From the NCBI GenBank assembly GCA_964385185.1, contig CAYLOA010000001.1, positions 12,507 through 76,506 on the forward strand: a DNA stretch of 64,000 nucleotides. Reading direction: 5' to 3'. Below, piece after piece: positions 1 through 64,000 of the stretch. Source of the stretch: an uncultured Methanosarcinales archaeon. Its GTDB lineage: Archaea; Nanobdellota; Nanobdellia; Woesearchaeales; CALCXY01. A program made the translations under genes and the position numbers. The notes below the pieces were generated by a model, which made no database searches, was not told the origin of the DNA, and worked only from the letters and a program-made list of their open reading frames with translations. Positions within the stretch are counted from its first letter, which is position 1, and every line of letters starts with the position of its first letter.

Positions 1-151
1 TTAAAATACCTCTAAGAGTACTCAAAGAATTATCTCCTTCAACACTAGTTGTAGTCTTTTCCAAATGTAATAACTTCTTTAATTGATCAGCCCTCCATTG
101 ATGGGGATCAGGTATTAAATCGGTATCAAGTACTTGTTTCATTTCAATCAT
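1..151 (-). CDS. hypothetical protein, N-terminal part only; gene continues beyond window edge
   Basis: ATG at 151..149 is preceded on the minus strand by GGAGG (complement of 152-156). It overlaps the aspartate kinase stop as ATGA. The frame stays open to position 1. Confidence 0.35.
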   Translation of the reverse strand, partial: MIEMKQVLDTDLIPDPHQWRADQLKKLLHLEKTTTSVEGDNSLSTLRGIL

Positions 152-1440
152 CCTCCAAAATAATGCTTATGTAATACCTTAACTGCTTTCTCAACATCTT
201 TCTCTTCTATAACAAAACCAATATTAATCTCAGAAGCTCCCTGACTAATCATCTCTACATGAATCTTATTATCAGATAAAATATCAAATATAGGGGCGGC
301 CTTTCCAATTTTCTGTTTCAATCCTTCACCAACAACAATAATAATTGCATTATTAGGCTTAACAGTAACATCTCCTAGAGCTTCTAACTCAGTTATTGCA
401 GGACCTAACAAATCTCCATTATCCACCGTAAGACTTACACTCACCTCTGAAGTTGCAAGCATATCTACACTAATCTTATGCTTTGCAAAAATAGTAAATA
501 AGTCTGCCAAAAATCCAGGAGCAGCCATCATTCGTGAAGTACTCACATTAACAACAGTAATTCCTTTCTTGCTACTAATAGCTTTAACAATACCCTTACT
601 TTGTTTAACCATACTCACAACACGAGTCCCTGCAGAGGTAGGTTCTAAAGTATTCAAAACAACAACAGGAATGCTATGATCCACAGCAGGTAAAATAGTT
701 TTTGGATGTAACACTTTAGCTCCAAAATAAGACAATTCAGCAGCTTCGTCATAACTAATTTCTGAAATAGTGTGTGCATCTTTTACAATTCTCGGATCGG
801 CACTCATAACTCCTGTTACATCTGTCCAAATTTGAATTTCAGATACTGCTAATGCAGCTCCAATGATAGCAGCAGTATAATCACTTCCCCCTCTACCAAA
901 GGTTGTAATCACACCCTCTTCACTTTTTCCGATAAATCCTGTTACTATTGGAACATCGGTAACTGAAGAAAGATTTTTCTCAAGTTCTATGTATGATTCA
1001 GGAAGCAATTCAGCCTCAGTAGGGGTACTATCGGTCTGCATTCCAATATCATACGCATTATGTGCAGTTGCAGCTATCCCTTCCTTAACAAGATAGGCAG
1101 CCAATATTTTGGTGCTTAATCGTTCTCCAAAACTCACTATAGTATCCATCTGAGTTGCGTCAGGTGTACCTACTTTTTTAACAAAAGTTTCCAATTCGTC
1201 CAATTCTGACAATACTTCTTCAGATATTCCTAAAGAACTTACAATTTGAGTGTGTTTCTTTCTAATTCCTGCTAGATCAATCTTTCCAGTAGCAGCTTCA
1301 AGTAACATATCAGTCACTCCCCCTACTGCACTCAGTACAACAACGGGTTTTTCATCTAGCTTAGACTGGATAATCTTCGCCACTTGTTGTATCCTTTCAG
1401 CACTTCCAACAGAAGTACCTCCGAATTTCATAACTATCAT
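148..1440 (-). CDS. lysC: aspartate kinase (aspartokinase)
   Basis: N-terminus MIVMKFGGTSVGS is the classic amino-acid kinase opening. There is a GRGGSDYTA-type motif and a C-terminal ACT-like region. Length is 430 aa. Confidence 0.85.
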   Translation of the reverse strand: MIVMKFGGTSVGSAERIQQVAKIIQSKLDEKPVVVLSAVGGVTDMLLEAATGKIDLAGIRKKHTQIVSSLGISEEVLSELDELETFVKKVGTPDATQMDTIVSFGERLSTKILAAYLVKEGIAATAHNAYDIGMQTDSTPTEAELLPESYIELEKNLSSVTDVPIVTGFIGKSEEGVITTFGRGGSDYTAAIIGAALAVSEIQIWTDVTGVMSADPRIVKDAHTISEISYDEAAELSYFGAKVLHPKTILPAVDHSIPVVVLNTLEPTSAGTRVVSMVKQSKGIVKAISSKKGITVVNVSTSRMMAAPGFLADLFTIFAKHKISVDMLATSEVSVSLTVDNGDLLGPAITELEALGDVTVKPNNAIIIVVGEGLKQKIGKAAPIFDILSDNKIHVEMISQGASEINIGFVIEEKDVEKAVKVLHKHYFGG

Positions 1441-1543
1441 TAGAACAAGTAAGTAAAATCAATTTAAAAAGGTTGTTGAAAAAAGAACAATTGAGTATGA
1501 ATTTCGCAAAAAACAAATCTTTTTAAGATAGCATTGATTCTCC

Positions 1544-2533
1544 TTGTCTATGGATATTGTAAGATTTGATGAATACATGGAAACCATATTTGTTGATAAC
1601 CATACGAAAATAGGTAATGATTGGGCAAATCCTTTTTCCCGAGCCGAAATTCTTACAGAAAATAACAGAAAACTCAAGCCACAATATGAAATGGAATCTG
1701 AATGGCACAAATCACTACAAGAAGTACTAGTTCATATTGAACAGGAAGGAGGAATCAAAGAAGGAGCATTCTACGAGCATATGTTTGCAATTAATAGTAT
1801 TGCAAGACACATCACCCATTTAACATATCATGGGGATCTAGAAAATGCATGGTTACCAGATGATAGAGCAGGTGTACTAGCAACACTAGAACAATCTGCT
1901 CGATTCCCTGAAGATAAAATCTATAGAAACCAAAATATTAACAGTACACGTAGTGGATGGGAAGGTACATTATTCGATAGAGAATTTACACCACATCTAT
2001 CTCATTTTAGGATGTACCATCAAGGTCATAGAGATACACTTAATGTAAAAACTGTCGATGTAAATGATTTAATAAAGGGAATAGAAAATTTTTGTCTTGA
2101 TTTCAGTAAAGATAATTATACAGTTGATATTCAACTTCCGTATTCCGCTAAAGAATTTGAAGGTTATGTAGGAAGATTCAATGAAGAGTTTGGGAATACA
2201 ATAAGGATTAGATCGGTAAATGATGAATGTCATTCAGTAATGGTAGAATTTCCTGAGAATCCAACCGATTTAGGAAGAAAATTTGAACAATATGGCCAAG
2301 AATTAGGAATAAATGTTGAATTAAACTTTGGCCCTAGAATGCCATATCTTTCTGGTGAGTTAGATGAAAGAGATATTAATCTATTTGCAGGACCTCAACT
2401 AGAAATAGATGGAAGTGAAATTAGATATGATGCTACTGAACATGCTAAATGCAGTACAGCATTCTTTCCTCATTTGAATTTAGAAATGACTCTACCTTTA
2501 ATAAAAAAATACGTACAAGAAAAAATAAAATAA
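1544..2533 (+). CDS. hypothetical protein
   Basis: 329-aa ORF with complex composition and no antisense competitor of comparable length. I recognise no motif. Confidence 0.5.
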   Translation: MSMDIVRFDEYMETIFVDNHTKIGNDWANPFSRAEILTENNRKLKPQYEMESEWHKSLQEVLVHIEQEGGIKEGAFYEHMFAINSIARHITHLTYHGDLENAWLPDDRAGVLATLEQSARFPEDKIYRNQNINSTRSGWEGTLFDREFTPHLSHFRMYHQGHRDTLNVKTVDVNDLIKGIENFCLDFSKDNYTVDIQLPYSAKEFEGYVGRFNEEFGNTIRIRSVNDECHSVMVEFPENPTDLGRKFEQYGQELGINVELNFGPRMPYLSGELDERDINLFAGPQLEIDGSEIRYDATEHAKCSTAFFPHLNLEMTLPLIKKYVQEKIK

Positions 2534-3007
2534 TTATTTCTCAGCTGGTTTTTCTTCCTTCTTAGGTTTTTCTTTCTTCTCTTCAGGTTTAGCTTCTTCT
2601 TTAGGAGCATCTCCTTCAGCAGGCGCTTCAGCCTTCTTTTCAACCTTAGAAAGATCTTCTTTACCAACTTTTAGAACTTTCAAATTAACTTGAGTAATAG
2701 AAGTTCCAATAGCATTTCCCGTAATAGTTTTTCTTAATTTAATACCTTTTGCTACTTTCTTAACACCTACACCTTTAACAGTTAGTACTTTCTTTCTAGC
2801 ATTACCTGGAACATCTCTTCTCATAGGAAATCCTGCATTATCAGAACCACCTGTAACTTCAAACTCATATCCTTCTAAACCGAGAGAACTTCCTTCTACT
2901 TTATCTCCAATTTTCTTACCCACTAAAGATTGAGCTTCAGAATCCTTAACTTCTTTCTGTACGCATTTTCCGTTCTTAAATCCTAATACAACTTTATATT
3001 CTGCCAT
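2534..3007 (-). CDS. rps6e: 30S ribosomal protein S6e with K/E/P-rich C-terminal tail
   Basis: MAEYKVV start and a GGSDNAGFPM motif matching the S6e GGNDKQGFPM. I chose the second ATG (3007) because GGCGGAG lies upstream of it. The ORF track begins at 3025. Confidence 0.8.
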   Translation of the reverse strand: MAEYKVVLGFKNGKCVQKEVKDSEAQSLVGKKIGDKVEGSSLGLEGYEFEVTGGSDNAGFPMRRDVPGNARKKVLTVKGVGVKKVAKGIKLRKTITGNAIGTSITQVNLKVLKVGKEDLSKVEKKAEAPAEGDAPKEEAKPEEKKEKPKKEEKPAEK

Positions 3008-3127
3008 ATTCAATATCTCCGCCATAGCACTTCAAACGAGTACTCAGCTGAATATAAAGAACTTAATTCCTTTTATAAGCGTTTTGGTATACTTCAAGGC
3101 TAATATAGGTTCAAAATAAATAAAAAA

Positions 3128-4450
3128 TTAATGTTTAAACTTCCTAATGCCTGTAAAGATCATATTAATTTCTCTAGCATTTGCAGCATTGATGACATCA
3201 TCATCATACTTTGATCCTCCAGGAGTTATGACTGTCTTAATTCCTGCATCAGCAACAGCATGAAGAGTATCTTGCTTAGGGAAAAATGCATCTGAGTAAA
3301 GAATTACCTTATTAGATCCTAAGATATCTCGAACGTACCCATTAACCTGAGCGACCATCTTAGTATTGTAACCACTATCCTGCATCATCCGATCCATCTC
3401 CATAGCATAATCTCGTCCCTGCTCTCTGAACATCTGACGCATAAGATTCTCTTTTGCTTTAGCTTGAGCAAGCTTCCAGACTGAGTCTACTCTATTTGGT
3501 TGACCAGTTCCTGCTCCTAAAACCCTATACTCTCCTTTTTGTCCATCTTGGTAAGCTATAACAATTGCATTAGATTTAGTATGTTTACCAGCCTTAATGC
3601 CAAATTCAATTAATGATGTCCGATCCACTGCAAATTCATGTTGAGTAACAAGACCGACTTGATATACATTTTCACTGTTTGGTTCTACAATTGAAACTGC
3701 TGGTTTCACCAAGTCACCTACATTATCACACAAATAGAGTTTACTACTTTGTGTTTTAGTCAATACTCCACCACGAATATGTTTGACCTCAGTAAACTCT
3801 GGAGCATCTGATAGAACACCAGTGGCAATGACACGCAAATCCTTTTTAGATTTTAATCCTTGAATCCACTTGATGGCACCCTCACTAAACTCTGAAGCAA
3901 TAACAGCTTCAACGTACTTACCAGATAAAGCTTTGATAGATAATTCATCGACAGGTCTACTGAATCCTACTACACTACCGTAAGCACTAATTTCATCCCC
4001 AAACCATGCTCGTTCAAAAGCTTCTTTCAAAGTATTTCCTTCTGCTAACCCACAAGGGGTTTGGTGTTTAATAACAACTGCTGCATCACGATACATCACT
4101 TTAGCATAATCACCTGGAAATACATCACTCTCCCTCTCCACATCATGCATATTAAACCCAACAATAGGCAAAGAATCCTTCCCTTGTAATCCACCTAATT
4201 GTTGAGCACGCTCCTCAACATTACAGTCTTTATCGCCCCAACGTGTAGTCACTAAAAACTGAGGCCTATTGCCTCTATGTTCAGCACACGCAAGAACAGT
4301 ACTTTCACTACCATCCATAAAATCCCAATAAGATCTACTATCACATATCTGAGAAGTTTCACTTTTAGAAACAGTCTTACTTGTTGACAAATCAGGGGTC
4401 AGATGATCATACATAGAACGATACATCTCCCACCGATAGCCATACACCAT
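3128..4450 (-). CDS. purH: AICAR transformylase domain protein (PurH-like, AICARFT/IMPCHase family, formyltransferase half)
   Basis: C-terminus ...GIRKFKH resembles the PurH ...RHFRH ending. There is an internal IKHQTPCG-like segment. At 440 aa it is shorter than bifunctional PurH, which suggests only the formyltransferase half is present. Confidence 0.65.
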   Translation of the reverse strand: MVYGYRWEMYRSMYDHLTPDLSTSKTVSKSETSQICDSRSYWDFMDGSESTVLACAEHRGNRPQFLVTTRWGDKDCNVEERAQQLGGLQGKDSLPIVGFNMHDVERESDVFPGDYAKVMYRDAAVVIKHQTPCGLAEGNTLKEAFERAWFGDEISAYGSVVGFSRPVDELSIKALSGKYVEAVIASEFSEGAIKWIQGLKSKKDLRVIATGVLSDAPEFTEVKHIRGGVLTKTQSSKLYLCDNVGDLVKPAVSIVEPNSENVYQVGLVTQHEFAVDRTSLIEFGIKAGKHTKSNAIVIAYQDGQKGEYRVLGAGTGQPNRVDSVWKLAQAKAKENLMRQMFREQGRDYAMEMDRMMQDSGYNTKMVAQVNGYVRDILGSNKVILYSDAFFPKQDTLHAVADAGIKTVITPGGSKYDDDVINAANAREINMIFTGIRKFKH

Positions 4451-4539
4451 CCATCACTCCATCACTTATAAACATTTATCTACTCAAATACACATATCCA
4501 ACCACTCCATTTATAAACCTCCACAAACAACTAATCCTT

Positions 4540-5523
4540 ATGGGATTCCAAGATATTAATCCAATTGAAAAATACCAATTCTTCCTAGATTTAGCTTTCA
4601 GACACGCTAAACAAAGAGCCGAAGATTTAAGATCTAAAAAACTAACAGGAGATAGAATTAAAATAGGGATCCAAATCAACTTAATCAAAGTTGACGTCAT
4701 CCAAGCAACCTTACATGGAAGATTCTCATCCATCCTAAAACAATTTCCTCAAATAGACGATCTAGATCCCTTCTATCAAGGATTAGTAAAAGCAACCATG
4801 GATTATGTAGAAGTAAAACAAGCCTTAGGTGCTTTCAACTGGGCACTAAAAAAAATAAAAGCATTAACACAATCCTACAAAGCTAAAATAAAAATGAATA
4901 TGATATATGGAAACTTTCCAAAACTGTTCGGAGAGTATGTCGGAAGAATTTCCTCAGTAGTTAAACAAATTAAATCAGCATTTACAACATTAGAAGAAGC
5001 AAGAAGAGTATTCAAAGCATTTCCTAATATTAAAACAAAATTACCAACAGTATCTATTGTAGGTTTTCCAAACATTGGTAAAACAACTTTACTCTACAAA
5101 TTAACAGGTTCAAAACCAGAAATTAACGAATATGCATTTACTACAAAAAATATCAATATCGCATACCTAAAAAAAGATAAAAAGAAAATACAATTCTTAG
5201 ATACTCCTGGAACATTAAACAGAGAAAAAGAAAATAGAATTGAAATGCAAGCAAATCTTGCATTAAAACATGTTACTGACATTGTAGTCTACATTTTCGA
5301 TTTAACAGAACCTTATCCAATGAAAGATCAAAAACTACTCCTAGAAAAAACAAAAGAATGTGGTAAACCTATAATCCTCTACCTTTCAAAAACAGATCTA
5401 TTGAAAGAAGATCAGGCAGAAGCGTTTAGAAAAGAATATGATGTTACTACAAGCCCTTCCGAATTAAAGACTATTCTACTCCAGAAACTAGAAGAGCATA
5501 TAAAGCCTAAAGCAAAAGAATAG
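4540..5523 (+). CDS. NOG1-family GTP-binding protein
   Basis: G1 motif IVGFPNIGKTTLL, DTPG and a later TKxD. There is an N-terminal helical region and a K-rich C-terminus typical of NOG1 GTPases. Confidence 0.75.
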   Translation: MGFQDINPIEKYQFFLDLAFRHAKQRAEDLRSKKLTGDRIKIGIQINLIKVDVIQATLHGRFSSILKQFPQIDDLDPFYQGLVKATMDYVEVKQALGAFNWALKKIKALTQSYKAKIKMNMIYGNFPKLFGEYVGRISSVVKQIKSAFTTLEEARRVFKAFPNIKTKLPTVSIVGFPNIGKTTLLYKLTGSKPEINEYAFTTKNINIAYLKKDKKKIQFLDTPGTLNREKENRIEMQANLALKHVTDIVVYIFDLTEPYPMKDQKLLLEKTKECGKPIILYLSKTDLLKEDQAEAFRKEYDVTTSPSELKTILLQKLEEHIKPKAKE

Positions 5524-5526
5524 TAT

Positions 5527-5649
5527 ATGGACTATCAACCTGCATCTTCAATTGAAGTATGTGTAAACCATCTCTTTAAACCAATAAAAAGAATAGAAAA
5601 AGAAGGACATGGTGATTGCACCAACTGTACACCAGACGAAAACAACTAA
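5527..5649 (+). CDS. small Cys/His-containing protein (40 aa), possible zinc-binding
   Basis: ATG lies 3 nt after the NOG1 stop. The 41-codon frame contains CVNH...CTNC. It is not in the ORF track, which uses a length cutoff. Confidence 0.25.
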   Translation: MDYQPASSIEVCVNHLFKPIKRIEKEGHGDCTNCTPDENN

Positions 5650-5698
5650 TACTGTACAGGATATCAAAGAACTATTCTGCACACATTCTTCGTAAAAC

Positions 5699-6547
5699 CT
5701 AACGACGCTTCATATGCACATCCATCTGAGGATAGGGAATAACGATCTTGTTTTTATCAAAGTTCTCTTTAACATTCTTTAACATGTCAAATTTAACTCC
5801 CCAATAATCTTCTTTCTTAACGAAAACCCTCATAGCGAGATTAACTGAAGAATCAGCCAATTCTTTAACAACAACTTGAGGCTCAGGATCATCTAATATC
5901 CTTTCCTCTTTCTTAATTAAAGCTTCTAACACTTTAGTAGCTTTTTTCATATCAGCATCATAATGAATACCAAATATAATCTCCAACCTTCTTTCTTTCA
6001 AACCAGAATAATTAGTAATAGCACTTCCCCATACTCGTCCATTAGGCAAAGTAACTAATTTTCCATCAAAAGTATGAATTTCCGTAGCCGCAATTCCAAT
6101 TCGATCAACAGTTCCTTTCACTTTAGCAGCTTCAACAAAATCTCCCACCTTAAAGGGCCTATGAAATAAGATAAAAATTCCTGCAGCCAAATTTCCCAAA
6201 GTATCTTTTAACGCAAAACCCACAATAAATCCCATAATACCAAGTCCTGCTACTAATCCTGATACATTCACCCCGAGATTAGACAAAATAATCACAAGTA
6301 AAATTAACCACAATGCTACTTTAGCTAAATTTTCAATAAAGGTCTCAGCACTTCTTTCAAAATCTACTTTATCAAAAAAATGTTTAATAATAGAAGTGAT
6401 AATTCGAATAACAATCCAACCAATAATAAATATGACTACAACACCAATAAGACGAGGCACATAGCTCGTAAAACTAGATAATAAGTCTGCCTTGTAAGCA
6501 GAAAAGTCAGTAAAAACCAATCCAGTGATATCATTCATACCTGCCAT
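5699..6547 (-). CDS. mechanosensitive ion channel protein (MscS family)
   Basis: Three N-terminal TM helices followed by an MscS-like beta domain (GDFVEAAKVKGTVDRIGIAATEIHTFDGKLVTLPNG). Confidence 0.8.
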   Translation of the reverse strand: MAGMNDITGLVFTDFSAYKADLLSSFTSYVPRLIGVVVIFIIGWIVIRIITSIIKHFFDKVDFERSAETFIENLAKVALWLILLVIILSNLGVNVSGLVAGLGIMGFIVGFALKDTLGNLAAGIFILFHRPFKVGDFVEAAKVKGTVDRIGIAATEIHTFDGKLVTLPNGRVWGSAITNYSGLKERRLEIIFGIHYDADMKKATKVLEALIKKEERILDDPEPQVVVKELADSSVNLAMRVFVKKEDYWGVKFDMLKNVKENFDKNKIVIPYPQMDVHMKRR

Positions 6548-6619
6548 AAAAGAGAAAGAAGAACTGTCTCTTATAAACTTTTCCCATAATTATTTATAGT
6601 TCAATGACCAAATGAATAT

Positions 6620-6823
6620 ATGAAAGCACTACTATTTATATTTTGTATCTTAATTTTACTATCTGCCTGTTCAAATGATCAAAAACAACAAGATTATGAG
6701 CAGTGTATTGCATTCTGTAGTGCATCTGTAGATTCAAATGCAATAGATCCTTTAGAAAATGAAGAACTAGATTTTGTTACCATAGAATTATGCAGAGAAG
6801 AATGTGAAGAATTTCTTACTTAA
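6620..6823 (+). CDS. small secreted Cys-rich lipoprotein (putative)
   Basis: Signal peptide with a lipobox-like LLSAC, then six Cys residues. Length 67 aa. Confidence 0.4.
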   Translation: MKALLFIFCILILLSACSNDQKQQDYEQCIAFCSASVDSNAIDPLENEELDFVTIELCREECEEFLT

Positions 6824-7553
6824 TGGTTCCTATCTGCCACATCTTCATGACCATTCTACTTACTCTGTCAATATCAGGCTCTCCGCCTTTTAACATCAAT
6901 TTCTTTTTCATGGCAATTTCTTCTAAAGTTGCAAATTTATCTTTACGCACTTTAACATCGAAATGTGCCTCAATAACTCCTACATGATCTTCCATAATAT
7001 CCATAAGCACGACATCTGGTTCTTTAATTTTTCCATAATCAATACTACCCACTTTTGCAAGTTTTGTTTTATCTTTATCATCATACGGAATCACTCCTGG
7101 AGAATCTATCAACATGATATTACCAGCCCGAACGTGCTGTCTTCCTTTTGTATATCCAGACTCAGAACTTGATTTAGCACTTGCTCGTCCTTTTAACACA
7201 TTAATAACAGAACTTTTCCCCACATTAGGATATCCTAACACACCTACTCGAGGTTTTGTCCATCCTAATCGTTTAGCTTCAATCTGGATTCTCTCTCGTA
7301 ATTTACCATAACCGGTGTGTTCTTTAGAACTAACATAAACTACACGAACTGCTCTTTTCAACTGTTTTTCAAGCGATTTACGATCTACTAAATCTGATTT
7401 ATTCACAACAGTGATCAACACTTTCCCTTTGATAGCTACTTTATCCTCTATCTCAAAGTTCCTTGTCTCATTCAGATACCGTGCATCAACTACTTGCAGT
7501 ATAATATCAGCATCATCAATGACTGTGTTTACTATTTTCCAAAAATTTCCCAT
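6816..7553 (-). CDS. circularly permuted GTPase (YlqF/RbgA-like ribosome biogenesis GTPase)
   Basis: Motif order is G4 (VVNKSDL), then G1 (GYPNVGKSS), then G3 (DSPG), which indicates circular permutation. I moved the start to the internal ATG at 7553 (MGNFWKIV). The track start at 7628 would leave only 5 nt to the divergent neighbour. Confidence 0.7.
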   Translation of the reverse strand: MGNFWKIVNTVIDDADIILQVVDARYLNETRNFEIEDKVAIKGKVLITVVNKSDLVDRKSLEKQLKRAVRVVYVSSKEHTGYGKLRERIQIEAKRLGWTKPRVGVLGYPNVGKSSVINVLKGRASAKSSSESGYTKGRQHVRAGNIMLIDSPGVIPYDDKDKTKLAKVGSIDYGKIKEPDVVLMDIMEDHVGVIEAHFDVKVRKDKFATLEEIAMKKKLMLKGGEPDIDRVSRMVMKMWQIGTIK

Positions 7554-7633
7554 ACAAATACGTAACCTTTTCCCCTTTTTAATAGTTACCTCACCGCAAC
7601 AATCTTTAAATACTTTCCACACAAACAAGTATC

Positions 7634-8824
7634 ATGTCCATCATTGCAGATCTGCACCTTCATTCTAAACATTCAAGAGCATGCTCAAAAAACCTCACCT
7701 TAGAAAACCTCGAAAAATATGCAAAATTGAAAGGTGTAGACCTCCTAGGAACGGGAGATTTCTGTCATCCTATCTGGAATAAGGAAATAAAGAAAAAACT
7801 AACAGAAGACTCTTCTGGAATTTTGAGAACCAAAACAGGGTTTCCATTCATGCTCTCAAATGAAATATCTTTAATGTATTCTCAAGATGATAAAGGAAGA
7901 AGAGTACACTTAATTCTTCTAGCACCCAACTTGGAAGTAGTTGACCAAATTACTGAATACCTCCTAAGCAAAGGAAGAATTGATTACGATGGAAGGCCTA
8001 TTTTCAAAATTCCTTGTCCTGAATTCACAGAAAGCTTAAAACAAATCTCAGAAAAAATAGAAGTCATTCCTGCACATATCTGGACGCCTTGGTTTAGCAT
8101 GTTTGGAGCAAAATCTGACTTCAACACAGTAAAAGAATGTTTCCAAGACCAAACAAAAAATATTCATGCCATTGAAACAGGATTATCTTCAGATCCTCCT
8201 ATGAATCATCGTCTGTCACAATTGGATAAATACAATATTCTCTCCTTTAGCGACGCACATTCTTTCTGGCCCTGGAGATTGGGAAGAGAAGCTACCCTTT
8301 TCGATACAGAATTTAATTACACACATATCATCAAAGCTATCAGAACAGGAGATAACTTAGCAGGAACGATTGAAGTAGATCCCAACTATGGAAAATATCA
8401 CTACGATGGCCATAGAAAATGTAATATTTCATTCCATCCCAAAGAATCCCTGAAAAATAATGGAATCTGTCCTGTATGTAAAAAGCCATTAATCATAGGC
8501 GTACAATACCGAGTAGAAGAACTTGCAGACCGTCCAGAAGGATACGTAAAAAAGGACGCCAAACCATTTGAATCATTAATGCCTTTGTCAGAACTCTTAG
8601 CAAGTCTCCTAAATACTACTCCTGCAACTAAAAAAGTGGGAGAATTCCATAAAAGTCTCTTAAGGAATACCTCTGAATACCATGTATTAAGAAAAATGGA
8701 TAAAAAAGAATTAATTAAACGGACAGATGAAAATATTGCAAAAGTCATCCTAAAAAACAGAGCTGGGAAGATTAAAATAAAACCAGGCTATGATGGAGTC
8801 TATGGTGTTCCTTTATTAGAATAA
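7634..8824 (+). CDS. PHP-domain nuclease, endonuclease Q-like
   Basis: N-terminus MSIIADLHLHSKHS matches the PHP HxH motif and resembles the EndoQ start. There is a C-terminal zinc ribbon (CPVCKK...) near the end. Length is 396 aa. Confidence 0.55.
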   Translation: MSIIADLHLHSKHSRACSKNLTLENLEKYAKLKGVDLLGTGDFCHPIWNKEIKKKLTEDSSGILRTKTGFPFMLSNEISLMYSQDDKGRRVHLILLAPNLEVVDQITEYLLSKGRIDYDGRPIFKIPCPEFTESLKQISEKIEVIPAHIWTPWFSMFGAKSDFNTVKECFQDQTKNIHAIETGLSSDPPMNHRLSQLDKYNILSFSDAHSFWPWRLGREATLFDTEFNYTHIIKAIRTGDNLAGTIEVDPNYGKYHYDGHRKCNISFHPKESLKNNGICPVCKKPLIIGVQYRVEELADRPEGYVKKDAKPFESLMPLSELLASLLNTTPATKKVGEFHKSLLRNTSEYHVLRKMDKKELIKRTDENIAKVILKNRAGKIKIKPGYDGVYGVPLLE

Positions 8825-8851
8825 GAGAAAATTAAAAGAAAAAAATAAAAA

Positions 8852-10183
8852 TTAATTAAAAGCTCCTGGATCAAAGTTAGGAGGTCTATTCACATCAGCA
8901 ACATTAATAGTAATTTCTTTTGTCACTGTGTTAAATCCATCCGTAGCAGTAATCACAACAGGATGACTTCCTGAATCCTGGAAATCAGTCTGAAATCGAT
9001 CTGTAACCATCCATCCTGAGTACGTTAGTGCTATATCATCACCTTCAGGATCTGATGTAACCACATCAAGAACAACCAAGTCTCCTTCATTGTAGCTCAA
9101 GACATCCGAAATCTCTAGTATAGGTGGATTATTAGGGCTTCGAACACTCACGGTAACATCTTTTGTCACGGTATCACTACCATCAGAGACACTCACCGTA
9201 ATTCGATATTCTCCCAAATCGTCAGTTGAAGTTTCCCAAGTACCATCATTCTTAACAGGACTTGAAAAGCTCATACTCAAGACATCATTATCTGGATCTT
9301 CAGATACAACAGCTAATGATAAAGATTGTCCTGCAACAACATCTAATCCTGTAACACTTCGAATAACAGGTGGTCGATTTACGTTATTAACAACAACAAT
9401 TACATTTTCTGTTGTACTTCGTTGACCATCTGAAGCAGTTACCTTAACAGTATAGGTACCTGCACTGGAAAAGTCAGTAGCTTTCTCTTTAGAGTTCATC
9501 CAACCAGAGATAGTAATAGTAGTTCTATCAGAATCTGGATCTGAAGCAGTTGGATTAATCTTCACTGTCTCACCCTCATTCACAAAAACACTCTTTTTAA
9601 CTCGAACAATAGGTGCTTTGTTCTTAGATTCAACGAATAAAATAATATCTTGATTTGTTTGTTGTTTTCCATCAGACGCAATAATTGAAACTTTATACTC
9701 TCCTGCATCTCCTACACGAGTCTGCCATTGGCCAAATTCATTTAAAGGAGCAGAAAATGTATATTGAATAGTATCTCCATCTGGATCTGTTGCTCGCAAA
9801 TTAGGAAAACTAACAAACTCTCCTTCGGTAACTGTCTTTCGTGGAAGTTCTACAACAGTAGCTTCAGTCTCACCTGTAATAATCTCCTCAGATGTTTCAA
9901 TAACTACAGCTCCCGTAGGAGTTTCACTCATTTCAACTTCAACAACAGGTTCTTCTTCGACCGTTTCAGACTGTTCTTCTATAACTTGTTCAACTTTCTC
10001 TTCAATACTCGTTTCTTCCTCTTCTACGTCAACACACACTAAATCTCCATTAACATCCCTAATCAATTGACTAGGAGGCTCACAGATAGTGTCCTCAGCA
10101 GCTGGAAGTACGAAATATTCACATCCAGATAAAAAGAGTACAAGAACTGCTATTGTTAAAATTGTTTTTTTCATAATCAACAC
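8852..10183 (-). CDS. secreted lipoprotein with four cadherin-like/Ig-like repeats
   Basis: Signal peptide plus LSGC lipobox. Four repeats each carry an xDPDxD motif: TDPDGDTIQYTFS, SDPDSDRTTITISGWM, EDPDNDVLSMSFSS and SDPEGDDIALTYSGWM. Confidence 0.7.
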   Translation of the reverse strand: MLIMKKTILTIAVLVLFLSGCEYFVLPAAEDTICEPPSQLIRDVNGDLVCVDVEEEETSIEEKVEQVIEEQSETVEEEPVVEVEMSETPTGAVVIETSEEIITGETEATVVELPRKTVTEGEFVSFPNLRATDPDGDTIQYTFSAPLNEFGQWQTRVGDAGEYKVSIIASDGKQQTNQDIILFVESKNKAPIVRVKKSVFVNEGETVKINPTASDPDSDRTTITISGWMNSKEKATDFSSAGTYTVKVTASDGQRSTTENVIVVVNNVNRPPVIRSVTGLDVVAGQSLSLAVVSEDPDNDVLSMSFSSPVKNDGTWETSTDDLGEYRITVSVSDGSDTVTKDVTVSVRSPNNPPILEISDVLSYNEGDLVVLDVVTSDPEGDDIALTYSGWMVTDRFQTDFQDSGSHPVVITATDGFNTVTKEITINVADVNRPPNFDPGAFN

Positions 10184-10257
10184 CCCATTTGAATAATTAT
10201 ATACTTTTCACTAAGATGAGGCTTCTATTTAAACATTATTGTGGTATAGAATAGAGC

Positions 10258-10896
10258 TTACATTGGATGGTGTTGTCGTCTAAATCCTAAAAGCCATCCT
10301 AAAAACACACAGACGAGACCGACAAGAACACTATCAATGATAATACGAACGAAATAATCTCTAAAGAATTGCCAAGGATACATCCTAATCAATAGATCTT
10401 GAGAACTAAATACCCAAGTCCCACTGGAAAAAAATAAGACATGAAAAACATGAAATAAAGGAATAAATAATAATGATCCTACAATCAAAACCAACCCTGA
10501 TCCTAAAATACTCACACCACTGAGTAAAAAAAATCGTTGCAACATAGAAAAAAGAGAACTACTCATAATAATCAACACTAAAAGACTAGCAAAGAGCAAA
10601 ACCAATGCTATCCACCATGCCCAATTAAACCCTTGCATGAGGACTTTAACATCCCTTAAATGACTGATCTCCCGATCTGTATAACCAACATCTTTTCCAA
10701 ATAATACACTATCATCTGAGATATATTCCAAAAATAAAGAATGAATCTTTCCAGCACCCTCAACTCGATCATAACTCCCATGTTTCTCTAACAATCCTGT
10801 ATAGAACGACTCATCATGAAGAAGAAATTGATAATTTCCAATAAAGACAATAAAACAAAGAGAAATGACTGGGATGAGATAGGCAGCGTTCCTCAT
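10258..10896 (-). CDS. integral membrane protein, unknown function
   Basis: Several predicted TM helices. Length 212 aa. Confidence 0.55.
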   Translation of the reverse strand: MRNAAYLIPVISLCFIVFIGNYQFLLHDESFYTGLLEKHGSYDRVEGAGKIHSLFLEYISDDSVLFGKDVGYTDREISHLRDVKVLMQGFNWAWWIALVLLFASLLVLIIMSSSLFSMLQRFFLLSGVSILGSGLVLIVGSLLFIPLFHVFHVLFFSSGTWVFSSQDLLIRMYPWQFFRDYFVRIIIDSVLVGLVCVFLGWLLGFRRQHHPM

Positions 10897-10936
10897 AGAA
10901 AGAGGAACTGCCTTGATCTATTTAAAATATCCCTCC

Positions 10937-11044
10937 TCAAATCTCGGCATAGACATGGATACCACGTCTTTCCAACTCATCAGATTCCATCATATCGATG
11001 TCCTCTCCTAAAAGTATGTTTCCATATCTGTCTTCGTATATCAT
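10937..11044 (-). CDS. small acidic protein (35 aa), putative
   Basis: ATG is preceded by GAGGTGG at an RBS-appropriate spacing (5 nt). Sequence is MIYEDRYGNILLGEDIDMMESDELERRGIHVYAEI. Confidence 0.25.
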   Translation of the reverse strand: MIYEDRYGNILLGEDIDMMESDELERRGIHVYAEI

Positions 11045-11434
11045 ATGTACCACCTCACTGGTTATTATAAAGCACCCCAGATTAAATCTGAGATGCCTGG
11101 GTTGAATATTAAGGGTGGAAAGACACGGAGATGTTCTCCCACCCAAGTGAATTTTATTGTCGAAACAGTGCCACTCTTGCCGCCTTCATATAGTAAGGCT
11201 CACAATCATAGACTGGATCATGTGTTAAACGTTCCCACCTCCATTCCTCAAAAGATGTTCCGGACACAGCAACCACCTCCACTTTTTTATCACGACTAGT
11301 GATATATACAATATAGACCTAAGTACATATATAGTTAACCTTAACATTTTATATAAATTTATATATATATGCATATGTCTAAAATATAAGCACATTCGAA
11401 ACATATATATAGTAGTACGGTTCAGATTACTCCT

Positions 11435-12385
11435 GTGGGTGTTATGAGAAGAAAAGTTGTAAAGCATGGTCCAGCTACGTATATTATTTCTTTACCCTCT
11501 AAATGGGTAAAAAGATATAATATTGCTAAAGGGGATGAACTAGAATTAGAAGAAGAAGGTAAAACTATAGTCATTTCTACAGAAAGAGGGAATAAATTAG
11601 GAAAAGTAGAGGTAGACTTATCTGGATTGGATAGAACTTCTATTATCTACAAGATTAGGTCATTATACAAACTAGGATATGATGAGCTGAATCTTACTTT
11701 TGATAATCAATCAACAACACATTATAGATTAAAAGACAACAAGACAGTTGTTTCTGTTATTAATGAAGAAGTATCAAGACTCCCCGGAATGGAATTATTA
11801 CAACAAAGAACAAATAATTGCATAGTTAAATCACTCTCAGAGCTTTCATTTAGTGAATTTGATACCTTCTTAAGAAGAATATTTTTACTCTTAATGGATG
11901 CCAGCAATGACCTTGCTACAGGCATTCTTACAAATGATAAAGAATTATTAAGAACTATAGAAGAAAAACACAACAACATTACCCGGTTTATCAACTTCTG
12001 TCAAAGGTTACTGAACAAACATGGATTTCCAGATTATATTAAAACATGCTGTATGTTAAAAGTAATTTTAGTATTAGATAAAACATTAGACACCTTAAAA
12101 AATACTGCAAGGATTGCTTATAATAGTAATATGAAAGAAGGCAAAAACCTTAAAGAAACTCTATTTAATGTGAATGCAGCTATAAAATCCTATTATGAAC
12201 TATTCTATAAATTTGACAATCAAAAAGTACAACAAATCTCCCAATTAAAAGATACCATGCTAAAAAATCTTCAAAGTTGCCCAGAAAAATTATCCAAAGA
12301 AGAATTCTTGATAACAGGACATATTACCTCTATAATTGAACTAATAGCTGGTGGTATGGAAGCTAGGATTGCTTTAGAGTATTAA
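11435..12385 (+). CDS. phosphate uptake regulator-like protein (N-terminal AbrB/SpoVT DNA-binding domain fused to PhoU domain)
   Basis: N-terminus VVKHGPATYIISLPSKWVKRYNIAKGDELELEEEGKTIVIS is a swapped-hairpin AbrB/SpoVT fold signature. The long helical C-terminal part is PhoU-like. Confidence 0.65.
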   Translation: MGVMRRKVVKHGPATYIISLPSKWVKRYNIAKGDELELEEEGKTIVISTERGNKLGKVEVDLSGLDRTSIIYKIRSLYKLGYDELNLTFDNQSTTHYRLKDNKTVVSVINEEVSRLPGMELLQQRTNNCIVKSLSELSFSEFDTFLRRIFLLLMDASNDLATGILTNDKELLRTIEEKHNNITRFINFCQRLLNKHGFPDYIKTCCMLKVILVLDKTLDTLKNTARIAYNSNMKEGKNLKETLFNVNAAIKSYYELFYKFDNQKVQQISQLKDTMLKNLQSCPEKLSKEEFLITGHITSIIELIAGGMEARIALEY

Positions 12386-13788
12386 CCAAACCGATGTCCT
12401 TTTAGAATTTGAGATAAGTTTTCTACATCCGTAGCCAGTTCTGGCTCCAATTGGCTTGAAGTCCGTGCATGTATATTGCCTAACTGTTGCGCACTTACTA
12501 AAGTATGATCAAAAGTAGTACATCCATAAAATGCTTCCTGGTGAGCAACAATTTCTTCCTCAGACTGTACATTTTCTCTATTCTCCTTCTGACGTGCATG
12601 AATTATTGCAGGATTCTCTTGAAGAAGAACTGTCCTAACAAAAGTCTGATACCTTTCTCTTATTTTTTCCAAATTTCTTGGATCAGTTTGAGTTAATATT
12701 ACATCATACCCTCTTTGCATATTAGGAAAGATTTCAGCTTCATCAATACCTACCCAGTAAGAATCATGTAATTGATAGGTAAGAGAAAACTGAGAATTAT
12801 CTATTATATCAACATCACCAGATACATGAAATTTATATTGTCCTTCTATCTCACCGTCTCGCAAACCTCGAGAAGTTGTTGGACGTCCTAACTGAGTCCA
12901 AGGACATGCAGTCTGAACTCCATCAGCAGTCCAGGACTTACCTACCCCTGAAGGTCCACAAATTAACCATAAAGTAGGATCTCCTTTTTGTAATTTTGAT
13001 ACAAGAGCTTCTTTTCGTTTTTTTAATGCCGAGTCAATCTTAGAAATATATAAACCCATCTGAAAAGGCTTTGTTACATAAAATTCAGAAATATCATGAA
13101 TTCGAGCAAAATCTGCAGTATCCTTTTTCTCAGACATAAGCACCAATTCTACTAGTGGATATTTTTTATGCAAATGTTCAGCTAACACTAAACCATCATC
13201 TTCGGTATGCACTTGATTATTAACTATGGCTAAATCAATATGCTCCACTCTGGCTATTTGGAGAGCTTCGTCTATATCACCTGTACTGAAAACAGAATAA
13301 CCACTGGGTGAATATAATCTATCTAACTCAGATTCGTACTCTCTATTATGCTCAAAAACTAATATAGCTCCTTGATCCTTTATTTTTGGAGATCTTTTAC
13401 TTTGCACCCTCACTTGATAATCAATAGTACTTACTAATTTAGAATAATCTACAATGGGTTTTTCAAAATAACCCAATATGCCATTTTCCTTTGCCTCATT
13501 AGCATGCAACATTGCATCTTGAACATTAATATCCTCACCAGTAATATAAATAATAGGAATAGTCGGATCTCCTGCATGAATCCCTGCAGCTACATGTTGA
13601 CCAGTAGTATCTGGCAAATTAAGGTCTGTAATTACCAAATCAATACCACCCTTTTCAAAATGAGCAGCACCTTCCTTTCCAGTTTTTGCAGTAAGGACAT
13701 CATAATTATACTCCTTCAAAATAGCTGCAGTTGCATCTCTAAATGTAGAATTGTAGTCTATAAGTAATAGTGTTCCATTAATACTCAT
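12382..13788 (-). CDS. response regulator with tandem receiver domains (second degenerate) fused to guanylate kinase-like domain
   Basis: REC1 has LLLID, LVITDLNLPD, IIYITG and FEKP. REC2 has ILVFEHN, LAIVNNQ and VTKP, so the phospho-acceptor Asp is replaced by Asn. The guanylate-kinase domain shows GPSGVGKS, TTSRGLRDGEIEGQYKFHVS and DVILTQTD. Confidence 0.75.
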   Translation of the reverse strand: MSINGTLLLIDYNSTFRDATAAILKEYNYDVLTAKTGKEGAAHFEKGGIDLVITDLNLPDTTGQHVAAGIHAGDPTIPIIYITGEDINVQDAMLHANEAKENGILGYFEKPIVDYSKLVSTIDYQVRVQSKRSPKIKDQGAILVFEHNREYESELDRLYSPSGYSVFSTGDIDEALQIARVEHIDLAIVNNQVHTEDDGLVLAEHLHKKYPLVELVLMSEKKDTADFARIHDISEFYVTKPFQMGLYISKIDSALKKRKEALVSKLQKGDPTLWLICGPSGVGKSWTADGVQTACPWTQLGRPTTSRGLRDGEIEGQYKFHVSGDVDIIDNSQFSLTYQLHDSYWVGIDEAEIFPNMQRGYDVILTQTDPRNLEKIRERYQTFVRTVLLQENPAIIHARQKENRENVQSEEEIVAHQEAFYGCTTFDHTLVSAQQLGNIHARTSSQLEPELATDVENLSQILKGHRFG

Positions 13789-13823
13789 AAAAATAGTGTA
13801 AGTGCTTGAAATATATAAATCTA

Positions 13824-14294
13824 TTACCTAAACCAACCAACAACGGTAATAATGACTCGTCCAAAGCCTAATTTTAATTTATTTCCAAATGTAACTGCTT
13901 TGTAACTTAAATCTCCAGAACTAAGCGCTTCAGAAAGTGCATTAAAAGGATCACTTGCCTCAAAAATATCTTCCATGGTTTGTTCAGTAGTCGTCACAAT
14001 TAAAGTGGGATTTTCCAACGTTCTATCGTCAATCTCCAACACCTTACCATCTTCAGTAACAATACCAATCAAAGCTTCACTAAAATCATGTCGTGTAACC
14101 TGTAAATTGATTCGTTCATTGCCAAACAGTCCAACAACAAAACCTGGCATGGCAATAGTATTCAGAGTTTCCTTAACCGTTGAAAGATCATCTAAAGAAA
14201 CACTGCTTGCCTGAACAGGTGTCCCATCCAACTCAGGAACTTCTGCTGCAAAAACAGACATAGATAATAAAATCAATAATACGATATATTTCAT
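13824..14294 (-). CDS. secreted protein, unknown function
   Basis: I placed the start at the internal Met (MKYIVLLILLSMSVFA, a signal peptide). This removes the overlap with metG. Confidence 0.5.
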   Translation of the reverse strand: MKYIVLLILLSMSVFAAEVPELDGTPVQASSVSLDDLSTVKETLNTIAMPGFVVGLFGNERINLQVTRHDFSEALIGIVTEDGKVLEIDDRTLENPTLIVTTTEQTMEDIFEASDPFNALSEALSSGDLSYKAVTFGNKLKLGFGRVIITVVGWFR

Positions 14295-14325
14295 AAGAAT
14301 ACTGTTAACAAGGTCATATATAAAA

Positions 14326-16275
14326 CTACCTAACCTTCCAACCGTCTTCACCATTTATAGATAATTCTTCCACTTCTGACTTTAAAACTACACCATTGGC
14401 AACCACTTTATGATCTTTAACAACCAATTTTATAGTATCAAAAAATTCGTCAATAGTAATTTGATCTGTATTATTCTTTAAAGGACCCGCTTGCACAACA
14501 TCTCCTGGTTTGCTTTTTGAAGCACTCACCAGTACAATTTTCTTATCATCGGGGTCAGATGCAGCCAGTAACATTCCTTGACTTTCTTTGCCACGTAACT
14601 TTGCAAACTTAAGATTGCTCACAACTACAATATGTTTGCCAAGTAACTCATCCTTAGCGTAATGTCCTCGAACACCTGCAACAATCTGCCGTTTCTCTGC
14701 CCCTAAATCTACTTGTAGTACCATAAGTTTATCAGCATCAGGATGTTCTTCAGCACCAATTATTTTTCCTACCTTTAAATTTGCTAAAAATTTCTCTTCT
14801 TCTTTCAGTTCGATCTTAGGGAACAAAACATCAGAGGCAGTTATGGCATAATTAGCTTCCCCCCATTTCAACTTAAAAAAAGGTAATAGCTCAAAACCAA
14901 GTTGTCGTCTTATAGTATCTACACTTTGAGGAATTAAAGGATACAAATAACTGCACACAAATCGAATACCTTCTAAAACATTATACAATACTTCCTTTAA
15001 TTTTTCTTCATCTGTGATTTTCCAAGGTTCTTCTTTAGTAATATATACATTGATACTTACCAAACTCTTCCATACGATATCAATAGCACCATTCAAATCA
15101 TTACTATCGATTAAAACATCTGCTTTAGTCAACTCTTTTTGTAATTGCAATGCATCTTTCCCACTTTTACTCAAATTTCCTGCAAAACTTCTACCTACAA
15201 GAGTAGTAATTCTTTTGACCAAATTACCTAAATCATTTGCTAACTCATTATTGTACCGAGTAATCAATCCTTGTTCAGTAAAGTCTCCATCTGCTCCAAA
15301 AGGAATCTCTCGTAACAAATAGTATCGTAATGCATCTGCACCATAATCATCCACTAAAGCAATAGGATCCACAGTAGCTCCAGAACTTTTAGACATTTTC
15401 TTACCATCAAGCGTAATATACCCATGCACTAAAACACTTTCAGGAACTTTAATTCCAGCACTAAGCAACATACTCGGCCAGATAACAGAGTGAAACCAAT
15501 TAATTCCTTTCCCTATAACGTGAGCATTGGCTGGCCAGAATTTCTTAAAGGTTTCCCCATCAGGATAATCAATCCCAGACAGATAGTTGATCAAAGCATC
15601 AAACCAGACATAGATTTTATGTTTGTCATCAATCGGAACAGGGATTCCCCAATCTCGATCTACTCTTGAAACTGATATATCTTTAAGGCCATCTTGCTTT
15701 ACTCGAGCTAGAACTTCATTTCTCCAATGTTCAGGTTGTACAAATCCTTTAGTCTCTAGTAATTTAATAATTTGCTTCTCATATTTAGACATTTTAAAGA
15801 AATAACTATCTTCTTTTAGTAATTGGGGCACTTTATTATGCTCGGGACATTTTCCACCCACTAATTGTGTTTCCGTTAAAAATTCTTCACATCCAATGCA
15901 ATAAAAACCTTCATAAGTTCCTTTATAGATATCTCCTTTGTCAAAAACCTTTTTGAAAATATCTTTACTAACATCAAAATGCTTAGGAGTGGTTGTTCTA
16001 ATAAAAAAATCATTACTTAAATTAAGTTTTTTACACAATTCTTCAAAAATCTTGGAGTTATTATCCACAAACTCTTTAACCGGAATACCTACCTCTTTAG
16101 CAGCCTGTTCATTCTTCTCAGCATTCTCATCTGTTCCTGTTAAATAGAAAGTATCATCCCCCCTTTGCCTATGCCATCTAGCTAGAAAGTCTGCCAGAAT
16201 CTTTTCATATGCGTGACCAATATGAGGTCTTGAATTCACATAATCAATTGCCGTTGTGATGTAATACTTTGCCAT
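14326..16275 (-). CDS. metG: methionine--tRNA ligase with C-terminal tRNA-binding (EMAP-like) domain
   Basis: Class I HIGH motif (RPHIGHAYE), a KMSKS motif and CxxC zinc knuckles. The C-terminal OB/EMAP-like domain is GKIIGAEEHPDADKLMVLQVDLG. Length 649 aa. Confidence 0.9.
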   Translation of the reverse strand: MAKYYITTAIDYVNSRPHIGHAYEKILADFLARWHRQRGDDTFYLTGTDENAEKNEQAAKEVGIPVKEFVDNNSKIFEELCKKLNLSNDFFIRTTTPKHFDVSKDIFKKVFDKGDIYKGTYEGFYCIGCEEFLTETQLVGGKCPEHNKVPQLLKEDSYFFKMSKYEKQIIKLLETKGFVQPEHWRNEVLARVKQDGLKDISVSRVDRDWGIPVPIDDKHKIYVWFDALINYLSGIDYPDGETFKKFWPANAHVIGKGINWFHSVIWPSMLLSAGIKVPESVLVHGYITLDGKKMSKSSGATVDPIALVDDYGADALRYYLLREIPFGADGDFTEQGLITRYNNELANDLGNLVKRITTLVGRSFAGNLSKSGKDALQLQKELTKADVLIDSNDLNGAIDIVWKSLVSINVYITKEEPWKITDEEKLKEVLYNVLEGIRFVCSYLYPLIPQSVDTIRRQLGFELLPFFKLKWGEANYAITASDVLFPKIELKEEEKFLANLKVGKIIGAEEHPDADKLMVLQVDLGAEKRQIVAGVRGHYAKDELLGKHIVVVSNLKFAKLRGKESQGMLLAASDPDDKKIVLVSASKSKPGDVVQAGPLKNNTDQITIDEFFDTIKLVVKDHKVVANGVVLKSEVEELSINGEDGWKVR

Positions 16276-16312
16276 TGAAAAGAGTGACGTATCATTATAT
16301 TTAAACGTTATT

Positions 16313-16828
16313 GTGTATGCTAGAGAATATAATAAACTTTATAAGCCTAAAAACAAAAGAAAGTGTATGGTAGTCTTCATTCAATACATACTCACAGTAC
16401 TCATTGCCTATTCAGGTCTCATAGCAGGAACAATAATATCGTATGCAGCAACTGAAGAATTAAAACCAGGAAAACTTTTCTTCACAATTACAAAAAATGG
16501 ACTCATAGCATTAATCATTGCAATCATACTCACTAAATTTCATATTGCAATCCCCATAATTGCTGCATTTGCCATTTTCACCTTCCTCCATTTTTTCCCC
16601 ACAAAAATAAGATGGATCTATATCAGCTCAGCAATATTCCTAGGTCTTACTGCAAAAAACAATGCATTACTCATAATTCAAGCAATTCAAATATTTTTAC
16701 TAGGAACCATCTATGTAGCTCTAGAATACAAAGAAAAAGATTCCCTAAAAATAAACCTCAGAAGAATTGTAAAAGAAACATATCCTTTTTTAATAATAGC
16801 AATCGTATTATTTTTTCTACCGTTTTAA
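16313..16828 (+). CDS. integral membrane protein
   Basis: Four to five hydrophobic helices. Length 171 aa. Confidence 0.45.
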   Translation: MYAREYNKLYKPKNKRKCMVVFIQYILTVLIAYSGLIAGTIISYAATEELKPGKLFFTITKNGLIALIIAIILTKFHIAIPIIAAFAIFTFLHFFPTKIRWIYISSAIFLGLTAKNNALLIIQAIQIFLLGTIYVALEYKEKDSLKINLRRIVKETYPFLIIAIVLFFLPF

Positions 16829-17256
16829 ACAACATACCAGAACATACTTGCTACTGCTATTCCAAATAATACTCCTACGAGAACTTCTCTAAACGTATGA
16901 CCCACATTTTCTTGTAACTTTGTCTTAAATTTCTTATTCAAAATCTTTGCATGTTCTTCAACCTCTTGACGAACACCAATAGCATCTCGAATAACAATGA
17001 TGGAAAAAATACCTGTTACAAGAAATAAACTTGTTACACCTTGATCTAGAAAGACTGCAGTGGTTACGGCAGCTACTACAACAGCATGGGTAGAAGGCAT
17101 ACCTCCTAATTCTGTTATATTCTCAATCCAATTTCCTGACCTATTCTTCCAATCTAAAGCTACTTTCAATAATTGACCTAAGAACCAAGTTAATAACACA
17201 ACTAAAGTAATTGGATGCATAAATATAGATTTAATCAAAGTTATAGTCATATACAC
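16825..17256 (-). CDS. divergent PAP2-family membrane protein (DUF212-like)
   Basis: GMPSTHAVVVAAVTTA motif and multiple TM helices. Length about 143 aa. Confidence 0.55.
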   Translation of the reverse strand: MYMTITLIKSIFMHPITLVVLLTWFLGQLLKVALDWKNRSGNWIENITELGGMPSTHAVVVAAVTTAVFLDQGVTSLFLVTGIFSIIVIRDAIGVRQEVEEHAKILNKKFKTKLQENVGHTFREVLVGVLFGIAVASMFWYVV

Positions 17257-17329
17257 TCTCCAGAATATGGTTTAATAAATGTTTCTAAAATACCTAACCT
17301 TTATAAAACACCCAAAACACCATATTACT

Positions 17330-18241
17330 ATGAATATGAACCGTAGAGAAATGATGAGTGGTACCATAGGTGGACTAGTTGCAGCTTTACTATCAAACGG
17401 ACAAGCAGAACAGAGTCCTGAAATAGAAATTCTTGAACCAGATAGAGACAAAGTTGGAGCAGAATTTAATGCAAAACACCACCCATTCGCTTCTCCATTA
17501 CATAGCAGATACAGTTTTCTTCATACTATTCCTGCACATCCAGATAATCCATGGTATAATGGTGATAAATTTATTTCCTTTAGCAAACTTACCAAAATTA
17601 ATCCCCAAGTAAAATGGAGAATGAACGGTGATCTGTTAGACCGTCAAGATAAAGTACTATTGGGATCATTTGCATCGCCTTTGATACTGAATGGGCCTTT
17701 AAAAAATCAAGTATATCGAGCAGATGATCTCATTTTATTTCGGCCAATGCATGATGGCTCATATATCATGAGATTAAAGACAGAAACACGGGCAATCTTA
17801 TATCTACAATCTCCAAATTGTATAGACGAACAGGGAAAATCTATTGATCAATTTACTGGAGAGAAACTTCCCAACATTGATGAACGGAAGCTGACATTCA
17901 AATATGTAGATCAATTAGTTCCAGGAAAACAAACAAAGGACACAATTTTAAATCCTCATTTTAATTTAGATAGACAAAATGATCAATTTAGGGATTTCAA
18001 TTCAAGGGGACAATTCAAAATGTATCCCTCAATTACAATCAATTCCAACTTAACTTTGTCTCCAGATCTTGGACATACTACATCATTTCCAGTTCAGGAA
18101 GGAGAAAAAGGAGTTAAATTTTACTTTGCAGGTCAGGGACAATATCATTCCATTTGTGTGAACACTAACAAAGGAGTACATGAAAAAGTATGCACCTTTA
18201 ACCCATACGATAACACCTATCGAACTGATAGAAAGAAGTAG
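17330..18241 (+). CDS. secreted hypothetical protein with RR-containing signal peptide
   Basis: I set the start at MNMNRREMMSGTIGGLVAALLS, which is Tat-like. I recognise no domain. Confidence 0.5.
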   Translation: MNMNRREMMSGTIGGLVAALLSNGQAEQSPEIEILEPDRDKVGAEFNAKHHPFASPLHSRYSFLHTIPAHPDNPWYNGDKFISFSKLTKINPQVKWRMNGDLLDRQDKVLLGSFASPLILNGPLKNQVYRADDLILFRPMHDGSYIMRLKTETRAILYLQSPNCIDEQGKSIDQFTGEKLPNIDERKLTFKYVDQLVPGKQTKDTILNPHFNLDRQNDQFRDFNSRGQFKMYPSITINSNLTLSPDLGHTTSFPVQEGEKGVKFYFAGQGQYHSICVNTNKGVHEKVCTFNPYDNTYRTDRKK

Positions 18242-18279
18242 ACAACTAATTTATATACTACAAAACAATCTTCTAAAAC

Positions 18280-19755
18280 ATGTATACTATACTAGATTGC
18301 TACACAGATGAAGCTGCAGGGCTAGGAGTTCCCCCCTATTTAGGAACCTATCCCAGATATATAGCTGGCTATCTTAAAGAACAAGGAGAAGAAGTTACCT
18401 ATATCACTATAGATGATCTCAGATACTTAAAAAAATACGATTGCAATATAAAAGATCCAAAACCTTCTCAAAAAACAAACATTTTCGCATATAACTTAAC
18501 GAAAAATGCTAAAAACATAAAAACAGTCTTGAAAAACACTACAAACTTAATTGTTGTTCTCGGAATTCACGTACCTGGAAAATACCTTTCAGCTATGCCG
18601 GGAACCATACATGAAATTATCCCGATGATTGAAGACCTCAATTGTAAAAAGATCCTAACAGGACCTGCAATCTTTGGAACTCAACTCCAAGGCGGAAAAT
18701 TATTTGAAAAATATGACAAAGATATCTTTGACAAAATAGATCATTCCATGTATCGTTTCTCCTATGATAAAATAAAACAATACGCAATTGATGGGGCATC
18801 CATATTAAAACAAATTCCAGACATTCGAATGATTGAAATTGAAACAGGAAAAGGATGTGATATTGGTAAATGTTCTTTCTGTACTGAACCACTAAAAAAT
18901 AGAGTAGCATTCAGAGATACAGAAGATATCTTAAAAGAAATAAAAGAATTCTACAAATTGGGTGCAAGACATTTCAGAATAGGGAAACAAACCTGTTTCT
19001 ACACCCTCCCTAAAGCTGCTGAACTCTTAAAAGATATCCATCAAGCATGTCCTGATCTTAAAGTCCTCCATATTGACAATTGTAATCCCGTTAAAGTGTT
19101 ACAAGACCATAAAAAGAATGACGATAAAATTACCAAAGCAATCGTAAAGTATTGCACTTCAGGAAATGTAGCAGCCTTTGGAGTAGAATCGTTTGACATC
19201 AATGTAGTCCGAGCAAACACACTCAACACCAGACCTCAAGTTGCCTATGAAGCAATAAAAATAATCAACAAATACGGATCAGAGCGTGGCCCAGATGGAT
19301 TACCAAAGTATATTCCAGGTATTAACATCATTTTTGGTTTAAGAAAAGAAAATAAAACCACCCATAAAGAAAATATGACTTGGCTTAAAAAAATCTATGA
19401 TGAAGACCTCCTCTTAAGAAGAATTAACATTAGAAAAGCTGCTATCTTTGAAGGGACCTCTCTATACGAACAAGATGGTGATAAATATCTCAAGAAAAAC
19501 AAAAAATACTATTGGAAATGGAGAAATGACATCAGACAAGAGATAGATTCTCCCATGCTCAAACGTCTCACCCCTGTTGGAACCGTCTTAAAGAATTGCT
19601 ACACAGAAATCTACGACGGAAAAACAACCTTCTGTAGACAGTTTGGAACCTATCCCTTAATTGTAGGAGTAAAGAAAAGAATTCCCCTAAAACAGTTTGT
19701 CAACATCAAAATAACAGGACATATGTTAAGGAGTGTTACAGGAGAAATTGTCTAA
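18280..19755 (+). CDS. radical SAM protein, probable B12-binding-domain (class B) type, with Cx4Cx2C cluster motif
   Basis: The N-terminal region resembles a B12-binding domain (ILDCYTDEAAGLGVPPYLGTYPRYIAGYLKEQGEEV). The cluster motif is GKGCDIGKCSFCTEP. The TIM-barrel-like C-terminus is 491 aa in total. Confidence 0.6.
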   Translation: MYTILDCYTDEAAGLGVPPYLGTYPRYIAGYLKEQGEEVTYITIDDLRYLKKYDCNIKDPKPSQKTNIFAYNLTKNAKNIKTVLKNTTNLIVVLGIHVPGKYLSAMPGTIHEIIPMIEDLNCKKILTGPAIFGTQLQGGKLFEKYDKDIFDKIDHSMYRFSYDKIKQYAIDGASILKQIPDIRMIEIETGKGCDIGKCSFCTEPLKNRVAFRDTEDILKEIKEFYKLGARHFRIGKQTCFYTLPKAAELLKDIHQACPDLKVLHIDNCNPVKVLQDHKKNDDKITKAIVKYCTSGNVAAFGVESFDINVVRANTLNTRPQVAYEAIKIINKYGSERGPDGLPKYIPGINIIFGLRKENKTTHKENMTWLKKIYDEDLLLRRINIRKAAIFEGTSLYEQDGDKYLKKNKKYYWKWRNDIRQEIDSPMLKRLTPVGTVLKNCYTEIYDGKTTFCRQFGTYPLIVGVKKRIPLKQFVNIKITGHMLRSVTGEIV

Positions 19756-20279
19756 GGTATCCGATTCAAACTTCTTAACAAATAATTCTCTGCTTGGCTT
19801 ACTTTCTCTTTCTTTGCACCTTTTTTACCTGTAGTGACAGTCTTCACTTCTTTAGTAGCATCAACTTTTCCAATCTCTTCAGTATGATCTTTAATCTTTA
19901 ACTCAATAGAACTCATCTCTTCCTCAGAAAGTTGCTGAGGTTGCCATTCTAAATTTACACCATCATTTTCCCCACGAGGAAGAATACTCACCGAAAAATG
20001 TGCATGTTTCTGACCTGCAGCTACCCCATTAGTAACAATAATATTCGTCCCTTGCATACCTAAAGCTTCAAAACTAGCAGTGCTCAATTTGTTAGCAATG
20101 GAAAACAATTTCCCTACTGTGAAATCAGGAACTTGCTCAAAAATAGTAAAATGTTCTTTAGGAAAGAGTTGTATCTGGCCCACAACAGCTGGGTCTTCTG
20201 CCATAATAGCTTTAAACTCATCATCTTCATAGATAACCTCTCCTTCGCCGCTACAAAGAGCGCAATTCTTTTTTGCCAT
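19752..20279 (-). CDS. HIT-like protein (paralogue B) with degenerate histidine triad
   Basis: N-terminal CALC (CxxC) and core ...GVAAGQKHAHFSVSILPRGEND. Alignment with the neighbouring paralogue gives an H-x-H-x-S-x-S pattern. Confidence 0.6.
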   Translation of the reverse strand: MAKKNCALCSGEGEVIYEDDEFKAIMAEDPAVVGQIQLFPKEHFTIFEQVPDFTVGKLFSIANKLSTASFEALGMQGTNIIVTNGVAAGQKHAHFSVSILPRGENDGVNLEWQPQQLSEEEMSSIELKIKDHTEEIGKVDATKEVKTVTTGKKGAKKEKVSQAENYLLRSLNRIP

Positions 20280-20378
20280 GGTTGAAAATTCTACGTAAAC
20301 TCCTCCATTTTTATTCTTGAATCATTTTTTTGTATCATTTTTTTGATTTTTCAACTTTGTGGACATCAGTCCACATAT

Positions 20379-21179
20379 TTAACCAAACAGCCCCGCAATT
20401 GAATCAAGATCTACTTTATCATCCTTTGGCTTCTCTTTAGATTCTTCCTTAGGCTCTTCTTTAGGTTCTTCCTTTTTATCAATATCCTCTTCAAAATCAG
20501 CATCTACTTCTAATCCTCTTCTATTCTTACGAGGTTTTGCAACTTTTTTTGCTTTTGGAGGTTTCTTCTCCTCCTTTGGCTCCTCTTCAGGCTCATCTAC
20601 TCGATCATCGATAACTTCATCATGTAAGTTAAATATTTCATTAACTCTTTTCTTCAATTTAACAAAAGCTTCAGATTGAGCTTTCTTATCCACCTTTCCA
20701 GCAGGAATATTCAAATTCTGCAAAGTATCATTTTCCATTCGTGGAATAATATGAATCATAAAATGTTGAGCTTTCTGTCCGGCAACAATACCATTAGCAA
20801 CAAAAATATTGGTACCCTGGCATTTGAATGCCTTCAAACACTGTTGAGAAAGATGTTTAGCTATAGAAAACACATGAGCCAATTCCTCTTCAGGAATTAA
20901 AGGCATGATTTGATAATGTTCTTTAGGCATCAACAAAATATGTCCAGGATTAGCAGGGTTAATATCCAAAACGGCAAGCACTCTTTCATCTTCATAGACT
21001 TTCTTAGATTGTACTTTCCCAGAAGTAATCTGACAGAATATACACTGTTGCTTTTGAAACTCTTTTAACTCCTCAGGAGACATATTTTTCAATTTCTCCT
21101 GTAATGCCTGTTGCTGTTCAGGAGTCATTTGTTGAGGAGCTTGCTCTTCTGCCATAAGACTTATAAAATAGGACTTCAT
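20379..21179 (-). CDS. HIT-family protein (paralogue A) with long K/E/P-rich C-terminal tail
   Basis: CIFCQI, NPANPGHILLMPKEH and the core AGQKAQHFMIHIIP (an H-x-M-x-H pattern). The C-terminal roughly 90 aa is low-complexity EPKEE-rich. Confidence 0.7.
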   Translation of the reverse strand: MKSYFISLMAEEQAPQQMTPEQQQALQEKLKNMSPEELKEFQKQQCIFCQITSGKVQSKKVYEDERVLAVLDINPANPGHILLMPKEHYQIMPLIPEEELAHVFSIAKHLSQQCLKAFKCQGTNIFVANGIVAGQKAQHFMIHIIPRMENDTLQNLNIPAGKVDKKAQSEAFVKLKKRVNEIFNLHDEVIDDRVDEPEEEPKEEKKPPKAKKVAKPRKNRRGLEVDADFEEDIDKKEEPKEEPKEESKEKPKDDKVDLDSIAGLFG

Positions 21180-21185
21180 ATAAAA

Positions 21186-21974
21186 ATGTTGGTATACATG
21201 CTGATAACACTAGACATTCACAAAAACATTGAAGCAAATGCTTCGGTCTATTATGAAAAAGCTAAGAAAGCTAAGAAAAAAATAGAGGGAGCTACATTAG
21301 CTCTAGAAAAAACAAGGGAAAAAATAGCAAAAGTTAAGGCAAAAAAAGAAGATATGTTGAAACGAGAAGAAGTTGCCAAAACAGCAAGAAAGAAAGAGTG
21401 GTATGAAAAATTCAGATGGTTCAGAACTTCATCAAATTTATTAGTTATTGGTGGTAGAGACGCCACCACAAATGAAATTATTATAAAAAAACATACAGAG
21501 AAAGGTGATTTAGTATTTCACACCGACATGGCAGGATCTCCATTCTTTGTAATCAAAGGAGAAGGAAAAGAAATCCCAGAATCATCCATCAAAGAGACAG
21601 CTGACGCTACCTGTACATTCTCCAGAGCTTGGAAACTAGGAATTTCTACCCAATCAGTATTTTATGTTAATCCAGATCAAGTAACCAAAGAAGCCAATTC
21701 AGGAGAATACCTCACCAAAGGAGCATTTATGGTGCGAGGTAAAACTAATTATACAGAAAATAAAATTAATTGTGCAATAGGGTTTACCGATAAAAAACAA
21801 CCGATGTGTGCATCTCTAGAATCGGTAAAAAAACATTGTAAACATCACTTAGTCATAGAACAAGGAGACAAAAAACCATCTGACCTTGCTAAAACCATTG
21901 CTAAGAAATTAGGTGGTGACTTAGATGATATTATACGAGCACTTCCTTCTGGTGGAATGCAACTACAGAAATAA
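21186..21974 (+). CDS. NFACT-R (DUF814) domain protein, short Rqc2/NEMF-like
   Basis: FRWFRTSSNLLVIGGRDATTNEIIIKKHTEKGDLVFHTDMAGSPFFVIKGEG matches the NFACT-R signature. A K-rich coiled coil precedes it. I moved the start to the ATG at 21186 to avoid overlapping the upstream HIT gene. Confidence 0.6.
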   Translation: MLVYMLITLDIHKNIEANASVYYEKAKKAKKKIEGATLALEKTREKIAKVKAKKEDMLKREEVAKTARKKEWYEKFRWFRTSSNLLVIGGRDATTNEIIIKKHTEKGDLVFHTDMAGSPFFVIKGEGKEIPESSIKETADATCTFSRAWKLGISTQSVFYVNPDQVTKEANSGEYLTKGAFMVRGKTNYTENKINCAIGFTDKKQPMCASLESVKKHCKHHLVIEQGDKKPSDLAKTIAKKLGGDLDDIIRALPSGGMQLQK

Positions 21975-22493
21975 TTATTTCTTCTTACCTTTCTTTTTCC
22001 TACCGTTAGCTTTCTTCTTTCGAGCCATCACTCCAGGATAATTGGGTATAACCTCGTGATGGGTTTCTCTAACCATAACTTTAATCTGCTCTAAATCCTT
22101 TTGCATGTCGGTAATTTCCCGTTCAGCTTTCCGATTAACTGCATAATCATACTTTGCATTAATTCTATCTCTCTCAGTCTGACGATTACCACTCATAAGA
22201 ATAATAGGGGCCTGAAATGCTGCAAGCATACTTAATACAAAGTTCAATAAAATAAACGGATACGGATCCCAGTGATTGATATAAGCAGTAACATTTATTA
22301 TAATCCATACAATAAGTGCAAACAATAATCCAAGAATAAAAGTCCAGCTACCAGCCCACTCACTCAGATTATCAGCAGCCTTTTGTCCTGCAGTAAGATC
22401 TTTACCCAAAGCAGGATGTAACTTATGATGTTTATGGATCAACCCTTTAATATTAGCAAATAGGTGATTACCATTCTTCTTTCCATTCCCCAT
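21975..22493 (-). CDS. DUF1003-family membrane protein
   Basis: Two TM helices followed by ...ILMSGNRQTERDRINAKYDYAVNRKAEREI, which is a DUF1003-like motif. There is a K-rich C-terminus. Confidence 0.55.
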   Translation of the reverse strand: MGNGKKNGNHLFANIKGLIHKHHKLHPALGKDLTAGQKAADNLSEWAGSWTFILGLLFALIVWIIINVTAYINHWDPYPFILLNFVLSMLAAFQAPIILMSGNRQTERDRINAKYDYAVNRKAEREITDMQKDLEQIKVMVRETHHEVIPNYPGVMARKKKANGRKKKGKKK

Positions 22494-22672
22494 TATACAT
22501 ATTACAGAAGTTATGATATTTAAAAGTGCCTAATCGTCTAAAGTCCATCACAAATCCAAACATTTATATACATAAAAAAGTACATAATTACATATCATTT
22601 TAAGAATATAGAAATATACATAAAATTATACATAATAAACCTAAAAACTACCCATCAAGAAGGAAATAAACC

Positions 22673-22819
22673 ATGAAATTACAATACGACACCAATAATC
22701 AGTTCAAAGTAACTCTTCCTAAGAAGATTCTAGAAGCTATGGGCTGGAAAAAAGGAGATAAAATCAAAGTTGAGTTAGATGCTTTCAACAACTTAGTTCT
22801 AAAAAATGAAGATAAATAA
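22673..22819 (+). CDS. small AbrB/SpoVT-family DNA-binding protein (48 aa)
   Basis: MKLQYDTNNQFKVTLPKKILEAMGWKKGDKIKVELDAFNNLVLKN is a looped-hinge-helix signature. It overlaps the next gene by 14 nt. It is below the ORF-track cutoff. Confidence 0.5.
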   Translation: MKLQYDTNNQFKVTLPKKILEAMGWKKGDKIKVELDAFNNLVLKNEDK

Positions 22820-23576
22820 CATCCTAAAAAGAAAAAACAACTCCAAGAAAGGAGATCATGGTAGAGTCCTCATTGTAGGAGGATCAGAAAAATACGTAGG
22901 TGCACTTACCTTAGCAGGGATTGCAGCCCTAAGAATTACTGATTGGGTCACCATAGCAGCACCAGAAAAAGTGGCTTGGGCAATTAACACTCTAAGCCCA
23001 GACCTCGTAACAGTAAAACTCAAAGGAACTCACATTCAATCTTCACATATTAAGAAACTTACACGTCTTGCGAAGGGGCATGACGTATTACTGCTTGGCA
23101 TCGGTATGGGTCTTACATCAAATAGTACAGCGAGAGCCCTCGCCAAACTCCCATTACCGAAGGTGATTGATGCCGATGCCCTAAAAGCAGTTTCAATAAA
23201 ACAAACAAAAAACGCAATACTTACTCCACACCAAAAGGAATTCACAACGTTACTAAAGAATTCAAAATTAAATAAAAATAATTTCCAAAAAGAACTCAAA
23301 GAAAACATCCTACTCATCAAAGGACCAAGGGATTTTATTTTTTCCCAAAAAAAACAGAAAATAAACAACAAAGGTAATCCAGGAATGACAAGAGCAGGCA
23401 CAGGGGATGTCCTTGCAGGAGTTATTGCTGGATTGTTAGCAAGAAAGGTGTCATTGTTCAATGCTGCAGACCAAGGGGTTCTACTTACCACTAAAGCAGC
23501 CGACCAGTTGAACAAGAAACATAAATATTGTTATCTTGCATCTGAACTAGCAGATGATATCAAGAGGTACATCTAA
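22806..23576 (+). CDS. ADP-dependent NAD(P)H-hydrate dehydratase (YjeF C-terminal/carbohydrate kinase-like)
   Basis: GDHGRVLIVGGSEKYVGALTLAGIAALR and GTGDVLAGVIAGLLAR motifs. Confidence 0.75.
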   Translation: MKINNILKRKNNSKKGDHGRVLIVGGSEKYVGALTLAGIAALRITDWVTIAAPEKVAWAINTLSPDLVTVKLKGTHIQSSHIKKLTRLAKGHDVLLLGIGMGLTSNSTARALAKLPLPKVIDADALKAVSIKQTKNAILTPHQKEFTTLLKNSKLNKNNFQKELKENILLIKGPRDFIFSQKKQKINNKGNPGMTRAGTGDVLAGVIAGLLARKVSLFNAADQGVLLTTKAADQLNKKHKYCYLASELADDIKRYI

Positions 23577-25303
23577 TGACGGGCATATTTGTTGATATGG
23601 GGGTTATCATCATTGCTGCCACTATATTAGGTATCGTCTTTAGGTTCATAAAACAACCATTAATTCCTGCCTATGTGTTAGCAGGAATAATTCTAGGGCC
23701 CAAGATACTCGGAATCATAACTGACTTTGAAGTCATCAAAGTATTAGGGGAAATTGGTATTGCATTTCTATTGTTCGTTGTAGGAATCGAATTAGACTTC
23801 TCAAAACTCAAAGATATTGGGTGGATTGCCTCGATCGGTGGAACCATAAAAACAGTCATTATGTTCTCAATGGGATACATCATTGCCATCTACTCAGGCG
23901 TCTTTGTCCATATTGAAGCAATCTATGTAGGATTAATCGTTGCATTCTCCTCAACCATGATTGTCATCAAACTACTTGCCGATAAAAGAGAGATTGACAC
24001 CCTTCATGGAAGAATTGTGATTGGAATCTTACTACTAGAAGATTTCCTAGCCATCCTTGCCATGTCAATGTTGGGGTCAATTAACGATGTTACGGTGATG
24101 TTCCTCTTTGTAGCTGCATTAAAAGGATTCTTCATCTTTGCCATGATACTGTTCTCCTCAAGATTCATTTTCCCACTGTTATTCAAATTCGCAGCTAAAT
24201 CTCAAGAATTATTATTCCTATTATCTGTAACCACCCTTTTCATCTTTGCAATCGGAATAAACTACATGGGATTCTCAATTGCAATTGGAGCATTCGCAGC
24301 AGGAGTAGCTATTGGAAACCTACCTTACAACTTTCAGATCATCGGGAAAATTAAACCACTGAGAGACTACTTCGCAACATTATTCTTTGCAACATTAGGG
24401 CTAGAATTGGTATTCACTTCAGTAGAAACCATTATTGTGCCATTATTAATCTTATTATTCTTAGTGGTAGTCTTAAAACCTTTAGTAGTAATCGTAATCA
24501 CTTCGGTCTTTGGATACACCAGAAAAACATCCTTCATGGCAGGAATAAACCTAGCCCAAGTATCAGAATTCTCCTTAATAATTGTAGCAGAAGGAATGCT
24601 TATTGGTCAGATTAGTAGAGAAATTTTCTCAATTGCAGTTATCCTTGCCATTATTACAATCGTTATGACTTCATATTTCGTAAAATTCGATAAAGGATTA
24701 TATAGGATTGTAAAACCATTCCTTAAACCCCTAAACTTAATCAGAACCAAAAAGAAAAAACTATCCTACATGCCCAACGAAGGAAAATATAAAGCAATCC
24801 TCTTAGGATATGACCGAATTGGATTCTCAATTATGAAAGCTTTCAAAAAACTCAATAAAAAATTCATCGTGGTAGACTTCAATCCCGATATTATCAAGAG
24901 ATTAATTAAAGAAAAAATCCCGTGTATCTATGGTGATATTGGAGATCTCGAAATATTGGAAAGACTTGATCTTAATCGTGCTGAAATTGTCATTTCAACC
25001 GTCCCAGAACTAAAAGATAACAAAAATCTTATTTCCTATGTCAAAGAAAGAAACAAAAGAGCCTCCATTTTCGTAACAGCCAATAGAATACATGAAGCAT
25101 TGGATCTCTATGAAGCAAAAGCAGACTATGTAATCCTCCCACATTTCCTCGGAGGACACCACGTATCCTTAATGTTAGAAAATACCACAGGAAATCTCTC
25201 CTCATTATTAAAAAATAAGATTAATCACATTACAGAGTTAAAAAAGAGAAAAGACATGGGATTCGAACATCCTAAAGTAAGAAGGGATAAGGAAGAAACC
25301 TAA
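23576..25303 (+). CDS. monovalent cation:proton antiporter (CPA2/Kef-type) with C-terminal RCK/TrkA-N domain
   Basis: About 12 TM helices followed by a Rossmann-like RCK domain (KAILLGYDRIGFSIMKAF...VVDFNPD). It overlaps the upstream stop as TAATG. Confidence 0.85.
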   Translation: MTGIFVDMGVIIIAATILGIVFRFIKQPLIPAYVLAGIILGPKILGIITDFEVIKVLGEIGIAFLLFVVGIELDFSKLKDIGWIASIGGTIKTVIMFSMGYIIAIYSGVFVHIEAIYVGLIVAFSSTMIVIKLLADKREIDTLHGRIVIGILLLEDFLAILAMSMLGSINDVTVMFLFVAALKGFFIFAMILFSSRFIFPLLFKFAAKSQELLFLLSVTTLFIFAIGINYMGFSIAIGAFAAGVAIGNLPYNFQIIGKIKPLRDYFATLFFATLGLELVFTSVETIIVPLLILLFLVVVLKPLVVIVITSVFGYTRKTSFMAGINLAQVSEFSLIIVAEGMLIGQISREIFSIAVILAIITIVMTSYFVKFDKGLYRIVKPFLKPLNLIRTKKKKLSYMPNEGKYKAILLGYDRIGFSIMKAFKKLNKKFIVVDFNPDIIKRLIKEKIPCIYGDIGDLEILERLDLNRAEIVISTVPELKDNKNLISYVKERNKRASIFVTANRIHEALDLYEAKADYVILPHFLGGHHVSLMLENTTGNLSSLLKNKINHITELKKRKDMGFEHPKVRRDKEET

Positions 25304-25352
25304 GAAAGATTAATAAACTCTCCACACTAAGGAGAAATGAAGAAAAAAGAAA

Positions 25353-26909
25353 ATGGCAGACGTTTGGAACCCACACTTGGAAGCTTCATCTAAAATATTG
25401 ATGAAGTTTGGATTTATTAAGAAAGAGTATGCTAAAGAGTACTCCATTCTTCCAGAAAAAGAGAGAAATAAGAAAATAGACAATCTAACAGAAGATGAAG
25501 CAGACAAACAAGCTGATTTGGATGAAGAAGAGGTAGGAAAAGATCAATTAGTCTTAGTAAATTTCCCCAAACCTACACATAAATATAGATTAGTGTATGA
25601 AACACACAAAGGAAACATAGAGGAAACCTATTTTTGGATTCTTAACTATCTCAGATATGATATGCACTTCACCCAGATTGAAAAAATAACAGATATCTTT
25701 GCAGCTGCTGAAACAAGTGCGTTTGAAGGTGTGAGACAACAACGAGTAGGACTCCAACAAGACAAAGTCTCTGGATTTTTAGCCACCATTGGAAAAATGG
25801 TCAAAGAATTGTTCCAATTAGTGAGAGAACTTAGAATTATCGATGAAAGATTGGCCTACTATGAAGACTCATTCACCACATCTAAAAGTCATGAGAGTGC
25901 TGAAATCACATTGAAAGGTATTTGGATCGATCAAGTAGAGGGAGGATCAAAAAACCCAGCTTCCATTTTCGGATTATCTAAAGAACTACAATTTACAACA
26001 TTACCTGATCTCTTTTTTGCAATCCACCCTAAAGAACCAACCGATGTGGATGAAGTTGTGGATGCACTAGAATTCAATCGAAAGGTCAAAGAAGTCCTCA
26101 AAAGAAAATTAAGATCATTTATGGAATGGAAAGTAAGAACCTATGATGAGATGAAAAATAGAAGAATTTTCACCATTCAATATCTGAGACAACACTTTGA
26201 TATCATCAAAATGTATATGCAATGGGTAAAACCCTACTTAAGAACCATCAAAAGATTAGGATACGACATTAAGAAGACAAAATCTCCTGATCTTGTTGCC
26301 GCTTTCGAAGGATCCATGATTGAGGTAGAATTTGCTGGAGTATTCTACCCAAGAGGAAACAAAGAGTATAGAACTGTCTTGGTCATGCATTTTGACCTAC
26401 GTACACGTCCACAGATGAACTTTCAGGCAGAAGGATACAATCGAGGCCCACTACATACAGGAGAAGCTAAAGTCACCTGGAGAGGGTATACCTGGACCGA
26501 TGAAGAACTCAAAAAATACATTGGTATGCGAGAATCAGAAGACATGGAGTTATTAGCTTCCGTAGATCGATCAGTAGAAGCAGCCATGGAAGCTTTAGGA
26601 GATGAACTAGAAGGATATCTGCAACAAGCAGGAGAAGATATCTCCTTTGAAAAAGAACTAAAAGGAAAAAAGAAAGAAAAAGAGAAGCCAAAAATGCCAG
26701 GATTATTTGATCCGTTATTTTCAGTCTTCAAAGGAGTAGGTGATGCAGCTAAGTTTGCAACACCTGACATTAAGATGAAAAAAAAGAAAGCAACATTAAG
26801 TTCCTATCAAAAAGAAAAAGAAATTGCTGCTGCTAAAAAAGATTTAGTAGTAAGAATGTGGACTTGTTATAAAAATTACAAGAAGAGTCATAAAATGATT
26901 GCGTGGTAA
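25353..26909 (+). CDS. hypothetical protein (518 aa), first gene of uncharacterised operon
   Basis: Long complex ORF with no recognisable motif. The C-terminus is K/E-rich. Confidence 0.6.
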   Translation: MADVWNPHLEASSKILMKFGFIKKEYAKEYSILPEKERNKKIDNLTEDEADKQADLDEEEVGKDQLVLVNFPKPTHKYRLVYETHKGNIEETYFWILNYLRYDMHFTQIEKITDIFAAAETSAFEGVRQQRVGLQQDKVSGFLATIGKMVKELFQLVRELRIIDERLAYYEDSFTTSKSHESAEITLKGIWIDQVEGGSKNPASIFGLSKELQFTTLPDLFFAIHPKEPTDVDEVVDALEFNRKVKEVLKRKLRSFMEWKVRTYDEMKNRRIFTIQYLRQHFDIIKMYMQWVKPYLRTIKRLGYDIKKTKSPDLVAAFEGSMIEVEFAGVFYPRGNKEYRTVLVMHFDLRTRPQMNFQAEGYNRGPLHTGEAKVTWRGYTWTDEELKKYIGMRESEDMELLASVDRSVEAAMEALGDELEGYLQQAGEDISFEKELKGKKKEKEKPKMPGLFDPLFSVFKGVGDAAKFATPDIKMKKKKATLSSYQKEKEIAAAKKDLVVRMWTCYKNYKKSHKMIAW

Positions 26910-26918
26910 ATCGAAAAA

Positions 26919-27506
26919 ATGCCAAAACTAGACGAATTAAAAAAATTACATCCTGAAGATAGATTGAAGAGGTTAAAAGAATTAGAAAAAGAAAGAAAAG
27001 AAGAAATTGAAGAAGCAAAAGAGATGGTTAAACAATCTAATGAAGAGATTGCCGAAGAAGACCTCATCAAACGGATGAATCCTCCTGAAGCTGAAGAAAT
27101 ACAAGTAGAAAAACTATTCAGACCTCGAGAAGAACCTATCGAATCAAAAGTAGAACCCTTAAAACCTGAAGTTGAAGAAGAAGCTTCTTTAGAATCAGAA
27201 TTAAGTGGTGTCCCTTCACTCCCTCCAGAACAAGAGATTGCTCAAACAGCTATGTATCAAGTAAATCAACTTGAACAAGATCTAAGAGGACAATCAACCG
27301 ATTCCATCTATAAATCCATGTCTACTATGATGGAACAACCGCAAGATTCCATGTCACAATACCAAAGAAATAAAATAGAAGCAGCATATAATATCATGAA
27401 AGAGCGAGATGACCTCTACGGAGACTCAGCTGGTCAAAAAATTCAAGGATCAGCATCCAAGATACTCTCTTTACATGAAAGAATAAAACAGGACTACCAA
27501 AGCTAA
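26919..27506 (+). CDS. hypothetical acidic coiled-coil protein (195 aa)
   Basis: Starts 10 nt after the previous stop. Composition is E/K-rich (KRLKELEKERKEEIEEAKEM...). Confidence 0.55.
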   Translation: MPKLDELKKLHPEDRLKRLKELEKERKEEIEEAKEMVKQSNEEIAEEDLIKRMNPPEAEEIQVEKLFRPREEPIESKVEPLKPEVEEEASLESELSGVPSLPPEQEIAQTAMYQVNQLEQDLRGQSTDSIYKSMSTMMEQPQDSMSQYQRNKIEAAYNIMKERDDLYGDSAGQKIQGSASKILSLHERIKQDYQS

Positions 27507-27507
27507 A

Positions 27508-29613
27508 ATGCAATTTAACCAATCGTACCAATCACCGATGGAAAAGCCGGAAGTCATTGATCTAGATAACCATGCACCGTATTCTGCCGAAAGGCATGAA
27601 GAACCCGATATTGAGAAGCCTATTTTCCCTATGAATCGTCTGGGACAATCAGTAACAGAAGGATCACGATTTGGATCATTCTTCCAGACTGCTACCGGAG
27701 CAATTAGAGCAGGAGCAGGAAAAGTAGAATTACAACTGGGTATGGGTGGAGGCGCCGAACCCGTAGGAGCTGAAGCATATGGAGTTGAAGCAAGAGAAGC
27801 CCTGAGAGAAATGGCCAAAGCAAATCAAGTTGAATTCTCATCAGTCCACTCACCATCACAAATTGGAAACATGAGTGGTTTCGCAGGACCAGAAAGAGGA
27901 TTTGATGATGCACAAAGAAAGGTAGAGTTAGATGAAGTAAAATCAGCCATAGACTTTGCCGCAGATACAGCAGGAAAAGGGGCAGTTGTTGTCCACACAG
28001 GAGAATATCAGAGACCTATTTCAGAAGCAGCTTGGGCCCATGATGAGGAAGGTAATAGAATCTTCACAGGATATGAAGAAGAGGAAGAACGTGCAATCCT
28101 CCCATTAGTAGATAAAAGAACAGGAAGTGTTATCCAACAAGTGAGGAAAAACCAAATAGTTGCAAGAGCACAATGGAATAGGTATGACGAGACCAATAAA
28201 AAATTACAAGGAGAAAAACATGGAGAATCTTATGTGGATGATAAAGGTCAACACGTTGATCAAGGGGATTATGTCGACTATGAAGGAAACAAAGTAAATT
28301 TCAAAGATCGAGTTCCTGTCTATGACGAAGAAAAAAATACCTTCATTGTTAAGCAACAAAAATGGGAAGATTTCGAACAAGAAGCTGATGAACGAAATAG
28401 GGAATTAGCGAGAGAATTAGGAAAAGATATGAGTGAATTAACAGATGAGGAAAGAATTACACCAGAAAAAGCCTTATTGATAGCTACCACAGAAACGCAA
28501 GAAAAGATTGCAGAAGGATGGGCAGATAATTACGGATTACGATTACGAGATACCTTCAAAGAAATTGATAAATTGAAACATGCTCTTGCCCATTGGAAGA
28601 AAGTGGAAGAATCCGTTCCTGAAGATGATCAATATCAACTTTTACAAGGAGAATCAGGAAAACAGTTTTCACAACAGACCAATTTAATCCCAGAAGAAAG
28701 AAAATTACCTTCAGAAATTATTGCAAAAAATTTGAATAATTCAAGAGAAGAAATTGAGTCCTTAAAAGAAATGGTTACCGGTCAAAAACAACAAGCTGAA
28801 GAGGCAAGAATCCAAAGAGAAAACGCAATCACCATTGAAAACTATGCAAAAAATAAATCCATTAAATCATATGCTGAATTAGGAATATACGCCCTGGATG
28901 TATCTGCAGATAATCCTCACACAAAAGGAGATTTGTTTATTGCTGCAGAAAATATTTTCCCAGAAATGGGATATGGATCACATCCACAAGAAATGACTGA
29001 ATTGATCCAAAAATCTAGGAAAAAAATGGCAGAACAATTAGTCACGAGTAGAAATTTCTCAGAAGAACAAGCTCAACAAGCAGCCGAAGAACACATTAAA
29101 GCGACCATTGATCTTCAACATTTAGGGATGTGGAGGAAAAACTTTGTAGCGCAAGGCGATGAATCTAAACAAGAAACAGATCAACGTTTTGAAAAATGGT
29201 ATATGGAAGAATTCAAAAAAATGGAAGAGAAAGGTATTATCGGACATATGCACGTTGTTGACGGTTTTGGAAGACAACATACTCACTTGCCCCCTGGCCA
29301 AGGAACGTTACCAATTAAAGAAGCATTACAATATCTGAAGAAAAAAGGATACAAAGGAGATCTTACTTCAGAAGGTTTTGCTGAAGGACAATTCGGCCCA
29401 GCTAGAATTATTTCTAAATTCTGGGAGACGAATGGGTCACCCATCTATTCAAAAGGATTTAGTGGAACTACAGGCGCTGCATCATCACCTCAATCTAAAT
29501 GGTCTAATGTTGAACACTCTTATTTTGGACAGACATACTCACCTAACTTCGTCTTTGGCTCATATAGTCCAAGTAATGATTGGTCATTATGGTCACAGAC
29601 TCCAATGGAATAA
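27508..29613 (+). CDS. xylose isomerase-like TIM-barrel (AP endonuclease family 2-like) protein with large charged insertion
   Basis: Starts 2 nt after the previous stop. By eye, VHSPSQIGNMSGF, AVVVHTGEY, ALDVSADNPH/LFIAAENIF, GHMHVVDGFGRQHTHLPPGQGTLP and LTSEGF resemble the metal-binding strands of Nfo and sugar-phosphate-isomerase barrels. Residues roughly 170-455 are charged low-complexity sequence. Confidence 0.55.
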   Translation: MQFNQSYQSPMEKPEVIDLDNHAPYSAERHEEPDIEKPIFPMNRLGQSVTEGSRFGSFFQTATGAIRAGAGKVELQLGMGGGAEPVGAEAYGVEAREALREMAKANQVEFSSVHSPSQIGNMSGFAGPERGFDDAQRKVELDEVKSAIDFAADTAGKGAVVVHTGEYQRPISEAAWAHDEEGNRIFTGYEEEEERAILPLVDKRTGSVIQQVRKNQIVARAQWNRYDETNKKLQGEKHGESYVDDKGQHVDQGDYVDYEGNKVNFKDRVPVYDEEKNTFIVKQQKWEDFEQEADERNRELARELGKDMSELTDEERITPEKALLIATTETQEKIAEGWADNYGLRLRDTFKEIDKLKHALAHWKKVEESVPEDDQYQLLQGESGKQFSQQTNLIPEERKLPSEIIAKNLNNSREEIESLKEMVTGQKQQAEEARIQRENAITIENYAKNKSIKSYAELGIYALDVSADNPHTKGDLFIAAENIFPEMGYGSHPQEMTELIQKSRKKMAEQLVTSRNFSEEQAQQAAEEHIKATIDLQHLGMWRKNFVAQGDESKQETDQRFEKWYMEEFKKMEEKGIIGHMHVVDGFGRQHTHLPPGQGTLPIKEALQYLKKKGYKGDLTSEGFAEGQFGPARIISKFWETNGSPIYSKGFSGTTGAASSPQSKWSNVEHSYFGQTYSPNFVFGSYSPSNDWSLWSQTPME

Positions 29614-29695
29614 GCCATAGAGTTGATAATTCTAGCTCAAAGTATAAACATTTATAAAGATAAAAGCAATTTATTCTATTAGTGCGTGGTTTATT

Positions 29696-32623
29696 ATGAT
29701 ATCAAATGTAAAAACACTATTCCATAGTCCAACTATAGTATCAGCGCCAGCTGCACAGTTTCATGCACACTTTTTTTCTGAAGAACAATTTTTAACAGGT
29801 GAAGGAGAATTAAAAAGTACTCCTGTGAGTAAAAAAACTTCTGATGAATCCAGATTGTTTGTAAGACTTGAAATTTCAGGTCCTAGCCTTGTTGCAAGAA
29901 TTGTAAGCGAATATGCACAACCTGGAATTGTAAATAAAGTTATGCAATCACTCTATTCTATTGATAGATCAGCAGCTTCTCTAGTAAATACTGAAAAATC
30001 ACAATCCTATCAACATGCAATTCAAACAGAATTTCCTACAATTAAGAGTAGACCTGCTGCAAATTATAATATTGAAGCTAAAGAAAAACCTGCAATAATT
30101 CATGAATTGCAACCTGCTCCAGAAGCACAAGTGCAAGTCTATGTCCCTCAAGATGTTTTAGTACAAACTACAGAAAGAGAGTTTGAACAAACAACAAAAA
30201 TAAAGGAACAACTCTACGCACAATATAATAATGATCAGGTATCAAGTTATCAGGCTACTCATGAATCACATATGAATGAAAATCCATTCTATCAAGTTTC
30301 AGGATTACATCTCCTTCAAGAAAAAGACATTGTAGAATATAATCCTAATCAACCTGAAAATAGAGAGATGGATGAAAGAAAGATTGAATATACTGCTCAG
30401 CCACAGATAGAAAATATCAAAAATAATTATTTAGAACACAATGCTGTATCATTTGAATTACCTATATTCAATCAAGAAAAAGAAATTCTACGACCTCAGA
30501 GAGATTTTGAACAGAGAAAAAATAACTATCAACCAAAGGAAAAAATAAGAAGAGACTTTCCAACATATACTAAAATTGATATGTCAATTGACTTAGAAAA
30601 TCCTACTAGAGATCATAGTCTAGATACAGAATCAATATCATATGAAATAACTGCAGAAACTTCAACTCCAATACATCAAACTTCAAGATTAGAAGCAAAA
30701 ATCCAACCACAAAATCAAACTGAAACATACACAGCAAAATCTACTCAAGAGAGACAATCTTCAGATATTACTTGGGAAGTACAGTCTTCTGAAGATGCAC
30801 GTCCTTTTCTTGGACATTCAATTGAATACTCTCACAAAACAGATTCTACTCCATCTCGTGATACAGATTACTCAGAACCAGCTATCACATACTCAGAAGA
30901 AGAAAGATTAGAAATTAAACTTGATCAAGATCCACATAAAGAAAATAACGAAAGACAGCCAAAAAGAAAAAGAGAATATCACCAGAAGAAGGAATCCAAA
31001 AAAGAACCTACTAAAAAATCTCATAAAATTGAATACAAAGATAATCCAACAACATCAACATATGAACAAAAGAAAGAATATACAGCAGAACCAACTAAAA
31101 TACATGAATTCAGAGAAAAAGAATTGAATATTCCAGAGTTTAGAAATGAATCTCATGAATTTCAATATCAAAAAGCAAAAGAAATTAAAACAGAAGTAAT
31201 CAAAAGTAACCAATTTGAAAAAAGAAATGAAGAATATGATTCTCCAGAATTAAAGGATACAAAAATCCATGACTTTAATCAATATAAAATAAAAAACAAT
31301 GCTTACACATCTAATCTAGATTCATTAGTCACAGAAAGTGAAGTTGAATCAGCACCACCTTGTGCTGTGAATTCATTAGAAACTGACAAGCCATGTACTG
31401 TAAATAGTTTAGAAAATATTGAAGACGGAACCTCTATAGTGGGTATTGTAAAAACAACTCAGGCAAATAACTGTTATGCACCTAAAACAGAAGAATTTTC
31501 AAAAGTAGAATCAACAAGAGATTTTGAATCATTTGGAGTGGACATATTAGCACAAAAAGGAATCGAATCAGTTGAAGATTTAATTGATAAAGAAGGAAAT
31601 ATTGACATAACAAAATTCGGAGATTCATATTCCTTACTGGGTGGAGGAGTAATGATAACCATCACAGAAGAGCAAGAAAATAGTTCTTTCGCATATGGAA
31701 TTAGAGGACAAGATAGATCAGATGTGGGAACTACCTATACAGGCATGGCAAATGAAGTAGGAGCTATACTCTTTAAAATCTTTGAAAAAAATGGTTTAAC
31801 CTTAGACATCACCACAATGGATGAAATCATTGAAGGAGAAAACTACACCGGTTCAAATCTTTATGTCACCGAAGTTACCGGTGGAAAAAGAGGATTAGAG
31901 AAAAAATTAAACCAAGTGATAGGTAAAGAAATAACTATTAACGATGTTCAATATTCAATTGTAGTAAAAGATGCTACAACAGGCCAAGAAATCTCTTGTA
32001 ACGCTTCTACAGGATTAACACAAGGAAACTACACTATAGATGTTATTACTAAAATTGGATCTGCAAATTTACAATCAGAAGTGTCTATGTCATTAGATGA
32101 AATAAACCTTGATAGGAACTTAGATAATGGATATGAAACTCCAAAATTTGCACATCTTGTCCATGAAGACACCGGAGAAAGACTTGATGGATATGCACTC
32201 CCAGAATTGGCATTTGAGTCTAATGGATATGAAACCATCATGGATCAATTCATAAGTTCATTAGAATCTGCAAATGCAGACTTTGAAGTAAAAACAATGA
32301 ACACACAAGAATATGGACAGGAGAAAGGAACCAACTTAAGATATGTTCGAACCATTGAAGGAGTGATTGACAATTATATGAAATTACACCCTAATGCACA
32401 AAAAGAAAAAGTAGGAATCTTATTAATGGAAACTGAATCTGGAAAAATTATGAGAGAACCAGGATATGGCGCTGAAGGATTGGACTATGCAGAAAAAGCT
32501 GGAAAGTCATATGTCCCAGTAATTTATGAATTAGGTGCTGATTTATCAAACTCACATGTTGAATTGCCTAAGCAAAATCGTGAAAATACAATTGATACCA
32601 TCTTCTCTAACTTAGCAGCATGA
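29696..32623 (+). CDS. hypothetical protein (975 aa) with central Q/E/N/K-rich disordered region and about 430-aa C-terminal globular domain
   Basis: No signal peptide. Contains a short internal repeat (PPCAVNSLETDKPCTVNSLEN). It overlaps the downstream methyltransferase by 4 nt (ATGA). Confidence 0.6.
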   Translation: MISNVKTLFHSPTIVSAPAAQFHAHFFSEEQFLTGEGELKSTPVSKKTSDESRLFVRLEISGPSLVARIVSEYAQPGIVNKVMQSLYSIDRSAASLVNTEKSQSYQHAIQTEFPTIKSRPAANYNIEAKEKPAIIHELQPAPEAQVQVYVPQDVLVQTTEREFEQTTKIKEQLYAQYNNDQVSSYQATHESHMNENPFYQVSGLHLLQEKDIVEYNPNQPENREMDERKIEYTAQPQIENIKNNYLEHNAVSFELPIFNQEKEILRPQRDFEQRKNNYQPKEKIRRDFPTYTKIDMSIDLENPTRDHSLDTESISYEITAETSTPIHQTSRLEAKIQPQNQTETYTAKSTQERQSSDITWEVQSSEDARPFLGHSIEYSHKTDSTPSRDTDYSEPAITYSEEERLEIKLDQDPHKENNERQPKRKREYHQKKESKKEPTKKSHKIEYKDNPTTSTYEQKKEYTAEPTKIHEFREKELNIPEFRNESHEFQYQKAKEIKTEVIKSNQFEKRNEEYDSPELKDTKIHDFNQYKIKNNAYTSNLDSLVTESEVESAPPCAVNSLETDKPCTVNSLENIEDGTSIVGIVKTTQANNCYAPKTEEFSKVESTRDFESFGVDILAQKGIESVEDLIDKEGNIDITKFGDSYSLLGGGVMITITEEQENSSFAYGIRGQDRSDVGTTYTGMANEVGAILFKIFEKNGLTLDITTMDEIIEGENYTGSNLYVTEVTGGKRGLEKKLNQVIGKEITINDVQYSIVVKDATTGQEISCNASTGLTQGNYTIDVITKIGSANLQSEVSMSLDEINLDRNLDNGYETPKFAHLVHEDTGERLDGYALPELAFESNGYETIMDQFISSLESANADFEVKTMNTQEYGQEKGTNLRYVRTIEGVIDNYMKLHPNAQKEKVGILLMETESGKIMREPGYGAEGLDYAEKAGKSYVPVIYELGADLSNSHVELPKQNRENTIDTIFSNLAA

Positions 32624-33135
32624 AATCTATTCAAGAATATTTCAAACAAGAAGACTCTAATTCTTTAGAAGAACATAATCTACCTTACGTCTATACAAAT
32701 AAAGGTGTATGGGCAGGAGCAAATCTAGAGGCATTAGAAGAATTCTTTAAACTCATAAAACTAGAATCCTTCAAATCATTTATAGACTTAGGGTGTGGTG
32801 ATGGGAGAGTTACCATCATGGCAGGCAATTTTACAAATGCTCTTGGCATTGAATCCGACATGAATCTTATAGGCAAAGCCCATAAAGCCATAAAAGAATT
32901 TAACAGCAAAGCTGAAGTAAAAATGGGAGACTTTTTTGATCTTGACCTTGCAAAATTCGATATCATTTTTATAAATCCAGATAAAGGATTCAATTATGGA
33001 TTAGAAAAAAAATTAATGAATGAACTAAAGGGCACGTTAGTAGTGTACAATAACTTATTTCTACCCAGATTTCTAAAACAAGGAGAAACCCATGTGTGTA
33101 AGGAAATTCCCATTACACTGTATACACAAGATTAA
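32620..33135 (+). CDS. small class I SAM-dependent methyltransferase
   Basis: Motif I is IDLGCGDGRV, with an acidic residue after beta-2 (IESD). Length is only 171 aa. Confidence 0.6.
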   Translation: MKSIQEYFKQEDSNSLEEHNLPYVYTNKGVWAGANLEALEEFFKLIKLESFKSFIDLGCGDGRVTIMAGNFTNALGIESDMNLIGKAHKAIKEFNSKAEVKMGDFFDLDLAKFDIIFINPDKGFNYGLEKKLMNELKGTLVVYNNLFLPRFLKQGETHVCKEIPITLYTQD

Positions 33136-33229
33136 TCATTCTATAATAGTAAACAAACCTTATATACGCTTTTCTTAAAATAAGAGGTGGAGGGGAATAA
33201 AGAGTAGTTTAACTTAGAAAAAGCACTAC

Positions 33230-34036
33230 ATGGTAAAATTCAAAATAGAGCGGAGAGATCATCCTCAAGTAAAGAGATATTCCTCTGAAGAGATTAAAAT
33301 AGCTAGAAAACTAGCAGACAGAATTTTAGAAGAATTTGGTTCATTTGTGAAATCAATTGTATTATTTGGATCTGCAGCGAGAGCTCAAGGTAAATCAAAA
33401 CCAGGCGATGTAGATGTATTAGTCATTGTAAACGATCTGAATATGGTCCTCAGTGGAGAAGCAGTAGAGACATACAGAGTTATCATGGAAAGATTAGTAC
33501 GTGACACATCAGATAGATTACACGTGACCACATTAAAACTATCCAACTTCTGGGATTATGTAAGATTAGGAGATCCTTTAGCAATTAATATCTTAAGAGA
33601 TGGAGTAGCTTTGATTGATACAGGAATCTTTGATCCTATGCAAGCATTGCTCTATATGGGAAGAATACGTCCTACCTATGAAGCTATCTTCACCTACTAC
33701 TCACGAGCACCTGCTACATTAGCAAACTCAAAATGGCACGTGTTACAAGCAACATTAGACCTGTACTGGGCAGTAATAGATGCTGCGCATGCAGCGTTAA
33801 TGAAACATGGTGAAATACCTCCATCTCCTGCTCACGTAGCAGATATGATGGAAAAAACTTTAGTTAAAGATAACCTTATTGAAAAACGATATGTAACTAC
33901 TATGAAAGATTTCTATGTCTTAGCTAAGAAAATCATGCACAGAGAATTAAAAGAAGTAACAGGAAAACAATTTGATCAATACTATAAACTTTCTGAAGAT
34001 TTTGTTAAAAGAATAAAGAAAATTATTGAACCATGA
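33230..34036 (+). CDS. nucleotidyltransferase (Pol-beta superfamily) with C-terminal helical domain
   Basis: LFGSAARAQGKSKPGDVDVLVIV matches the GS...DxD nucleotidyltransferase motif. A helical domain of about 160 aa follows. Confidence 0.6.
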   Translation: MVKFKIERRDHPQVKRYSSEEIKIARKLADRILEEFGSFVKSIVLFGSAARAQGKSKPGDVDVLVIVNDLNMVLSGEAVETYRVIMERLVRDTSDRLHVTTLKLSNFWDYVRLGDPLAINILRDGVALIDTGIFDPMQALLYMGRIRPTYEAIFTYYSRAPATLANSKWHVLQATLDLYWAVIDAAHAALMKHGEIPPSPAHVADMMEKTLVKDNLIEKRYVTTMKDFYVLAKKIMHRELKEVTGKQFDQYYKLSEDFVKRIKKIIEP

Positions 34037-34658
34037 ACATCTGAATATTCTACCAAAACCTTTTAAATGTCCATCTAATCCTATTACTATGTCATTCGAA
34101 GAACAAAAGAAAGTACAACTCGAAAAAAAGGATGCTTCTATTCAAGGAGAGATTGACATTGAAATTAGATATTTAGTAGACAAATTAAACGAGTATCCTT
34201 TCTTCTACACCACATCAAGTTGTGCAGGAAGAACATTACTGTTATCCAAAAAATCTGATAAAAAGTTTAACATTCAATGGATATACAAAGATCATAAAGA
34301 AGCAAACCTGAAAAAAATACAGGAAACTCTGAAAGAATTGCCAGATAATCCTGTCTGGATCAAACAAGAATCTGCAATACTCCACATCTGTTGTAAAGAT
34401 ATGGAAACAGCAGAAAGATTATTAGTTATTTGTAAAAATACGGGATTTAAATTCTCAGGAATATTATCAACAAAGAAAAGAATCATTGTCCAAGTAATGT
34501 CAAGTGAGAATTTAGAAACAATAGTCGCAGACAAAAAACAACTCTTAATCTCAGAAGAATATCTCATAAGATTAGTAGATGAATGCAATAAAAGAATGGA
34601 AAGAAATATATCTAGAATTAAGAGATTACATGACGGAATAGTTGAGGAGTTCAAATGA
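34026..34658 (+). CDS. taw3: tRNA wybutosine-synthesizing protein 3 homologue (Taw3/TYW3)
   Basis: The conserved TYW3 signature FFYTTSSCAGR is present. Length 210 aa. Confidence 0.7.
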   Translation: MNHEHLNILPKPFKCPSNPITMSFEEQKKVQLEKKDASIQGEIDIEIRYLVDKLNEYPFFYTTSSCAGRTLLLSKKSDKKFNIQWIYKDHKEANLKKIQETLKELPDNPVWIKQESAILHICCKDMETAERLLVICKNTGFKFSGILSTKKRIIVQVMSSENLETIVADKKQLLISEEYLIRLVDECNKRMERNISRIKRLHDGIVEEFK

Positions 34659-34990
34659 GCAAAGCATTAACACTATTATTAGTAAGATTAACACTCTCAA
34701 CTATTTTCATGCTTCAAGGTCTTTCAAATATCATTTGGCCTGATTATAGATTTGCAATACTAATAGGGATAATTGAAGCAATAGCCTCTATACTTCTTTT
34801 TTATGGCTTTTACAATAAACTTACGTCAATTATTCTAGGATTTCTGATGCTAGGAGCAATTGCCACCATACACTTACCAGAATCAGTAAAGCAATTAACA
34901 TTCACTCAAGGATTACAAGCCGATCTTATGATTTTTGTAGCTTGTTTTGTGATTTACTTCTTTGACGATCATGACGATTACGGAATGTGA
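34655..34990 (+). CDS. DoxX-like small membrane protein
   Basis: Three to four TM helices. Overlaps taw3 by 4 nt. Confidence 0.5.
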   Translation: MSKALTLLLVRLTLSTIFMLQGLSNIIWPDYRFAILIGIIEAIASILLFYGFYNKLTSIILGFLMLGAIATIHLPESVKQLTFTQGLQADLMIFVACFVIYFFDDHDDYGM

Positions 34991-35429
34991 GATATCCTAA
35001 TAATCCTACAACAAACACTACAAAACTCAACACAGGACCAAGATTTCTTTTAATTTTAGGAATTATTCTAAGAGTAGAGGATACCTGATAGGATTTTGAA
35101 TCTTTTGCAAAAACCTGAACATACAATTCAGGAAAGATATCCAATCCTGATGAAGGTGCACCAGAAAAACCTATAGTAAAAATATCATCACTATACTTTT
35201 CTTGGACCAAAGTAACTCTTTTTTCACTAAAAGAATCTATACTTCCTTGGGAGGGATTCCCCATATAAGATCTCCCAAGCAAAGAATAATTCACAGGGAA
35301 AGGATTTTGATTAAAAATAATAATCTCTCCCGCCTCCCCATCAGCTAAATACAATTCATTCGGTGCCACACCCAGTTGTTGACCCATTACCAAAGGTAAA
35401 CAAAGCAAAAATACAAATAAATACTTCAT
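34926..35429 (-). CDS. secreted protein with C-terminal TM anchor, unknown function
   Basis: N-terminal signal peptide and a C-terminal hydrophobic helix followed by basic residues. Confidence 0.5.
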   Translation of the reverse strand: MKYLFVFLLCLPLVMGQQLGVAPNELYLADGEAGEIIIFNQNPFPVNYSLLGRSYMGNPSQGSIDSFSEKRVTLVQEKYSDDIFTIGFSGAPSSGLDIFPELYVQVFAKDSKSYQVSSTLRIIPKIKRNLGPVLSFVVFVVGLLGYLTFRNRHDRQRSKSQNKLQKS

Positions 35430-35430
35430 T

Positions 35431-36645
35431 CTAACGACCTATGGCTTGAATAGCCAGTGCAGTGGTATATAACCCACTCGTGGCATTCTGAGGTATGATA
35501 AACTTTAAACTAAGTGGAATAGTTGCATCCAATCCTAAATTAATATTCTTTAGTAAATTCTGTGAAGCAGAGGAGAAATCTATCCCATTAAAACTAAACA
35601 GTGTATCACTAAAACTTCTCCCTTCACTGACATTTTTAGCACGAACACTCAAATCTAAAGGAATATTTCCAATATTTTTTATCGTAGGACTATCTGTGGT
35701 ACTTACTTTTTCGTCCCCTTTGATAAAAACCTCTTCACCGGGTCGTGCCTTTTGAACACTAATTGCAGAAGTGTCTAAAAAAATACCGGCCAAAGGCAAT
35801 ACAGTGACCGCAAATTGAAGAGGTAGTGTGGTATGTTTGCCCGTGGCGGTAATCGTGATATTATACTCTCCTGGTAATTGGTGATACCAAAAGGAAAACG
35901 TTCCAGTGTATTGAGAATGACTGTCATTAAGAGTTGCACCTTCCAATAAAACTGTTGAATTAAATATGTCCATCTTCACAGAAGTTATGACATCATTTCC
36001 TCCAAGAGTTATGTTTACAAAAACAGATCTCTTTTTTCCAGGAACAGGACTCACCTGTACTCCTTCTGAAAATAAATCGTCATCAATAGTAAAATTATAC
36101 AATGATAGTGTGTAAGCCTCTACTTCAACAGAAATAAGTAAAAGTCCATCAGATTGAACTGTACTACTGTTTCTTGGATCTGGTGAAAGAGCCTCAAATG
36201 TATTCGTATAACTTCCATTATCTAATTTTCTTTGTAAAGATTCTCTCACATCAACTGCATCTTCTCCCCAAGTTACTGTATCAACTATCTTTTCACCATC
36301 TAGAAGAGAAACAAATCCATCATCATTTGCAAGTGTTATCGCTTCAGCATAATCTGATTCATCCCAATTGAGATCGTCTCGTTTCTCCCATCCTGTATCA
36401 GTGACCAAATAATAAGAACCAGGAAGAATATGAGCTTCTGAAGGTAAGGTTACATCTTTAACAGAAGATTTAGTTGATAGAACCCATTCACTTATGGAAA
36501 CAGTAGTATCACCATTATTAAACAACTCTACAAACTCTCCTCCATTCTCTGTCCCCTTGGGATCAAAATAGACCTCAGTGATTAAAACTTCAGCCTGAAC
36601 AACACCACAAACTAATAATAACATAATTACTGCAATAATTCTCAT
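35431..36645 (-). CDS. secreted lamin-tail-domain (LTD) protein with Ig-like domains
   Basis: After a signal peptide, LITEVYFDPKGTENGGEFVELFNNGDTTVSISEWVLS matches the LTD consensus (I-EV...EFVEL-N-G...LSGW-L). Confidence 0.65.
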   Translation of the reverse strand: MRIIAVIMLLLVCGVVQAEVLITEVYFDPKGTENGGEFVELFNNGDTTVSISEWVLSTKSSVKDVTLPSEAHILPGSYYLVTDTGWEKRDDLNWDESDYAEAITLANDDGFVSLLDGEKIVDTVTWGEDAVDVRESLQRKLDNGSYTNTFEALSPDPRNSSTVQSDGLLLISVEVEAYTLSLYNFTIDDDLFSEGVQVSPVPGKKRSVFVNITLGGNDVITSVKMDIFNSTVLLEGATLNDSHSQYTGTFSFWYHQLPGEYNITITATGKHTTLPLQFAVTVLPLAGIFLDTSAISVQKARPGEEVFIKGDEKVSTTDSPTIKNIGNIPLDLSVRAKNVSEGRSFSDTLFSFNGIDFSSASQNLLKNINLGLDATIPLSLKFIIPQNATSGLYTTALAIQAIGR

Positions 36646-36738
36646 CGAAACACTCCAGAACCCAAATAATATGATAGAAAAAGTCCTTAATAAATCTTTA
36701 CAAAAAAAACTGGAAGAATTTCCGAAAAAAGAAAAAAA

Positions 36739-39144
36739 CTAAACTTTAGGCTTCAACAATTGTAAAAACAAAGCTCCTACTAATCCAATTACAATCAAAT
36801 TAGCTAAAATTAAAGCTGCAAAGTACAATGAAGAATCTTCCACTTGCTCAACAGTTACAAATCCACTTGCAACACTAGGTGTTGTAGGAGTTGATGGAGT
36901 TGGTGAAGTAGTAGTTGTAGGTGTTATAACAGTAACTTCTCCATCTGTTGTAGTGGTCACAGTTGGTGGTACCACAACTACAGGGACAGGCACATTCGTT
37001 TGACACTCAGCAATCTTTAAAATTTCAGTTTCAACATCAATAACCTTGTCTGTATCATAGAATAATCGCAGCTCAATAGGATAATCTCCTGATGCAACAC
37101 TATCTGGAACTCTAAAGTTAAATGTTTTCTCGAACGTATTATCTGAATTATCAATATCTTCATCCAATTCAAATTGTTCTTTGAAATCGATTCCTAAGTC
37201 ACTGCTCTTAACATGTAATACACTCTCATCCTCATCGGATGATCCAATATTTTGAGCAACTACTCGAAGGAGTCCATTCTTTTTACAAGTCAATATATTT
37301 GATTCTAATTCAGATCGTGCAATAATAAGTTTATGTCTATCTCTATCTACACGAAGTACCGTTCTAAACACAGCTTCGTGATCATTTCCATCCTCATCTT
37401 CTCCCTCAACCTCAATAAGTACGTCGTACTCATCTTCTTCAGCGTCTTCAGGAATATTGAAGGTAATCGTCTCAGTCTCGTCTTCATTTGCGTCAACATC
37501 GAATTTTTGAGATTCTTCTTCAAGTTCATCTCCATCATCAATATCGTCAATAGTTATAGTGATAAAAACATCTTCAATTTTAATATCTTGAGAAGAAGTA
37601 AATTTGTTTCGAATAGTAACTTCAAATTCAACCTCATCTCCAGGTTTTGCTCGTTTACTGATAGTACTTCCATCTACAATATTATTATCGGTACTATCAT
37701 CCACAGTAACATCAATATCGTCAATAATTAATTTACCTTCAATAAGTGCTTTAACACTAACGGAGGCGTTTAATTCTGCAGAACGTACTTGGATTGTTCC
37801 CAAAGTTTGATCTCCAGCTGTCTCACCCTCAGGTGCAAACAAAGTAATAGTAAAACTTCTAGATGCTCCAGAAGCAAGTGAACTAGTACTATTATCTGAA
37901 ACGCTAAAATTAAACCTACTAGGAATATTAGTATTAACTAAAGTTACATTGTTCAATGCATCATTTCCTGTGTTTGTAATACTAAATGTCTTTGATTTAC
38001 TCTCATTGGTATCTAGAGTTCCAATATCAACCGGTGATTCTGAAAAACTCAGAGTAAAAGTTGAAGGAGAAACACTCAAAGTAAACGTACTATTGACTGG
38101 AACTAATCCTGGATAATTTAGTGTAATATTTCCTTGATATGTTCCATTTGTAGTAGTACTAGGAATAGAGATATTCAATGTAGGAACTGTGGTTCCAGCA
38201 AAAGCAGTAGCAAAATTAGCAGGTAAAGTAACATTACCAGCCGCAATTCGGAAAGATCCATTATTGGTATCAACCAAATCAGTAATTGTAAAATTCAGTA
38301 CAGCTAAATCAGTATTTCCAGTATTACTTACCAAAATACTTGCATTTGCAGTCTTTCCGATAACTCCGGAAGTTGCTGATGCATTAATTGTTGCATTATC
38401 AATACCCAAAACTAGTGTATTGACAGATAAAACAACAGTATCTGAATTATTAGCTGAAAAATTAAAACTTGTAGTATAGGTATCGTTAAATGTTCCTGAT
38501 GGTACTGTTAATGTGTAGTTAAAAGTTGTTGAACCAGTTACAGGTACAGTAACTGGACTAGATACATTATATACAATTGGTGCAGAAACATTCTGTCTAC
38601 TTCCTTGTAAAGTAATGGAGGGTAAATCCACAGTTACATTAAAATCTGAGAGGCTAGTGGAAAGGGTAACTTCACCAGTTACAGTCCCTGATGCATTTGC
38701 ACGAAAATTATCTGAACTTAAAACACCGTTCAAAATATCTTTAGATGCCAAATTAAGAGTGATTGTATGTAAAGCTGATTGTGAAACATTATTTGTAAAG
38801 TTAACAACACCCACCAAAGATTCATTGTAGATAGTAGTTGGCGCTGTTACACTAATATTAATAGAAACACTCGTGCCATTAGTAATATTAAGAGGACTTG
38901 TAGCATTGTAAGTTAAAGCTAATACTTGTGTGGTAACCCCACCAACAAAGGTAGCATTAATAGGAAGAGTAAAGGTTTGATTTTCTCCAGCATTATCGTT
39001 GGATAAGACTACAGTTGACGTTAAAACTTGACTTTGAGTAGCATCAAATGTTGCAGAACTTGGGCTTACTGAAATTTCTCCAGCAGCAAAAACAACTAAT
39101 GTAAGAATCAATGCAATACCTATAAATGTAAATTGTTTATCCAT
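36739..39144 (-). CDS. cell-surface (S-layer-like) glycoprotein with Thr/Pro-rich stalk and C-terminal TM anchor
   Basis: Signal peptide, dozens of N-x-S/T sequons, an acidic DDIDDGDE block, a TTTTDGEVTVITPTTTTSPTPSTPTTPS linker and a terminal hydrophobic helix ending in KPKV. Confidence 0.65.
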   Translation of the reverse strand: MDKQFTFIGIALILTLVVFAAGEISVSPSSATFDATQSQVLTSTVVLSNDNAGENQTFTLPINATFVGGVTTQVLALTYNATSPLNITNGTSVSINISVTAPTTIYNESLVGVVNFTNNVSQSALHTITLNLASKDILNGVLSSDNFRANASGTVTGEVTLSTSLSDFNVTVDLPSITLQGSRQNVSAPIVYNVSSPVTVPVTGSTTFNYTLTVPSGTFNDTYTTSFNFSANNSDTVVLSVNTLVLGIDNATINASATSGVIGKTANASILVSNTGNTDLAVLNFTITDLVDTNNGSFRIAAGNVTLPANFATAFAGTTVPTLNISIPSTTTNGTYQGNITLNYPGLVPVNSTFTLSVSPSTFTLSFSESPVDIGTLDTNESKSKTFSITNTGNDALNNVTLVNTNIPSRFNFSVSDNSTSSLASGASRSFTITLFAPEGETAGDQTLGTIQVRSAELNASVSVKALIEGKLIIDDIDVTVDDSTDNNIVDGSTISKRAKPGDEVEFEVTIRNKFTSSQDIKIEDVFITITIDDIDDGDELEEESQKFDVDANEDETETITFNIPEDAEEDEYDVLIEVEGEDEDGNDHEAVFRTVLRVDRDRHKLIIARSELESNILTCKKNGLLRVVAQNIGSSDEDESVLHVKSSDLGIDFKEQFELDEDIDNSDNTFEKTFNFRVPDSVASGDYPIELRLFYDTDKVIDVETEILKIAECQTNVPVPVVVVPPTVTTTTDGEVTVITPTTTTSPTPSTPTTPSVASGFVTVEQVEDSSLYFAALILANLIVIGLVGALFLQLLKPKV

Positions 39145-39283
39145 ACCAATCCCCCGATAATTCTACTAAATTACTTCTTATATATAACTATTAGTATCTT
39201 GGAGTAGTTACATAGAATATAAAGACATCTGTAGTACAAAATATATATTACTCTCCTCTATATAATAAGAATTAAAATTTCAT

Positions 39284-40147
39284 TTATTTTCCAAAATTAA
39301 AATATTTACGTAATTCTTCCTCTTCTTCTTGAATTTCTTTCTTAGACGTTTCTTCTGAAGATTCGGTGGTTTCTTCAACCGTTTCTTCTTCAGCAACAGG
39401 TTGAGGAGTTTCATCAGGTGCTTGCTCCTCAGATGCATCTTCAACCATCATATCACTAGGCAATTCATCATTTCGAGATGGAACAACAGCAGGTTCTTCC
39501 GTAACAACCGGCTCTTCAACAGTTTTTGGCTCAGGAACTCTCTCAGGTTCACCAAAAACAGGCTCCTCTGGATATAGACTAGCTGCCTCTTGTTCTTCAA
39601 CCACTTCAGGCTCAGGAATAGAAGCACTCGCTTCATTAATGACTTCTTGAGAATCTTCATTCTGTAATAATTCATGTAAAGGAGTTTCTTCACTTTGTTC
39701 ATGTTCATTCGCTTCCGGATGAACAGTTGCAACTTCTGTATCAACAGCAATAGGCTCAGATTCAGGAGCAGGTTCAACAGCAACTGGCTCTGGTTCCACA
39801 GTTTCCATAGCTACTTGTACTTCTTCTTCTCCAAATTCTGGACTTGGAGGATCCACCTCAGATAAATCTTGTTGTACTTCTGGTGGTGGAGCTTCCTTTA
39901 AATCTTCTGTATCTTCTATACCTTCTTCATCAATCTCTTGTTCAGCAATATGCTCAATCTCATCTTCTACTTCCTTAATCTCATCCTCAATTCTTTTAGG
40001 GGTATCTTGTACCTTTTTCACACCAAGAATGATTTCTTTAGCTTTTTCAACAGCTTCAGCCATACTTGCAGCTAGTCCATTGTTCTTCAATGTCATAGCT
40101 AACTGATTAATCTTCTCAGCATCTTTAATGTCCATACACAAATTCAA
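39284..40147 (-). CDS. highly acidic disordered protein
   Basis: 287-aa ORF with an E/P/V-rich acidic body and a short structured N-terminus. Confidence 0.45.
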   Translation of the reverse strand: MNLCMDIKDAEKINQLAMTLKNNGLAASMAEAVEKAKEIILGVKKVQDTPKRIEDEIKEVEDEIEHIAEQEIDEEGIEDTEDLKEAPPPEVQQDLSEVDPPSPEFGEEEVQVAMETVEPEPVAVEPAPESEPIAVDTEVATVHPEANEHEQSEETPLHELLQNEDSQEVINEASASIPEPEVVEEQEAASLYPEEPVFGEPERVPEPKTVEEPVVTEEPAVVPSRNDELPSDMMVEDASEEQAPDETPQPVAEEETVEETTESSEETSKKEIQEEEEELRKYFNFGK

Positions 40148-40185
40148 TAATCTATGTATTTAAGAATTTCTCTAGTCAAGAACAA

Positions 40186-40656
40186 CTATTCCAATAATAA
40201 GATTATATCTTTTTCTTCCTCTACAGTCTCGTTGATAGTAAAAACCTTCTTTATCGCTTTCATAATAGTATCAGATTTAGAACTCCTCTTCAGAAAACTA
40301 ACCACAACTTTACCTTTACCCACTCTTTTCATCTCTTTTAGTCCTTTCTCAACATCACTAAAGTTACCCAAAGCGGTTACACAGATAATATAGTCAAAAC
40401 TGCTATCCTGGAAAGGCAAATGTTCTCCAAAACCCTGAACTCTATTGCCTTTCCCTTGTGTAACTAATCCAAAACTAGGGTCAACCCCTACAACATTACA
40501 TTTCCAATCAGAACTCAATCCTGTTCCGCAACCCACATCTAACAAACTCTCACTCTTCTTAGGAGAAATTAAACTCTTAATAACCTTCATCTTCTTAGCC
40601 TGTTCCTCACTATGCAGCTCATGATAACTTTTTGCTATTTTATCATAATAGTTCAT
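40186..40656 (-). CDS. class I SAM-dependent methyltransferase
   Basis: LLDVGCGTGLSS is motif I. I trimmed the start to the internal Met (MNYYDKIAKSYHELH). The upstream 80 codons of the track ORF are hydrophobic nonsense. Confidence 0.65.
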   Translation of the reverse strand: MNYYDKIAKSYHELHSEEQAKKMKVIKSLISPKKSESLLDVGCGTGLSSDWKCNVVGVDPSFGLVTQGKGNRVQGFGEHLPFQDSSFDYIICVTALGNFSDVEKGLKEMKRVGKGKVVVSFLKRSSKSDTIMKAIKKVFTINETVEEEKDIILLLE

Positions 40657-40728
40657 AAAAAGAGTATTTGAGTTTGCATATATAATAATGCCGGAGTTGA
40701 AATAAAAAAAAGGAGACGAAGTTAGATA

Positions 40729-40785
40729 CTCGCAGTCGAAAGACTGCGAGAGTGGGCACTCTGTGAGTGCCTCAGTTATTTTTTC
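40729..40785 (+). ncRNA. two GC-rich hairpins plus T-run; candidate small RNA 3' end or terminator element
   Basis: Hairpin 1 is ctcgcagtc-gaaa-gactgcgag, a perfect 9-bp stem with a GAAA loop. Hairpin 2 is gggcactc-tgt-gagtgcc, followed by ttatttttt. It lies in a divergent intergenic region with no upstream plus-strand CDS. Confidence 0.3.
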
Positions 40786-40840
40786 CTCCAAAATAAACCG
40801 TATAGAAAAACATATAAACCACCTAGCTATAAACAATCTT

Positions 40841-41065
40841 ATGTCCAAAGTAATATGGGGTATAGCAATCTTTGTTGTTATAGGATTTTTCCTCATATAC
40901 TCAACACTACAAACAAACTTTTCAGATCCAGACGATGTACAAACATTTGTAGGGGCTGCGTTTGAATGGGTAGGACAAATAGGTAAATCAACCTACACAG
41001 TAGGAAAAACAGCTACTGAGCAAGATTGGTTACCACCAAATACAACATTTATTGTAAACGACTAA
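40841..41065 (+). CDS. small membrane-anchored protein
   Basis: Start trimmed to MSKVIWGIAIFVVIGFFLIY, a signal anchor. Length 74 aa. Confidence 0.4.
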   Translation: MSKVIWGIAIFVVIGFFLIYSTLQTNFSDPDDVQTFVGAAFEWVGQIGKSTYTVGKTATEQDWLPPNTTFIVND

Positions 41066-41066
41066 A

Positions 41067-41453
41067 ATGGAACTACCAGAATCAACAGACGAGTGTATCT
41101 ACTTCACACGAAGAGCAGATGAAAATACTAAACTCATCTGTTGGGCGTTAAAAGAAAAATGCCCTGAATGTGGAGAAGGACTCATGGGCAAGCCTGTTAA
41201 ACCTGATGGAAAAGTTGCCATCAGAGCAAAAGAATATATCTGTCCTAAGTGTTCTCATACGATTGAAAAGAAAGAGTATGAAGATACCTTAACTGCCAAT
41301 ATTATATACACTTGTTCATGTGGCAAAGAAGGAGAAGCTCAAATACCATTCAAAAGAAAGAAAGTAAAAGGTGCAAATGTTCTACCGTTTAAATGTGAAG
41401 AATGTAATGCAGATCTAGATATCGCTAAGAAGTTCAAGAAAAAGAAAGATTAA
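41067..41453 (+). CDS. double zinc-ribbon protein
   Basis: Four CxxC pairs (CPEC...CPKC and CSCG...CEEC). The C-terminus is K-rich. Confidence 0.55.
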   Translation: MELPESTDECIYFTRRADENTKLICWALKEKCPECGEGLMGKPVKPDGKVAIRAKEYICPKCSHTIEKKEYEDTLTANIIYTCSCGKEGEAQIPFKRKKVKGANVLPFKCEECNADLDIAKKFKKKKD

Positions 41454-41585
41454 ATCTCTTCTAAAAATAAGTCATCCATCTCATATTTTGACAACTTTGT
41501 CTTGTTGAGAGCAGACATTACTTTCTTCTTTCCTCTACCGCCTGTGATTTGATCATATACAAAATCGTCTTTTGCCATAGAAAAC

Positions 41586-41604
41586 AGGGGTTTTACCCCT
41601 TTTT
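41586..41604 (+). terminator. hairpin followed by T6 (intrinsic-terminator-like)
   Basis: ggggt-ttt-acccc followed by tttttt. Confidence 0.35.
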
Positions 41605-41679
41605 TAAAGATTACGTTTTTCAGTACTTTTAGGTAGTTAATAACTAAAAGTTTATATAGATATATAGAATAGGTGAATA

Positions 41680-42309
41680 ATGTCAAAAGTTTCTAAACAA
41701 GAGTGTAAAGCCCAAGTTAACACAGCTGAAATTGATATTACCATATATCACAGTGAACATATGATTGCTTTACCCATAAGAGGGGAAGTCACCGTTTTCT
41801 ATAGAAACACAATGCAAAAAAAAAGAGTAAGTTGGATTGCTAAAACATTTAAAACCAATAATCGATTTAGTCAAAAATTTGGCTCACTTGCCTTTTTTAT
41901 TAATGAGAGCGAATATCCTGTTCGTATGGATTGGCACAAAAGTCCTCCAGCACATGAAGAAGATTTATATGTAATTTCTGAAAAATATGACCTTAAAAAT
42001 CCCAAAGGAGTCGCTGCATTCTTAGCCAAAGATCGATCTGGGTGGTTCAATCCAGTAAAAAAAGAATTAACAGAAGTAATTTCAGAATATTCTGATATTT
42101 TAGCAGGTATAAATGATACAGGATTATCCACAGAAAAAATATTATTTGAAAATAATTGCTCAAGAAAACTCATCTACCAATTAGCAGAAAGAAATTCATT
42201 TGGCGCATGTTATAAATATAAAATGGAAGGAGATAAAAATGCAGAACGAGCCACACCTTTATTTGATACAGATAATCCAAAACTTTGGGGAAGGGGAAAA
42301 TTACATTAA
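41680..42309 (+). CDS. hypothetical protein (209 aa)
   Basis: ORF with a TATA-like tttatatag upstream. I recognise no motif. Confidence 0.5.
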   Translation: MSKVSKQECKAQVNTAEIDITIYHSEHMIALPIRGEVTVFYRNTMQKKRVSWIAKTFKTNNRFSQKFGSLAFFINESEYPVRMDWHKSPPAHEEDLYVISEKYDLKNPKGVAAFLAKDRSGWFNPVKKELTEVISEYSDILAGINDTGLSTEKILFENNCSRKLIYQLAERNSFGACYKYKMEGDKNAERATPLFDTDNPKLWGRGKLH

Positions 42310-42623
42310 CGATATCTATACTTCATCATATGTTTACATTCTTTACAATGATACACTACATTCCCTTCCTTAGTCCGAATCATTAAGTTCTTTCCCACAA
42401 CTAAAAAGGCATGACATTTTTTACAGATCTGCCGACGCAACTGGGTAGGCATCTTAACCTTATACTTCATCCCTACTCGACGAGCTTTCTGAGCCCACTT
42501 ATTGGCCATATCTTTCTTACCAGCACTAAAATAATCCAGTGCCTGAGCTAACAAATGAGTCATCTCTCCAACAACTTTTCCCTTAACTTGGGGATTAAGC
42601 GCCTTATATCGTCTCATAACCAC
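42306..42623 (-). CDS. rnp4: RNase P protein component 4 (Rpp21/Rnp4)
   Basis: Zinc ribbon CKKCHAFLVVGKN...YHCKECKH plus an N-terminal basic helical region. Length 105 aa. Confidence 0.65.
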   Translation of the reverse strand: MVMRRYKALNPQVKGKVVGEMTHLLAQALDYFSAGKKDMANKWAQKARRVGMKYKVKMPTQLRRQICKKCHAFLVVGKNLMIRTKEGNVVYHCKECKHMMKYRYR

Positions 42624-42667
42624 TCAAGAACAACAATCTTTTAATAACCTTTCCTCTTCCAAAGACC

Positions 42668-43915
42668 ATGTTCAAATTCCTAAAAGGTATGTTTAGTAAA
42701 CAGATGGGTAAAGCTTCAGTCAAAGAAGCAGATTTATCTGAATGGTTTGCAACAGCCTCTCGAGATACAAGAGAAGATCTAAACGATCAGCTCAGAACAC
42801 TTACCAACAACTTCAGAAAAACCATGAATACCTTAAGAGCAGACTTAGACACGTTAGAAAATGCCAATCTTCAAAATCCAGACATTCCTATGAGACATAG
42901 ACAAATTATGGAAGGAAATCGTTCTGCATATAGTCAAAAAATGTCCACATTCTTACAAAATATTACTCTACCTACACATATTGCAGAAGTAGAAGATTTT
43001 GCAACAAAATTTAACCAAGATGCAGATACACTCTCTCAAGGAACCATGAAAATGTTTCAAATTCTACAAGAATTTCTAGCAAATGAATCAAAAAAGGTAG
43101 CTACCCATATTGGCACATTAGTATCTATAGTAAATGATATGAAAACTCTCCATGAAAGCTCTGGATTCTCAATAATCATCGCAACTGAAGATCTCATAAA
43201 CCAATTAGTAGAAAAGAGAGATGATCAAAAGAATCTTGAATCCACAGTAGAAAAAAAATCAGGGGAATTAAAAGAGATTGCAACGGTTATTGACGCAGCA
43301 AAAAAGAAAATAGAATCTCTCAAAAAAGATCCACTCTACAAAGATCTTCAAGATCTCACAAAGGAAAAACATGATGTTAAAGTAAAATTAACCAGCAAAG
43401 GTGCAGAATTAGTCCATCTTTTTCATAATGTGGAAAAAGCTATTAAGAAATATATTAGAATTTCATTTGAAGATGAAAAAATACTAGGATCGTACCTAGA
43501 ATCACCTATTAAAGCAGTTTTTCAAGATCCTGAATTTCATATCGTAAATGTACTAGAAAAAATGAAACTAGCTATCCAAAAAAATAAAATTGAATTAGAT
43601 CCTAAAAAGAAAGAAAAAACGATTGAAACGATAGAAACCATAAACAAAATCTGGCTACAAAAATTCTTTGATGACTACATTAAATTAAAGAAAGAATACA
43701 AAGATGTGGATGCGAATATTGAAAATATCACAATAGAAGCTAAAATTGAAGGTGTATCTAAAAAACTAAAGGAAGCTGAAGATTTTGATGCAAGACTCAA
43801 AAAAGAAATAGGTGCCTGTGAAGGAGAACTAGCTCATCTAAATATCGAGGAATCATTGGAAGAAATAAAGAATAATACAAAAACATTATTGAACACTTCA
43901 ATTAGTATAGAATAA
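42668..43915 (+). CDS. coiled-coil protein, unknown function
   Basis: 415 aa with heptad-like K/E/L-rich stretches throughout. Confidence 0.5.
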   Translation: MFKFLKGMFSKQMGKASVKEADLSEWFATASRDTREDLNDQLRTLTNNFRKTMNTLRADLDTLENANLQNPDIPMRHRQIMEGNRSAYSQKMSTFLQNITLPTHIAEVEDFATKFNQDADTLSQGTMKMFQILQEFLANESKKVATHIGTLVSIVNDMKTLHESSGFSIIIATEDLINQLVEKRDDQKNLESTVEKKSGELKEIATVIDAAKKKIESLKKDPLYKDLQDLTKEKHDVKVKLTSKGAELVHLFHNVEKAIKKYIRISFEDEKILGSYLESPIKAVFQDPEFHIVNVLEKMKLAIQKNKIELDPKKKEKTIETIETINKIWLQKFFDDYIKLKKEYKDVDANIENITIEAKIEGVSKKLKEAEDFDARLKKEIGACEGELAHLNIEESLEEIKNNTKTLLNTSISIE

Positions 43916-45103
43916 TTATTTAAATTTCTTAAAACTTTTCTTAAGAGCCTCAAGAGCAACTAATTTCTTCCCTTCTAATAAAGTCAATGAAGCCCCTCCT
44001 GCAGTTGAAACGTGAGTCATTTTACTTGTAGCTTTAAACTGCTTAACAGAAGTACTGGTATCTCCTCCACCAATAATAGTTGTAGCTTTAGAGTTTGCCA
44101 ATATTTTAATAATGCCTTTTGTTCCTGCTGCATATTTAGGATTTTCAAAAATACCAATAGCACCATTCCAGACAATAGTCTTAGCATCTTTTAAAATATT
44201 TTCAAATTGTGTAACAGATGCTGGACCATTATCTACCCCAATCCATCCAGAAGGGATGTGTGCACGGTCAACAACCATTTTCTCTGACTTTCCTTCTAGA
44301 GTATCAACAACTACAATATCTTCAGGCAATACTAATTTTTTCTTATACTTTCGTAACAAGGAACCAGCTTTTTTAACATAATTTTCATCAACAACACTAT
44401 TTCCCACAGAATATCCTTGAGATTTCAAAAATGTAAACACCATTGCCCCCCCTAATAAAATTTTACTCGCTTTACTAGCAAGTGCCTTAATCAAAGGAAT
44501 CCGAGTCTCCAATTTAACACCACCCAGAATAGCATACAAAGGTTTCTTAGCACCTTTCAAAGAAAGTGCTTTCACATCTTTCTCAGCTTGTAATCCTAAA
44601 CATCCAGGAATATATTTGCAAATCTGAGTCATAGAAGCATGATTTCGATGAGAATTACTGAATGCCTCATTAACATAATAATCTGCATAAGAAGCCAATT
44701 CCTTACCAAAAACAGAACTTCCTTTGGTCTCCAAAGGAGAAAAGCGAACATTCTCAAGTGCCATAATACCACCTGGACGTAACTTCTCAACAGCTCGCTC
44801 AACATCTCTCCCCTTCAAGACATACATCTGCTTAATAGTCTTCTTAAGTAATCTCCCAGCATGTTTGGTAATAGCTGCTACTCTATACTGAGCAACAATC
44901 TTACCATTTGGCCTATGATGATGAAAAAGAAGAATTACTTTAGCTTTTTTACGAACAAGATAACGTAGAGTGGGTAAACTTTCTTTAATTCTATCATCGT
45001 TAGTAATCTTGCCCTTATCATTGATGGGCATATCCCACCCTACTCGAACAAGAACCGTTTTACCTGAATAAGAAAAATCTTTGAGTCCAAAATAAGTTTT
45101 CAT
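43916..45103 (-). CDS. pgk: phosphoglycerate kinase
   Basis: N-terminal VLVRVGWDMPIND, IIGGGDTSTSV and an overall PGK two-domain pattern. Length 395 aa. Confidence 0.9.
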   Translation of the reverse strand: MKTYFGLKDFSYSGKTVLVRVGWDMPINDKGKITNDDRIKESLPTLRYLVRKKAKVILLFHHHRPNGKIVAQYRVAAITKHAGRLLKKTIKQMYVLKGRDVERAVEKLRPGGIMALENVRFSPLETKGSSVFGKELASYADYYVNEAFSNSHRNHASMTQICKYIPGCLGLQAEKDVKALSLKGAKKPLYAILGGVKLETRIPLIKALASKASKILLGGAMVFTFLKSQGYSVGNSVVDENYVKKAGSLLRKYKKKLVLPEDIVVVDTLEGKSEKMVVDRAHIPSGWIGVDNGPASVTQFENILKDAKTIVWNGAIGIFENPKYAAGTKGIIKILANSKATTIIGGGDTSTSVKQFKATSKMTHVSTAGGASLTLLEGKKLVALEALKKSFKKFK

Positions 45104-45106
45104 GGT

Positions 45107-46096
45107 TTACTTTGCCATCCGTTTAATCACATCAACCATCCTATTACTAAAACCCCATTCATTATCATACCAAGAAAAGACTTTGCATAATTTTCCATCG
45201 ATAACCTGAGTCAATGAAGCATCAAATACAGAAGAATGAGGATTACCCACAATATCTTGCAAAACAATAGGTTCTTCAGTATATTCTAAAATACCTTTCA
45301 AATATCCTTTAGCAGCTTTTTTCATGGCAGCATTAATCTTCGCCACCGTTGTCTTTTTCTTTGCTATAAACGTAAAGTCACTAATACTTCCACAAGGTGT
45401 AGGAACTCTAATTGCAGTTCCATCCATCTTCCCCTCCAACTCTGGAAATACTTCCACAACTGCGTGTGCAGCTCCTGTAGTGGTGGGAATAATATTAATA
45501 GCAGCAGCTCTTGCTCTTCTCAAATCTTTGTGAGGAATATCTAATAATTTCTGATCATTTGTGTATGAATGCACAGTAGTTAACAGTCCAGATTCAATCC
45601 CTACTTCACTTTGCAAAACAGAAACAACAGGCGCTAAACTATTAGTAGTACAACTTCCATTAGAAACAATATATTCAGTGGAACATGCTTTAGAATTAAC
45701 CCCTTCAATTGCTTGACTAATCGGCTTATCACCTTTCCAAGGTGCACTTAACAATACTTTCTTAGCTCCCGCTCGAATATGTTTCATATTATCTTCATAC
45801 GTTCTAAAAAAACCAGTAGATTCAACAACCACATCAATCTTTAATTCTTTCCAAGGAAGATCTTCGGGATCTTTTTGACTTAACACTTTCAAAATTTTAC
45901 CATTGACAAGAATATCATTTCCTTTGACAGAAACATCAGCATCAAATGTCCCATGGACACTGTCATGTTTTAACAGATGAGCCATAGTTTTAGCATCACC
46001 TAAATCATTAATAGCAACAATATTAACATCCTTATATCCAGCTCTAAAAATCAGTCTTCCTATACGTCCAAATCCATTAATAGCTACTCGTATCAT
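45107..46096 (-). CDS. gap: glyceraldehyde-3-phosphate dehydrogenase, type I (bacterial/eukaryotic type)
   Basis: INGFGRIGR NAD-binding motif and the catalytic SNGSCTTNSLAP. Length 329 aa. Confidence 0.9.
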   Translation of the reverse strand: MIRVAINGFGRIGRLIFRAGYKDVNIVAINDLGDAKTMAHLLKHDSVHGTFDADVSVKGNDILVNGKILKVLSQKDPEDLPWKELKIDVVVESTGFFRTYEDNMKHIRAGAKKVLLSAPWKGDKPISQAIEGVNSKACSTEYIVSNGSCTTNSLAPVVSVLQSEVGIESGLLTTVHSYTNDQKLLDIPHKDLRRARAAAINIIPTTTGAAHAVVEVFPELEGKMDGTAIRVPTPCGSISDFTFIAKKKTTVAKINAAMKKAAKGYLKGILEYTEEPIVLQDIVGNPHSSVFDASLTQVIDGKLCKVFSWYDNEWGFSNRMVDVIKRMAK

Positions 46097-46158
46097 ATGC
46101 TTACTTTAGAAATACTAGTATATATAGATTGCCTTTAAGAAGAAATGGAAAGGTGAAA

Positions 46159-46554
46159 TTATTTTTTAGCGGCTTTTTTACTTTTACTCTCAAGAATAAC
46201 AACAAGTTCCCTCATTTCTCCAATTATCTGGGTATATCTTGCTTTTTCATCTCCTGAACTCAATTGTCTTAAAGGAGCCAAAGTATATTCCAATTTGGAA
46301 TACGTCTCTCCATAAGAATCATAATCAAGTTTAGTTTTATTAAATTTAACAATCATCCTTCGAAGATCTTTTATGTCACCATCTACTTTTGCATACAATT
46401 TTTTATTTTTATTTAACATACCCACTAATTCATCAAATAATTTTTCAATAGAAATAATACACCGTTCAGGTGAAATAAAAAAGGATGTAAAAAATGTAGT
46501 TATATACATGTTCATCTTTCCATCCTTAAGATATATAATCTTTTCAAAAATCAA
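46159..46554 (-). CDS. hypothetical protein (131 aa)
   Basis: ORF only. Confidence 0.4.
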   Translation of the reverse strand: MIFEKIIYLKDGKMNMYITTFFTSFFISPERCIISIEKLFDELVGMLNKNKKLYAKVDGDIKDLRRMIVKFNKTKLDYDSYGETYSKLEYTLAPLRQLSSGDEKARYTQIIGEMRELVVILESKSKKAAKK

Positions 46555-47483
46555 CCCTTCTTCAACTTACAAACAAAGAATCCCTCAGTCATATTATTCT
46601 GAGGCCATAATCGTAACGTCTTAGCAACATCTTTATGATACGTTTCATCCTTATAAGCCATAATCGGCTCTCCTTTAACAATATCTAACTTAATATCTTC
46701 AACAGTAGCATCATCAACCTCATTCAACAACCAACTCACCACACCTTCATTCTCCTGGGGTTCAACACTACAGGTGGAATACACCAACACCCCTCCTTTC
46801 TTCAAAACATTCCAGCCAGCAAGCAACAATTTCTTCTGTTGATTAGCTAATTTCGAAATCATATGAGGATTCCAAATATCTAATGTTTTCAAGCTTTTAG
46901 CAATCGTACCTGTCCCAGAACAAGGAGCATCTACTAACACTCGATCAAACTCCATATCTTTAAACCATTGTCCATGCATAACTGTTAAAGCACTATTCGT
47001 ACTCCCAATTCTTTGCATATTAATACCTAAAGGAGCCAATCTCATCCCTTTGTAGTCATTTGCAATCAAAGCACCCGTATTTTCCATATATTGGCTAATC
47101 TGAGAAGCTTTACTTCCTGGACTAGCACACATATCCAAAATCTTTTCATTCTTACCTACATCTAAAACAACAGGAGGAATCATACTAGCAGCTTCTTGCA
47201 CATAAAAATATCCTAAAGCATGTTCAATCGTATTACCAATATCTCTTCTACCTGTCTTATGCTCAACCCAAAATCCTTCCTTACACCAAGGAACTTGAGT
47301 TAATGTCCATCCTAATTTCTCTAACCTTGCTTTACACTCTTTAACACTCATCTTCAAAGTATTAATACGAACCGATCGACGTAAATACTCAAGACTTGCT
47401 TTAATGAACTCATCATAGTTAGTCAACTCAGAAAAGTGATCAATGAATGATTGTTTTATCTTTATTTTCGATCTATCCATCAT
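46551..47483 (-). CDS. RNA cytosine-C5 methyltransferase (NOL1/NOP2/Sun family)
   Basis: DMCASPGSKASQI (motif I), DAPCSGTG (motif IV with catalytic Cys) and YSTCS (motif VI Cys). Confidence 0.8.
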   Translation of the reverse strand: MMDRSKIKIKQSFIDHFSELTNYDEFIKASLEYLRRSVRINTLKMSVKECKARLEKLGWTLTQVPWCKEGFWVEHKTGRRDIGNTIEHALGYFYVQEAASMIPPVVLDVGKNEKILDMCASPGSKASQISQYMENTGALIANDYKGMRLAPLGINMQRIGSTNSALTVMHGQWFKDMEFDRVLVDAPCSGTGTIAKSLKTLDIWNPHMISKLANQQKKLLLAGWNVLKKGGVLVYSTCSVEPQENEGVVSWLLNEVDDATVEDIKLDIVKGEPIMAYKDETYHKDVAKTLRLWPQNNMTEGFFVCKLKKG

Positions 47484-49162
47484 AACCTCTTACTCATATA
47501 GACTCCATCTTTCTTATACCCTAATTTCTTATAATAACCTTTGGTTCCAATTGCAGAAATAACTACCATCTTAGATTTCAAATACGTTTCAGCAATCTCT
47601 TCAGCATGACTCATTAATTTTTTCCCGATACCTCTATGCTGTGCCATCCCTTTAGCACCTTTATCTCCCAATCCAACAACTTCACCCATAACATGTAATT
47701 CTCGAATAAGTGCAACATCTCCTTTTAATTCCGAACGCAAATGCTTAGCCGGAAACCTCAACCTACAATACCCAAGCAAAGCCTCACCTGCAAGAGCTTG
47801 AATAAAAAACTCATTCCCTCCAGCAGCTTTATACTCTCTAACAGTATAATGAACCTTACCCAATTTCTTCAAACTTCTACCCACTTCTCGACATCGAATA
47901 CATTTACATACAATCCCTAACCTCTCAGCTTCTTTATCTGCATACTGTCTCAAATTAGTTCGATCAACACCTGCTGAAGTTACATGGGTAGGAATATCTC
48001 TTTGTACTCTCATAATTCTACAATATTCAGGAATATCTAGTTTAGCTTTAGCAATAATCTTTGCAGCTTCTTTTGTAGTCATCGGATCAAATTTTCCTTT
48101 TTTCCAGTCTTTGAACAACTCAGTTCCTGGCATTACCATACAAGGATAAATCTTTAACATATCAGGTTCATATTCCTCTTCAGCAAACAATCGTTTAAAG
48201 ACTGCTTGATCCATTCTTTTGGAAACGCCAGGTAATCCTAACATAATATGAAAATTTAATTTATATCCTAGATCACGCAATGTTGCAATACTTTTAATCG
48301 TGTCATCCAAACCATGACCTCGATTAGTATCCCATAGCACCTTATCATAGAGAGTTTGAACACCTAATTCAATTCGTGTACATCCTAATCGTAAAAGAAA
48401 GTTTCCATGAGCTAATCTCCCATACTGAGGATTCGTTTCAATAGTTAATCCTACACATTTAATCTGACTCTTCTCATTCTTAGCTTGCTCTTTCTCTAAA
48501 GTTGTCTTTCTTTTCTTCAACTTTAACAATTTCTTAATCAACCATTTCTCACGAGCAGGATCAGTAATATCTGCAGGCAAGTTAAACCATTTCTTAAATT
48601 TCCCCAAATCCAATTCTCCTTTTTTAAAAAACAATCTTGAAAAATCATTCATAGCTTGAAAAAAACCTGTACAATAATCCTCTTGATATTTCTTGGGATA
48701 AGAAGGAAACGTCCCCCCTTGTACAATCACTTCTACCTTCTCAGGAAGATGTCCTGCACAAATATATTGTTGCAATCTGTTCATCATAATCAAATAAGAA
48801 TCAAAATTATTCCTAATCGATCGCATAGTAGAAGGTTCATTCCCTGTATACGATTGAGGAACATCACCAAAGACAGATTGTGGCCCTCCTGGACAAAAAG
48901 TACAGGTACCATGGGCACATTTCCGAGGAGCAGCCATCATAGCAACAACAGCAACCCCTGATAATGTCCGAACTGGCTTAGTAATCAAATACCGTTTAAC
49001 ACCTTTTAATTGAGCCTCTGTTAAATCTAAGAGAATATCGATATCCTTAGGAATCTTTGCCATCTTGTGCTTTCTGCACAATGCAACTTTCTTCCGATTC
49101 AGCTGAGTCTTACTAGGCTTATTCTTCCGAATATAAGCTACCAACTCATCATAATAATCCAT
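47480..49162 (-). CDS. elp3: tRNA uridine(34) acetyltransferase Elp3 homologue (radical SAM + GNAT)
   Basis: CAHGTCTFCPGG is the Cx4Cx2C motif typical of Elp3. The C-terminal GNAT domain includes HRGIGKKLMSHAEE. Length 560 aa. Confidence 0.85.
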   Translation of the reverse strand: MDYYDELVAYIRKNKPSKTQLNRKKVALCRKHKMAKIPKDIDILLDLTEAQLKGVKRYLITKPVRTLSGVAVVAMMAAPRKCAHGTCTFCPGGPQSVFGDVPQSYTGNEPSTMRSIRNNFDSYLIMMNRLQQYICAGHLPEKVEVIVQGGTFPSYPKKYQEDYCTGFFQAMNDFSRLFFKKGELDLGKFKKWFNLPADITDPAREKWLIKKLLKLKKRKTTLEKEQAKNEKSQIKCVGLTIETNPQYGRLAHGNFLLRLGCTRIELGVQTLYDKVLWDTNRGHGLDDTIKSIATLRDLGYKLNFHIMLGLPGVSKRMDQAVFKRLFAEEEYEPDMLKIYPCMVMPGTELFKDWKKGKFDPMTTKEAAKIIAKAKLDIPEYCRIMRVQRDIPTHVTSAGVDRTNLRQYADKEAERLGIVCKCIRCREVGRSLKKLGKVHYTVREYKAAGGNEFFIQALAGEALLGYCRLRFPAKHLRSELKGDVALIRELHVMGEVVGLGDKGAKGMAQHRGIGKKLMSHAEEIAETYLKSKMVVISAIGTKGYYKKLGYKKDGVYMSKRL

Positions 49163-49193
49163 AGCCTATAGAATATAGATTCAGTTTAAAAAA

Positions 49194-51845
49194 CTACCCC
49201 TTCACAAAAAGTCCACGAATGAGCTTAAATGCTTCCATAATAAAAAATACACTGGAACTTACTCCAACGATATACAACCAATCAAGTCCTGCTATAGGGA
49301 CGGTATGGAAATAGGTGTTCAGCGGAGTATAGAGAACGACTAATTGTAAGCCAAAGGAGATAAACAAAGCCACCCATAACCATTTATTTTTAAAAAATCC
49401 TACAGTAAACAAACTCTTAGTACTACTTCTTGCATTGAGGACATTAAACAATTGAAACATAACCAAAGTCGTAAATGCCATAGTTCGAGCATACTCTACA
49501 TTATCTATAAAATAATTAAAGATCAGTAAAGTCCCAGCAGCCATAACTCCTCCTACAAACAACATCTTAAAAAGCATCACACCAGGAATGATTTTCTCAT
49601 GAGGATTTCGAGGTAGTTGACTCATAATATCATGATCGTAAGGATCTGCACTCAAAGCCAATGCAGGCAAACCATCAGTTACTAAATTAATCCAAAGAAT
49701 GTGTAAAGCCAATAGAGGAACAAGAATCTCTCCCTCAGAACCTGAAAAGAGAAGTATAGCAATAAAAACAGTTAACACCTCTCCAAAATTACTGGATAGT
49801 AAATAATAAATAAATTTCTTAATATTATCATACACTCCTCTTCCTTTTTCTATGGCACTTACAATAGAAGCAAAATTATCATCAGTCAAAATCATATCTG
49901 CACTTTCCTTTGCCACATCAGTTCCTGTTATTCCCATAGCAACTCCTATATCAGCTGTTTTCAAAGCAGGAGCATCATTAACCCCATCTCCCGTCATAGC
50001 GACAATCTCTCCTTGTTTTTTCAAAGCTTCAACAATCCTCAACTTATGCTCAGGATTTACTCGTGAAAAGATACGAACATCCTCTAACACCTCTCCTAAA
50101 TCTTCCACTTTATCTAATTCAGATCCGTGCATACTTTTTCCCACCAAACCTAATTCTGCACCTACTGCTTTGGCAGTTAATTCATTATCTCCAGTAATCA
50201 TAATTACTTTAATCCCTGCAGCTTCGCAAGTAGCAATGGCTTCTTTGGCCTCCAGTCTTGGAGGATCCATCATAGCTTGAAGTCCTACAAACACCATTCC
50301 ATACTCTTCTAATTTTCCACCCTCTCTATAAGCAAATGCCAGTACTCGTAATGCTTTACTTGCAAAAGCATCATTCTTTGCCAGAATTTCTTTTCGAGAT
50401 GTTTTAGTAAGACGTTTAATTTTTCCATCAATTAAATACGTATCACACACATCCAAGATACTCTCAGGAGCTCCTTTTGCATACAATACCTTCTTCCCAC
50501 CGACCTTATGCTGTGTAGTCATCCGCTTTCGAGTAGAATCAAATCCTAACTCATCAACACGAACAGCCTTTCCTTCCAATTCATCTTTTTTCAATCCGGC
50601 TTTAGCTGCACTCACAATCAAAGCACCTTCGGTAGGATCTCCATGCAATAAACGTCCCTCAAAATGTGCATCATTACACAATGCCCCTATAGTTAACAAT
50701 TTAGAAAAAGAATCTGGTTTTACCATCCGATTGCCAATTGTAAATTCTCCAGTAGTGTTATATCCACTTCCCCCTATAGAAATAATTTTATCATTAACAA
50801 ACATTTTCACGACAGTCATCTCATCTTTTGTCAAAGTGCCTGTTTTATCTGTACAAATAATAGTGGTACTCCCTAATGTTTCCACAGAAGGTAATTTCCT
50901 CATGAGAGCATTTCGCTTTGCCATCTGTTGTACAGCAAGAGCCAATCCGATAGTAACTACAGCTGGCAATCCTTCTGGGATAGCCGCAACTGCCAGACTC
51001 ACGGCAATAATAAACAATCCTAAAAGATCAGTCCCTCCACGCAAATAACCGACTCCAAAAACAATCAAACACACACATAAAATAATCCAGGCCAAATATT
51101 TTCCTAAATATTGTAATTTCTTTTGCATAGGAGTTTCTTTTTCTTCAACTTCTGCAATCATAGAAGCAATTTTTCCCATCTCTGTTTTCATCCCCGTTCC
51201 TGTTACAAAAACACTCCCTCTACCTTTGGTAACAATCGTCCCCATAAAGACCATATTTTTTCGTTCTGCAAGAACAGTATCATCTCTCATTAATTTTATA
51301 GTTTTTTCAACAGGCAAACTCTCTCCGGTTAACATTCCCTCTTGAGTCTCCAAATTAATAGATGTTAACAAACGACCATCTGCTGCAACCTTATCTCCTA
51401 CTTCCAACAAAAGTAAATCTCCTGGAACAACTTCAGTGGCATCAATCTCAATCTCTTTATTGCTTCGAATAACCGTTGCTTTCAAACTAGCCATTTTTTG
51501 CAAAGCTTCAATAGCACGTTCCGCTTTATACTCCTGAAAAAATCCCACAAAAGCCATAAGCAAAATGATTACAAAAATAACAAAAGGCTCAACAAAATCC
51601 ACAAAATGGACTGAACCTTCTGCTTCAACATAGGCAACCGTAACACTTACAATAAGTGCAACAATTAAAATCCAAATAATCAAATTCTTAAATTGACGAA
51701 TAAAAATAGAGAATGCAGAATCTTTTTTCTTCCCTTCTAACACATTTTTTCCTTTTTTGAGAAGTTCAGCTGCTTTCGCAGTAGTTAACCCATCAGGACC
51801 CGATTCATATTTAAGAAATAATTCATCTAAAGAAATAGCGTGCAT
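49194..51845 (-). CDS. P-type cation-transporting ATPase (type IIA, Ca2+-ATPase-like)
   Basis: CTDKTGTLT phosphorylation motif, TGDGVNDAPAL, TGES and 10 TM helices. I set the start at MHAISLDELF (51845). The track start is 21 codons upstream. Confidence 0.9.
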   Translation of the reverse strand: MHAISLDELFLKYESGPDGLTTAKAAELLKKGKNVLEGKKKDSAFSIFIRQFKNLIIWILIVALIVSVTVAYVEAEGSVHFVDFVEPFVIFVIILLMAFVGFFQEYKAERAIEALQKMASLKATVIRSNKEIEIDATEVVPGDLLLLEVGDKVAADGRLLTSINLETQEGMLTGESLPVEKTIKLMRDDTVLAERKNMVFMGTIVTKGRGSVFVTGTGMKTEMGKIASMIAEVEEKETPMQKKLQYLGKYLAWIILCVCLIVFGVGYLRGGTDLLGLFIIAVSLAVAAIPEGLPAVVTIGLALAVQQMAKRNALMRKLPSVETLGSTTIICTDKTGTLTKDEMTVVKMFVNDKIISIGGSGYNTTGEFTIGNRMVKPDSFSKLLTIGALCNDAHFEGRLLHGDPTEGALIVSAAKAGLKKDELEGKAVRVDELGFDSTRKRMTTQHKVGGKKVLYAKGAPESILDVCDTYLIDGKIKRLTKTSRKEILAKNDAFASKALRVLAFAYREGGKLEEYGMVFVGLQAMMDPPRLEAKEAIATCEAAGIKVIMITGDNELTAKAVGAELGLVGKSMHGSELDKVEDLGEVLEDVRIFSRVNPEHKLRIVEALKKQGEIVAMTGDGVNDAPALKTADIGVAMGITGTDVAKESADMILTDDNFASIVSAIEKGRGVYDNIKKFIYYLLSSNFGEVLTVFIAILLFSGSEGEILVPLLALHILWINLVTDGLPALALSADPYDHDIMSQLPRNPHEKIIPGVMLFKMLFVGGVMAAGTLLIFNYFIDNVEYARTMAFTTLVMFQLFNVLNARSSTKSLFTVGFFKNKWLWVALFISFGLQLVVLYTPLNTYFHTVPIAGLDWLYIVGVSSSVFFIMEAFKLIRGLFVKG

Positions 51846-51846
51846 C

Positions 51847-52203
51847 TTACTTCTTTTTGTGTTGGTTCTTGTGTACTTGGTACACATATGTTGCCAACAC
51901 CACCCCAAACATAAAAAAGATCATAAGATTTACATTTACATTATCTATAAGTTTCTTAGGAGTTGCAGTAGCAACCACTTCAACACTTCTTCCGACTGTA
52001 GCGGCGAATAATGCTTTCTCTCTTGCAGATATTTCAGAAACTTGAGACACTTCAGAAGTAACTTCATACGGTTGCAGTAAATAAGATAACGGTAACATTA
52101 AGGTTGCTAAGATAGCAATATAGACTAACATATGTCGATGATCGTAACTAAACTCATCTTTATGAACTAATCTTCCATGTCCATCTCTTTTTACGGTTAC
52201 CAT
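51847..52203 (-). CDS. small two-TM membrane protein immediately upstream of the P-type ATPase
   Basis: I placed the start at the ATG at 52203 (MVTVKRDGHG...). Its stop abuts the ATPase start. The track ORF extends upstream through a TTG and a GC-rich structured region, and that extension is probably not coding. Confidence 0.4.
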   Translation of the reverse strand: MVTVKRDGHGRLVHKDEFSYDHRHMLVYIAILATLMLPLSYLLQPYEVTSEVSQVSEISAREKALFAATVGRSVEVVATATPKKLIDNVNVNLMIFFMFGVVLATYVYQVHKNQHKKK

Positions 52204-52209
52204 AACAAA

Positions 52210-52330
52210 GAGCCAGGACTTACGTCCTGACTGCACATCTTTACTTCGAAATTTGATAGATTTGCTGAATTTCGAAGTTTGCAGATTCGCCGCAAGGCGA
52301 GTCTGGATTATATCCTCCGAAGAGGAATTA
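52210..52330 (-). promoter_or_regulatory. GC-rich multi-hairpin element in 5' leader of the small-membrane-protein/P-type ATPase operon; candidate riboswitch or structured leader
   Basis: On the transcribed minus strand I see cctc-ttcg-gagg (UUCG loop), cgcc-ttgc-ggcg, a 9-bp cttcgaaat...atttcgaag stem, caggac-gtaa-gtcctg, and an enclosing ctgca/tgcag pairing. GC content is much higher than the flanks. Confidence 0.35.
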
Positions 52331-52519
52331 CTACTATATCTATATTTATTGCATATAAATGTTTCTGTGGTGTAAAACAAAAACCTTAAAAACCAACCTA
52401 TATTCTCTAGTAGCTATGAAGACAGTTAAATTATACAACACAGTAAGAGCATCTGGTAGTTAATTCTCTTTTTAATTCTCAGTAATTAATTAATTTTTTA
52501 ATATAATATAAACTAAAAG

Positions 52520-53467
52520 GTGATCCCTATGCTATACGTAAATGATGTAAAATGGAAAAAAGGAATGAAAGTAACTGAATTAGTTTCACAAATGAAACAT
52601 ACAGGCTTTCAATCAGTAGAATTAGCTAAAGCAGTCGATGTCTGCTTAAAGATGAAAAAAGAAGGTGCTAAAATCTTCTTAACATTCACCTCAAACATGG
52701 TCACATCTGGCCTTAGAGGCCTCTTTGCCCAATTAATTGAATTAGGCTTAGTAGATGTCATTGTAACAACTGTAGGCGCTGTTGAAGAAGATATCATGAA
52801 AGCAAACAAGGAACAGTTCCCAATTGGTTCTTTCTCTTCAGATGATGTAGAATTATACGAAAAAGGAGTAAACAGAGTGGGTAATCTCTACATCACTAAC
52901 GAAACGTATGGGAATTTCGAAAATACCATGACAGGATACATCAAAGATGCCTATGCAAAACAAAAACGATGGACACCGTCAGATCTCTTCACATTTATAG
53001 GTAAGAAGTTAGATGACACTTCATCAATCCTCTATCAAGCAACAAAGAACGATGTCCCGATCTTCTGTCCAGCAATAACAGATGGATCTCTAGGATTTCA
53101 TTTATTCATGTTTCAACAAAAACATGATGACTTTGTGATTGACGTTGTAAAAGACTTCAAAAACATTCTATTATGCACATCACACGATGAAAAGAAAGGG
53201 GCAATCTGTCTAGGTGGTTCCATTTCTAAACATCATGCAATCTTTGCATGTTTACTCAATGGTGGATTAGATTATGCAGTCTATATGACAACTGCTTCTC
53301 CAACATCTGGAAGTATGTCAGGAGCAACAACAAACGAAGCAAAATCTTGGGGTAAAGTCAAAGATGATTCTGATATTGCAACCGTGAAAGGAGATGTTAC
53401 CATTACCTTTCCGTTAATGATCTCTGCAGTCTTAGAAAAACTATCTGAAGAAGGAATACTGAAATGA
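52520..53467 (+). CDS. dys: deoxyhypusine synthase
   Basis: Length about 315 aa and a GGSISKHH motif that resembles the DHS GGxxPKHH. The N-terminal region is comparable to other archaeal DHS. Confidence 0.7.
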   Translation: MIPMLYVNDVKWKKGMKVTELVSQMKHTGFQSVELAKAVDVCLKMKKEGAKIFLTFTSNMVTSGLRGLFAQLIELGLVDVIVTTVGAVEEDIMKANKEQFPIGSFSSDDVELYEKGVNRVGNLYITNETYGNFENTMTGYIKDAYAKQKRWTPSDLFTFIGKKLDDTSSILYQATKNDVPIFCPAITDGSLGFHLFMFQQKHDDFVIDVVKDFKNILLCTSHDEKKGAICLGGSISKHHAIFACLLNGGLDYAVYMTTASPTSGSMSGATTNEAKSWGKVKDDSDIATVKGDVTITFPLMISAVLEKLSEEGILK

Positions 53468-54495
53468 AATCAACAGCAAAGTTTGTACTAAGTAAAAAGA
53501 AACTTGAGAAACAGTTAGAACTATTATCAATAGCCGATTCTATCTCATACAGTTTCAAAACCAACCCAGAAGTAGGAAAAATATTAGAAGAATCAACAGA
53601 TTGTACATTTAGTGTTCACTCATATGAACTTCTAGATCAAATTAAAGATACATCTAGAATTTGGTTATTTGCCCAAGCATGGGACAATGATGAAATAAAA
53701 GAATTGACAAATAAAGGAATCTCAAAATTTGTTGTAGACAATCTAACAGATCTAGCAACACTTGAAGCATATCTAAATGATAACAAAACTAATATTCAAC
53801 TCTTACTAAGAATGAGATTAAAAGAAAACACAGTCCACACAGGTAAACATTTTGTATTTGGGTTATCAGCAAATGAAGCAAACAATGCAATTGAAAAACT
53901 AAAAGACAATCCACAAATTGAAAAACTAGGAATTCACTTTCATAGAAAAACCCAAAATATTTCTGAATGGTCTCTCAAAGAAGAATTGCTAGAAGCATTA
54001 ACAGATAACACCCTAAAAAACATCCAAATCCTAAACATTGGTGGAGGATTACCAGTTGAATACAAAAATTCCCATCCACAACTACAACCAATCTTAAATG
54101 AAATAACAAAACTAAAAGAATGGTTAACAAACTACAATATTCATTTAATTATTGAACCAGGAAGATTCCTATCAGCTCCCTGTATTGATCTCCACACAAC
54201 CATAAAAAATATTTATGAAGATAATATTATAGTGGACGCTTCTGTCTACAATACAGCCCTAGATACATTTGGTGCCCATATTAGATTAAAGGTTGAAGGA
54301 GAACTAGAACAAACAAAAGCTCCTGCCTGGACAATCAAAGGCGCAACTCCTTGTTCTTTAGACATCTACAGATACAGAGTATATCTAAAAGATCCCAAAC
54401 CAGGAGACAATATCATATTCAAAAATGCAGGTGCATATAACTTCGCAACAGACTTCTGTGGACTTGGCAAAATCAAAACTGAAGTTGTTGATTAA
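53464..54495 (+). CDS. Orn/DAP/Arg decarboxylase family-2-like protein (putative ornithine/arginine decarboxylase)
   Basis: YSFKTNP carries the candidate PLP-binding Lys. There is also an EPGR motif and a C-terminal beta domain ending GAYNFATDF. Overlaps dys by 4 nt. Confidence 0.55.
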   Translation: MKSTAKFVLSKKKLEKQLELLSIADSISYSFKTNPEVGKILEESTDCTFSVHSYELLDQIKDTSRIWLFAQAWDNDEIKELTNKGISKFVVDNLTDLATLEAYLNDNKTNIQLLLRMRLKENTVHTGKHFVFGLSANEANNAIEKLKDNPQIEKLGIHFHRKTQNISEWSLKEELLEALTDNTLKNIQILNIGGGLPVEYKNSHPQLQPILNEITKLKEWLTNYNIHLIIEPGRFLSAPCIDLHTTIKNIYEDNIIVDASVYNTALDTFGAHIRLKVEGELEQTKAPAWTIKGATPCSLDIYRYRVYLKDPKPGDNIIFKNAGAYNFATDFCGLGKIKTEVVD

Positions 54496-54998
54496 TTTTC
54501 ATAATGATCTTGAAGTTTCCTTTCCCGACTTTTTTTCTTTTCTTTTTTATGAAAATCACTCCAATAACCCTTCTCTTTCAAAAATTGTTCTATGCCCACA
54601 ATACCCGGACTAGCTGTTAACCCTTCAACATGATATCTTGCTATATGGAGTAATTTTAACTGCTCATCATAAATTTTTACCCCTACTTTTGTAGTTGGAT
54701 AAAAGTGAGATTCGGAAAGGAGATCATAGGTATTCTGATTTAACTTGGTAATAGCAGGATCAGTAACCATTGTATTCAATACAAAATCTAATATCTCGTC
54801 CTCATCACAATTTCCTATATATCTTAACTGCTTCTTTTCCACTACACGTTCTTGGATACATTTAAGCCATTCATTCATTAAGCTCACTTCAGATTCTCTA
54901 TAGTAAAATGAAAATCCAGGCCACATTTCTTGGCTTAACTTAGTGTCTTTTTTTAACGACATTTGTTGTGTTATTGATTGAGTCATTCCCATTCTCAT
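54492..54998 (-). CDS. hypothetical protein (168 aa)
   Basis: ORF only. Confidence 0.4.
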   Translation of the reverse strand: MRMGMTQSITQQMSLKKDTKLSQEMWPGFSFYYRESEVSLMNEWLKCIQERVVEKKQLRYIGNCDEDEILDFVLNTMVTDPAITKLNQNTYDLLSESHFYPTTKVGVKIYDEQLKLLHIARYHVEGLTASPGIVGIEQFLKEKGYWSDFHKKEKKKSRERKLQDHYEN

Positions 54999-55118
54999 GT
55001 TTATTCACCTTCCATATTTACTACTATCAAAAGGTTATATATGTATTATAAATACTTATTTACCAAAAAACCCTTAAAATAAGGAAACTTTTATAAATAC
55101 TTCCACATTATAAGCAAT

Positions 55119-55607
55119 ATGTTACTTGAACATGGTAAGAAGATAAAAGTAGATAATAAGGACAAACTCATCCTAGAACAACTCCAATTAAACGCAAGAC
55201 TCACTATTGCAGAAATAGCTAAAATTACAAAACTACCAAGAGATGTAGTCATGTATAGAATTAAAAAAATGGAAACCTCTAAAGTGATTAGGGGACATCA
55301 TACTATGATTAACCCAGGGAAAATTGGCCATCCCCTATACTCATACGTTTTCTTCTCCACATACAACTTAAAAGTTGAGACTGAAAATGCATTTATTAAA
55401 TATCTCACCTCACAAAAACATATTGTATATGTAGCAAAAAACTCTGGCCAGTATGACTTTACAATTGGTATTTGTGCCAAAGACTATAGAGAATTTGATG
55501 AAATCATCAGATCAATACGACAAAAATTCATCAATGTCATAAAAGACATTACAGTTACTCCAGTCATCCAAGAATATAAGTTTGATATGATGACTGATCT
55601 TATCTAA
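55119..55607 (+). CDS. Lrp/AsnC family transcriptional regulator
   Basis: HTH region LDNKDKLILEQLQLNARLTIAEIAKITKLPRDVVMYRIKKM followed by a RAM domain. Confidence 0.8.
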   Translation: MLLEHGKKIKVDNKDKLILEQLQLNARLTIAEIAKITKLPRDVVMYRIKKMETSKVIRGHHTMINPGKIGHPLYSYVFFSTYNLKVETENAFIKYLTSQKHIVYVAKNSGQYDFTIGICAKDYREFDEIIRSIRQKFINVIKDITVTPVIQEYKFDMMTDLI

Positions 55608-55651
55608 TCAAACACCAAAAACTATAAATACAATAAAGAATAATTCTTATC

Positions 55652-55825
55652 ATGGAAAAACCACATTCCCATAAACTAGAAGATCAACACTGTTGCAAAC
55701 ACTGTCTAAAATATGATCAATTCCAAGATAAGTGTTCAGTATTCTGGGACAATAAAAAATTCTGCACCATGAAAGTACAATCTATGACGGAATGGAATGA
55801 TGAAAAACTAGTTCTAGGAAAGTGA
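55652..55825 (+). CDS. small Cys-rich protein (57 aa)
   Basis: HCCKHC...C...C pattern. Its TGA overlaps the GTG start of dtdA. Confidence 0.3.
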   Translation: MEKPHSHKLEDQHCCKHCLKYDQFQDKCSVFWDNKKFCTMKVQSMTEWNDEKLVLGK

Positions 55826-56628
55826 AATACGCAATTGTAACCTCAACTAAAGACCTAGCAGGTATGAATATCAGAGATAAATTAATGCAAAAACTAGAAA
55901 AAACAAAAGAATCCTACAATAACCATCCCATCTACAAAAAGAATAATATTTCACTCTACACCATAGATGAAGAAACAATAGAAGCAAACCATCTAGACGA
56001 ATTAAAAGCAGAATTCATCATATTCGCTACAAGACATAAAGCAGCATCAGGAACACCTACGTTCTCTTGTCATGCTCCAGGAAATTGGGACGAAGCACAA
56101 TACGGAGGAGAAAACCAACAACTCAATTACACATCAGCATTATTAATAAAAAAAGCTTTCCTAACATTAGAAAATAACAATAATTTAGAATGGGAAATAT
56201 CCATGGAAGCTACACACCATGGCCCCATGATAAAAACACCATGTATCTTCATCGAAATCGGCTCAACAGAAAAAGAATGGAATAATGAAGATGCAGGAGA
56301 AATTATGGCAAAAACAATCTTAGACATCACTTCAACCTTAGAACTTGAAAACCAAAAAATTGGAATTGGAATTGGCGGCAATCATTATTGTGCTAACTTT
56401 AACAAACTCTTACATGAAGATATTGCCCTATCACATATCTGTCCTAAACATAATCTAGAACATCTTAACATCACAACATTAAAACAAGCTATAGAGAGAA
56501 CCAAAGAAAAAGTAGACTACATCATCTTAGACTGGAAAGGATTAGGACCCCATAAAGAGAAAATAAAAGAATTAACAAGCAATCTAAACATTGAAATTAA
56601 ACGAACAAAAGAATTAACAAGCACCTGA
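55822..56628 (+). CDS. dtdA: D-aminoacyl-tRNA deacylase, archaeal type (DtdA)
   Basis: N-terminus MKYAIVTSTKDLAGMNI resembles DtdA starts. Length 268 aa. Uses a GTG start. Confidence 0.6.
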   Translation: MKYAIVTSTKDLAGMNIRDKLMQKLEKTKESYNNHPIYKKNNISLYTIDEETIEANHLDELKAEFIIFATRHKAASGTPTFSCHAPGNWDEAQYGGENQQLNYTSALLIKKAFLTLENNNNLEWEISMEATHHGPMIKTPCIFIEIGSTEKEWNNEDAGEIMAKTILDITSTLELENQKIGIGIGGNHYCANFNKLLHEDIALSHICPKHNLEHLNITTLKQAIERTKEKVDYIILDWKGLGPHKEKIKELTSNLNIEIKRTKELTST

Positions 56629-56925
56629 AGAATCAAACATTTCTAATCCACCATGACCATTACAAAAAGTCTCTCCAATAACATATAATTGTTTTTCATT
56701 TCTACAAATTGTTTCACTATCACATACTTGTGTTCCATCCTGACATTGATAACATGCATTCAAATAATTAACCTGATCGTCGAACATTTCTTCAAAAGCG
56801 CTAAATCCTGTAACTTCATTTTCAACACCAGGAGTTGTAGAAAAAAGAACTCCACCTAAAATTACAACAACAACTGCCCCTAAGATATAAACAACTTCTT
56901 TATTCATAGTGCACCTTTTTGCCAT
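56614..56925 (-). CDS. small secreted Cys-rich protein
   Basis: Signal anchor followed by 10 Cys residues. Confidence 0.45.
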   Translation of the reverse strand: MAKRCTMNKEVVYILGAVVVVILGGVLFSTTPGVENEVTGFSAFEEMFDDQVNYLNACYQCQDGTQVCDSETICRNEKQLYVIGETFCNGHGGLEMFDSSGAC

Positions 56926-57028
56926 AATATAAATATAATAAACAAAGCAACTATAACAATAAACAACAAAGCCATCTTTAAGCCTGCTTTTCTATACATA
57001 TAATAAATAAGAAATTAAACTATTTAAA

Positions 57029-57799
57029 TTATTCCTTCTTTTCTTCTGCTGGAGCATCAGCTGGAGCGTCACCTTCAGCAGGTTTTGCATCTGGATCAGC
57101 TACACCTTCAACTGGAAGTAATTCTTCAATAATTGTAAGTGGAACCTTAAGCTCAACCAATTTGGTCTTAATCTCTCCTCGAGATTTACCTTTAAGTTGT
57201 TCGATAGTCTTCTTAGCAACACTTTCGAAGTGAGCTCTTCTTTTCTCAATGTCAGCAGCCAGTTTCTTTCTCTCTTCTTCAAGTTTCTTCTGTTCTTCTG
57301 CACTAAGTTCAGTTTTCTCAGTTCGAATTTCTTCTTCGAATTTACCTTCATTAACTAATTTAATAGCATCTTTAGCTTGAATACCTTCAACCATAACACC
57401 CATACTATTACAAGTGCCTATAACTTCCTTAACTCTGTCTTGAAGTGTCTTACCTAGTAAATCTTCTTTTTTCATCATTGCAACTTTAATGATTTGCTCT
57501 ATAAGAAGATCTGCAACTTTATCTGCAAGTGGATTTCCTGAACCTTTTTCTAAATGTGCTTCTTTTTTAATTAAGGCACTACAAGGAGGAGTCCCCACTT
57601 CAATTTCAAATTCTTTAGAATCGGTATCAACATGTAACTTAATAGGAACTTGCATTCCATCAAAACTCTTTGTCTTTTCATTTATGGCACTAATAACTTC
57701 TCCAATATTAACTCCTAGCGGTCCTAAAGCAGGTCCTAATGGAGGTGCAGCGCTAGCTTTTCCACCATTTACCAGTGCATCAATACTCTCAGTTGCCAT
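57029..57799 (-). CDS. rpl11: 50S ribosomal protein L11 (uL11) with about 95-aa coiled-coil/acidic C-terminal extension
   Basis: GGKASAAPPLGPALGPLGVNI and GTCNSMGVMVEG match uL11 motifs. The extra C-terminal region ends ...DPDAKPAEGDAPADAPAEEKKE. Confidence 0.8.
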   Translation of the reverse strand: MATESIDALVNGGKASAAPPLGPALGPLGVNIGEVISAINEKTKSFDGMQVPIKLHVDTDSKEFEIEVGTPPCSALIKKEAHLEKGSGNPLADKVADLLIEQIIKVAMMKKEDLLGKTLQDRVKEVIGTCNSMGVMVEGIQAKDAIKLVNEGKFEEEIRTEKTELSAEEQKKLEEERKKLAADIEKRRAHFESVAKKTIEQLKGKSRGEIKTKLVELKVPLTIIEELLPVEGVADPDAKPAEGDAPADAPAEEKKE

Positions 57800-57860
57800 T
57801 ATATTAAGGATTCAGAAACCATTTATAAGGCTTTTGCTTTGACGACCTCATATAACAATA

Positions 57861-58955
57861 TTACATCTCATACCGAAGAATAGCTGCTATTTTCCCGATT
57901 TTCTCCAATTGGACACCTTCACTCGTCTCAGTTGAAATAATCACAATTTCAGAACTAAATTTCTCTGCTTCTATCTCCAAAGCCTCTATTTTTTCATCTC
58001 CATAACTTTCACTCACTAATACTTTATCCACAACTCCTTGACTTATTTTCTCACGAACAGCTGCTTCACCATATGTAACCTTTCCAGGTTTTTTATTGAG
58101 ATAATCGAAAAATTCGCCCATAATTTTCTTTTCAGTCATGATAGATTCATGAGCAAGAAGATCTTCACTTAAATTTACTAATTGTTGCAATCCATATTCT
58201 CCGGTATCGCCAATATCCTTAATCCCAATCACTTTTTTATTGAGATCTCCGGTCAAGAAACCACCTTCAACAAAATCATATTTAGTAGGTCCAGGACCAC
58301 CCACAATAATTCCTTTGAGAGATTTGTTTTCTAAAAATTGATCCTTAGCATGAGCAGCCACTTTCTTAAGATGATCTTTAGCAGCATCACTTCTCTGTCT
58401 CTCAAATCGTTGAGCTGACTGACCTCCTGCCTTAAACTTTCCAGGAACTTGAGAATGCGTAGCTAAAAGAGGAATAATAGTTTTTCCTTTAAGATAAGCA
58501 ATGTCTCCATCTCTTCTATCCAAAACAATTAATCCATAGACTTCCTTAACAGCCAACATATTTGCCAAAATCTCAGTCTTAAAATCTTTATCACATCGAT
58601 ACATACGAGTCTTAATGGGAATAGGTGGCTCTAAACTCCACACTTGAAAATCTTGTTGACCTTCTCTTGCAGAAACATTACCACTAAATACAGCCAAGCC
58701 ATGTTCTGGGTTTCGCTTAAACAATCGTAAATGCTGAATCATCTTCTCTAAAGCATCAATAACATTTTTCCTCGTAGAAGCTGATTTAATATTAGTAGCT
58801 GTCCCTTGCTCTTGCGCTAAATGTTGAATGATTTTAGTAAGATCATATCCTTGTGGAACATAGACAGAAATAAACTCTGTATGTCGAGCCCTATGACTAT
58901 CTAATTCTTTCACAAATTTCTTAATATCATGCTGTTGCTTTGCAGTTAATTCCAT
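57861..58955 (-). CDS. prf1: peptide chain release factor aRF1
   Basis: NIKS motif (TNIKSAS) and GGQ motif (KFKAGGQSAQRF). Confidence 0.85.
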   Translation of the reverse strand: MELTAKQQHDIKKFVKELDSHRARHTEFISVYVPQGYDLTKIIQHLAQEQGTATNIKSASTRKNVIDALEKMIQHLRLFKRNPEHGLAVFSGNVSAREGQQDFQVWSLEPPIPIKTRMYRCDKDFKTEILANMLAVKEVYGLIVLDRRDGDIAYLKGKTIIPLLATHSQVPGKFKAGGQSAQRFERQRSDAAKDHLKKVAAHAKDQFLENKSLKGIIVGGPGPTKYDFVEGGFLTGDLNKKVIGIKDIGDTGEYGLQQLVNLSEDLLAHESIMTEKKIMGEFFDYLNKKPGKVTYGEAAVREKISQGVVDKVLVSESYGDEKIEALEIEAEKFSSEIVIISTETSEGVQLEKIGKIAAILRYEM

Positions 58956-59009
58956 ATTCAGTTAGAAACCATACTTATTATTAAAGGTGTCGATGAAGAA
59001 AATAATATG

Positions 59010-59792
59010 TTATTTCTTTTGAATCCAAATGAAACCATCTTTATGTGTTAGGGTGCCATCTGTACTATTTTTTGTTAAATATGTCTGAATCTCTTCTCGA
59101 ACAGGTTGAGGGATCTCACCATAAGGTTTCCTAAGCATAAACTCTATGAGCATTTTTCCTTTGTCGTTCAATTGTAAACAATCTGATATATCTAACTTAG
59201 ATTCAACAATCTCAGCACGATACTTAATCTCCAATTTGTCCAATGTGGAACAAACTTCTTCATGATGTCTCTCAGAACTATACTCATCATTTAATTTAGG
59301 TAAAAAATAATCTTTAAATCGATAGACATCGCCCTTTGATCGTAAACTCAAACACAAAACTCCATTTTGAGTTAAATTATCAACCATTTTGGTAAGTGAT
59401 TCTTTCCAATCTTGAATATAGTAAAAAGTATGGATAGATAGAATGCAATCATAATCCTCATCTGGAGTATTCCCTTCCCACGTATCATTAACAAATTTCA
59501 CATCCTCATTAGATATAGACTGTTTAAAATAATCTAAAAGCTCCTCTGAAGGATCAAGTGCAACAGTATGTACCACTCCGTAATTTTCTAGCTGCCCTAT
59601 TATGGGAATCGTCTTAATCCCGTAACCACACCCAATATCTAAAAGAGAAATATCTGATTTAGGCCTTCCATGAAAATGAGTAGCAAGAGTACGGTTAATA
59701 TATTCTACAGCATTTTTGTCTTGCGTGGTATGATCAATAAAATTAAAAAACAATTGATGTTTTTTTTCGAATAAAAATTCCAACTTGTCCAT
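59010..59792 (-). CDS. class I SAM-dependent methyltransferase
   Basis: LLDIGCGYGIKT is motif I. Confidence 0.7.
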   Translation of the reverse strand: MDKLEFLFEKKHQLFFNFIDHTTQDKNAVEYINRTLATHFHGRPKSDISLLDIGCGYGIKTIPIIGQLENYGVVHTVALDPSEELLDYFKQSISNEDVKFVNDTWEGNTPDEDYDCILSIHTFYYIQDWKESLTKMVDNLTQNGVLCLSLRSKGDVYRFKDYFLPKLNDEYSSERHHEEVCSTLDKLEIKYRAEIVESKLDISDCLQLNDKGKMLIEFMLRKPYGEIPQPVREEIQTYLTKNSTDGTLTHKDGFIWIQKK

Positions 59793-59919
59793 AGTTTAAG
59801 AAATGATTATATTTATTTAAAGGTGTCGATACCATTGAAACACACCTAAAGAAACAAAACCTTTTTAAATAGCCCCCGTCTCCTATACTCATTACGATAT
59901 GCCCTAAAAGGTATTAGAG

Positions 59920-59995
59920 GGCCTGTAGGGTAGCTTGGAATAATCCTTCCGGCTTTGGGAGCCGGCGACCCCGGTTCAAATCCGGGCAGGCCCAT
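59920..59995 (+). tRNA. tRNA-Pro (anticodon UGG)
   Basis: Hand-folded cloverleaf. Acceptor stem is gggcctg/caggccc. Anticodon stem is ccggc/gccgg with loop tTTGGga. T-arm is cccgg-ttcaaat-ccggg. Discriminator is A. No CCA is encoded. Confidence 0.8.
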
Positions 59996-60017
59996 ATATT
60001 TCAAGCAACAAACTAAA

Positions 60018-60248
60018 ATGGCAGAAAAAGAAAAATTCGGATCAGTAAAAAGATACGGTGTAAGATACGGTAGAATTAATAAAATTAAAGTTGCTAAATT
60101 AGAAACTTCTGCAAGATCAAAACATAAATGTCCTTATTGTAGTTATAGCCAAGTAAAAAGACAATCTGCAGGAATCTGGAACTGTGGAAAATGCGAATCA
60201 ACATTCGCAGGAAGAGCATACTCACCAACATCCAGTAAGAGGGTATAA
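60018..60248 (+). CDS. rpl37ae: 50S ribosomal protein L37Ae (eL43)
   Basis: MAEKEKFGSVKRYGVRYG plus a C4 zinc ribbon (CPYC...CGKC). I set the start at 60018. The track ORF begins inside the tRNA. Confidence 0.85.
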   Translation: MAEKEKFGSVKRYGVRYGRINKIKVAKLETSARSKHKCPYCSYSQVKRQSAGIWNCGKCESTFAGRAYSPTSSKRV

Positions 60249-60250
60249 AC

Positions 60251-60388
60251 ATGGTACGATACAAATGTTTTCAATGTAATAAAAAGGTCGGAGACGACTA
60301 TCTAAAGAAAAGAGTACGATGTCCATACTGTGGATCTAAAATGTTATTCAAACCAAGATCAACCATAACTAAAGTTAAGGCAAGATGA
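60251..60388 (+). CDS. rpoP: DNA-directed RNA polymerase subunit P (RpoP/Rpb12)
   Basis: MVRYKCFQCNKKV...VRCPYCGSKMLFKPR, a 45-aa zinc ribbon. Confidence 0.8.
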   Translation: MVRYKCFQCNKKVGDDYLKKRVRCPYCGSKMLFKPRSTITKVKAR

Positions 60389-60573
60389 TCAATCCTGAAA
60401 TGCATAAAGCACTTCATCAAGAATCCTTCACTACTGCAAGAACAAAATTACATATTCAAAAAAATAAGGTAATTGCAAAAGGCAAAGATAAAACTGCACA
60501 AAAAATTGCAGACGTTGCCTGGAAAAAAGCACAAACAATCTTTAACAAGATGGAGAAAATAACAAATGAGTGA
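60385..60573 (+). CDS. small basic hypothetical protein (62 aa)
   Basis: ORF translationally coupled (ATGA) to rpoP. Confidence 0.4.
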   Translation: MINPEMHKALHQESFTTARTKLHIQKNKVIAKGKDKTAQKIADVAWKKAQTIFNKMEKITNE

Positions 60574-60886
60574 CGCAAAAGTTCAAAAATTACAATTATT
60601 GGAACAAAATGCTCAGCAATTGCTGGCACAAAGACAACAATTTCAACAAAGTTTACTAGAAGTTGATTCTGCATTAGGTGAATTAGATAAAACAAAAGAA
60701 GCCTACAAAATTATTGGAAATATTATGGTAGCAACTGAAAAAGAAGATCTAAAAAAAGACTTAAAACAAAAAAAAGAAACTACTGAACTCAGAATCAAAA
60801 CATTAGAAAAACAAGAAGAAGATGTCAAGGAAAAAGCTAAAAAATTACAAGATGAAGTTCTAAAAGATATGGAGAGCAAAAAGTGA
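60566..60886 (+). CDS. pfdB: prefoldin beta subunit
   Basis: Coiled-coil - beta hairpin - coiled-coil layout (...KIIGNIMVATEKED...). It sits in the conserved rpl37ae-rpoP neighbourhood. Confidence 0.7.
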   Translation: MSDAKVQKLQLLEQNAQQLLAQRQQFQQSLLEVDSALGELDKTKEAYKIIGNIMVATEKEDLKKDLKQKKETTELRIKTLEKQEEDVKEKAKKLQDEVLKDMESKK

Positions 60887-61119
60887 GTGCAGAACATATC
60901 GTAGCTAAAATTGATGAACTTCTTGAAGATGAACTGATCACAAAAAATGTCAAAGCAAGATTAACCACTGTTAAAAGTCTTATCACAGAAGAATCAGATT
61001 CAGTGAATGCCAACAGAGCATTAAGTGAATTAGAAGAAGTAAATGAAGATCCCAATATGCCTTCATTTGTAAGAGAAGAAATTTTAAACGTAACCAGTAT
61101 GCTTTCTCAATTACAGTAG
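60883..61119 (+). CDS. UPF0147-like small helical protein
   Basis: 78 aa. Conserved position after pfdB. Contains KNVKARLTTVKSLI. Confidence 0.45.
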   Translation: MSAEHIVAKIDELLEDELITKNVKARLTTVKSLITEESDSVNANRALSELEEVNEDPNMPSFVREEILNVTSMLSQLQ

Positions 61120-61120
61120 T

Positions 61121-61675
61121 TTACTTCAATTTCAAAACTGTATTCTTAGTAAGAAATGAATTAGGGATAAACAAAGTATCTCCTTTCTTAGTGGTAATGG
61201 TAGTCTCTATCGTATTAATCTCCACAATCTTCCCTTCGATATCTCCCACCTTAATTTTATCGCCAACAGCTATAAATCCTTTTTTATGAACAACAATGCC
61301 TGCAATAAAATTAGGTACAAAATCCTTCACACCCAATATCACCATCAAAAATATTAAAATAATAAATCCACCTAATAAGATGTTAAATGCAACCGTCTGA
61401 ATACCTAATCGATCCAATGCTGTGATAATAAAAATGAAATAGATCAAATACGTCACAATCCTGCTAATTAACTCTCCATAGCCATAATCAACAGTGGTTG
61501 CTTTCTTAAGGATCTTATCAAATTCAATTTCTTTCAGAACTTTATGTAAAACCTTACCAGCAACCCTTCCAAGCACAAAACCAATCAGTAACAAAATAAC
61601 TGCCAACAATAATCGTGTAACTACTGGATCAATAATAGCCTGAACTGCTTGCACCGTTTCAATAGGATCTGCCAT
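61121..61675 (-). CDS. small-conductance mechanosensitive channel (MscS-like, short)
   Basis: Three TM helices and a beta domain (GDKIKVGDIEGKIVEINTIETTITTKKGDTLFIPNS). Confidence 0.7.
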   Translation of the reverse strand: MADPIETVQAVQAIIDPVVTRLLLAVILLLIGFVLGRVAGKVLHKVLKEIEFDKILKKATTVDYGYGELISRIVTYLIYFIFIITALDRLGIQTVAFNILLGGFIILIFLMVILGVKDFVPNFIAGIVVHKKGFIAVGDKIKVGDIEGKIVEINTIETTITTKKGDTLFIPNSFLTKNTVLKLK

Positions 61676-61753
61676 AAATTATATAGGGTCAAACAGTTAT
61701 ATAAATGTATCTAAGACACAAACCCTTTTAAACACACCCCTATTAATACACAC

Positions 61754-62854
61754 ATGGATAAAGTCTCAAATAATGATAAAATCAAAGAATTAGAAACAGA
61801 GATAGCTAACACAAAATACAATAAAGCTACTCAACACCACGTTGGTTTAATCAAAGCTAAAATTGCCAAATTAAAAGAAAAACAAGAGGCAAGATCAGGC
61901 GGTGGAGGCGGTGGAGATGGATATTCTGTTAAAAAATCGGGTGACGCAACAGTAATCTTATTAGGATTTCCCTCTGTAGGAAAATCATCCATGTTGAACA
62001 TTTTAACCAATGCAAACTCACCTGTAGGAGCATATGAATTCACAACACTAACGGTTATCCCAGGTACACTCCATCATAAACATGCTAAAATTCAAATCTT
62101 AGATGTTCCAGGAATTGTTTCAGGAGCTGCTTCGGGAAGAGGAAGAGGAAAAGAAGTTCTGGCTGTTATCAGAAATGCAGATCTTATCCTAGTAGTAGTA
62201 GATGCACTCCAACCTCAACAATATGAAAAAATTCTCAAGGAAGTATTTGATACCAAAGTAAGAATCAATCAAAGAAAGCCAGATGTAAGGATTACCAAAA
62301 CCTCCAGAGGAGGAATTAGAATTGGTAAAACTGTAAAATTAGATATGAAAGATGAGACCATCATCGCCATGATGAAAGAATTTAGATTAAACAATGCTGA
62401 TATTTTAATCAGAGATAAAATTGACGAAGATCAATTAATCGATGTAATCGAAGGAAACAGATCATATATTCCAGCAGTAACTATTGTTAACAAAGTAGAT
62501 TTACTTTCAAAACCACAAATCAATAAACTAAAGAAAAAAATACATCCAGATTTATTTATCTCAGCTCACAATAAAATAAATACTGAAAAATTAAAAGATG
62601 TAATTTTTGAAAAGTTAGACTTTATGAGAATTTATCTAAAAGAAGTAAATAAAAAGGCCGATATGGAAGAACCCTTAATTGTCCAATCGCATTTTAAAGT
62701 AGGAGATGTCTGTGCAAGACTCCATAAAGATTTCAAAAACAAATTCAAATATGTCAGACTCTGGGGACCTTCAGCAAAATTCCCGGGACAGATGTTTAGA
62801 AAACTAGACAAACAACTCCAAGACAAAGATGTATTAGAAATACACCTAAAATAG
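61754..62854 (+). CDS. developmentally regulated GTP-binding protein (DRG/Obg-like) with TGS domain
   Basis: G1 GFPSVGKSS, FTTL and DVPG motifs. The C-terminal TGS-like domain includes MRIYLKEV. Confidence 0.85.
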   Translation: MDKVSNNDKIKELETEIANTKYNKATQHHVGLIKAKIAKLKEKQEARSGGGGGGDGYSVKKSGDATVILLGFPSVGKSSMLNILTNANSPVGAYEFTTLTVIPGTLHHKHAKIQILDVPGIVSGAASGRGRGKEVLAVIRNADLILVVVDALQPQQYEKILKEVFDTKVRINQRKPDVRITKTSRGGIRIGKTVKLDMKDETIIAMMKEFRLNNADILIRDKIDEDQLIDVIEGNRSYIPAVTIVNKVDLLSKPQINKLKKKIHPDLFISAHNKINTEKLKDVIFEKLDFMRIYLKEVNKKADMEEPLIVQSHFKVGDVCARLHKDFKNKFKYVRLWGPSAKFPGQMFRKLDKQLQDKDVLEIHLK

Positions 62855-62914
62855 ACCCATTCTCAAACCAAAACCTTATAAATCAATATAAAACAAGGGT
62901 ATTTGGTGATACAT

Positions 62915-63154
62915 ATGGCAAAGAAAGCAGAAGCACAAGGATCAGCTGATGAACAGATAGGGTTCCATAAAGGAGCACTAGCAACATTAGCTAAAGAAAG
63001 AGAAGAAATGGGAAGAATATTGCAAATTGTTGAACAACTAATGCAGATGCACATAAAAGCATTAAAAGATCTTGGTGTAGACCTAGAAAAAGCTGCAAAA
63101 GAAGCTCAAAAAGCAAGTAATACTAAAGCTCCTATTGAAGATTTAGTTAAATAA
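62915..63154 (+). CDS. small helical hypothetical protein (79 aa)
   Basis: ORF. Start placed at the second Met. Confidence 0.4.
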   Translation: MAKKAEAQGSADEQIGFHKGALATLAKEREEMGRILQIVEQLMQMHIKALKDLGVDLEKAAKEAQKASNTKAPIEDLVK

Positions 63155-63164
63155 TTTCTTTTTT

Positions 63165-63647
63165 TTAATGTAACCTTCTTACTTTACCTACATAATTCAA
63201 TACTTTGCCTTCTTTAGCTTTACCACAGCCTAAGAAATCCTTTTTACATCGAACAATAACATAACTATGCAATTTCTCATCACAAGGAATTTGATCGCCA
63301 CTCATCCAATCTGAAAATTCTTCAACATCAACAATACCTTTACTCGCCTTAGGACCAATCATTTGACTCCCTTCAATACTCAACCGTAATCCACCTTTGT
63401 CAATCTCTCCAAAATACATCCCCACCGAACTAATGTTTAACTTATCCAAATCTACATCAAATACACTTTTCTTAGAAATGTAGATTTTATCCTTAGCAGA
63501 TAATAGAAACACATAATCTAACTTCTCAGCAAATCCCCATTGCTCTTTAAGAAAACCATAGATTTCTTTTTGTTCCCTTGTGTTTAGTATTGTTAGTTTC
63601 AAATTATACTCCCCAAACAGGATTTGACTTACGCATAATAACTCCAA
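63165..63647 (-). CDS. NIP7-like ribosome biogenesis protein (PUA-domain, UPF0113)
   Basis: The C-terminal PUA-like segment ...SYVIVRCKKDFLGCGKAKEGKVLNYVGKVRRL resembles NIP7. The true start may be the TTG just after the aIF5B stop rather than the ATG at 63647. Confidence 0.55.
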   Translation of the reverse strand: MELLCVSQILFGEYNLKLTILNTREQKEIYGFLKEQWGFAEKLDYVFLLSAKDKIYISKKSVFDVDLDKLNISSVGMYFGEIDKGGLRLSIEGSQMIGPKASKGIVDVEEFSDWMSGDQIPCDEKLHSYVIVRCKKDFLGCGKAKEGKVLNYVGKVRRLH

Positions 63648-64000
63648 TCTCTTTCATAATTTCTTTCTCTTCAACTGATAAATATTCTTTCAAATCTTTC
63701 ATTTTCTTAAAATCATCTTCAGGAACAGCACTAAACAAAATATCTCCTTCACTAATCTGTCTACCAATAGTTATCCCATCCATACTAATGGCAACTTGTT
63801 TTCCACGTTCAGCTTTTTCAATATTTTTCTGCTCGTGTTGAATTCCATTGACCTTAGTTAACGCAACTCCTTGCTCTTTCATAACTGGAATATTATTATG
63901 CAAAGTTCCTGCTTCAATACTCACACCACATACAGCAGGACCACTCTGTCTGAACACATATCCTTTAAGCACCTCTAATTTACAAGGACGAACAACCTCA
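63604..64000 (-). CDS. infB: translation initiation factor aIF5B (IF2 homologue), C-terminal part only
   Basis: LEVLKGYVFRQSGPAVCGVSIEAGTL...GKQVAISMDGITIGRQISEGDILF matches the aIF5B domain-IV beta-barrel. The frame continues past the window edge. Confidence 0.7.
   Translation of the reverse strand, partial: EVVRPCKLEVLKGYVFRQSGPAVCGVSIEAGTLHNNIPVMKEQGVALTKVNGIQHEQKNIEKAERGKQVAISMDGITIGRQISEGDILFSAVPEDDFKKMKDLKEYLSVEEKEIMKEIGVIMRKSNPVWGV

What the first reader, a model, noticed from the sequence alone, without database searches (positions are those of the whole stretch)
12382..13788. Response regulator with receiver + pseudo-receiver fused to a guanylate-kinase domain, convergent with an AbrB-PhoU regulator
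REC1 keeps the acidic pocket, the phospho-acceptor Asp (LVITDLNLPD), Thr and Lys. REC2 has Glu/Asn at those positions (ILVFEHN, LAIVNNQ), so it looks like a non-phosphorylatable pseudo-receiver. The C-terminal domain has a P-loop GPSGVGKS and a GMP-binding-like RPTTSRGLRDGEIEGQYKFHVS, so it looks like guanylate kinase. A guanylate kinase as the output domain of a two-component regulator would directly couple a phosphorelay to the guanine-nucleotide pool. Canonical gmk is often unidentified in archaea. The gene's 3' end overlaps by 4 nt the 3' end of a PhoU-domain regulator (11435-12385), which hints at phosphate-responsive control. No histidine kinase is in the window.
Basis: partly seen in the sequence, partly recalled or inferred. 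Interest (0 to 1): 0.6.

Follow-up and report, generated by a model that had tools for sequence, protein, structure and literature searches.

The report
Receiver-fused guanylate-kinase-like protein, PhoU-paired
A tiny marine archaeon carries a signalling protein whose output end is descended from guanylate kinase but has lost the guanine-binding residues; it always sits beside a PhoU-like DNA-binding protein, so it looks like an undescribed regulatory pair, not a control on GTP synthesis.

Summary
The 468-aa ORF at 12382-13788(-) is real and intact. It has two receiver (REC) domains and a C-terminal domain with the guanylate kinase (GK) fold (Foldseek TM 0.72-0.77; custom GK profile E 2.5e-18). 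It scores below every curated GK cutoff. It keeps the P-loop, Arg38, Arg41, Glu44 and LID Arg131. It lacks what defines GMP recognition: Ser34 is Pro (the known inactivating change), Glu69 is deleted, Tyr50 is Lys, Tyr78 is Val and Ser80 is Ile. None of 23 relatives has Tyr50 or Glu69.

Two new results emerged. First, the gene belongs to a small family from DPANN archaea (ultra-small archaea). The family is almost always adjacent to an orthologous AbrB + PhoU-fold protein: 8 of 8 metagenome contexts and 14 of 17 reference-genome loci, nearly all convergent with touching stop codons. Second, the regulator evolves unusually fast. It is 31% identical where syntenic neighbours are 63-89% identical, and it is absent from one syntenic relative.

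Best reading: a receiver-gated, nucleotide-binding GK-fold module that works with the AbrB-PhoU regulator. The ligand is unknown.

The parts
12382..13788 (-). Gene for the 468-aa REC-REC'-GK-like protein
   Evidence: ORF. Identical or 99% identical copies occur on 6 metagenome contigs. The AF2 model has pLDDT 83.3 and pTM 0.81.
13405..13773 (-). REC1 (residues 6-128). Acceptor Asp54, Thr83 and Lys110 are present, but the second acidic-pocket residue is Tyr12.
   Evidence: PF00072 match over residues 8-122. Active-site residues read D-Y-D-T-K. Foldseek matches the tandem REC of PleD.
13003..13368 (-). REC2 (residues 141-262), a pseudo-receiver with Asn at the acceptor position. It ends in a long linker helix (244-267).
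   Evidence: PF00072 34 bits when scanned alone. Active-site residues read E-H-N-S-K. Secondary structure.
12385..12993 (-). GK-fold C-terminal domain (residues 266-468)
   Evidence: phmmer against PDB guanylate kinases gives E 3e-8. TIGR03263 34.7 bits and PF00625 19.3 bits. A custom GK profile gives 60 bits, E 2.5e-18. Foldseek matches GKs at TM 0.72-0.77 and rmsd about 3 A.
12934..12957 (-). Walker A / P-loop GPSGVGKS (residues 278-285)
   Evidence: Read from the sequence. Lys is invariant in 23 of 23 family members and Gly13 is present in 22 of 23.
12850..12879 (-). Phosphate-clamp motif TTSRGLRDGE (residues 304-313; R307 = yeast R38, R310 = R41, E313 = E44). It is preceded by Pro at the Ser34 position.
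   Evidence: Alignments.
11435..12385 (+). Partner gene: AbrB/SpoVT domain + alpha/beta domain + PhoU-like six-helix bundle. It is 316 aa from GTG 11435; the true start is more likely ATG 11444, giving 313 aa as called on other contigs.
   Evidence: PF04014 36.2 bits. hhalign to a canonical AbrB+PhoU paralogue gives 97.4% probability, E 1.4e-11. The AF2 model has pLDDT 88.5. Its top 16 Foldseek PDB hits are all PhoU or PhoU-like. More than 293 homologue clusters exist, mostly Woesearchaeota and Nanoarchaeota.
11849..12379 (+). PhoU-like helical bundle of the partner (residues 139-315), carrying the conserved LDKxLDxxKxxAR motif
12382..12385 (.). TTAA palindrome shared by the two convergent stop codons

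Best explanation
The gene encodes a response-regulator-type protein of a DPANN (Woesearchaeota-like) archaeon. Its output domain descends from guanylate kinase but has been repurposed.

Shown:
- The domain has the GK fold and is homologous to GKs.
- The family conserves the phosphoryl-transfer core: the P-loop Lys/Gly, the phosphate clamp Arg38/Arg41/Glu44, and LID Arg135.
- The family has lost the guanine pocket (Ser34, Glu69, Ser/Thr80) and the two tyrosines that hold GMP.
- The gene is the near-obligate neighbour of one orthologous group of AbrB + PhoU-fold DNA-binding proteins.

Inferred: the tandem receivers gate a nucleotide-binding GK-fold module. In this copy REC1 is possibly still phosphorylatable and REC2 is a pseudo-receiver. 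The module's phosphate clamp binds a phosphorylated ligand other than GMP. The module acts on or with the AbrB-PhoU partner, most likely by direct contact with the PhoU-like bundle. The partner supplies the DNA-binding output that the regulator itself lacks.

This is loosely analogous to bacterial PhoU, which bridges the Pst phosphate transporter (whose ATPase is PstB) and the two-component kinase PhoR.

I cannot say whether the domain transfers phosphate to a new acceptor or only senses or hydrolyses nucleotide. I lean towards an active nucleotide-binding site, because the P-loop Lys is kept in 23 of 23 members.
For: Homology and fold:
- PDB GK hits by sequence at E 3e-8.
- The family profile hits annotated GKs at 1e-19.
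- 9 of 11 family members match PF00625 at E<=0.01, best 4.8e-14.
- Foldseek matches GKs at TM 0.72-0.77.

Residue pattern:
- In 23 family members: K14 23/23, R38 21/23, R41 17/23, E44 19/23, R135 20/23.
- Also in those 23: Y50 0/23, E69 0/23, S34 1/23, Ser/Thr80 1/23.
- The 13 genuine GKs aligned have Y50 and E69 in 13/13, and S34 and Y78 in 12/13.

Conserved pairing:
- The partner is adjacent in 8 of 8 metagenome contexts of members only 20-31% identical to the query (window; relatives).
- Seven of those are convergent with touching or overlapping stops; one is in tandem.
- In reference genomes, 14 of 17 evaluable loci with an orthologous partner (>=250 bits) have a GK-like gene convergent immediately downstream.
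- None of the 26 loci with lower-scoring AbrB-PhoU paralogues (L032-L057) has one beside the partner; the only family-profile GK hit among them is a 16-bit P-loop match about 3 kb away in L038.
- The GK-like domain is the constant element. REC number varies: two, one (L030, L031) or none recognised (L029).

Other points:
- The partner has the PhoU fold.
- Tandem REC resembles PleD.
- In most members at least one REC keeps the acceptor Asp, but which one differs between members.
- There are no significant hits to defence-system models.
- The role of PhoU in bridging the transporter and PhoR is documented in PMC13577022 and PMC9239213.
Against: - No experiment and no complex model supports a physical interaction. 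Adjacency in convergent orientation excludes co-transcription, so the link is by conserved neighbourhood only.
- In this particular protein REC1 lacks the second acidic residue (Tyr12), LID R135 aligns to Asn (an Arg follows one residue later) and R146 is Ile. Both phosphorylation and catalysis may be impaired.
- Three loci with orthologous partners lack the GK-like gene (L014, L020, L022), so the partner can work without it.
- The family's very fast divergence (21-31% identity in all 66 pairs) could reflect relaxed constraint rather than function.
- Only 7 population variants were seen (4 synonymous, 3 non-synonymous). That is too few to demonstrate purifying selection.
Confidence: 0.6

Rival explanations
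1. One reading: the C-terminal domain is a working guanylate kinase, possibly the organism's only one. Receiver phosphorylation would then directly tune GMP-to-GDP conversion.
For: - The GK fold and end-to-end homology are real.
- The P-loop, R38, R41, E44 and R131 are present.
- No other GK-like ORF lies in the 64-kb window.
- JGI pipelines auto-name relatives 'guanylate kinase'.
Against: - S34 is Pro, a substitution reported to impair GMP binding and activity (PMC4325336).
- E69 is deleted, Y50 is Lys, Y78 is Val and S80 is Ile.
- None of 23 relatives has Y50 or E69, whereas the 13 genuine GKs aligned have both in 13/13.
- Scores are far below curated cutoffs.
- The gene is 31% identical where neighbours are 63-89% identical, and it is absent in syntenic L014. 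That is unlike an essential enzyme.
- The claim that archaea often lack gmk could not be verified in the literature held.
Confidence: 0.06
2. The GK-like domain is a catalytically dead protein-binding module, like the GK domain of animal MAGUK scaffold proteins. It would bind a phosphorylated peptide, for example on the partner or on its own receiver.
For: - The window protein, P0032, P0033 and L026 carry Pro at the Ser34/35 position. This is the MAGUK-defining change that converts the enzyme into a phosphoprotein-binding domain (PMC4325336, PMC3335814).
- The phosphate clamp R38/R41 is kept.
- LID R146 is lost in most members.
- The conserved partner gives a candidate binding target.
Against: - The pattern is the opposite of MAGUKs. 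From my own knowledge, MAGUK GK domains lose the P-loop and keep the GMP-site residues. This family keeps the P-loop (K14 23/23, G13 22/23) and R135 (20/23) and loses the GMP-site residues.
- Pro at position 34 is found in only 4 of 23 members.
Confidence: 0.17
3. The domain is an active small-molecule kinase with a new phosphorylated acceptor, such as another nucleotide or a sugar phosphate as in PhnN. The product or substrate would be the ligand sensed by the PhoU-like partner, with no need for direct protein contact.
For: - The phosphoryl-transfer core is conserved, including both the ATP site and the acceptor-phosphate clamp.
- There is a secondary match to PhnN, the ribose 1,5-bisphosphokinase (TIGR02322, 24 bits).
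- Some members have the PhnN-like P-loop ending GKD (P0051, L028).
- In L020 the same partner is paired with a different phospho-transfer enzyme, of the histidine phosphatase superfamily.
Against: - The acceptor pocket is not conserved within the family. Positions 50, 69, 78 and 80 vary widely, which argues against one defined small substrate.
- The PhnN score is far below its cutoff of 156.
- A metabolic enzyme evolving this fast would be unusual.
Confidence: 0.17

Closest known systems
Guanylate kinase (Gmk/Guk1; Pfam PF00625, TIGR03263)
   Same: The fold is the same (CORE, NMP-binding and LID parts), with Foldseek TM 0.72-0.77. The P-loop GxxGxGK[ST], the TTRxxRxGE phosphate clamp and LID Arg131 are shared.
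   Different: Ser34, Tyr50, Glu69, Tyr78, Ser/Thr80 and Arg146 are absent. Scores fall below curated cutoffs. The domain is fused to two receivers, evolves fast and is dispensable in a syntenic relative.
PleD-type response regulators (REC-REC'-enzymatic output)
   Same: A phospho-acceptor receiver plus an adaptor or pseudo-receiver sit ahead of a nucleotide-binding output domain. PleD is the best Foldseek PDB hit for the N-terminal half (E 1.6e-11).
   Different: The output is a GK-fold P-loop domain, not GGDEF. Across the family either REC1 or REC2 can be the intact receiver. The host is archaeal (DPANN).
MAGUK GK protein-interaction domain (Dlg/PSD-95)
   Same: Both are GK-derived domains that have lost GMP kinase features. 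The window protein shares the Ser-to-Pro change at position 34/35.
   Different: MAGUK domains lose the P-loop and keep the GMP-site residues. This family keeps the P-loop and loses the guanine-site residues. The origin is independent and prokaryotic.
Bacterial PhoU with PstB and PhoR (Pho regulon signalling)
   Same: A PhoU-fold protein is functionally linked to a P-loop NTPase and to a two-component protein. Here the last two are fused in one polypeptide encoded next to the PhoU-like gene.
   Different: The partner carries its own AbrB DNA-binding domain. No Pst transporter or histidine kinase lies in the neighbourhood. The interaction is inferred, not shown.
PhnN ribose 1,5-bisphosphokinase (TIGR02322)
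   Same: It is a GK-superfamily kinase that uses a non-nucleotide phosphorylated acceptor. It gives a weak end-to-end match (24 bits).
   Different: The score is far below the 156-bit cutoff, and there is no phn operon context.

Membership tests
Guanylate kinase (EC 2.7.4.8; PF00625 / TIGR03263) | Profile score at or above the curated cutoff | tested here: not met
   PF00625 scores 19.3 bits against a cutoff of 25.2. It was not reported at all on the full-length protein. TIGR03263 scores 34.7 bits against 160.45.
Guanylate kinase (EC 2.7.4.8; PF00625 / TIGR03263) | GK three-part fold | tested here: met
   Foldseek PDB matches 6wct, 7s5e, 8egl and 2anb at TM (target) 0.72-0.77, rmsd 2.8-3.8 A, over about 205 columns.
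Guanylate kinase (EC 2.7.4.8; PF00625 / TIGR03263) | P-loop GxxGxGK[ST] | tested here: met
   GPSGVGKS at residues 278-285.
Guanylate kinase (EC 2.7.4.8; PF00625 / TIGR03263) | GMP phosphate ligands Arg38, Arg41, Tyr50 and Tyr78 (yeast numbering) | tested here: not met
   R307 and R310 are present, but Tyr50 is Lys and Tyr78 is Val.
Guanylate kinase (EC 2.7.4.8; PF00625 / TIGR03263) | Guanine recognition by Ser34, Glu69, Ser/Thr80 and Asp100 | tested here: not met
   Ser34 is Pro, Glu69 falls in a gap or aligns to Thr, and Ser80 is Ile. An Asp aligns near position 100 only after a 1-residue insertion. The role of these residues is described in PMC4325336.
Guanylate kinase (EC 2.7.4.8; PF00625 / TIGR03263) | LID arginines Arg131, Arg135 and Arg146 | tested here: inconclusive
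   Arg131 is present. Arg135 aligns to Asn, with an Arg one residue later. Arg146 aligns to Ile or Glu depending on the alignment.
Guanylate kinase (EC 2.7.4.8; PF00625 / TIGR03263) | GMP + ATP -> GDP + ADP activity | not testable with these tools
   This needs an enzyme assay.
Response regulator receiver (PF00072) | Profile score above the cutoff, twice | tested here: met
   88.3 bits with two matched stretches. REC2 alone scores 34.0 bits against 30.2.
Response regulator receiver (PF00072) | REC1: five active-site residues (CheY D12, D13, D57, T87, K109) | tested here: not met
   REC1 reads D-Y-D-T-K, so 4 of 5 are present and the acceptor Asp54 is kept. The strict definition comes from the preprint 10.1101/2025.06.23.661182.
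Response regulator receiver (PF00072) | REC2: five active-site residues | tested here: not met
   REC2 reads E-H-N-S-K, with no acceptor Asp, so it is a pseudo-receiver. Most relatives keep Asp at this position.
Response regulator receiver (PF00072) | Cognate histidine kinase | tested here: inconclusive
   None lies in the window or in any of the fetched contexts. The whole genome could not be searched.
MAGUK-type GK interaction domain | Pro at the Ser34/35 position | tested here: met
   Pro in 'GRPTTSR'.
MAGUK-type GK interaction domain | Degenerate P-loop with the GMP-site residues retained | tested here: not met
   The P-loop is intact and the GMP-site residues are lost. The MAGUK pattern itself is from my own knowledge.
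PhnN ribose 1,5-bisphosphokinase (TIGR02322) | Profile score above the cutoff | tested here: not met
   24 bits against 156.
AbrB-PhoU regulators (the neighbouring gene) | SpoVT/AbrB domain (PF04014) | tested here: met
   36.2 bits against 24.7. All 35 orthologues scanned match.
AbrB-PhoU regulators (the neighbouring gene) | PhoU domain (PF01895) by sequence | tested here: not met
   The window protein has no hit at E<=1. Only 4 of 35 orthologues hit at E<=0.01. The orthologue-only profile finds no PDB PhoU.
AbrB-PhoU regulators (the neighbouring gene) | PhoU six-helix-bundle fold, or homology to a canonical AbrB-PhoU protein | tested here: met
   The top 16 Foldseek hits are all PhoU or PhoU-like, with TM up to 0.74. 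hhalign to the canonical paralogue in L010 gives 97.4% probability, E 1.4e-11.
Known anti-phage defence / toxin-antitoxin systems (PADLOC) | Match to a defence-system model | tested here: not met
   The regulator gives only receiver-region noise (E >= 4e-4). The partner gives nothing.

The most novel reading that the evidence does not exclude
A second, independent repurposing of the guanylate kinase fold (after animal MAGUKs). In DPANN archaea a receiver-gated GK-fold P-loop module and an AbrB-PhoU DNA-binding protein would form a previously undescribed two-gene signalling unit. The GK-derived domain would sense or transfer phosphate to a non-GMP phosphorylated ligand and control the PhoU-like regulator. 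This would give these reduced genomes a new kind of two-component output.
Probability: 0.35. Interest if true: 0.7.

Novelty: new variant of a known kind. Interest (0 to 1): 0.5.

Why it matters
The headline idea, direct phosphorelay control of the GTP pool, does not hold. That prevents a wrong 'guanylate kinase' annotation, which automated pipelines already give to relatives.

What remains still has value.
- It is a lineage-specific response-regulator output domain that does not appear in the 2018 archaeal two-component census text or supplements.
- It is a natural case of the GK fold keeping its ATP site while losing its guanine site.
- It is tightly and anciently linked to one orthologous group of AbrB-PhoU regulators. 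That group is widespread in Woesearchaeota and Nanoarchaeota and has no known function.
- The regulator's extreme divergence rate, and the way the intact receiver switches between REC1 and REC2 among relatives, make it a useful system for studying how pseudo-receivers arise.
- Signalling in DPANN archaea is almost unstudied, and this gives a concrete gene pair that can be tested.

Tried and rejected
1. The word-indexed homologue search found nothing useful for the regulator. The full-length protein returned only a 99% identical cluster plus REC-only hits. The family profile returned only genuine GKs and one fragment. The family was found only by the exhaustive phmmer search with the C-terminal domain.
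2. Defence system or toxin-antitoxin reading (AbrB/MazE domain plus P-loop kinase): PADLOC gave no significant hit, and the convergent orientation does not fit an operon. Rejected.
3. PhnN-like assignment: the score is far below the cutoff and there is no phn context. Not adopted.
4. Replacement of the regulator by a foreign allele, to explain 31% identity inside a 63-89% identical block. The nearest relative of the window's GK-like domain is still the L007 protein P0032 (top hit, E 2.7e-30). The two share family-atypical residues (Pro34, Lys50, GK[ST]W). Accelerated vertical divergence is therefore more likely, though replacement is not excluded.
5. The partner-only profile against PDB sequences found no PhoU. 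The first positive result came from an alignment that included a canonical paralogue. I therefore relied on hhalign and on structure.
It was redone with homologues.
7. The afdb50 fold library was unavailable.
8. Literature searches found no paper on REC + guanylate kinase, on archaeal AbrB-PhoU function, on missing gmk in archaea, or on Woesearchaeota + response regulator + PhoU.
9. Population variation was too sparse for a dN/dS estimate.
Full report
OBSERVATION

The ORF at 12382..13788 on the minus strand is present as described: 468 aa, starting with ATG. The same protein, identical or 99% identical, is encoded on six independent marine metagenome contigs. It is therefore a real gene and not an assembly artefact.

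The host is an archaeon with about 34% G+C. The window encodes archaeal markers, including ribosomal protein S6e and NOG1. Relatives come from Candidatus Woesearchaeota, Nanoarchaeota and Aenigmatarchaeota genomes, which are DPANN archaea (ultra-small archaea with reduced genomes).

Pfam finds two receiver domains and nothing else above threshold on the full-length protein. The neighbour at 11435..12385(+) converges on the gene. The two stop codons share the palindrome TTAA at 12382-12385. The window holds no histidine kinase, no other receiver and no second GK-like ORF.

THE C-TERMINAL DOMAIN IS GK-DERIVED

Homology to guanylate kinase is secure.
- phmmer against PDB sequences hits Stenotrophomonas, Burkholderia and E. 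coli guanylate kinases, down to E 3e-8.
- A profile I built from 40 guanylate kinases hits only this ORF in the window, at E 2.5e-18.
- The family profile hits annotated guanylate kinases at 1e-19.
- 9 of 11 family members match PF00625 at E<=0.01.
- An AlphaFold2 model (pLDDT 83.3, pTM 0.81) superposes on solved guanylate kinases over their whole length, with TM 0.72-0.77 and rmsd about 3 A.

IT IS NOT A GMP KINASE

The window protein falls below every curated threshold.
- PF00625: 19.3 bits against 25.2.
- TIGR03263: 34.7 bits against 160.
- PhnN (TIGR02322): 24 bits against 156.

I aligned 23 family members with 13 genuine guanylate kinases. Numbering follows yeast Guk1.

| Position (role) | Family, of 23 | Window protein |
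|---|---|---|
| K14 (P-loop) | 23 | Lys |
| G13 (P-loop) | 22 | Gly |
| R38 (phosphate clamp) | 21 | Arg |
| R41 (phosphate clamp) | 17 | Arg |
| E44 (phosphate clamp) | 19 | Glu |
| R135 (LID) | 20 | Asn, with Arg one residue later |
| S34 (guanine) | 1 | Pro |
| Y50 (GMP phosphate) | 0 | Lys |
| E69 (guanine) | 0 | deleted |
| Y78 (GMP phosphate) | 6 | Val |
| Ser/Thr80 (guanine) | 1 | Ile |

In the genuine kinases Y50 and E69 are invariant (13/13), and S34 and Y78 are present in 12 of 13.

Ser35, Glu70 and Asp101 (numbering that counts the initiator Met) coordinate the guanine ring. The Ser35-to-Pro change alone is reported to drastically impair GMP binding and kinase activity, and to convert the enzyme into a protein-interaction domain (PMC4325336; see also PMC3335814).

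Two evolutionary facts point the same way.
- Between the window and a syntenic Tara Oceans scaffold (L007), MetRS is 85% identical, a radical-SAM protein 89%, and the AbrB-PhoU neighbour 88%. All other shared genes are 63-80% identical. This gene is only 31% identical (REC1 25%, REC2 22%, GK-like domain 41%).
- In another syntenic relative (L014) the gene is simply absent between the partner and the 176-aa/MetRS genes.

An essential nucleotide kinase would not be expected to behave like this.

THE RECEIVERS

REC1 has D11-Y12...D54...T83...K110. That is four of the five receiver active-site residues: the acceptor Asp is present, but the second metal-binding Asp is Tyr. REC2 has E-H-N-S-K, so it has no acceptor Asp. 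By the strict definition (bioRxiv 10.1101/2025.06.23.661182), REC2 is clearly a pseudo-receiver and REC1 is borderline.

Across the family the intact receiver can be either domain.
- REC1 only: L016, L018.
- REC2 only: L015, L017, P0033, P0054.
- Both: P0040, P0041, L021.
- Neither: P0034.

The N-terminal half matches the tandem receivers of PleD (Foldseek E 1.6e-11).

A FAMILY AND A CONSERVED PARTNER

The word-indexed search found no relatives with this architecture. The exhaustive phmmer search with the C-terminal domain did. It returned about ten representatives of 430-518 aa with the GK-like domain at the same C-terminal position. All are REC-REC-GK-like.

Their genomic contexts differ from one another, except for one feature. 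A protein of 308-344 aa with an N-terminal AbrB/SpoVT domain is adjacent in all 8 contexts examined. Seven are convergent with touching or overlapping stops, and one is in tandem (window; relatives).

I then used the partner as an anchor in species-representative genomes, which gave 44 loci.
- Of the 17 evaluable loci with an orthologous partner (>=250 bits to the partner profile), 14 have a GK-like gene convergent immediately downstream.
- None of the 26 loci with lower-scoring AbrB-PhoU paralogues has one beside the partner.
- The GK-like domain is the constant element. Two members have a single receiver (L030, L031) and one has no recognised receiver (L029).
- The exceptions are L014 (gene absent), L020 (a histidine-phosphatase-superfamily gene in its place) and L022.

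The partner is much better conserved than the regulator. Across all 66 pairwise comparisons the partner is 33-88% identical and the regulator 21-31%.

THE PARTNER IS AbrB + PhoU-LIKE

All 35 orthologues scanned match PF04014 (the AbrB/SpoVT domain), but only 4 match PF01895 (PhoU) weakly. The window protein does not match PhoU. An orthologue-only profile finds no PhoU among PDB sequences.

Three other lines of evidence support the PhoU assignment.
- hhalign against a canonical AbrB+PhoU paralogue in L010 gives 97.4% probability, E 1.4e-11, over 264 columns.
- The AlphaFold2 model (pLDDT 88.5) shows an AbrB-like N-terminus, an alpha/beta domain and six long helices.
- Its top 16 PDB matches are all PhoU or PhoU-like proteins, with TM up to 0.74. 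MazE matches the N-terminal domain.

MECHANISM

Shown:
- The domain has the GK fold and is homologous to GKs.
- The ATP site and phosphate clamp are conserved.
- The guanine pocket is lost.
- The gene is near-obligately adjacent to one orthologous group of AbrB-PhoU proteins.
- The receivers are variable.
- The regulator diverges fast.

Inferred: the receivers gate a nucleotide-binding GK-fold module. The module binds a phosphorylated ligand other than GMP. It acts with the AbrB-PhoU protein, which supplies the DNA-binding output.

The nearest functional analogy is bacterial PhoU. [quoted passage not shown]

I cannot decide between three options: a kinase with a new acceptor, an NTP-dependent switch, or a purely binding domain.
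- The invariant P-loop Lys argues against the MAGUK-like dead-domain option. MAGUK GK domains show the opposite pattern, with the P-loop lost and the GMP site kept (my own knowledge).
- The variable acceptor pocket argues against a single defined small-molecule substrate.

KNOWN OR NEW

PADLOC gives no significant hit, so this is not a known defence system. The 2018 census of archaeal two-component systems mentions no guanylate kinase, PhoU or AbrB output in its text or held supplements. Other searches found no description. Automated pipelines have labelled relatives 'CheY-like chemotaxis protein/guanylate kinase'.

I rate this a new variant of a known kind: a response regulator with an undescribed, GK-derived output domain and a conserved partner. 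It is not a new category.

VERDICT

The proposed function, control of the guanine-nucleotide pool, is not supported. The conserved DPANN gene pair and the regulator's unusual evolutionary behaviour are the results worth following. Interest is moderate.

Noticed in passing
L014:4932-6429 (Ca. Woesearchaeota MAG ERR599062_bin.4): The gene order matches the window (Lit, partner, 154-aa gene, MetRS), but the REC-REC-GK-like gene is absent. Only 22 bp separate the partner from the next gene.
   Followed up: partly
L020:5942-6760 (-): An orthologous AbrB-PhoU partner is convergent with a histidine-phosphatase-superfamily (PF00300) gene instead of the GK-like gene. This is another phospho-transfer enzyme in the same slot.
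   Followed up: partly
L049:5907-7259 (-): A paralogous AbrB-PhoU gene is convergent with a 451-aa protein. That protein has one receiver domain plus about 320 residues with no Pfam match, so pairing of AbrB-PhoU with a receiver protein may be broader than the GK-like family.
   Followed up: no
L010:1946-2893 (+): A canonical AbrB + PF01895 PhoU paralogue lies 4 kb from the regulator/partner pair on the same contig. The partner is therefore a specialised paralogue and not the organism's only AbrB-PhoU protein.
   Followed up: partly
L019:7685-9619 (-) and L009:10507-10875 (+): Additional receiver proteins sit beside the pair in some relatives: a REC-PAS protein with a weak TrmB-like match, and a single-domain receiver. 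No histidine kinase was seen in any context.
   Followed up: no
window 10258-10896 (-): This is a homologue of the bacterial lipoprotein intramolecular transacylase Lit (PF07314, E 1e-15) in an archaeon. It also lies near the partner gene in L007 and in the P0054 context.
   Followed up: no
window 13824-14354 (-): A 176-aa ORF with an N-terminal hydrophobic segment and no Pfam match. It overlaps the 3' end of the MetRS gene by 29 nt and is conserved in synteny (69% identical in L007; also present in L014).
   Followed up: no
window 29696-32623 (+), 25353-26909 (+), 42668-43915 (+), 1544-2533 (+), 17279-18241 (+): Large ORFs of 975, 518, 415, 329 and 320 aa have no Pfam match at E<=0.001.
   Followed up: no
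window 11435-11444: The partner's start is ambiguous. The longest ORF starts at GTG 11435, but gene calls on other contigs use ATG 11444 (313 aa, MRRKVV...).
   Followed up: partly
window 8852-10183 (-), 35431-36645 (-), 36739-39144 (-): These are probable surface proteins. One has repeated PKD/Big-like domains after an acidic linker. One has a lamin-tail domain. One is an 801-aa protein with Ig-like domains.
   Followed up: no
L001 and L002 versus window 12382-13788: Population variants carry 7 codon changes in the regulator (4 synonymous, 3 non-synonymous) and none in the adjacent partner gene.
   Followed up: partly

What the first reader, a model, noticed from the sequence alone, without database searches (positions are those of the whole stretch)
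25353..33135. Operon of four large uncharacterised low-complexity proteins plus a small methyltransferase
Five plus-strand genes are packed with intergenic gaps of 10 and 2 nt and an ATGA overlap: a 518-aa protein, a 195-aa acidic coiled-coil protein, a 701-aa split TIM barrel, a 975-aa protein and a 171-aa SAM methyltransferase. None has a signal peptide. Three contain long E/K/Q-rich regions that are likely coiled-coil or disordered. The only recognisable catalytic folds are the TIM barrel and the methyltransferase. The block lies between housekeeping genes (KefB upstream, nucleotidyltransferase/Taw3 downstream) and has no mobile-element hallmarks. This looks like a lineage-specific, possibly undescribed intracellular system, structural or nucleic-acid-related.
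Basis: partly seen in the sequence, partly recalled or inferred. Interest (0 to 1): 0.75.

Follow-up and report, generated by a model that had tools for sequence, protein, structure and literature searches.

The report
Conserved Woesearchaeota four-gene enzyme module
Four of the five genes (a strongly conserved protein with no known relatives, a small acidic helical protein, a metal-dependent TIM-barrel enzyme with a 300-residue insert, and a small methyltransferase) stay together across hundreds of Woesearchaeota genomes, probably as one undescribed enzyme complex; the 975-aa protein is a rare add-on.

Summary
The five plus-strand ORFs exist at the stated coordinates. The "low-complexity operon of five" picture is only partly right.

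- **Conserved genes.** P1 (518 aa), P2 (195 aa), P3 (701 aa) and P5 (171 aa) are conserved in Woesearchaeota/Nanoarchaeota MAGs. P1 relatives occur in at least 512 species genomes.
- **Linkage.** Of 51 loci with enough downstream sequence, P3 follows P1 in 38, P2 in 36 and P5 in 26. Three different gene orders occur, and one locus has unrelated flanks. This points to a functional module, not frozen synteny.
- **P1 and P2.** Neither matches any Pfam, NCBIfam or PDB family. P1 has no global fold analogue.
- **P5.** It resembles archaeal aKMT/Dot1-like methyltransferases.
- **P4 (975 aa).** It is absent from all 90 related loci. Only its C-terminal about 315 aa has a handful of relatives.

Best reading: a lineage-specific cytoplasmic metalloenzyme complex. 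The substrate is unknown; a macromolecular phosphoester is a weak preference. Module: high confidence. Mechanism: inferred.

The parts
25353..26909 (+). P1, 518 aa: the anchor protein of the module. It belongs to a family with no Pfam, NCBIfam or PDB relative and is 50-60% identical across Woesearchaeota.
25518..26627 (+). P1 folded core (aa 56-425). It has an alpha/beta part (strands 56-118 and 321-381) and two very long helices (125-173, 243-302).
26637..26906 (+). P1 tail. A Lys-rich linker predicted disordered (aa 429-483) carries a conserved PFxSxFKGFGE motif. It is followed by a conserved basic/aromatic terminal helix, MWxxYKNYKKAHxMLxW-COOH.
26919..27506 (+). P2, 195 aa, pI 4.7: an acidic helical protein. 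Its conserved N-terminal motif is ELKKLSPEERIKRLKELEE..KKEIEEA, followed by IPxPQ...VDI..LF. The linker is variable.
   Evidence: No known family.
27508..29613 (+). P3, 701 aa: a xylose-isomerase-like (AP_endonuc_2) TIM-barrel metalloenzyme split by an insert.
27625..28017 (+). P3 barrel, N-terminal half (aa 40-170, strands b1-b4). It holds the invariant H114 and H163 (VVHTGE).
28018..28917 (+). P3 insert (aa 171-470). It has a beta-rich subdomain (about 180-285) and long helices (286-304, 319-369, 401-438, 443-468). It is conserved family-wide.
28918..29445 (+). P3 barrel, C-terminal half (aa 471-646, strands b5-b8). It holds E481, D535, H538, H582, H591, H593 and E622.
29446..29613 (+). P3 C-terminal tail (aa 647-701 plus stop). 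It is unstructured in the monomer model, yet its end (the last ~30 residues) is highly conserved: SYFG..PPYFIFGAYSPSNDWTLWSQVPME-COOH. It is probably a docking peptide.
   Evidence: It occurs once per locus in the 54 fetched sequences that carry it (the window and related loci).
29614..29695 (.). 82-nt spacer with a TATA-like TTTATAAA at 29651-29658. It may be an internal promoter for P4-P5.
   Evidence: Read from the sequence. This is inference only; such motifs are frequent in 35% GC DNA.
29696..32623 (+). P4, 975 aa, pI 4.9: a lineage-specific accessory gene occupying a variable slot. It is not part of the conserved module.
31619..32569 (+). P4 C-terminal domain (aa 642-958). This is the only part of P4 with relatives: 11 representatives among 1.84 billion proteins, E from 1e-35 to 4e-4, attached to unrelated long N-terminal regions.
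32620..33135 (+). P5, 171 aa: a small class-I SAM methyltransferase (DLGCGDG motif). It resembles archaeal aKMT/Dot1-like enzymes and is the fourth module member.

Best explanation
P1, P2, P3 and P5 form a Woesearchaeota-wide, chromosomal, single-locus functional module. It most likely encodes a cytoplasmic multi-subunit metalloenzyme.

**Shown**
- The four genes stay adjacent across species-level genomes, in three gene orders and in unrelated flanks.
- P3 is a xylose-isomerase-like (beta/alpha)8 barrel. Its putative metal ligands are invariant.
- A conserved, folded 300-aa module is inserted between barrel strands 4 and 5.
- P1 and P2 have no known relatives.

**Inferred**
- P3 is the catalytic subunit.
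- The long helices of P1, P2 and the P3 insert hold the proteins together.
- So do the conserved short motifs that lie in predicted-disordered segments: the P1 PFxSxFKGFGE motif and terminal helix, the P2 IPxPQ..VDI..LF motif, and the P3 N- and C-terminal peptides.
- The 9-nt and 1-nt spacers suggest translational coupling and a fixed stoichiometry.
- P1, with its basic tail and KA1-like alpha/beta part, targets the enzyme to a substrate or location.
- P5 methylates a lysine of a subunit or of the shared substrate.

**Weakly preferred (about 0.3)**
The nine-position His/Asp/Glu pattern resembles the endonuclease IV / MJ1311 multi-metal site more than a one-metal sugar epimerase site. The chemistry is therefore more likely hydrolysis of a phosphoester in a macromolecule (DNA or RNA) than small-sugar isomerisation.

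P4 is an unrelated, fast-evolving accessory gene sitting in a variable slot.
For: **Distribution**
- More than 1,613 P1 relatives, 50-60% identical over about 90% of the length, and none carries a Pfam domain.
- At least 512 species-representative genomes encode one. Nearly all of the 80 listed are labelled Woesearchaeota or Nanoarchaeota, or appear to be mislabelled MAGs.

**Linkage**
- P3 lies within 6 kb downstream of P1 on the same strand in 42 of 57 loci.
- With HMM detection in 51 loci: P3 in 38, P2 in 36, P5 in 26, all three in 23, none in 3.
- Gene orders: P1-P2-P3-P5 (12 loci), P1-P3-P2-P5 (9), P1-P5-P2-P3 (2).
- L089 has P1-P2-P3-P5 next to S6e and eIF2-gamma instead of KefB/NnrD.

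**Evolutionary rate**
Against the 85%-identical relative, P1 is 85% and P3 81% identical. KefB is 85% and NnrD 77%, so P1 and P3 evolve at a housekeeping rate.

**P3**
- Pfam PF01261 scores 57 bits against a cutoff of 31.
- AF2 gives pLDDT 80.7 and pTM 0.78.
- H114, H163, E481, D535, H538, H582 and E622 are present in 120 of 120 relatives. H591 is H in 111 and D in 9. H593 is H in 109, N in 10 and A in 1.
- The HMM alignment to MJ1311 covers the HxP, VVHxG, HxHxxD...[D/H]xH and E motifs.

**P5**
phmmer gives 1.4e-7 and 1.9e-6 to the Sulfolobus aKMT structures, 5e-8 to a chain annotated as an RNA methyltransferase, and an NF041081 hit at 4e-8.

**P4**
It gives zero hits in 90 related loci.
Against: - No direct evidence shows that the proteins interact. 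No multimer prediction could be run.
- P2 and P5 are missing from the neighbourhood in 29% and 49% of loci. P3 is missing in 25%. Part of this may be detection failure or relocation.
- Part of the adjacency sits inside a wider syntenic block (NnrD-KefB ... NTase-Taw3) that is conserved in many of these genomes.
- P3's nearest sequence and fold relatives are mostly sugar isomerases and epimerases. P3 is acidic (pI 5.1).
- From my own recollection of Uechi et al. 2014, MJ1311 itself lacks a DNA-binding groove.
- The mapping of P3 residues onto E. coli Nfo rests partly on a sequence recalled from memory. Only three of the nine positions were aligned by computation.
Confidence: 0.5

Rival explanations
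1. P3 is an ordinary small-molecule sugar or sugar-phosphate isomerase/epimerase. Public annotations already say so. P1, P2 and P5 are functionally unrelated neighbours, or merely accessory.
For: - The four core ligands of these enzymes (Glu, Asp, His, Glu) are invariant in P3.
- JGI and NCBI name some members 'sugar phosphate isomerase/epimerase'.
Against: - Typical family members are 250-300 aa with no insert. P3 carries a conserved 300-aa insert and conserved terminal peptides.
- Five further His/Asp/Glu positions are invariant.
- Sequence matches to epimerases cover only the last third of the barrel, at E 0.02-0.04.
- Linkage to P1, P2 and P5 survives gene-order permutation and a change of flanks.
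Confidence: 0.2
2. The module is chiefly structural. P1 self-assembles into a cytoskeleton-like, membrane-associated or shell-like scaffold. P2 acts as adaptor, and P3 is recruited through its conserved C-terminal peptide.
For: - P1 is more conserved than most neighbouring enzymes and has no catalytic motif. Conservation of 50-60% over more than 400 aa is typical of proteins with many contact surfaces.
- It has long helices, a KA1-like alpha/beta part and a basic/aromatic C-terminal helix.
- P3's conserved but unstructured C-terminal peptide resembles a cargo or docking tag.
Against: - No fold similarity to any known filament, coat or shell protein.
- No evidence of oligomerisation.
- DivIVA-like Pfam hits are noise: 7 of 40 members, best E 0.02.
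Confidence: 0.12
3. The adjacency is frozen ancestral synteny among related small genomes and carries no functional meaning.
For: - Long syntenic blocks (radical SAM-HIT-HIT-NFACT-DUF1003-NnrD-KefB-...-NTase-Taw3-DoxX-LTD) are shared with close relatives.
- KefB lies upstream of P1 in 32 of 60 loci.
Against: - Three different internal gene orders keep the same four genes together.
- L089 keeps the module with entirely different flanks. L088 keeps P1-P3 with different flanks.
- The P1-P2 and P2-P3 spacers are 9 and 1 nt.
- The proteins compared are only about 50% identical, a distance at which neutral synteny has usually decayed.
Confidence: 0.08
4. The block is a defence system or mobile island, for example a methylation-associated system, with P4 as its variable specificity component.
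For: - The P5 methyltransferase domain hits PADLOC mad2 at 3e-11.
- The slot between P3 and P5 is hypervariable.
- P4 has a fast-evolving N-terminus.
Against: - The mad2 hit covers only the generic methyltransferase fold. No other PADLOC or PHROG hit was found.
- The module is near-universal, single-copy and slowly evolving in the clade. That is the opposite of patchy defence islands.
- No relatives in IMG/VR or BFVD.
- The GC content of the block (0.32-0.38) overlaps that of the rest of the window (0.32-0.37).
Confidence: 0.03

Closest known systems
MJ1311 of Methanocaldococcus jannaschii (PDB 3WQO), the 'D-tagatose 3-epimerase-like protein'. It is listed as the predicted endonuclease IV homologue of M. 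jannaschii in PMC2770678, Table 1.
   Same: - It shares the HxP, VVHxG, HxHxxD and [D/H]xH motifs and the final Glu.
- Its biochemical function is also unknown.
   Different: - MJ1311 is 293 aa with no insert, no conserved terminal peptides, and no known P1/P2 partners.
- P3 is 701 aa, with about 300 aa inserted between strands 4 and 5.
- P3 has His (111 of 120) where MJ1311 and Nfo have Asp.
Endonuclease IV (Nfo), an AP endonuclease with a three-zinc centre
   Same: - P3 has a nine-position His/His/Glu/Asp/His/His/(Asp->His)/His/Glu pattern at the ends of consecutive strands.
- The H216/D229/H231 region aligns computationally.
   Different: - No NCBIfam or TIGRFAM nfo match.
- 14-17% identity.
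- Six of the nine correspondences are inferred from motif and strand position only.
- DNA-binding loops could not be assessed.
D-tagatose/D-psicose 3-epimerases, UlaE and FrlC (one-metal ketose epimerases)
   Same: - Same fold, with the Glu/Asp/His/Glu metal ligands conserved.
- Public annotation of some family members uses this name.
   Different: - Only the last about 60 aa match at sequence level (E 0.02-0.04).
- These enzymes are about 290 aa and stand alone.
- They lack the extra invariant His residues, the insert and the partner genes.
aKMT / aKMT4, the Dot1-like archaeal protein-lysine methyltransferases (PDB 5FA8, 5JWJ)
   Same: P5 has the same size (171 aa against 161-172 aa). phmmer E-values are 1.4e-7 and 1.9e-6. 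NF041081 hits at 4e-8 and Pfam DOT1 at 1.7e-4.
   Different: - The score is far below the NCBIfam cutoff (33.5 against 200 bits).
- A chain annotated as an RNA methyltransferase (5BXY) scores as well.
- The substrate is unknown.
Lineage-specific DPANN protein-family modules of unknown function (Castelle et al. 2021, PMC8204110: 'Module 98', 51 families shared by Woesearchaeota and Pacearchaeota; Meheust et al. 2022, PMC9258230)
   Same: These are bulk catalogues of families that are widespread in Woesearchaeota and lack any functional prediction. P1, P2 and P3 fit that description.
   Different: In the passages my term searches of those papers returned, no gene cluster, structure or mechanism for these families is described. 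Whether P1-P3 are among the listed families was not checked, because the supplementary tables were not read.

Membership tests
Xylose isomerase-like TIM barrel (Pfam PF01261 AP_endonuc_2), tested on P3 | Match to the family HMM above the gathering threshold | tested here: met
   57.1 bits against a cutoff of 31.1, in two stretches. All 120 listed relatives carry PF01261.
Xylose isomerase-like TIM barrel (Pfam PF01261 AP_endonuc_2), tested on P3 | (beta/alpha)8 barrel fold | tested here: met
   [not shown]
Xylose isomerase-like TIM barrel (Pfam PF01261 AP_endonuc_2), tested on P3 | Conserved Glu/Asp/His/Glu metal ligands at the ends of strands 5-8 | tested here: met
   E481, D535, H582 and E622 are present in 120 of 120 relatives.
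Endonuclease IV (Nfo), tested on P3 | Nine ligands of the trinuclear metal centre (Nfo H69, H109, E145, D179, H182, H216, D229, H231, E261) | tested here: inconclusive
   - Seven candidate positions are invariant and two nearly so; the D229 position is His in 111 of 120.
- Only H216/D229/H231 aligned computationally.
- The remaining positions are mapped by motif and strand position.
- The Nfo sequence was recalled from memory.
Endonuclease IV (Nfo), tested on P3 | Membership of the curated nfo sequence family | tested here: not met
   No nfo/endonuclease IV model appears among the NCBIfam hits, even at E <= 1. phmmer finds no Nfo chain in PDB.
Endonuclease IV (Nfo), tested on P3 | AP-site cleavage and DNA-binding loops | not testable with these tools
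   This needs enzyme assays or a model with DNA bound.
D-tagatose/psicose 3-epimerase family, tested on P3 | Full-length similarity to about 290-aa epimerases | tested here: not met
   Matches cover only aa 575-636, at E 0.02-0.04. The profile search gives E 0.005-0.02. A 300-aa insert is present.
Archaeal protein-lysine methyltransferase aKMT (NCBIfam NF041081), tested on P5 | Score above the curated equivalog cutoff | tested here: not met
   33.5 bits against a cutoff of 200. Similarity to the aKMT structures is real but modest (1.4e-7).
Class I SAM-dependent methyltransferase, tested on P5 | Rossmann-like methyltransferase domain with a glycine-rich SAM motif | tested here: met
   Thirteen Pfam methyltransferase families hit aa 24-150; only PF05175 MTS (25.7 bits, cutoff 23) and PF13649 (27.2, cutoff 27) reach their gathering score. 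The motif IDLGCGDG is invariant in the orthologues compared.
KA1-like alpha/beta domain, tested on P1 | Fold match to KA1 domains | tested here: inconclusive
   [not shown]
Known anti-phage defence systems (PADLOC) | Hits to system-specific components | tested here: not met
   Only the P5 methyltransferase domain hits mad2. P1-P4 give no hit.
Any described protein family, tested on P1 and P2 | Significant match in Pfam, NCBIfam, PHROGs or PDB sequences | tested here: not met
   - P1: none. Scanning 40 members gives only scattered noise.
- P2: none.

The most novel reading that the evidence does not exclude
P1 is the building block of a previously unknown self-assembling intracellular scaffold or compartment, universal in and specific to Woesearchaeota. 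P2 links the P3 metalloenzyme to it through P3's conserved C-terminal peptide, and P5 tunes the assembly by lysine methylation. That would be a new type of archaeal subcellular organisation built from folds with no known analogue.
Probability: 0.1. Interest if true: 0.85.

Novelty: categorically new. Interest (0 to 1): 0.62.

Why it matters
- **Scale of the unknown.** Woesearchaeota are among the most widespread uncultivated archaea, and most of their lineage-specific genes have no predicted function. This analysis turns anonymous 'hypothetical proteins' into a defined, testable unit: four co-inherited genes.
- **Why it is likely important to the cell.** One gene has an apparently intact metal active site. 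Two have no detectable relatives or fold analogues. The module is present in at least 512 species genomes and evolves as slowly as housekeeping genes. A module that is near-universal, clade-specific and slowly evolving is likely to underlie a core feature of the cell biology of these small archaea.
- **Wider biochemical interest.** It is an example of a xylose-isomerase-like barrel recruited into a multi-protein setting. It may also shed light on the unsolved function of MJ1311-type proteins.
- **Limit.** The function is not established, so the value at present is as a well-delimited target for structural and biochemical work.

Tried and rejected
- **P1 and P2 family searches.** Pfam, NCBIfam, PHROGs and PADLOC on single sequences and Pfam on 40 P1 and 16 P2 family members gave nothing consistent. 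DivIVA appeared in 7 of 40 at E >= 0.02, which is coiled-coil noise.
- **PDB sequence searches.** Profile searches for P1, P2 and P4 gave nothing.
- **Homology between P1 and the P3 insert.** hhalign gave probability 0.1, so this was rejected.
- **P3 against E. coli Nfo.** hhalign of the P3 profile against the Nfo sequence was uninformative. A global pairwise alignment aligned only the strand-7 region.
- **P4 as a strict ORFan.** The word-indexed search found only P4 itself. A full HMMER scan then found 11 representatives sharing the C-terminal domain, so the strict ORFan reading was rejected.
- **P4 as an expanded orthologue of the about 200-aa gene that precedes the methyltransferase in relatives.** Only marginal similarity was found: a shared N-terminal 'LFHSPT' (E 0.17), and aa 680-751 against the L087 protein (E 0.036). 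This is left open.
- **Viral or mobile origin.** No IMG/VR relatives of P1, no tandem repeats, and GC typical of the window.
- **Literature.** Searches for MJ1311, xylose-isomerase-like barrels with inserts, Woesearchaeota cell biology and DPANN metaproteomics gave no description of these families.
Full report
**1. The observation**

The window (35% GC) carries five plus-strand ORFs exactly where reported:

| Gene | Coordinates | Length |
|---|---|---|
| P1 | 25353-26909 | 518 aa |
| P2 | 26919-27506 | 195 aa |
| P3 | 27508-29613 | 701 aa |
| P4 | 29696-32623 | 975 aa |
| P5 | 32620-33135 | 171 aa |

- The free spacers are 9, 1 and 82 nt. P4 and P5 overlap by ATGA.
- Upstream lie an NAD(P)HX dehydratase gene and a KefB-type antiporter gene. 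Downstream lie an NTP_transf_2 gene and TYW3.
- The rest of the window is ordinary archaeal chromosome: MetRS, Elp3, PGK, GAPDH, a NOG1-like GTPase, a P-type ATPase and one tRNA-Pro.
- There are no tandem repeats, no GC anomaly and no PHROG or PADLOC hits apart from a PADLOC MTase-domain hit and weak PHROG hits.
- The label 'low-complexity' fits only P2 and the middle of P4. P1 and P3 have normal sequence entropy and are conserved end to end.

**2. What each protein is**

*P1*
- It matches no Pfam, NCBIfam, PHROG or PDB family, either as a single sequence or as a profile.
- It nevertheless has more than 1,613 relatives that are 50-60% identical over about 90% of the length.
- At least 512 species-representative genomes encode a relative. 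Nearly all of the 80 listed are labelled Woesearchaeota or Nanoarchaeota.
- The AF2 model (pLDDT 75) has an alpha/beta part (strands 56-118 and 321-381) and two 50-60-residue helices (125-173, 243-302). A Lys-rich disordered linker with a conserved PFxSxFKGFGE motif follows. The protein ends in a conserved basic/aromatic helix terminating in an invariant Trp.
- Nothing similar was found among viral structures or in IMG/VR.

*P2*
- It is acidic (pI 4.7) with a conserved N-terminal helix (ELKKLSPEERIKRLKELEE..KKEIEEA).
- An IPxPQ..VDI..LF motif follows, then a variable acidic linker and a C-terminal helical part.
- It has no known relatives.

*P3*
- It is a xylose-isomerase-like TIM barrel (PF01261, 57 bits).
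- AF2 (pLDDT 80.7, pTM 0.78) places strands 1-4 at aa 45-163 and strands 5-8 at aa 476-621. Between them lies a confidently predicted insert with a beta-rich subdomain and long helices.
- The termini (aa 1-35 and 647-701) are unstructured in the monomer, yet short stretches within them are conserved: PMDRxY near the N-terminus and ...PPYFIFGAYSPSNDWTLWSQVPME at the C-terminus.
- MJ1311 is also the best sequence hit.
- Across 120 full-length relatives, H114, H163, E481, D535, H538, H582 and E622 are invariant. H591 is H in 111 and D in 9. H593 is H in 109, N in 10 and A in 1.
- These residues sit at the ends of consecutive strands. They form a nine-position pattern like the three-metal site of endonuclease IV, with Asp229 replaced by His. 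Only the H216/D229/H231 segment aligned computationally. The rest is mapped by motif and strand position.
- MJ1311 is listed as the predicted endonuclease IV homologue of M. jannaschii in PMC2770678.
- From my own knowledge, Uechi et al. 2014 reported that MJ1311 conserves those nine residues but lacks a DNA-binding groove. I could not retrieve that paper.

*P5*
- It is a small class-I SAM methyltransferase.
- It is closest to the Sulfolobus aKMT structures (1.4e-7 and 1.9e-6) and to a chain annotated as an RNA methyltransferase (5e-8). It scores far below the curated aKMT cutoff.

*P4*
- The word-indexed search found only P4 itself.
- A full HMMER scan of 1.84 billion representatives found 11 proteins. 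They share only the C-terminal domain (aa 642-958), fused to unrelated long N-terminal regions. None has a Pfam domain.

**3. Conservation of the neighbourhood**

- Using tblastn on 85 fetched loci, P3 lies within 6 kb downstream of P1 on the same strand in 42 of 57 loci with enough sequence.
- With HMM-based detection in 51 non-redundant loci that have at least 7 kb downstream, P3 is present in 38, P2 in 36, P5 in 26, all three in 23, and none in 3.
- The gene orders differ: P1-P2-P3-P5 (12 loci), P1-P3-P2-P5 (9) and P1-P5-P2-P3 (2).
- L089 has P1-P2-P3-P5 tightly packed next to S6e and eIF2-gamma rather than KefB/NnrD. L088 has P1-P3 behind NFACT-YhbY.
- Permuted order with retained adjacency, together with a change of flanks, argues for functional linkage rather than frozen synteny.
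- P4 is never found. In the closest relative (P1 85% identical) its slot holds a 216-aa minus-strand gene and a 201-aa plus-strand gene that overlaps the methyltransferase by ATGA. Another relative has a 195-aa gene there.
- P4 shows only marginal similarity to these genes. The slot between P3 and P5 is therefore a variable region.
- Against that 85% relative, P1 (85%) and P3 (81%) are as conserved as KefB (85%) and more so than NnrD (77%).

**4. How it probably works**

*Shown*
- A four-gene module is conserved and specific to this clade.
- P3 has an apparently intact multi-ligand metal site, a folded conserved insert and conserved terminal peptides.
- P1 and P2 are conserved proteins rich in long helices, with conserved short motifs inside flexible segments.
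- In this genome the spacers between P1, P2 and P3 are 9 and 1 nt.

*Inferred*
- The three proteins assemble through their helical elements and short motifs.
- P3 is the catalytic subunit.
- P1, through its basic tail and alpha/beta part, supplies targeting.
- P5 methylates a subunit or the substrate.

*Substrate*
- I weakly prefer (about 0.3) a phosphoester in a macromolecule over a free sugar.
- The reasons are the extra invariant His ligands shared with endonuclease IV and MJ1311, and the elaborate partner architecture, which a small-molecule epimerase would not need.
- The acidic pI of P3 and the predominance of sugar enzymes among its relatives argue the other way.

**5. Comparison with what is known, and novelty**

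- P3 is a member of the xylose-isomerase-like superfamily. It does not meet the membership tests for Nfo or for ketose 3-epimerases.
- P5 is a class-I methyltransferase that resembles aKMT but cannot be shown to belong to that family.
- P1 and P2 belong to no described family, and P1 has no global fold analogue in PDB.
- Bulk surveys of DPANN proteomes report many Woesearchaeota-specific families of unknown function (PMC8204110; PMC9258230). In the papers I could search I found no description of this gene cluster, its structures or a mechanism.
- I therefore rate the module as not assignable to any known kind of system. Its function remains unresolved.

**6. Verdict**

It is wrong in composition, because P4 is an accessory gene and P1 and P3 are not low-complexity.
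- Confidence in the conserved module is about 0.85.
- Confidence in a physical complex with P3 as the catalytic subunit is about 0.5.
- Confidence in a nucleic-acid or phosphoester substrate is about 0.3.
- Interest: 0.62.

Noticed in passing
L023, L027, L039, L042, L045, L047, L049, L061, L062, L065, L078, L079, L082, L089 (for example L045:11150-11983, minus strand): A gene of about 278 aa with a weak DUF483 match (PF04467, E 1.3e-4) has Cys motifs GYPxCCxxFF and HFPCSFxC. It sits just downstream of the module methyltransferase on the opposite strand in 14 loci, including L089, whose flanks are otherwise different. tblastn finds no homologue in this 64-kb window. It may be a fifth, optional associate of the module.
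   Followed up: partly
window 29614-32623, compared with L086:14356-15719, L087:11195-11782 and L003:14138-15636: The slot between the TIM-barrel gene and the methyltransferase is hypervariable among relatives. It holds the 975-aa P4 here, genes of 216 aa (minus strand) and 201 aa in the closest relative, 195 aa in another, and a DHDPS-family gene plus a 175-aa gene in L003. The roughly 200-aa proteins are weakly similar to one another (E 5e-5).
   Followed up: partly
window 18280-36645, compared with L086 and L087: A long block is collinear with two related marine contigs: radical SAM, two HIT proteins, NFACT, DUF1003, NnrD, KefB, the module, NTase, Taw3, a DoxX-like gene and an LTD-domain protein. 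This shows extensive synteny within this marine Woesearchaeota lineage.
   Followed up: partly
L007, L011-L014, L016, L017 and others; L073: Many species-representative MAGs that carry this Woesearchaeota-type P1 gene are titled 'uncultured Methanosarcinales archaeon' (binchicken/SRP co-assemblies). One is titled 'Candidatus Aminicenantes bacterium'. These are probably taxonomic mislabels or mis-binned contigs.
   Followed up: no
window 33230-34036 and 34026-34658: The 268-aa NTP_transf_2 protein is 53-62% identical across most related loci (44-49% in a few) and 90% identical to the closest relative. It usually sits just downstream of the module and just before Taw3, which it overlaps by 11 nt here. 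Whether it is functionally tied to the module or to tRNA modification is unknown.
   Followed up: no
window 25353-25517 (P1 aa 1-55): An N-terminal extension of about 45 aa (helices confidently predicted, pLDDT 82-91) is present in only a subset of P1 relatives. It carries a loose 'GFIKS..K..Y' motif and is absent from most other Woesearchaeota.
   Followed up: no
window 35431-39144, minus strand: There are two probably secreted or surface proteins. One is 404 aa with a Lamin Tail Domain and an N-terminal hydrophobic leader. The other is 801 aa, Thr/Ser/Asn-rich, with Ig-like/NPCBM_assoc repeats and a C-terminal hydrophobic anchor. They are candidate cell-surface or S-layer components.
   Followed up: no
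window 11435-12385; also L004:1-752, L088:14027-14995, L089:16744-17646: Proteins of about 300-325 aa with an N-terminal MazE/AbrB-like (SpoVT-AbrB) domain recur in these genomes, which makes them unusually long for antitoxin-like proteins. Short MazE-like ORFs (48-59 aa) also lie immediately upstream of the NnrD gene in L003, L086 and L087.
   Followed up: no

Follow-up and report, generated by a model that had tools for sequence, protein, structure and literature searches.

Introduction

The genomes of Woesearchaeota and other DPANN archaea are tiny, a large part of their conserved genes is annotated without a function, and we know of no pure cultures. The DNA described here comes from this lineage of tiny symbiotic archaea (Woesearchaeota). 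The window, by which we mean the whole 64-kb stretch that was analyzed, is a piece of ordinary chromosome from a DPANN archaeon of low GC content (about 35%); genes elsewhere in it encode MetRS, NFACT, HIT proteins, PGK, GAPDH, ELP3 and TYW3. One gene in the window, TIM701, had been predicted to specify a TIM barrel that is interrupted by a long charged segment. Do two half-barrels separated in this way make up one enzyme, what is the segment between them, and which reaction might such a protein catalyze? Literature searches on TIM barrels of Woesearchaeota and DPANN archaea, on MJ1311 and on endonuclease IV in Woesearchaeota yielded no account of the TIM701 family.

Results

The split Pfam match of TIM701

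The predicted open reading frame is present and translates to a very acidic protein (net charge -35). All of the motifs that had been quoted for it occur in the translation at the places given: VHSPSQIGNMSGF (residues 113-125), AVVVHTGEY (159-167), ALDVSADNPH (462-471), LFIAAENIF (476-484), GHMHVVDGFGRQHTHLPPGQGTLP (579-602) and LTSEGF (619-624). TIM701 matches PF01261 (AP_endonuc_2) with 57.1 bits (E = 2.9e-15), above the gathering cut-off of 31.1, and on this score it belongs to the xylose-isomerase-like TIM barrels. As anticipated, the match is split into two stretches, with residues 82-178 on profile positions 20-103 and residues 527-627 on positions 150-233. When residues 178-441 are removed in silico, a single stretch covers positions 20-233 of the 249 in the profile (58.9 bits), which is the pattern expected for a barrel interrupted by an insertion. 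Searches with TIM701 and the proteins encoded next to it gave no match in PHROGs and no useful match in NCBIfam. The gene, its regions and the two genes upstream are listed in Table 1.

Table 1. Positions, in window coordinates, of the three cassette genes and of the regions of TIM701.
Feature	Position	Strand	Remarks
p518	25353..26909	+	First cassette gene; conserved orphan protein (518 aa)
p195	26919..27506	+	Middle cassette gene; small acidic protein (195 aa)
TIM701	27508..29613	+	Xylose-isomerase-like (PF01261) TIM-barrel metalloenzyme with internal insert; 701 aa, stop codon included
N-terminal region, residues 1-44	27508..27639	+	Predicted disordered; pLDDT <50 for 1-36
Barrel N-terminal half (beta1-beta4), residues 45-177	27640..28038	+	Strands in model; PF01261 profile 20-103
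Insert part 1, beta-rich 'lid', residues 178-285	28039..28362	+	Beta4-alpha4 loop; block-mean pLDDT 86-96
Insert part 2, helical 'stalk', residues 286-441	28363..28830	+	Long antiparallel hairpin (AlphaFold2 secondary structure)
Barrel C-terminal half (alpha4, beta5-beta8), residues 442-647	28831..29448	+	Strands in model; PF01261 profile 150-233; MJ1311 alignment
C-terminal tail, residues 648-701	29449..29610	+	Aromatic-rich, strongly conserved; pLDDT <50, predicted unstructured in the monomer

A predicted single barrel with a two-part insert

An AlphaFold2 model of TIM701, for which an alignment of 57 family sequences and no templates were used, has a mean pLDDT of 84.4 and a pTM of 0.81; pLDDT drops below 50 only at residues 1-36, 385-390 and 648-701. 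Strands at residues 45-50, 72-76, 109-114, 158-163, 476-481, 530-535, 578-582 and 618-621 alternate with helices. In the model they close into a single (beta/alpha)8 barrel to which both halves of the protein contribute, and the original prediction of one closed barrel is thus borne out at the level of predicted structure. Two extensions flank the barrel. The N-terminal region, which varies from 8 to 91 aa across the family, opens with a short conserved motif (family consensus M-x-F-x3-Y-Y-x-P-M-D-R). The C-terminal tail contains the near-invariant residues W665, Y672, G674, P679, G684, Y686, P688, S689, L694, W695, P699 and E701, and is a candidate partner-binding or oligomerization peptide.

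The segment between the two halves comprises about 264 residues (178-441, nt 28039-28830). It had been described as a charged, E/K/Q-rich, low-complexity coiled coil. The first part of this description stands, as 38% of its residues are D, E, K or R and 31-34% are E, K or Q. The second does not, as no 12-residue window has an entropy below 2.2 bits; long helices are confined to the stalk, and the lid is rich in beta structure. In the AlphaFold2 model the lid strands lie at residues 197-202, 208-213, 218-221 and 281-284, and E192, V201, D202 and G206 are invariant within the lid. The stalk is built from E-rich, charged helices (286-304, 319-369 and 401-438), with a block-mean pLDDT above 90 except at about 371-400, where it falls to 50 near the tip of the hairpin. 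In the model the insert links strand 4 to helix 4 on the C-terminal face of the barrel, which is the catalytic one. In this position it probably helps to shape the active site in addition to serving as a spacer. Its beta-rich part may form a lid over the substrate pocket, a geometry for which the point of insertion is our sole guide.

Searched by itself, the insert matches nothing in Pfam. An exhaustive phmmer search of 1.84 billion representative proteins returned only 94 matches to it, all of them in proteins of the same architecture or in fragments of such proteins. Full-length matches come from proteins of 600-770 aa and fall at about residues 175-440; the short ones are fragments that carry flanking barrel motifs or start in mid-protein. 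As far as sequence similarity reaches, it is an orphan module limited to the TIM701 family and constant in position.

Family and distribution

Relatives of TIM701 form more than 365 clusters, all of about 640-760 aa, with 40-50% identity over the full length including the insert. In the source databases they are named 'hypothetical protein', 'TIM barrel protein' or 'sugar phosphate isomerase/epimerase' (Woesearchaeota, Nanoarchaeota). In a scan of one genome per species, 333 genomes encode a relative, essentially all of them titled Woesearchaeota, Nanoarchaeota, Nanoarchaeia or Nanobdellota. A batch of metagenome-assembled genomes titled 'uncultured Methanosarcinales' and a single 'Aminicenantes' bin look like labeling or binning errors. 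Conservation is uneven along the protein: mean identity to the window protein is 62% in the N-terminal and 52% in the C-terminal half of the barrel, 46% in the lid (178-285), 35% in the stalk (286-441) and 61% in the last 40 residues (662-701).

These comparative data exclude the reading of the insert as an artefact, whether through misassembly, through the fusion of two genes or through a mobile or intein-like element that entered an ordinary barrel gene. The unusual architecture is all that speaks for such an origin, and we give it a negligible probability. The same uninterrupted architecture recurs in all of the clusters and species genomes counted above, with an insert of 229-271 aa (stalk, 140-164 aa) in each of the 57 aligned members. 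Pfam reveals no intein or transposase signature, the insert is modeled at high confidence and packed with the barrel, and it occurs nowhere outside the family.

A conserved cassette with two orphan genes

TIM701 comes last in a group of three closely spaced genes, with gaps in the window of 9 nt between p518 and p195 and 1 nt between p195 and TIM701 (junction TAA-A-ATG). Of 83 related loci that we sampled, 71 include 2.5 kb or more of upstream sequence. In 62 of these 71 loci (87%) a p518 homolog precedes TIM701 in the same orientation, and in 53 of the 62 an open reading frame of 150-250 aa stands between the two. In at least 24 of 58 loci, but not in the window, the gene ahead of p518 is YhbY-like. 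Among the neighboring genes only the two upstream ones are conserved partners of TIM701, and the three-gene cassette is conserved and restricted to Woesearchaeales-like archaea. Unrelated flanking genes are also often kept (a Na+/H+ exchanger in 28 of 83 loci, a methyltransferase in 34 of 83, and a nucleotidyltransferase), so part of this synteny may be conserved gene order and not functional coupling. It could mirror gene order shared within one archaeal order. Because the cassette is so closely spaced and p518 is retained more often than these flanking genes, the three genes probably form one operon. A downstream gene for an acidic protein of 975 aa was considered as the source of an assembly partner and rejected, as it has no homolog in any of the 83 related loci.

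Relatives of p518 form more than 1613 clusters at 50-60% identity; p518 itself contains no Pfam domain and has no informative match in the PDB. Its AlphaFold2 model (pLDDT 77.5) combines two beta-sheet modules with a long helical hairpin and has a C-terminal helix that is basic and aromatic. Conservation of p195 is limited to an N-terminal helix motif, ELKKLsPEERIKKLKELEE. It has no match in Pfam, and together with seven positional orthologs it gives no consistent Pfam signal.

Predicted metal-site residues

The active-site strands and loops are the most conserved parts of TIM701; across residues 481-500 the mean frequency of the top residue is 0.90. E74, H114, H163, E166, R169 and W176 of the N-terminal half are invariant in the 57 sequences. 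Conserved residues of the C-terminal half are E481, E486, H492, E495, D535, H538, H582, D585, H591, H593 and E622; among these, E481, D535, H538, H582 and E622 are likewise invariant, D585 is kept in 56 of 57 sequences, H591 in 53 (the remaining four have Asp) and H593 in 52. In the model, each putative ligand lies either at the C-terminal end of one of strands 3-8 or in the loop that follows strand 7. The set includes a Glu-Asp-His-Glu tetrad (E481, D535, H582 and E622), which is invariant in the 57 sequences and stands at the ends of the last four strands. We know of no counterpart for the invariant E74, E166, R169, E486, H492 and E495, or for W176, E192 and D202 at the base of the insert.

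The closest sequence and structural relative of TIM701 is MJ1311 of Methanocaldococcus jannaschii (PDB 3WQO, 'D-tagatose 3-epimerase-like protein'), and TIM701 is a member of the xylose-isomerase-like branch that MJ1311 typifies. A Foldseek search of the PDB with the TIM701 model aligned about 205 columns with weak E-values and left the top match unchanged; the insert hampers this search. In a HMMER alignment, H114, H163, H582, D585, H591, H593 and E622 of TIM701 fall on H, H, H, D, D, H and E of MJ1311. All nine endonuclease IV ligands are reportedly conserved in MJ1311, and the DNA-binding groove is said to be absent from it. MJ1311 is itself uncharacterized, so the match transfers no activity to TIM701.

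The trinuclear zinc center of Escherichia coli endonuclease IV (Nfo) is held by H69, H109, E145, D179, H182, H216, D229, H231 and E261. Residues of the right type can be placed in TIM701 at all nine positions (H114, H163, E481, D535, H538, H582, H591, H593 and E622), with His (H591) for Asp229. Of these nine, a naive global pairwise alignment places only H216, D229 and H231 of Nfo, on H582, H591 and H593. Profile alignments to Nfo fall short of significance, and the other six ligands were therefore placed by strand order in the predicted model and by the D-x-x-H spacing, both of which agree with the Nfo structure. Substitution of the third-site ligands H591 and H593 in 4-5 of 57 members counts against the multi-metal phosphoesterase that we favor.

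Could TIM701 be the true AP endonuclease of this lineage, a functional ortholog of endonuclease IV in base-excision repair whose insert and tail recruit repair or replication partners? We consider this quite unlikely. A barrel-only TIM701 HMM scores -1.8 bits against E. coli Nfo (nominal E = 0.087 in a one-sequence search), hhalign finds no significant relation between the family and Nfo with either the full or the barrel-only alignment (probability 0.1), a profile search of PDB sequences at E <= 10 retrieves no endonuclease IV chain, and NCBIfam gives no nfo match. By these sequence comparisons TIM701 does not belong to the Nfo family. The beta5 loop is acidic (E486 and E495), and the module of about 265 aa emerges on the face that binds DNA in Nfo. 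Neither p518 nor p195 bears a repair signature, MJ1311 is reported to lack a DNA-binding groove, and the analysis covers 64 kb of the genome, elsewhere in which a conventional nfo or xth may exist. The net charge of TIM701 counts against this reading too; such acidity is unusual for a nucleic-acid enzyme and also weighs against the phosphoesterase that we favor.

The label carried by part of the family suggests another function. On this account TIM701 is a sugar or sugar-phosphate isomerase or epimerase that binds a single Mn, Co or Fe ion through E481, D535, H582 and E622, and the insert serves only in oligomerization. After MJ1311 the best sequence matches are indeed sugar epimerases (UlaE, 2.6e-5; D-tagatose 3-epimerase, 1.7e-4), which counts against a phosphoesterase. 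We nonetheless think an epimerase unlikely, although less so than an AP endonuclease. TIM701 does not have the mononuclear tetrad alone but also five further conserved histidines: the invariant or near-invariant H114, H163, H538, H591 and H593, which fill the additional positions of endonuclease IV and MJ1311 that epimerases lack. NCBIfam equivalogs score far below their cut-offs (fructoselysine 3-epimerase, 30.2 bits against 305; hydroxypyruvate isomerase, 14.7 against 353), the source names are automatic, and no sugar-catabolic genes adjoin TIM701 in the annotated parts of the window or of the related loci.

Discussion

TIM701 is a real barrel variant of a known fold, and its insert is a newly recognized module. 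With moderate confidence, we favor a reading in which it is a cytoplasmic, metal-dependent enzyme of the MJ1311 branch that carries a lid/stalk insert, performs phosphoester chemistry and docks to p518 and p195. As judged from the aligned ligands and the predicted model, such chemistry fits the nine-position set better than the 'sugar epimerase' label of the databases. A center of two or three metals would most likely hydrolyze a phosphoester, either a phosphodiester or a phosphomonoester, in nucleic-acid or other substrates. The lid could add the conserved charged residues E192, D202, R204 and R268 to a remodeled substrate pocket. The stalk and the aromatic C-terminal tail may mediate oligomerization or docking, for which the orphans encoded upstream, p518 and p195, would be the likely partners.

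One could envision a more elaborate arrangement in which p518, p195 and TIM701 form a Woesearchaeales-specific machine: an endonuclease-IV-like multi-metal phosphoesterase, held by its coiled-coil stalk and docked through its aromatic tail to p518, that processes phosphodiesters which these host-dependent archaea have to scavenge or remodel, such as host-derived lipids or nucleic acids. In this reading p518 contributes KA1-like alpha/beta modules and its basic, aromatic terminal helix. Elsewhere, KA1-like modules and basic aromatic helices mediate binding to acidic membranes. We regard this arrangement as doubtful; if true, it would amount to a new enzyme-scaffold system that is unique to the DPANN archaea.

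Alternatively, the barrel could be catalytically dead, and TIM701 a coiled-coil structural part of a complex with p518 and p195. The long helical hairpin, the conserved disordered tail and a cassette of coiled-coil-rich orphan proteins are in keeping with such a scaffold. However, conservation in TIM701 peaks at the active-site strands and loops, and invariance of metal ligands is the mark of a working enzyme. We consider a dead scaffold very improbable.

TIM701 and p518 are unusually well conserved, with 40-60% identity among relatives sampled from the 333 species genomes, and conservation of this kind usually marks a core function. Our analysis corrects, for the TIM701 family, a 'sugar epimerase' annotation that databases have spread automatically. 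With an endonuclease-IV-type site, a unique module and two orphan companions, the multi-metal phosphoesterase that we favor presents a well-defined target for structural and biochemical study. The surprise is moderate, since insertions in TIM barrels are common in general, and no long-standing question is resolved.

Comparison with known systems

The kinship with MJ1311 has clear limits. MJ1311 consists of a single domain of 293 aa and has no insert in its beta4-alpha4 loop, whereas TIM701 has 701 aa and a 264-aa insert. TIM701 possesses conserved N- and C-terminal extensions; MJ1311 lacks the aromatic C-terminal tail, and it also lacks the p518/p195 cassette. The loop motif is D-E-H in MJ1311 and H-x-H in the TIM701 family.

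Endonuclease IV (Nfo; PDB 1QTW, 3AAM and 2X7W) is more distant. It has 285 aa, whereas TIM701 is more than twice as long and strongly acidic. The first-His motif of Nfo is H-x-x-Y, whereas the consensus of the TIM701 family, H-x-P-x-Q-I-G-N-L-S-G, has no conserved Tyr at +3, although loop alignment to Nfo is unreliable at such a distance. The Nfo residues that flip the AP site include Arg37, Tyr72 and Leu73. The D-tagatose/D-psicose 3-epimerases and the L-xylulose-5-phosphate 3-epimerase UlaE use one metal and have no insert. They lack the beta3 and beta4 histidines and the H-x-H loop of the TIM701 family, and at the positions of H591 and H593 the D-tagatose 3-epimerases show a gap or residues that are not ligands.

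Among the 60 PDB matches listed for the xylose-isomerase-like superfamily, none covers an insert like that of TIM701. TIM barrels with domains inserted in their loops are known from pyruvate kinase (B domain), alpha-amylase (domain B) and IMP dehydrogenase (CBS pair). These enzymes belong to other superfamilies and their inserts are unrelated, but they follow the same principle, in which a separate module, placed in a loop on the catalytic face, serves the barrel as a lid or as a regulatory or assembly element.

Gene neighborhood of TIM701

TIM701, the 701-aa PF01261 TIM-barrel protein, lies within a long block that recurs in many Woesearchaeal genomes and whose genes are functionally unrelated (see table). 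Because such a block is widely kept, adjacency alone is weak evidence for common function here.

This caution applies to the orphan-protein genes p518 and p195, directly upstream of TIM701. Of 58 related loci, at least 24 have a small CRS1/YhbY-like RNA-binding gene immediately 5’ of p518. This gene has no counterpart in the window, where the space from 25303 to 25353 is only 49 nt.

TIM701 family members vary in length at a second segment, between strands 5 and 6. It measures approximately 77 aa in the majority of the 57 aligned members and 89-96 aa in a few; the window protein carries the short form (54 aa), as do approximately 19 of the 57.

The 975-aa protein encoded directly downstream has a net charge of -58, which makes it extremely acidic, and consists mostly of repeats or low-complexity sequence. 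Searches of Pfam, NCBIfam and PHROGs returned zero matches, and no homologue was found in the 83 related loci (0/83); the protein appears to be restricted to the source lineage. Its gene has an AT-rich upstream region of its own.

Elsewhere in the window, the 801-aa protein encoded beside a lamin-tail domain (LTD) gene has weak matches to NPCBM-associated, DUF4832 and DUF4625 domains. Both members of this pair look like cell-surface proteins.

Features of the window and of related loci
Feature	Location	Coordinates	Strand	Remark
HIT-domain gene	window	19752-20279	-	neighbour of next
HIT-domain gene	window	20379-21179	-	additional DcpS_C-like region
NFACT-R gene	window	21111-21974		near p518 region; also nearby in L001
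Conserved block	window	22806-34658		NAD(P)HX dehydratase, Na+/H+ exchanger-TrkA, p518, p195, TIM701, small methyltransferase, nucleotidyltransferase, TYW3
Strand 5-6 segment	window	28951-29112		TIM701 residues 482-535
975-aa protein	window	29696-32623	+	
LTD gene	window	35431-36645	-	adjacent to next
801-aa protein gene	window	36739-39144	-	
CRS1/YhbY-like gene	L001	8047-8358		directly upstream of p518
CRS1/YhbY-like gene	L002	7724-7957		directly upstream of p518
CRS1/YhbY-like gene	L003	7744-7998		directly upstream of p518

The title ‘uncultured Methanosarcinales archaeon’ is attached to many of the species-representative metagenome-assembled genomes (MAGs) with a TIM701-type Woesearchaeal gene and its syntenic neighbours; a single one bears the title ‘Candidatus Aminicenantes bacterium’. 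Loci from MAGs with these titles include L005, L010-L012, L017, L020, L021 and others, as well as L039. MAGs with either title are probably wrongly labelled or contaminated bins.

Follow-up and report, generated by a model that had tools for sequence, protein, structure and literature searches.

A probable structured mRNA leader with two covarying hairpins before a P-type ATPase operon of a marine Woesearchaeota-like archaeon

INTRODUCTION

What is a GC-rich, hairpin-forming stretch doing directly upstream of an archaeal P-type ATPase operon, and at which level (RNA, DNA or protein) does it matter? The question arises at positions 52210–52330 of the window, the 64,000-nt stretch of DNA that was analyzed. 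An earlier note on this DNA had described the region as a multi-stem RNA-like element of four hairpins and an enclosing long-range pairing, had judged the ORF that runs through it to be non-coding, and had pointed to metal-sensing leaders as a possible precedent. To our knowledge, structured cis-acting mRNA leaders have rarely been documented in archaea, and we found none described for DPANN lineages.

RESULTS

The operon and its host

The region lies upstream of two genes on the minus strand:

52203..51847, minus strand: gene for a small two-TM protein of 118 aa (ATG at 52203, TAA at 51849–51847)
49194..51845, minus strand: gene for a SERCA/PMR1-type P-type ATPase of 883 aa, assigned by its Pfam domains

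The ATPase carries the domains Cation_ATPase_N, E1-E2_ATPase, Hydrolase and Cation_ATPase_C. The small protein belongs to no Pfam family, and its relatives are few: 8 representatives among 1.84 billion proteins in a full HMMER search, and 3–4 clusters in a word-based search. A single base separates the TAA of the small gene from the ATG of the ATPase gene (51845), and the coordinates confirm that the leader adjoins ATG 52203 and that the stop of the 118-aa protein abuts the ATPase start, as the earlier note had it. Downstream, the ELP3 gene has its own TATA at leaderless distance, so the operon consists of the small gene and the ATPase gene only. A divergent deoxyhypusine synthase gene (start 52529, plus strand) bounds the intergenic region opposite ATG 52203.

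Marine metagenome contigs encode proteins that match the window ATPase exactly or almost exactly. Its 90% cluster includes a protein labeled Candidatus Woesearchaeota archaeon, and the best matches that carry a name, at 52–57% identity, are all Candidatus Woesearchaeota. By these protein matches, the host is a marine Woesearchaeota-like archaeon.

A predicted leader in a mostly leaderless genome

Upstream of the hairpins lie a promoter and a predicted start site:

52352..52366, minus strand: archaeal promoter, with BRE-like AGAAAC, then A, then the TATA box TTTATATG (first T at 52359)
52328..52331, minus strand: predicted transcription start, likeliest A52329 in the conserved UU/AAUUCC, from its distance to the TATA box

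In the window, TATA-like boxes (scored by their first T) peak 28–31 nt before candidate ATGs, with 28 hits versus ∼3 per 4-nt bin, and this peak covers 27 of the 62 ORFs. Because of the peak, most genes of the window are taken to be leaderless. The leadered minority has a GGUG(AU) SD located 2–12 nt, mostly 4–7 nt, before the ATG, as exemplified by the deoxyhypusine synthase gene (AAAAGGTGATCCCT-ATG). The promoter of the operon is of the same type as those preceding leaderless genes across the window. With transcription starting at ∼A52329, the 5′ UTR would be ∼126 nt long. Judged by its sequence, a predicted leader of ∼126 nt is exceptional in this mostly leaderless genome.

Fold of the window leader

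RNAfold placed four hairpins in the transcribed strand:

52326–52313, minus strand: H1, hairpin UCCUC-UUCG-GAGGA, 5 bp, −6.8 kcal/mol
52305–52282, minus strand: H2, hairpin CAGA.UCGCC-UUGC-GGCGA.UCUG
52278–52243, minus strand: H3, hairpin with an 11-bp stem (ACUUCGAAAUU/AAUUUCGAAGU) and a 14-nt loop
52232–52211, minus strand: H4, hairpin AGUCAGGAC-GUAA-GUCCUGGCU (A-GUCAGGAC-GUAA-GUCCUGGC-U), 9 bp, −14.4 kcal/mol

All four are present in both the MFE and the centroid folds. A 151-nt fold gave −45.2 kcal/mol (z = −4.06), with 0 of 200 shuffles as stable, and a 147-nt fold gave z = −5.46, again with no shuffle as stable. The four minus-strand hairpins (52326–52211) that the earlier note had drawn by eye are thus borne out, and the RNAfold analysis it had proposed came out on the side of structure, with z between −4.1 and −5.5. 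The locally high GC content that it had remarked on is also real: 52210–52330 has a GC content of 0.438, versus 0.347 for the window and 0.237 for the remaining intergenic DNA, and falls within the top 3.6% of 121-nt windows. The enclosing pairing fared worse. CUGCA (52284–52280) and UGCAG (52235–52231) are complementary, yet the MFE and centroid folds both lack this pairing, which competes with H2 and H4 and lies partly inside a lineage-specific insertion (see below). The window holds no further copy of the leader element, and ARAGORN detected no tRNA-like gene at the site.

Two of the four hairpins are shared among lineages

Homologous loci were found via relatives of the small protein and the closest ATPase homologues, and their upstream DNA was recovered. 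Together with the window, the three further lineages make four lineages and five distinct sequences. ATPase identity to the window is 81% for the L014/L005 type (of which L007 is a variant), 63% for the L049/L046 type and 62% for L017; the small protein of the L049/L046 type is 39% identical to that of the window. ATPase homologues L039, L040 and L041 (56–57% identity) and L018 (63%) have neither the small gene nor the motif.

Apart from the insertion, all four lineages show the same order of elements: TATA, ∼30 nt, H1, 1–5 nt, an SD-like box, 1–4 nt, H4, 7–11 nt, AUG. The promoter is kept in four of four lineages, as (A)AC(A/C)TTTATA or CGTTTAAATA. Since the upstream neighbor is divergent in every lineage where it is known (in L017, it is a response-regulator/histidine-kinase-like gene), this conserved TATA is the sole promoter available to the operon. 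The TATA-distance rule gives the same start A in the L014 and L049 types, with UTRs of ∼60 nt.

The length difference between these leaders and that of the window is due to one feature:

52242..52307, minus strand: 66-nt insertion carrying H2 and H3, delimited from the H1-to-ATG distance, with boundaries good to ± a few nt

From the 3′ end of H1 to the ATG there are 109 nt in the window versus 43 nt in L014, 42 nt in L007 and 45 nt in L017, which identifies H2 plus H3 as an insertion of the window lineage. The L049 type likewise lacks the 66 nt. The insertion is covered by three independent metagenome contigs (L001, L002 and L004), which carry it in identical form; a fourth (L003), which reaches only its 3′ part, shows no visible differences. 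A MITE-like origin was considered and rejected, there being no other copy in the window. On this comparison, the H2/H3 insertion is recent, adds structure and lies outside the conserved device. Of the multi-stem element that had been proposed as one unit, H1 and H4 are therefore conserved, whereas H2, H3 and the enclosing pairing are absent from the three other lineages. Half of the striking structure is a young insertion, and the structure of one sequence had overstated the size of the functional element.

Covariation in H1 and H4

In the homologues, H1 takes the forms UCCCU-UUCG-AGGGA, CCCGU-UUA-ACGGG and UCCUU-GCAA-AAGGA. H4 takes the forms GUCAGGGC-UUCG-GCCCUGGC, GUCAGGGG-CUCUG-CUCCUGGC and GCUGGGGC-UAAG-GUCCCAGC, with stabilities of −15.7, −14.7 and −16.1 kcal/mol, respectively. 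Over the four lineages, stability ranges from −14.4 to −16.1 kcal/mol for H4 and from −4.9 to −6.8 kcal/mol for H1. The loops vary (UUCG, GCAA or UUA in H1; GUAA, UUCG, CUCUG or UAAG in H4), with UUCG and GNRA tetraloops swapping for one another.

Pairs were counted on an alignment of the H1 and H4 arms only, across the four lineages, because MAFFT put either the box or H1 in the wrong place across the insertion and set L017 off by one column. All 52 of 52 pair cells are standard pairs, a count favored by the way the arms were chosen, namely from the individual fold of each sequence at positions anchored by conserved flanks. Compensatory double changes occur in 6 of the 13 pairs, and two more show one-sided changes via G-U. 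By hairpin, H1 has double changes in three of five pairs and H4 in three of eight, with both of the one-sided changes in H4; no pair is broken in either. None of 500 column shuffles reached the observed covariation. As a control, the 3′ partners were slid by 1–3 columns, and no double changes were then seen. The covariation across homologues that the earlier note had proposed to look for is thus present in H1 and H4.

The U-G and G-U pairs, one U-G wobble being conserved in three lineages, correspond to C-A mismatches on the plus strand and to T-G mismatches in duplex DNA. They fit only an RNA of the minus strand, which fixes the strand. Among the window, L014 and L017, the box and the H4 arms are 84–88% identical; in the adjacent genes of the same lineages, identity is 39–53% at third codon positions, and it is 32–71% for the small protein. 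These signs point to selection acting at the RNA level, on the minus strand. The stretch is very probably a non-coding, conserved, structured 5′ leader; as an RNA motif, it is previously uncatalogued and of a familiar kind. A mostly leaderless genome thus keeps a covarying two-hairpin leader before one pump operon, while the proteins have diverged to 35–80% identity.

How widely the motif occurs was addressed by several searches. A pattern of H4 plus tail gave only five bacterial chance matches in GTDB species-representative contigs; this pattern was probably too strict, since the L049 type shows that the lower stem and tail vary. Scanning metagenomes with the small-protein alignment yielded one locus, which ends at the gene and lacks the leader. 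A search of viral contigs for the box followed by the first part of H4 gave 20 chance matches, none with the 3′ arm following. A covariance model (R1), run over 104 kb, recovered only the orthologous sites and one chance match (E = 1.8); because of the insertion, its alignment to the window was limited to the H4 half. As far as seen in these collections, the motif is confined to a narrow marine clade of Woesearchaeota-like archaea.

DISCUSSION

A candidate split ribosome-binding site

What would such a leader do? Two further features bear on this:

52233..52241, minus strand: SD-like box AAGAUGUGC (AAGAGGUGC in the other three lineages), defined by conservation
52204..52210, minus strand: spacer CUUUGUU from H4 to AUG, without an SD, defined by sequence

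The box is the only invariant single-stranded stretch of the core (AAGAGGUGC, degenerate in the window). Its GAGGUG lies 32–36 nt upstream of the AUG in three lineages and reads GAUGUG in the window. No other SD occurs within 15 nt of the AUG in any lineage, leaving the box as the only SD-like sequence of the leader. The spacer between H4 and AUG is 7–11 nt long in all lineages and is not conserved in sequence (AAUCAUA in the L049 type). With H4 folded, the single-stranded distance from box to AUG becomes 8–14 nt, depending on how the closing pair is counted. This range overlaps the value for gene 25 of phage T4 and exceeds the 4–7 nt usual in the window.

T4 genes 38 and 25 each have a phylogenetically conserved hairpin between SD and AUG that shortens the spacing, from 22 to 5 nt in gene 38 and from 27 to 11 nt in gene 25, and raises initiation (PMC3014915). 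The leader resembles these sites in having an SD that is too distant (22 and 27 nt in T4, 32–36 nt here) with a conserved stable hairpin wholly in between; folding would bring the spacing down to 8–14 nt here, against 5–11 nt in T4. It differs in that T4 is a bacterial phage whereas the leader belongs to an archaeal chromosome, with no sequence relationship between them; in that the T4 effect on translation has been demonstrated whereas the leader is known from its sequence and predicted fold; and in that the window box is a weakened SD and a second, 5′-terminal hairpin is present. By analogy, H4 may act as a clamp that loops out 20–23 nt and brings the SD-like box to within 8–14 nt of the AUG, and the resulting split ribosome-binding site would set the translation level of a rare leadered mRNA in an otherwise leaderless genome.

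H1, the second hairpin, begins ∼4 nt from the predicted transcription start (∼5–8 nt in L017). In the E. coli ompA and B. subtilis ermC and aprE leaders, 5′-terminal hairpins stabilize the mRNAs. H1 is likewise a short hairpin near the predicted 5′ end whose structure is conserved rather than its sequence; unlike in those leaders, the 5′ end here is predicted from TATA distance only. H1 would cap the 5′ end and probably protect the transcript from decay beginning there. Archaea possess 5′–3′ exoribonucleases, with aRNase J and aCPSF2 described in other lineages (PMC7144898, PMC3792030).

We prefer, tentatively, to see the sequence as a translation-initiation and stability leader with a split ribosome-binding site clamped by H4, because the box–H4–AUG architecture matches the split sites of T4 and H1 sits near the predicted 5′ end; we put its probability slightly on the lower side of even. 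Several observations count against the mechanism. The box of the window is degenerate, with GAUGUG in place of GAGGUG. The effective spacing of 8–14 nt is longer than that of the ordinary SD genes of this genome (4–7 nt). Folding of the window leader is predicted to leave the AUG fully paired with codons 3–5 (unpaired probability 0.00), and the unpaired probability of the GGUG core ranges from 0.07 (L017) to 0.72 across lineages. Moreover, the box and the lower H4 stem are conserved beyond what an SD plus a spacer hairpin would need, which would fit a specific factor. For some lineages, the folds predict weak pairing of the box with the spacer, or of the AUG with early codons. The net effect of H4 might be to damp initiation as readily as to help it. 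We also considered a CUCUU after H4 that might alternate between the AAGAG of the box and an AAGAG at codons 5–6; this was rejected, as the L049 type lacks the CUCUU. If the hairpin-bridged SD were real, it would extend a mechanism of phage T4 to archaea and offer a testable case of tuning in leadered translation.

Possible regulation by a factor or an ion

The excess conservation bears most directly on a second reading, in which the leader is a binding platform for a trans-acting RNA-binding protein or small RNA that, on a signal, would switch the pump mRNA's translation or its stability. Such a regulator would recognize the invariant box and the base of H4; AAGAGGUGC and GUCAGG/CCUGGC are 84–88% conserved in three lineages, about as well as second codon positions of the ATPase gene and better than a spacer hairpin needs, and the U-G wobble is kept in the same number of lineages. 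The response-regulator/histidine-kinase-like divergent neighbor in L017 would be in keeping with such a signal. Yet no candidate regulator is conserved beside the operon across lineages, an SD would account for the box more simply, and compensatory changes in the L049 type replace the lower H4 stem (GCUGGG/CCCAGC), so the sequence of the stem as such is not required. We consider a trans-acting factor unlikely, though worth keeping in mind.

More specifically, the leader might be a regulatory switch of an archaeal Ca2+/Mn2+ pump, with the box and H4 opened or closed by an ion or factor, an idea that we rate as rather improbable. Were it true, no structured cis-regulatory mRNA leader would have been described in DPANN archaea before it, and it would be the first split SD outside phage T4; it would also show a leaderless-type archaeon singling out one operon for post-transcriptional control.

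Possible termination within the leader

H4 could also be read, together with a U-rich tail, as a premature terminator, yielding a small RNA of 60–125 nt or an attenuator with read-through expressing the operon. A terminator scan picked out H4 with the CTTTGTT after it in the window, L017 has CUUUUAUUUAUU after H4, and GC-rich hairpins are rare in the window. Archaeal termination, however, requires tracts of at least 4 U (PMC8716108), and the tracts after H4 are U3 in the window, U3 in the L014 type, U4 in L017 and absent in the L049 type (AAUCAUA). Nor is there a conserved anti-terminator pairing, and the promoter of the leader is the only one that the operon has. Termination is an improbable function for H4 on these grounds.

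Possible metal sensing

The gene context invites the idea, raised in the earlier note, of a riboswitch-like leader that senses Mg2+, Ca2+ or Mn2+ and controls the ATPase. The yybP-ykoY Mn2+ riboswitch (RF00080) controls a Mn2+/Ca2+ P-type ATPase in Streptococcus (PMC6649816), and, like the sequence studied here, is a structured leader before a P-type IIA-like cation pump (PMC6649816). That the leader is exceptional in a leaderless genome would also fit a sensor, and non-specific ion-dependent folding is possible. But the archaeal leader has no match to the yybP-ykoY model at E ≤ 10 and lacks the four-helix architecture and conserved loop nucleotides of that riboswitch. The M-box/ykoK riboswitch and the Salmonella mgtA leader are similar in being long structured leaders before cation-transport P-type ATPases; here, there is no Rfam match to them at E ≤ 10, no alternative stem-loops and no conserved leader peptide.

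Wider searches gave the same picture. Across 51800–52600, cmscan with 4227 Rfam families at E ≤ 10 returned only a chance-level ar9 match (16.1 bits, cut-off 45) and one snoRNA, and at the Rfam gathering threshold the whole window contains tRNA-Pro only. The three relatives gave only sub-threshold chance matches, so that no metal-riboswitch or Mg-sensor family is found at E ≤ 10 in the window or in these relatives. The core consists of two simple hairpins with variable loops, in which no bulge, internal loop or junction that might form a pocket is conserved across the four lineages; half of the element originally flagged is the lineage-specific insertion; and no mutually exclusive alternative pairing is common to the lineages. 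With no Rfam family matched, no conserved pocket and no alternative pairing, the suggestion of a metal-sensing leader does not stand up well, and we regard it as very unlikely.

DNA operator or coding sequence

Archaeal repressors often bind just downstream of the TATA box and start region. H1 (∼+4 to +17 from the predicted start) and H4 (∼+34 to +55) are suitably placed for their inverted repeats to be operator palindromes in DNA. The arms, however, compensate to unrelated sequences (UCCUC to CCCGU, GUCAGG to GCUGGG), a change that a protein with fixed specificity could not follow; in duplex DNA and on the opposite strand, the U-G and G-U pairs become mismatches; and the interchangeable loops are extra-stable RNA tetraloops. 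An operator is thus highly improbable.

That the stretch is coding, whether it extends the N-terminus of the small protein (from TTG 52380 or GTG 52236) or encodes a leader peptide, is barely credible, even though in the window 70 open codons precede the ATG and include a TTG and a GTG in frame (the TTG ORF spans 51847–52380 and has 177 aa) and one gene caller uses the GTG start (129-aa P0001): stops, missing starts and frame-changing indels in the other lineages show that the frame is not conserved, and substitutions track base pairing, not codons. In L014, a TAA interrupts the frame 21 codons before the ATG; in the L049 type, a TGA does so at 13 codons, and no start codon follows it. The 32 codons that are open in L017 include no in-frame ATG, GTG or TTG. 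A single-nucleotide indel in the linker distinguishes L007 from L014, L017 does not share the frame that the others have relative to H4, and small upstream ORFs vary in frame and length in every lineage. The non-coding status that the earlier note had given the TTG ORF is borne out by these comparisons.

An arrangement of SD, hairpin and AUG also precedes the AUG of the ATPase gene. Because it is kept only in the window and its closest relative, we did not count it as support for the split site.

The small membrane protein and its junction with the ATPase gene

The features of the operon itself were as follows.

51847-52203, minus strand (also in the ATPase-homologue contigs L014, L017 and L046-L051): gene for a two-TM protein of 112-132 aa
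51850-51908, minus strand: GGGGUGGUG plus nested hairpin, in the 3'-terminal part of the two-TM protein gene

In all four lineages, the two-TM protein gene invariably ends one base 5' of the start of the SERCA-type ATPase gene. No Pfam family was found for this protein, and only 8 representatives were present among 1.84 billion proteins. One possibility is that it serves the pump as a lineage-specific small subunit or regulator.

The small gene's 3'-terminal part carries GGGGUGGUG and, after it, the nested hairpin; 13 nt then lead to the ATPase AUG. The hairpin consists of an outer GUGUUGG...CCAACAC around an inner GUGUAC...GUACAC. This arrangement is retained in the relative with the 81%-identical ATPase and is not kept in L017 or L046. 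Because of its absence from the latter two, it may be no more than a by-product of the encoded protein sequence.

The regions ahead of ATPase homologues that lack the leader were also inspected. On another archaeal contig (L040), a 98-nt tRNA-Leu(AAG) at 1399-1496 (plus strand) lies four bases 5' of the start codon (ATG) of an ATPase homologue with 56% identity. The small gene is missing next to an ATPase of 63% identity (L018, 1-194), and the 194 nt between this ATPase and the upstream contig end hold three inverted repeats, AT-rich and unrelated: AAGACCAAA/TTTGGTCTT, ATAGACGC/GCGTCTAT and AGCAAAGTGCA/TGCACTTTGCT.

Promoters and leaderless transcripts

Across the whole window, the first T of TATA-like boxes showed a peak 28-31 nt upstream of ATGs (28 hits versus ~3 per bin), covering 27 of the 62 ORFs. 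Leaderless genes predominate in this genome. Two further elements lie near the ends of the operon.

~52380-52425, and homologous parts of L014 and L049: block (GG)TTTTTAAGG.TTTT, 30-50 nt upstream of the operon TATA
49162-49200, minus strand: TATA box region of an ELP3-like gene

The upstream block is common to lineages with different divergent neighbors, namely deoxyhypusine synthase (window, L049) and a 149-aa ORF (L014). It is probably a divergent promoter, with TTAAAAAC on the plus strand; in the window, this putative promoter would drive just a 15-codon ORF preceding the deoxyhypusine synthase gene. The ELP3-like gene, 3' of the ATPase gene, has its own TATA 28 nt before its ATG, within the ATPase gene end, and is probably a separate leaderless transcript.

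A candidate small RNA gene

40710-40785, plus strand: fold-forming sequence, two neighboring GC-rich hairpins plus a 3' tail

The hairpins, CUCGCAGUC-GAAA-GACUGCGAG and GGGCACUC-UGU-GAGUGCCU, are followed by CAGUUAUUUUUU. An Rfam search with them returned nothing better than chance. The pair lies between two genes in divergent orientation, both apparently leaderless (CAT at 40654-40656, ATG at 40842), and the whole looks like a small RNA gene ending in a U6 terminator.
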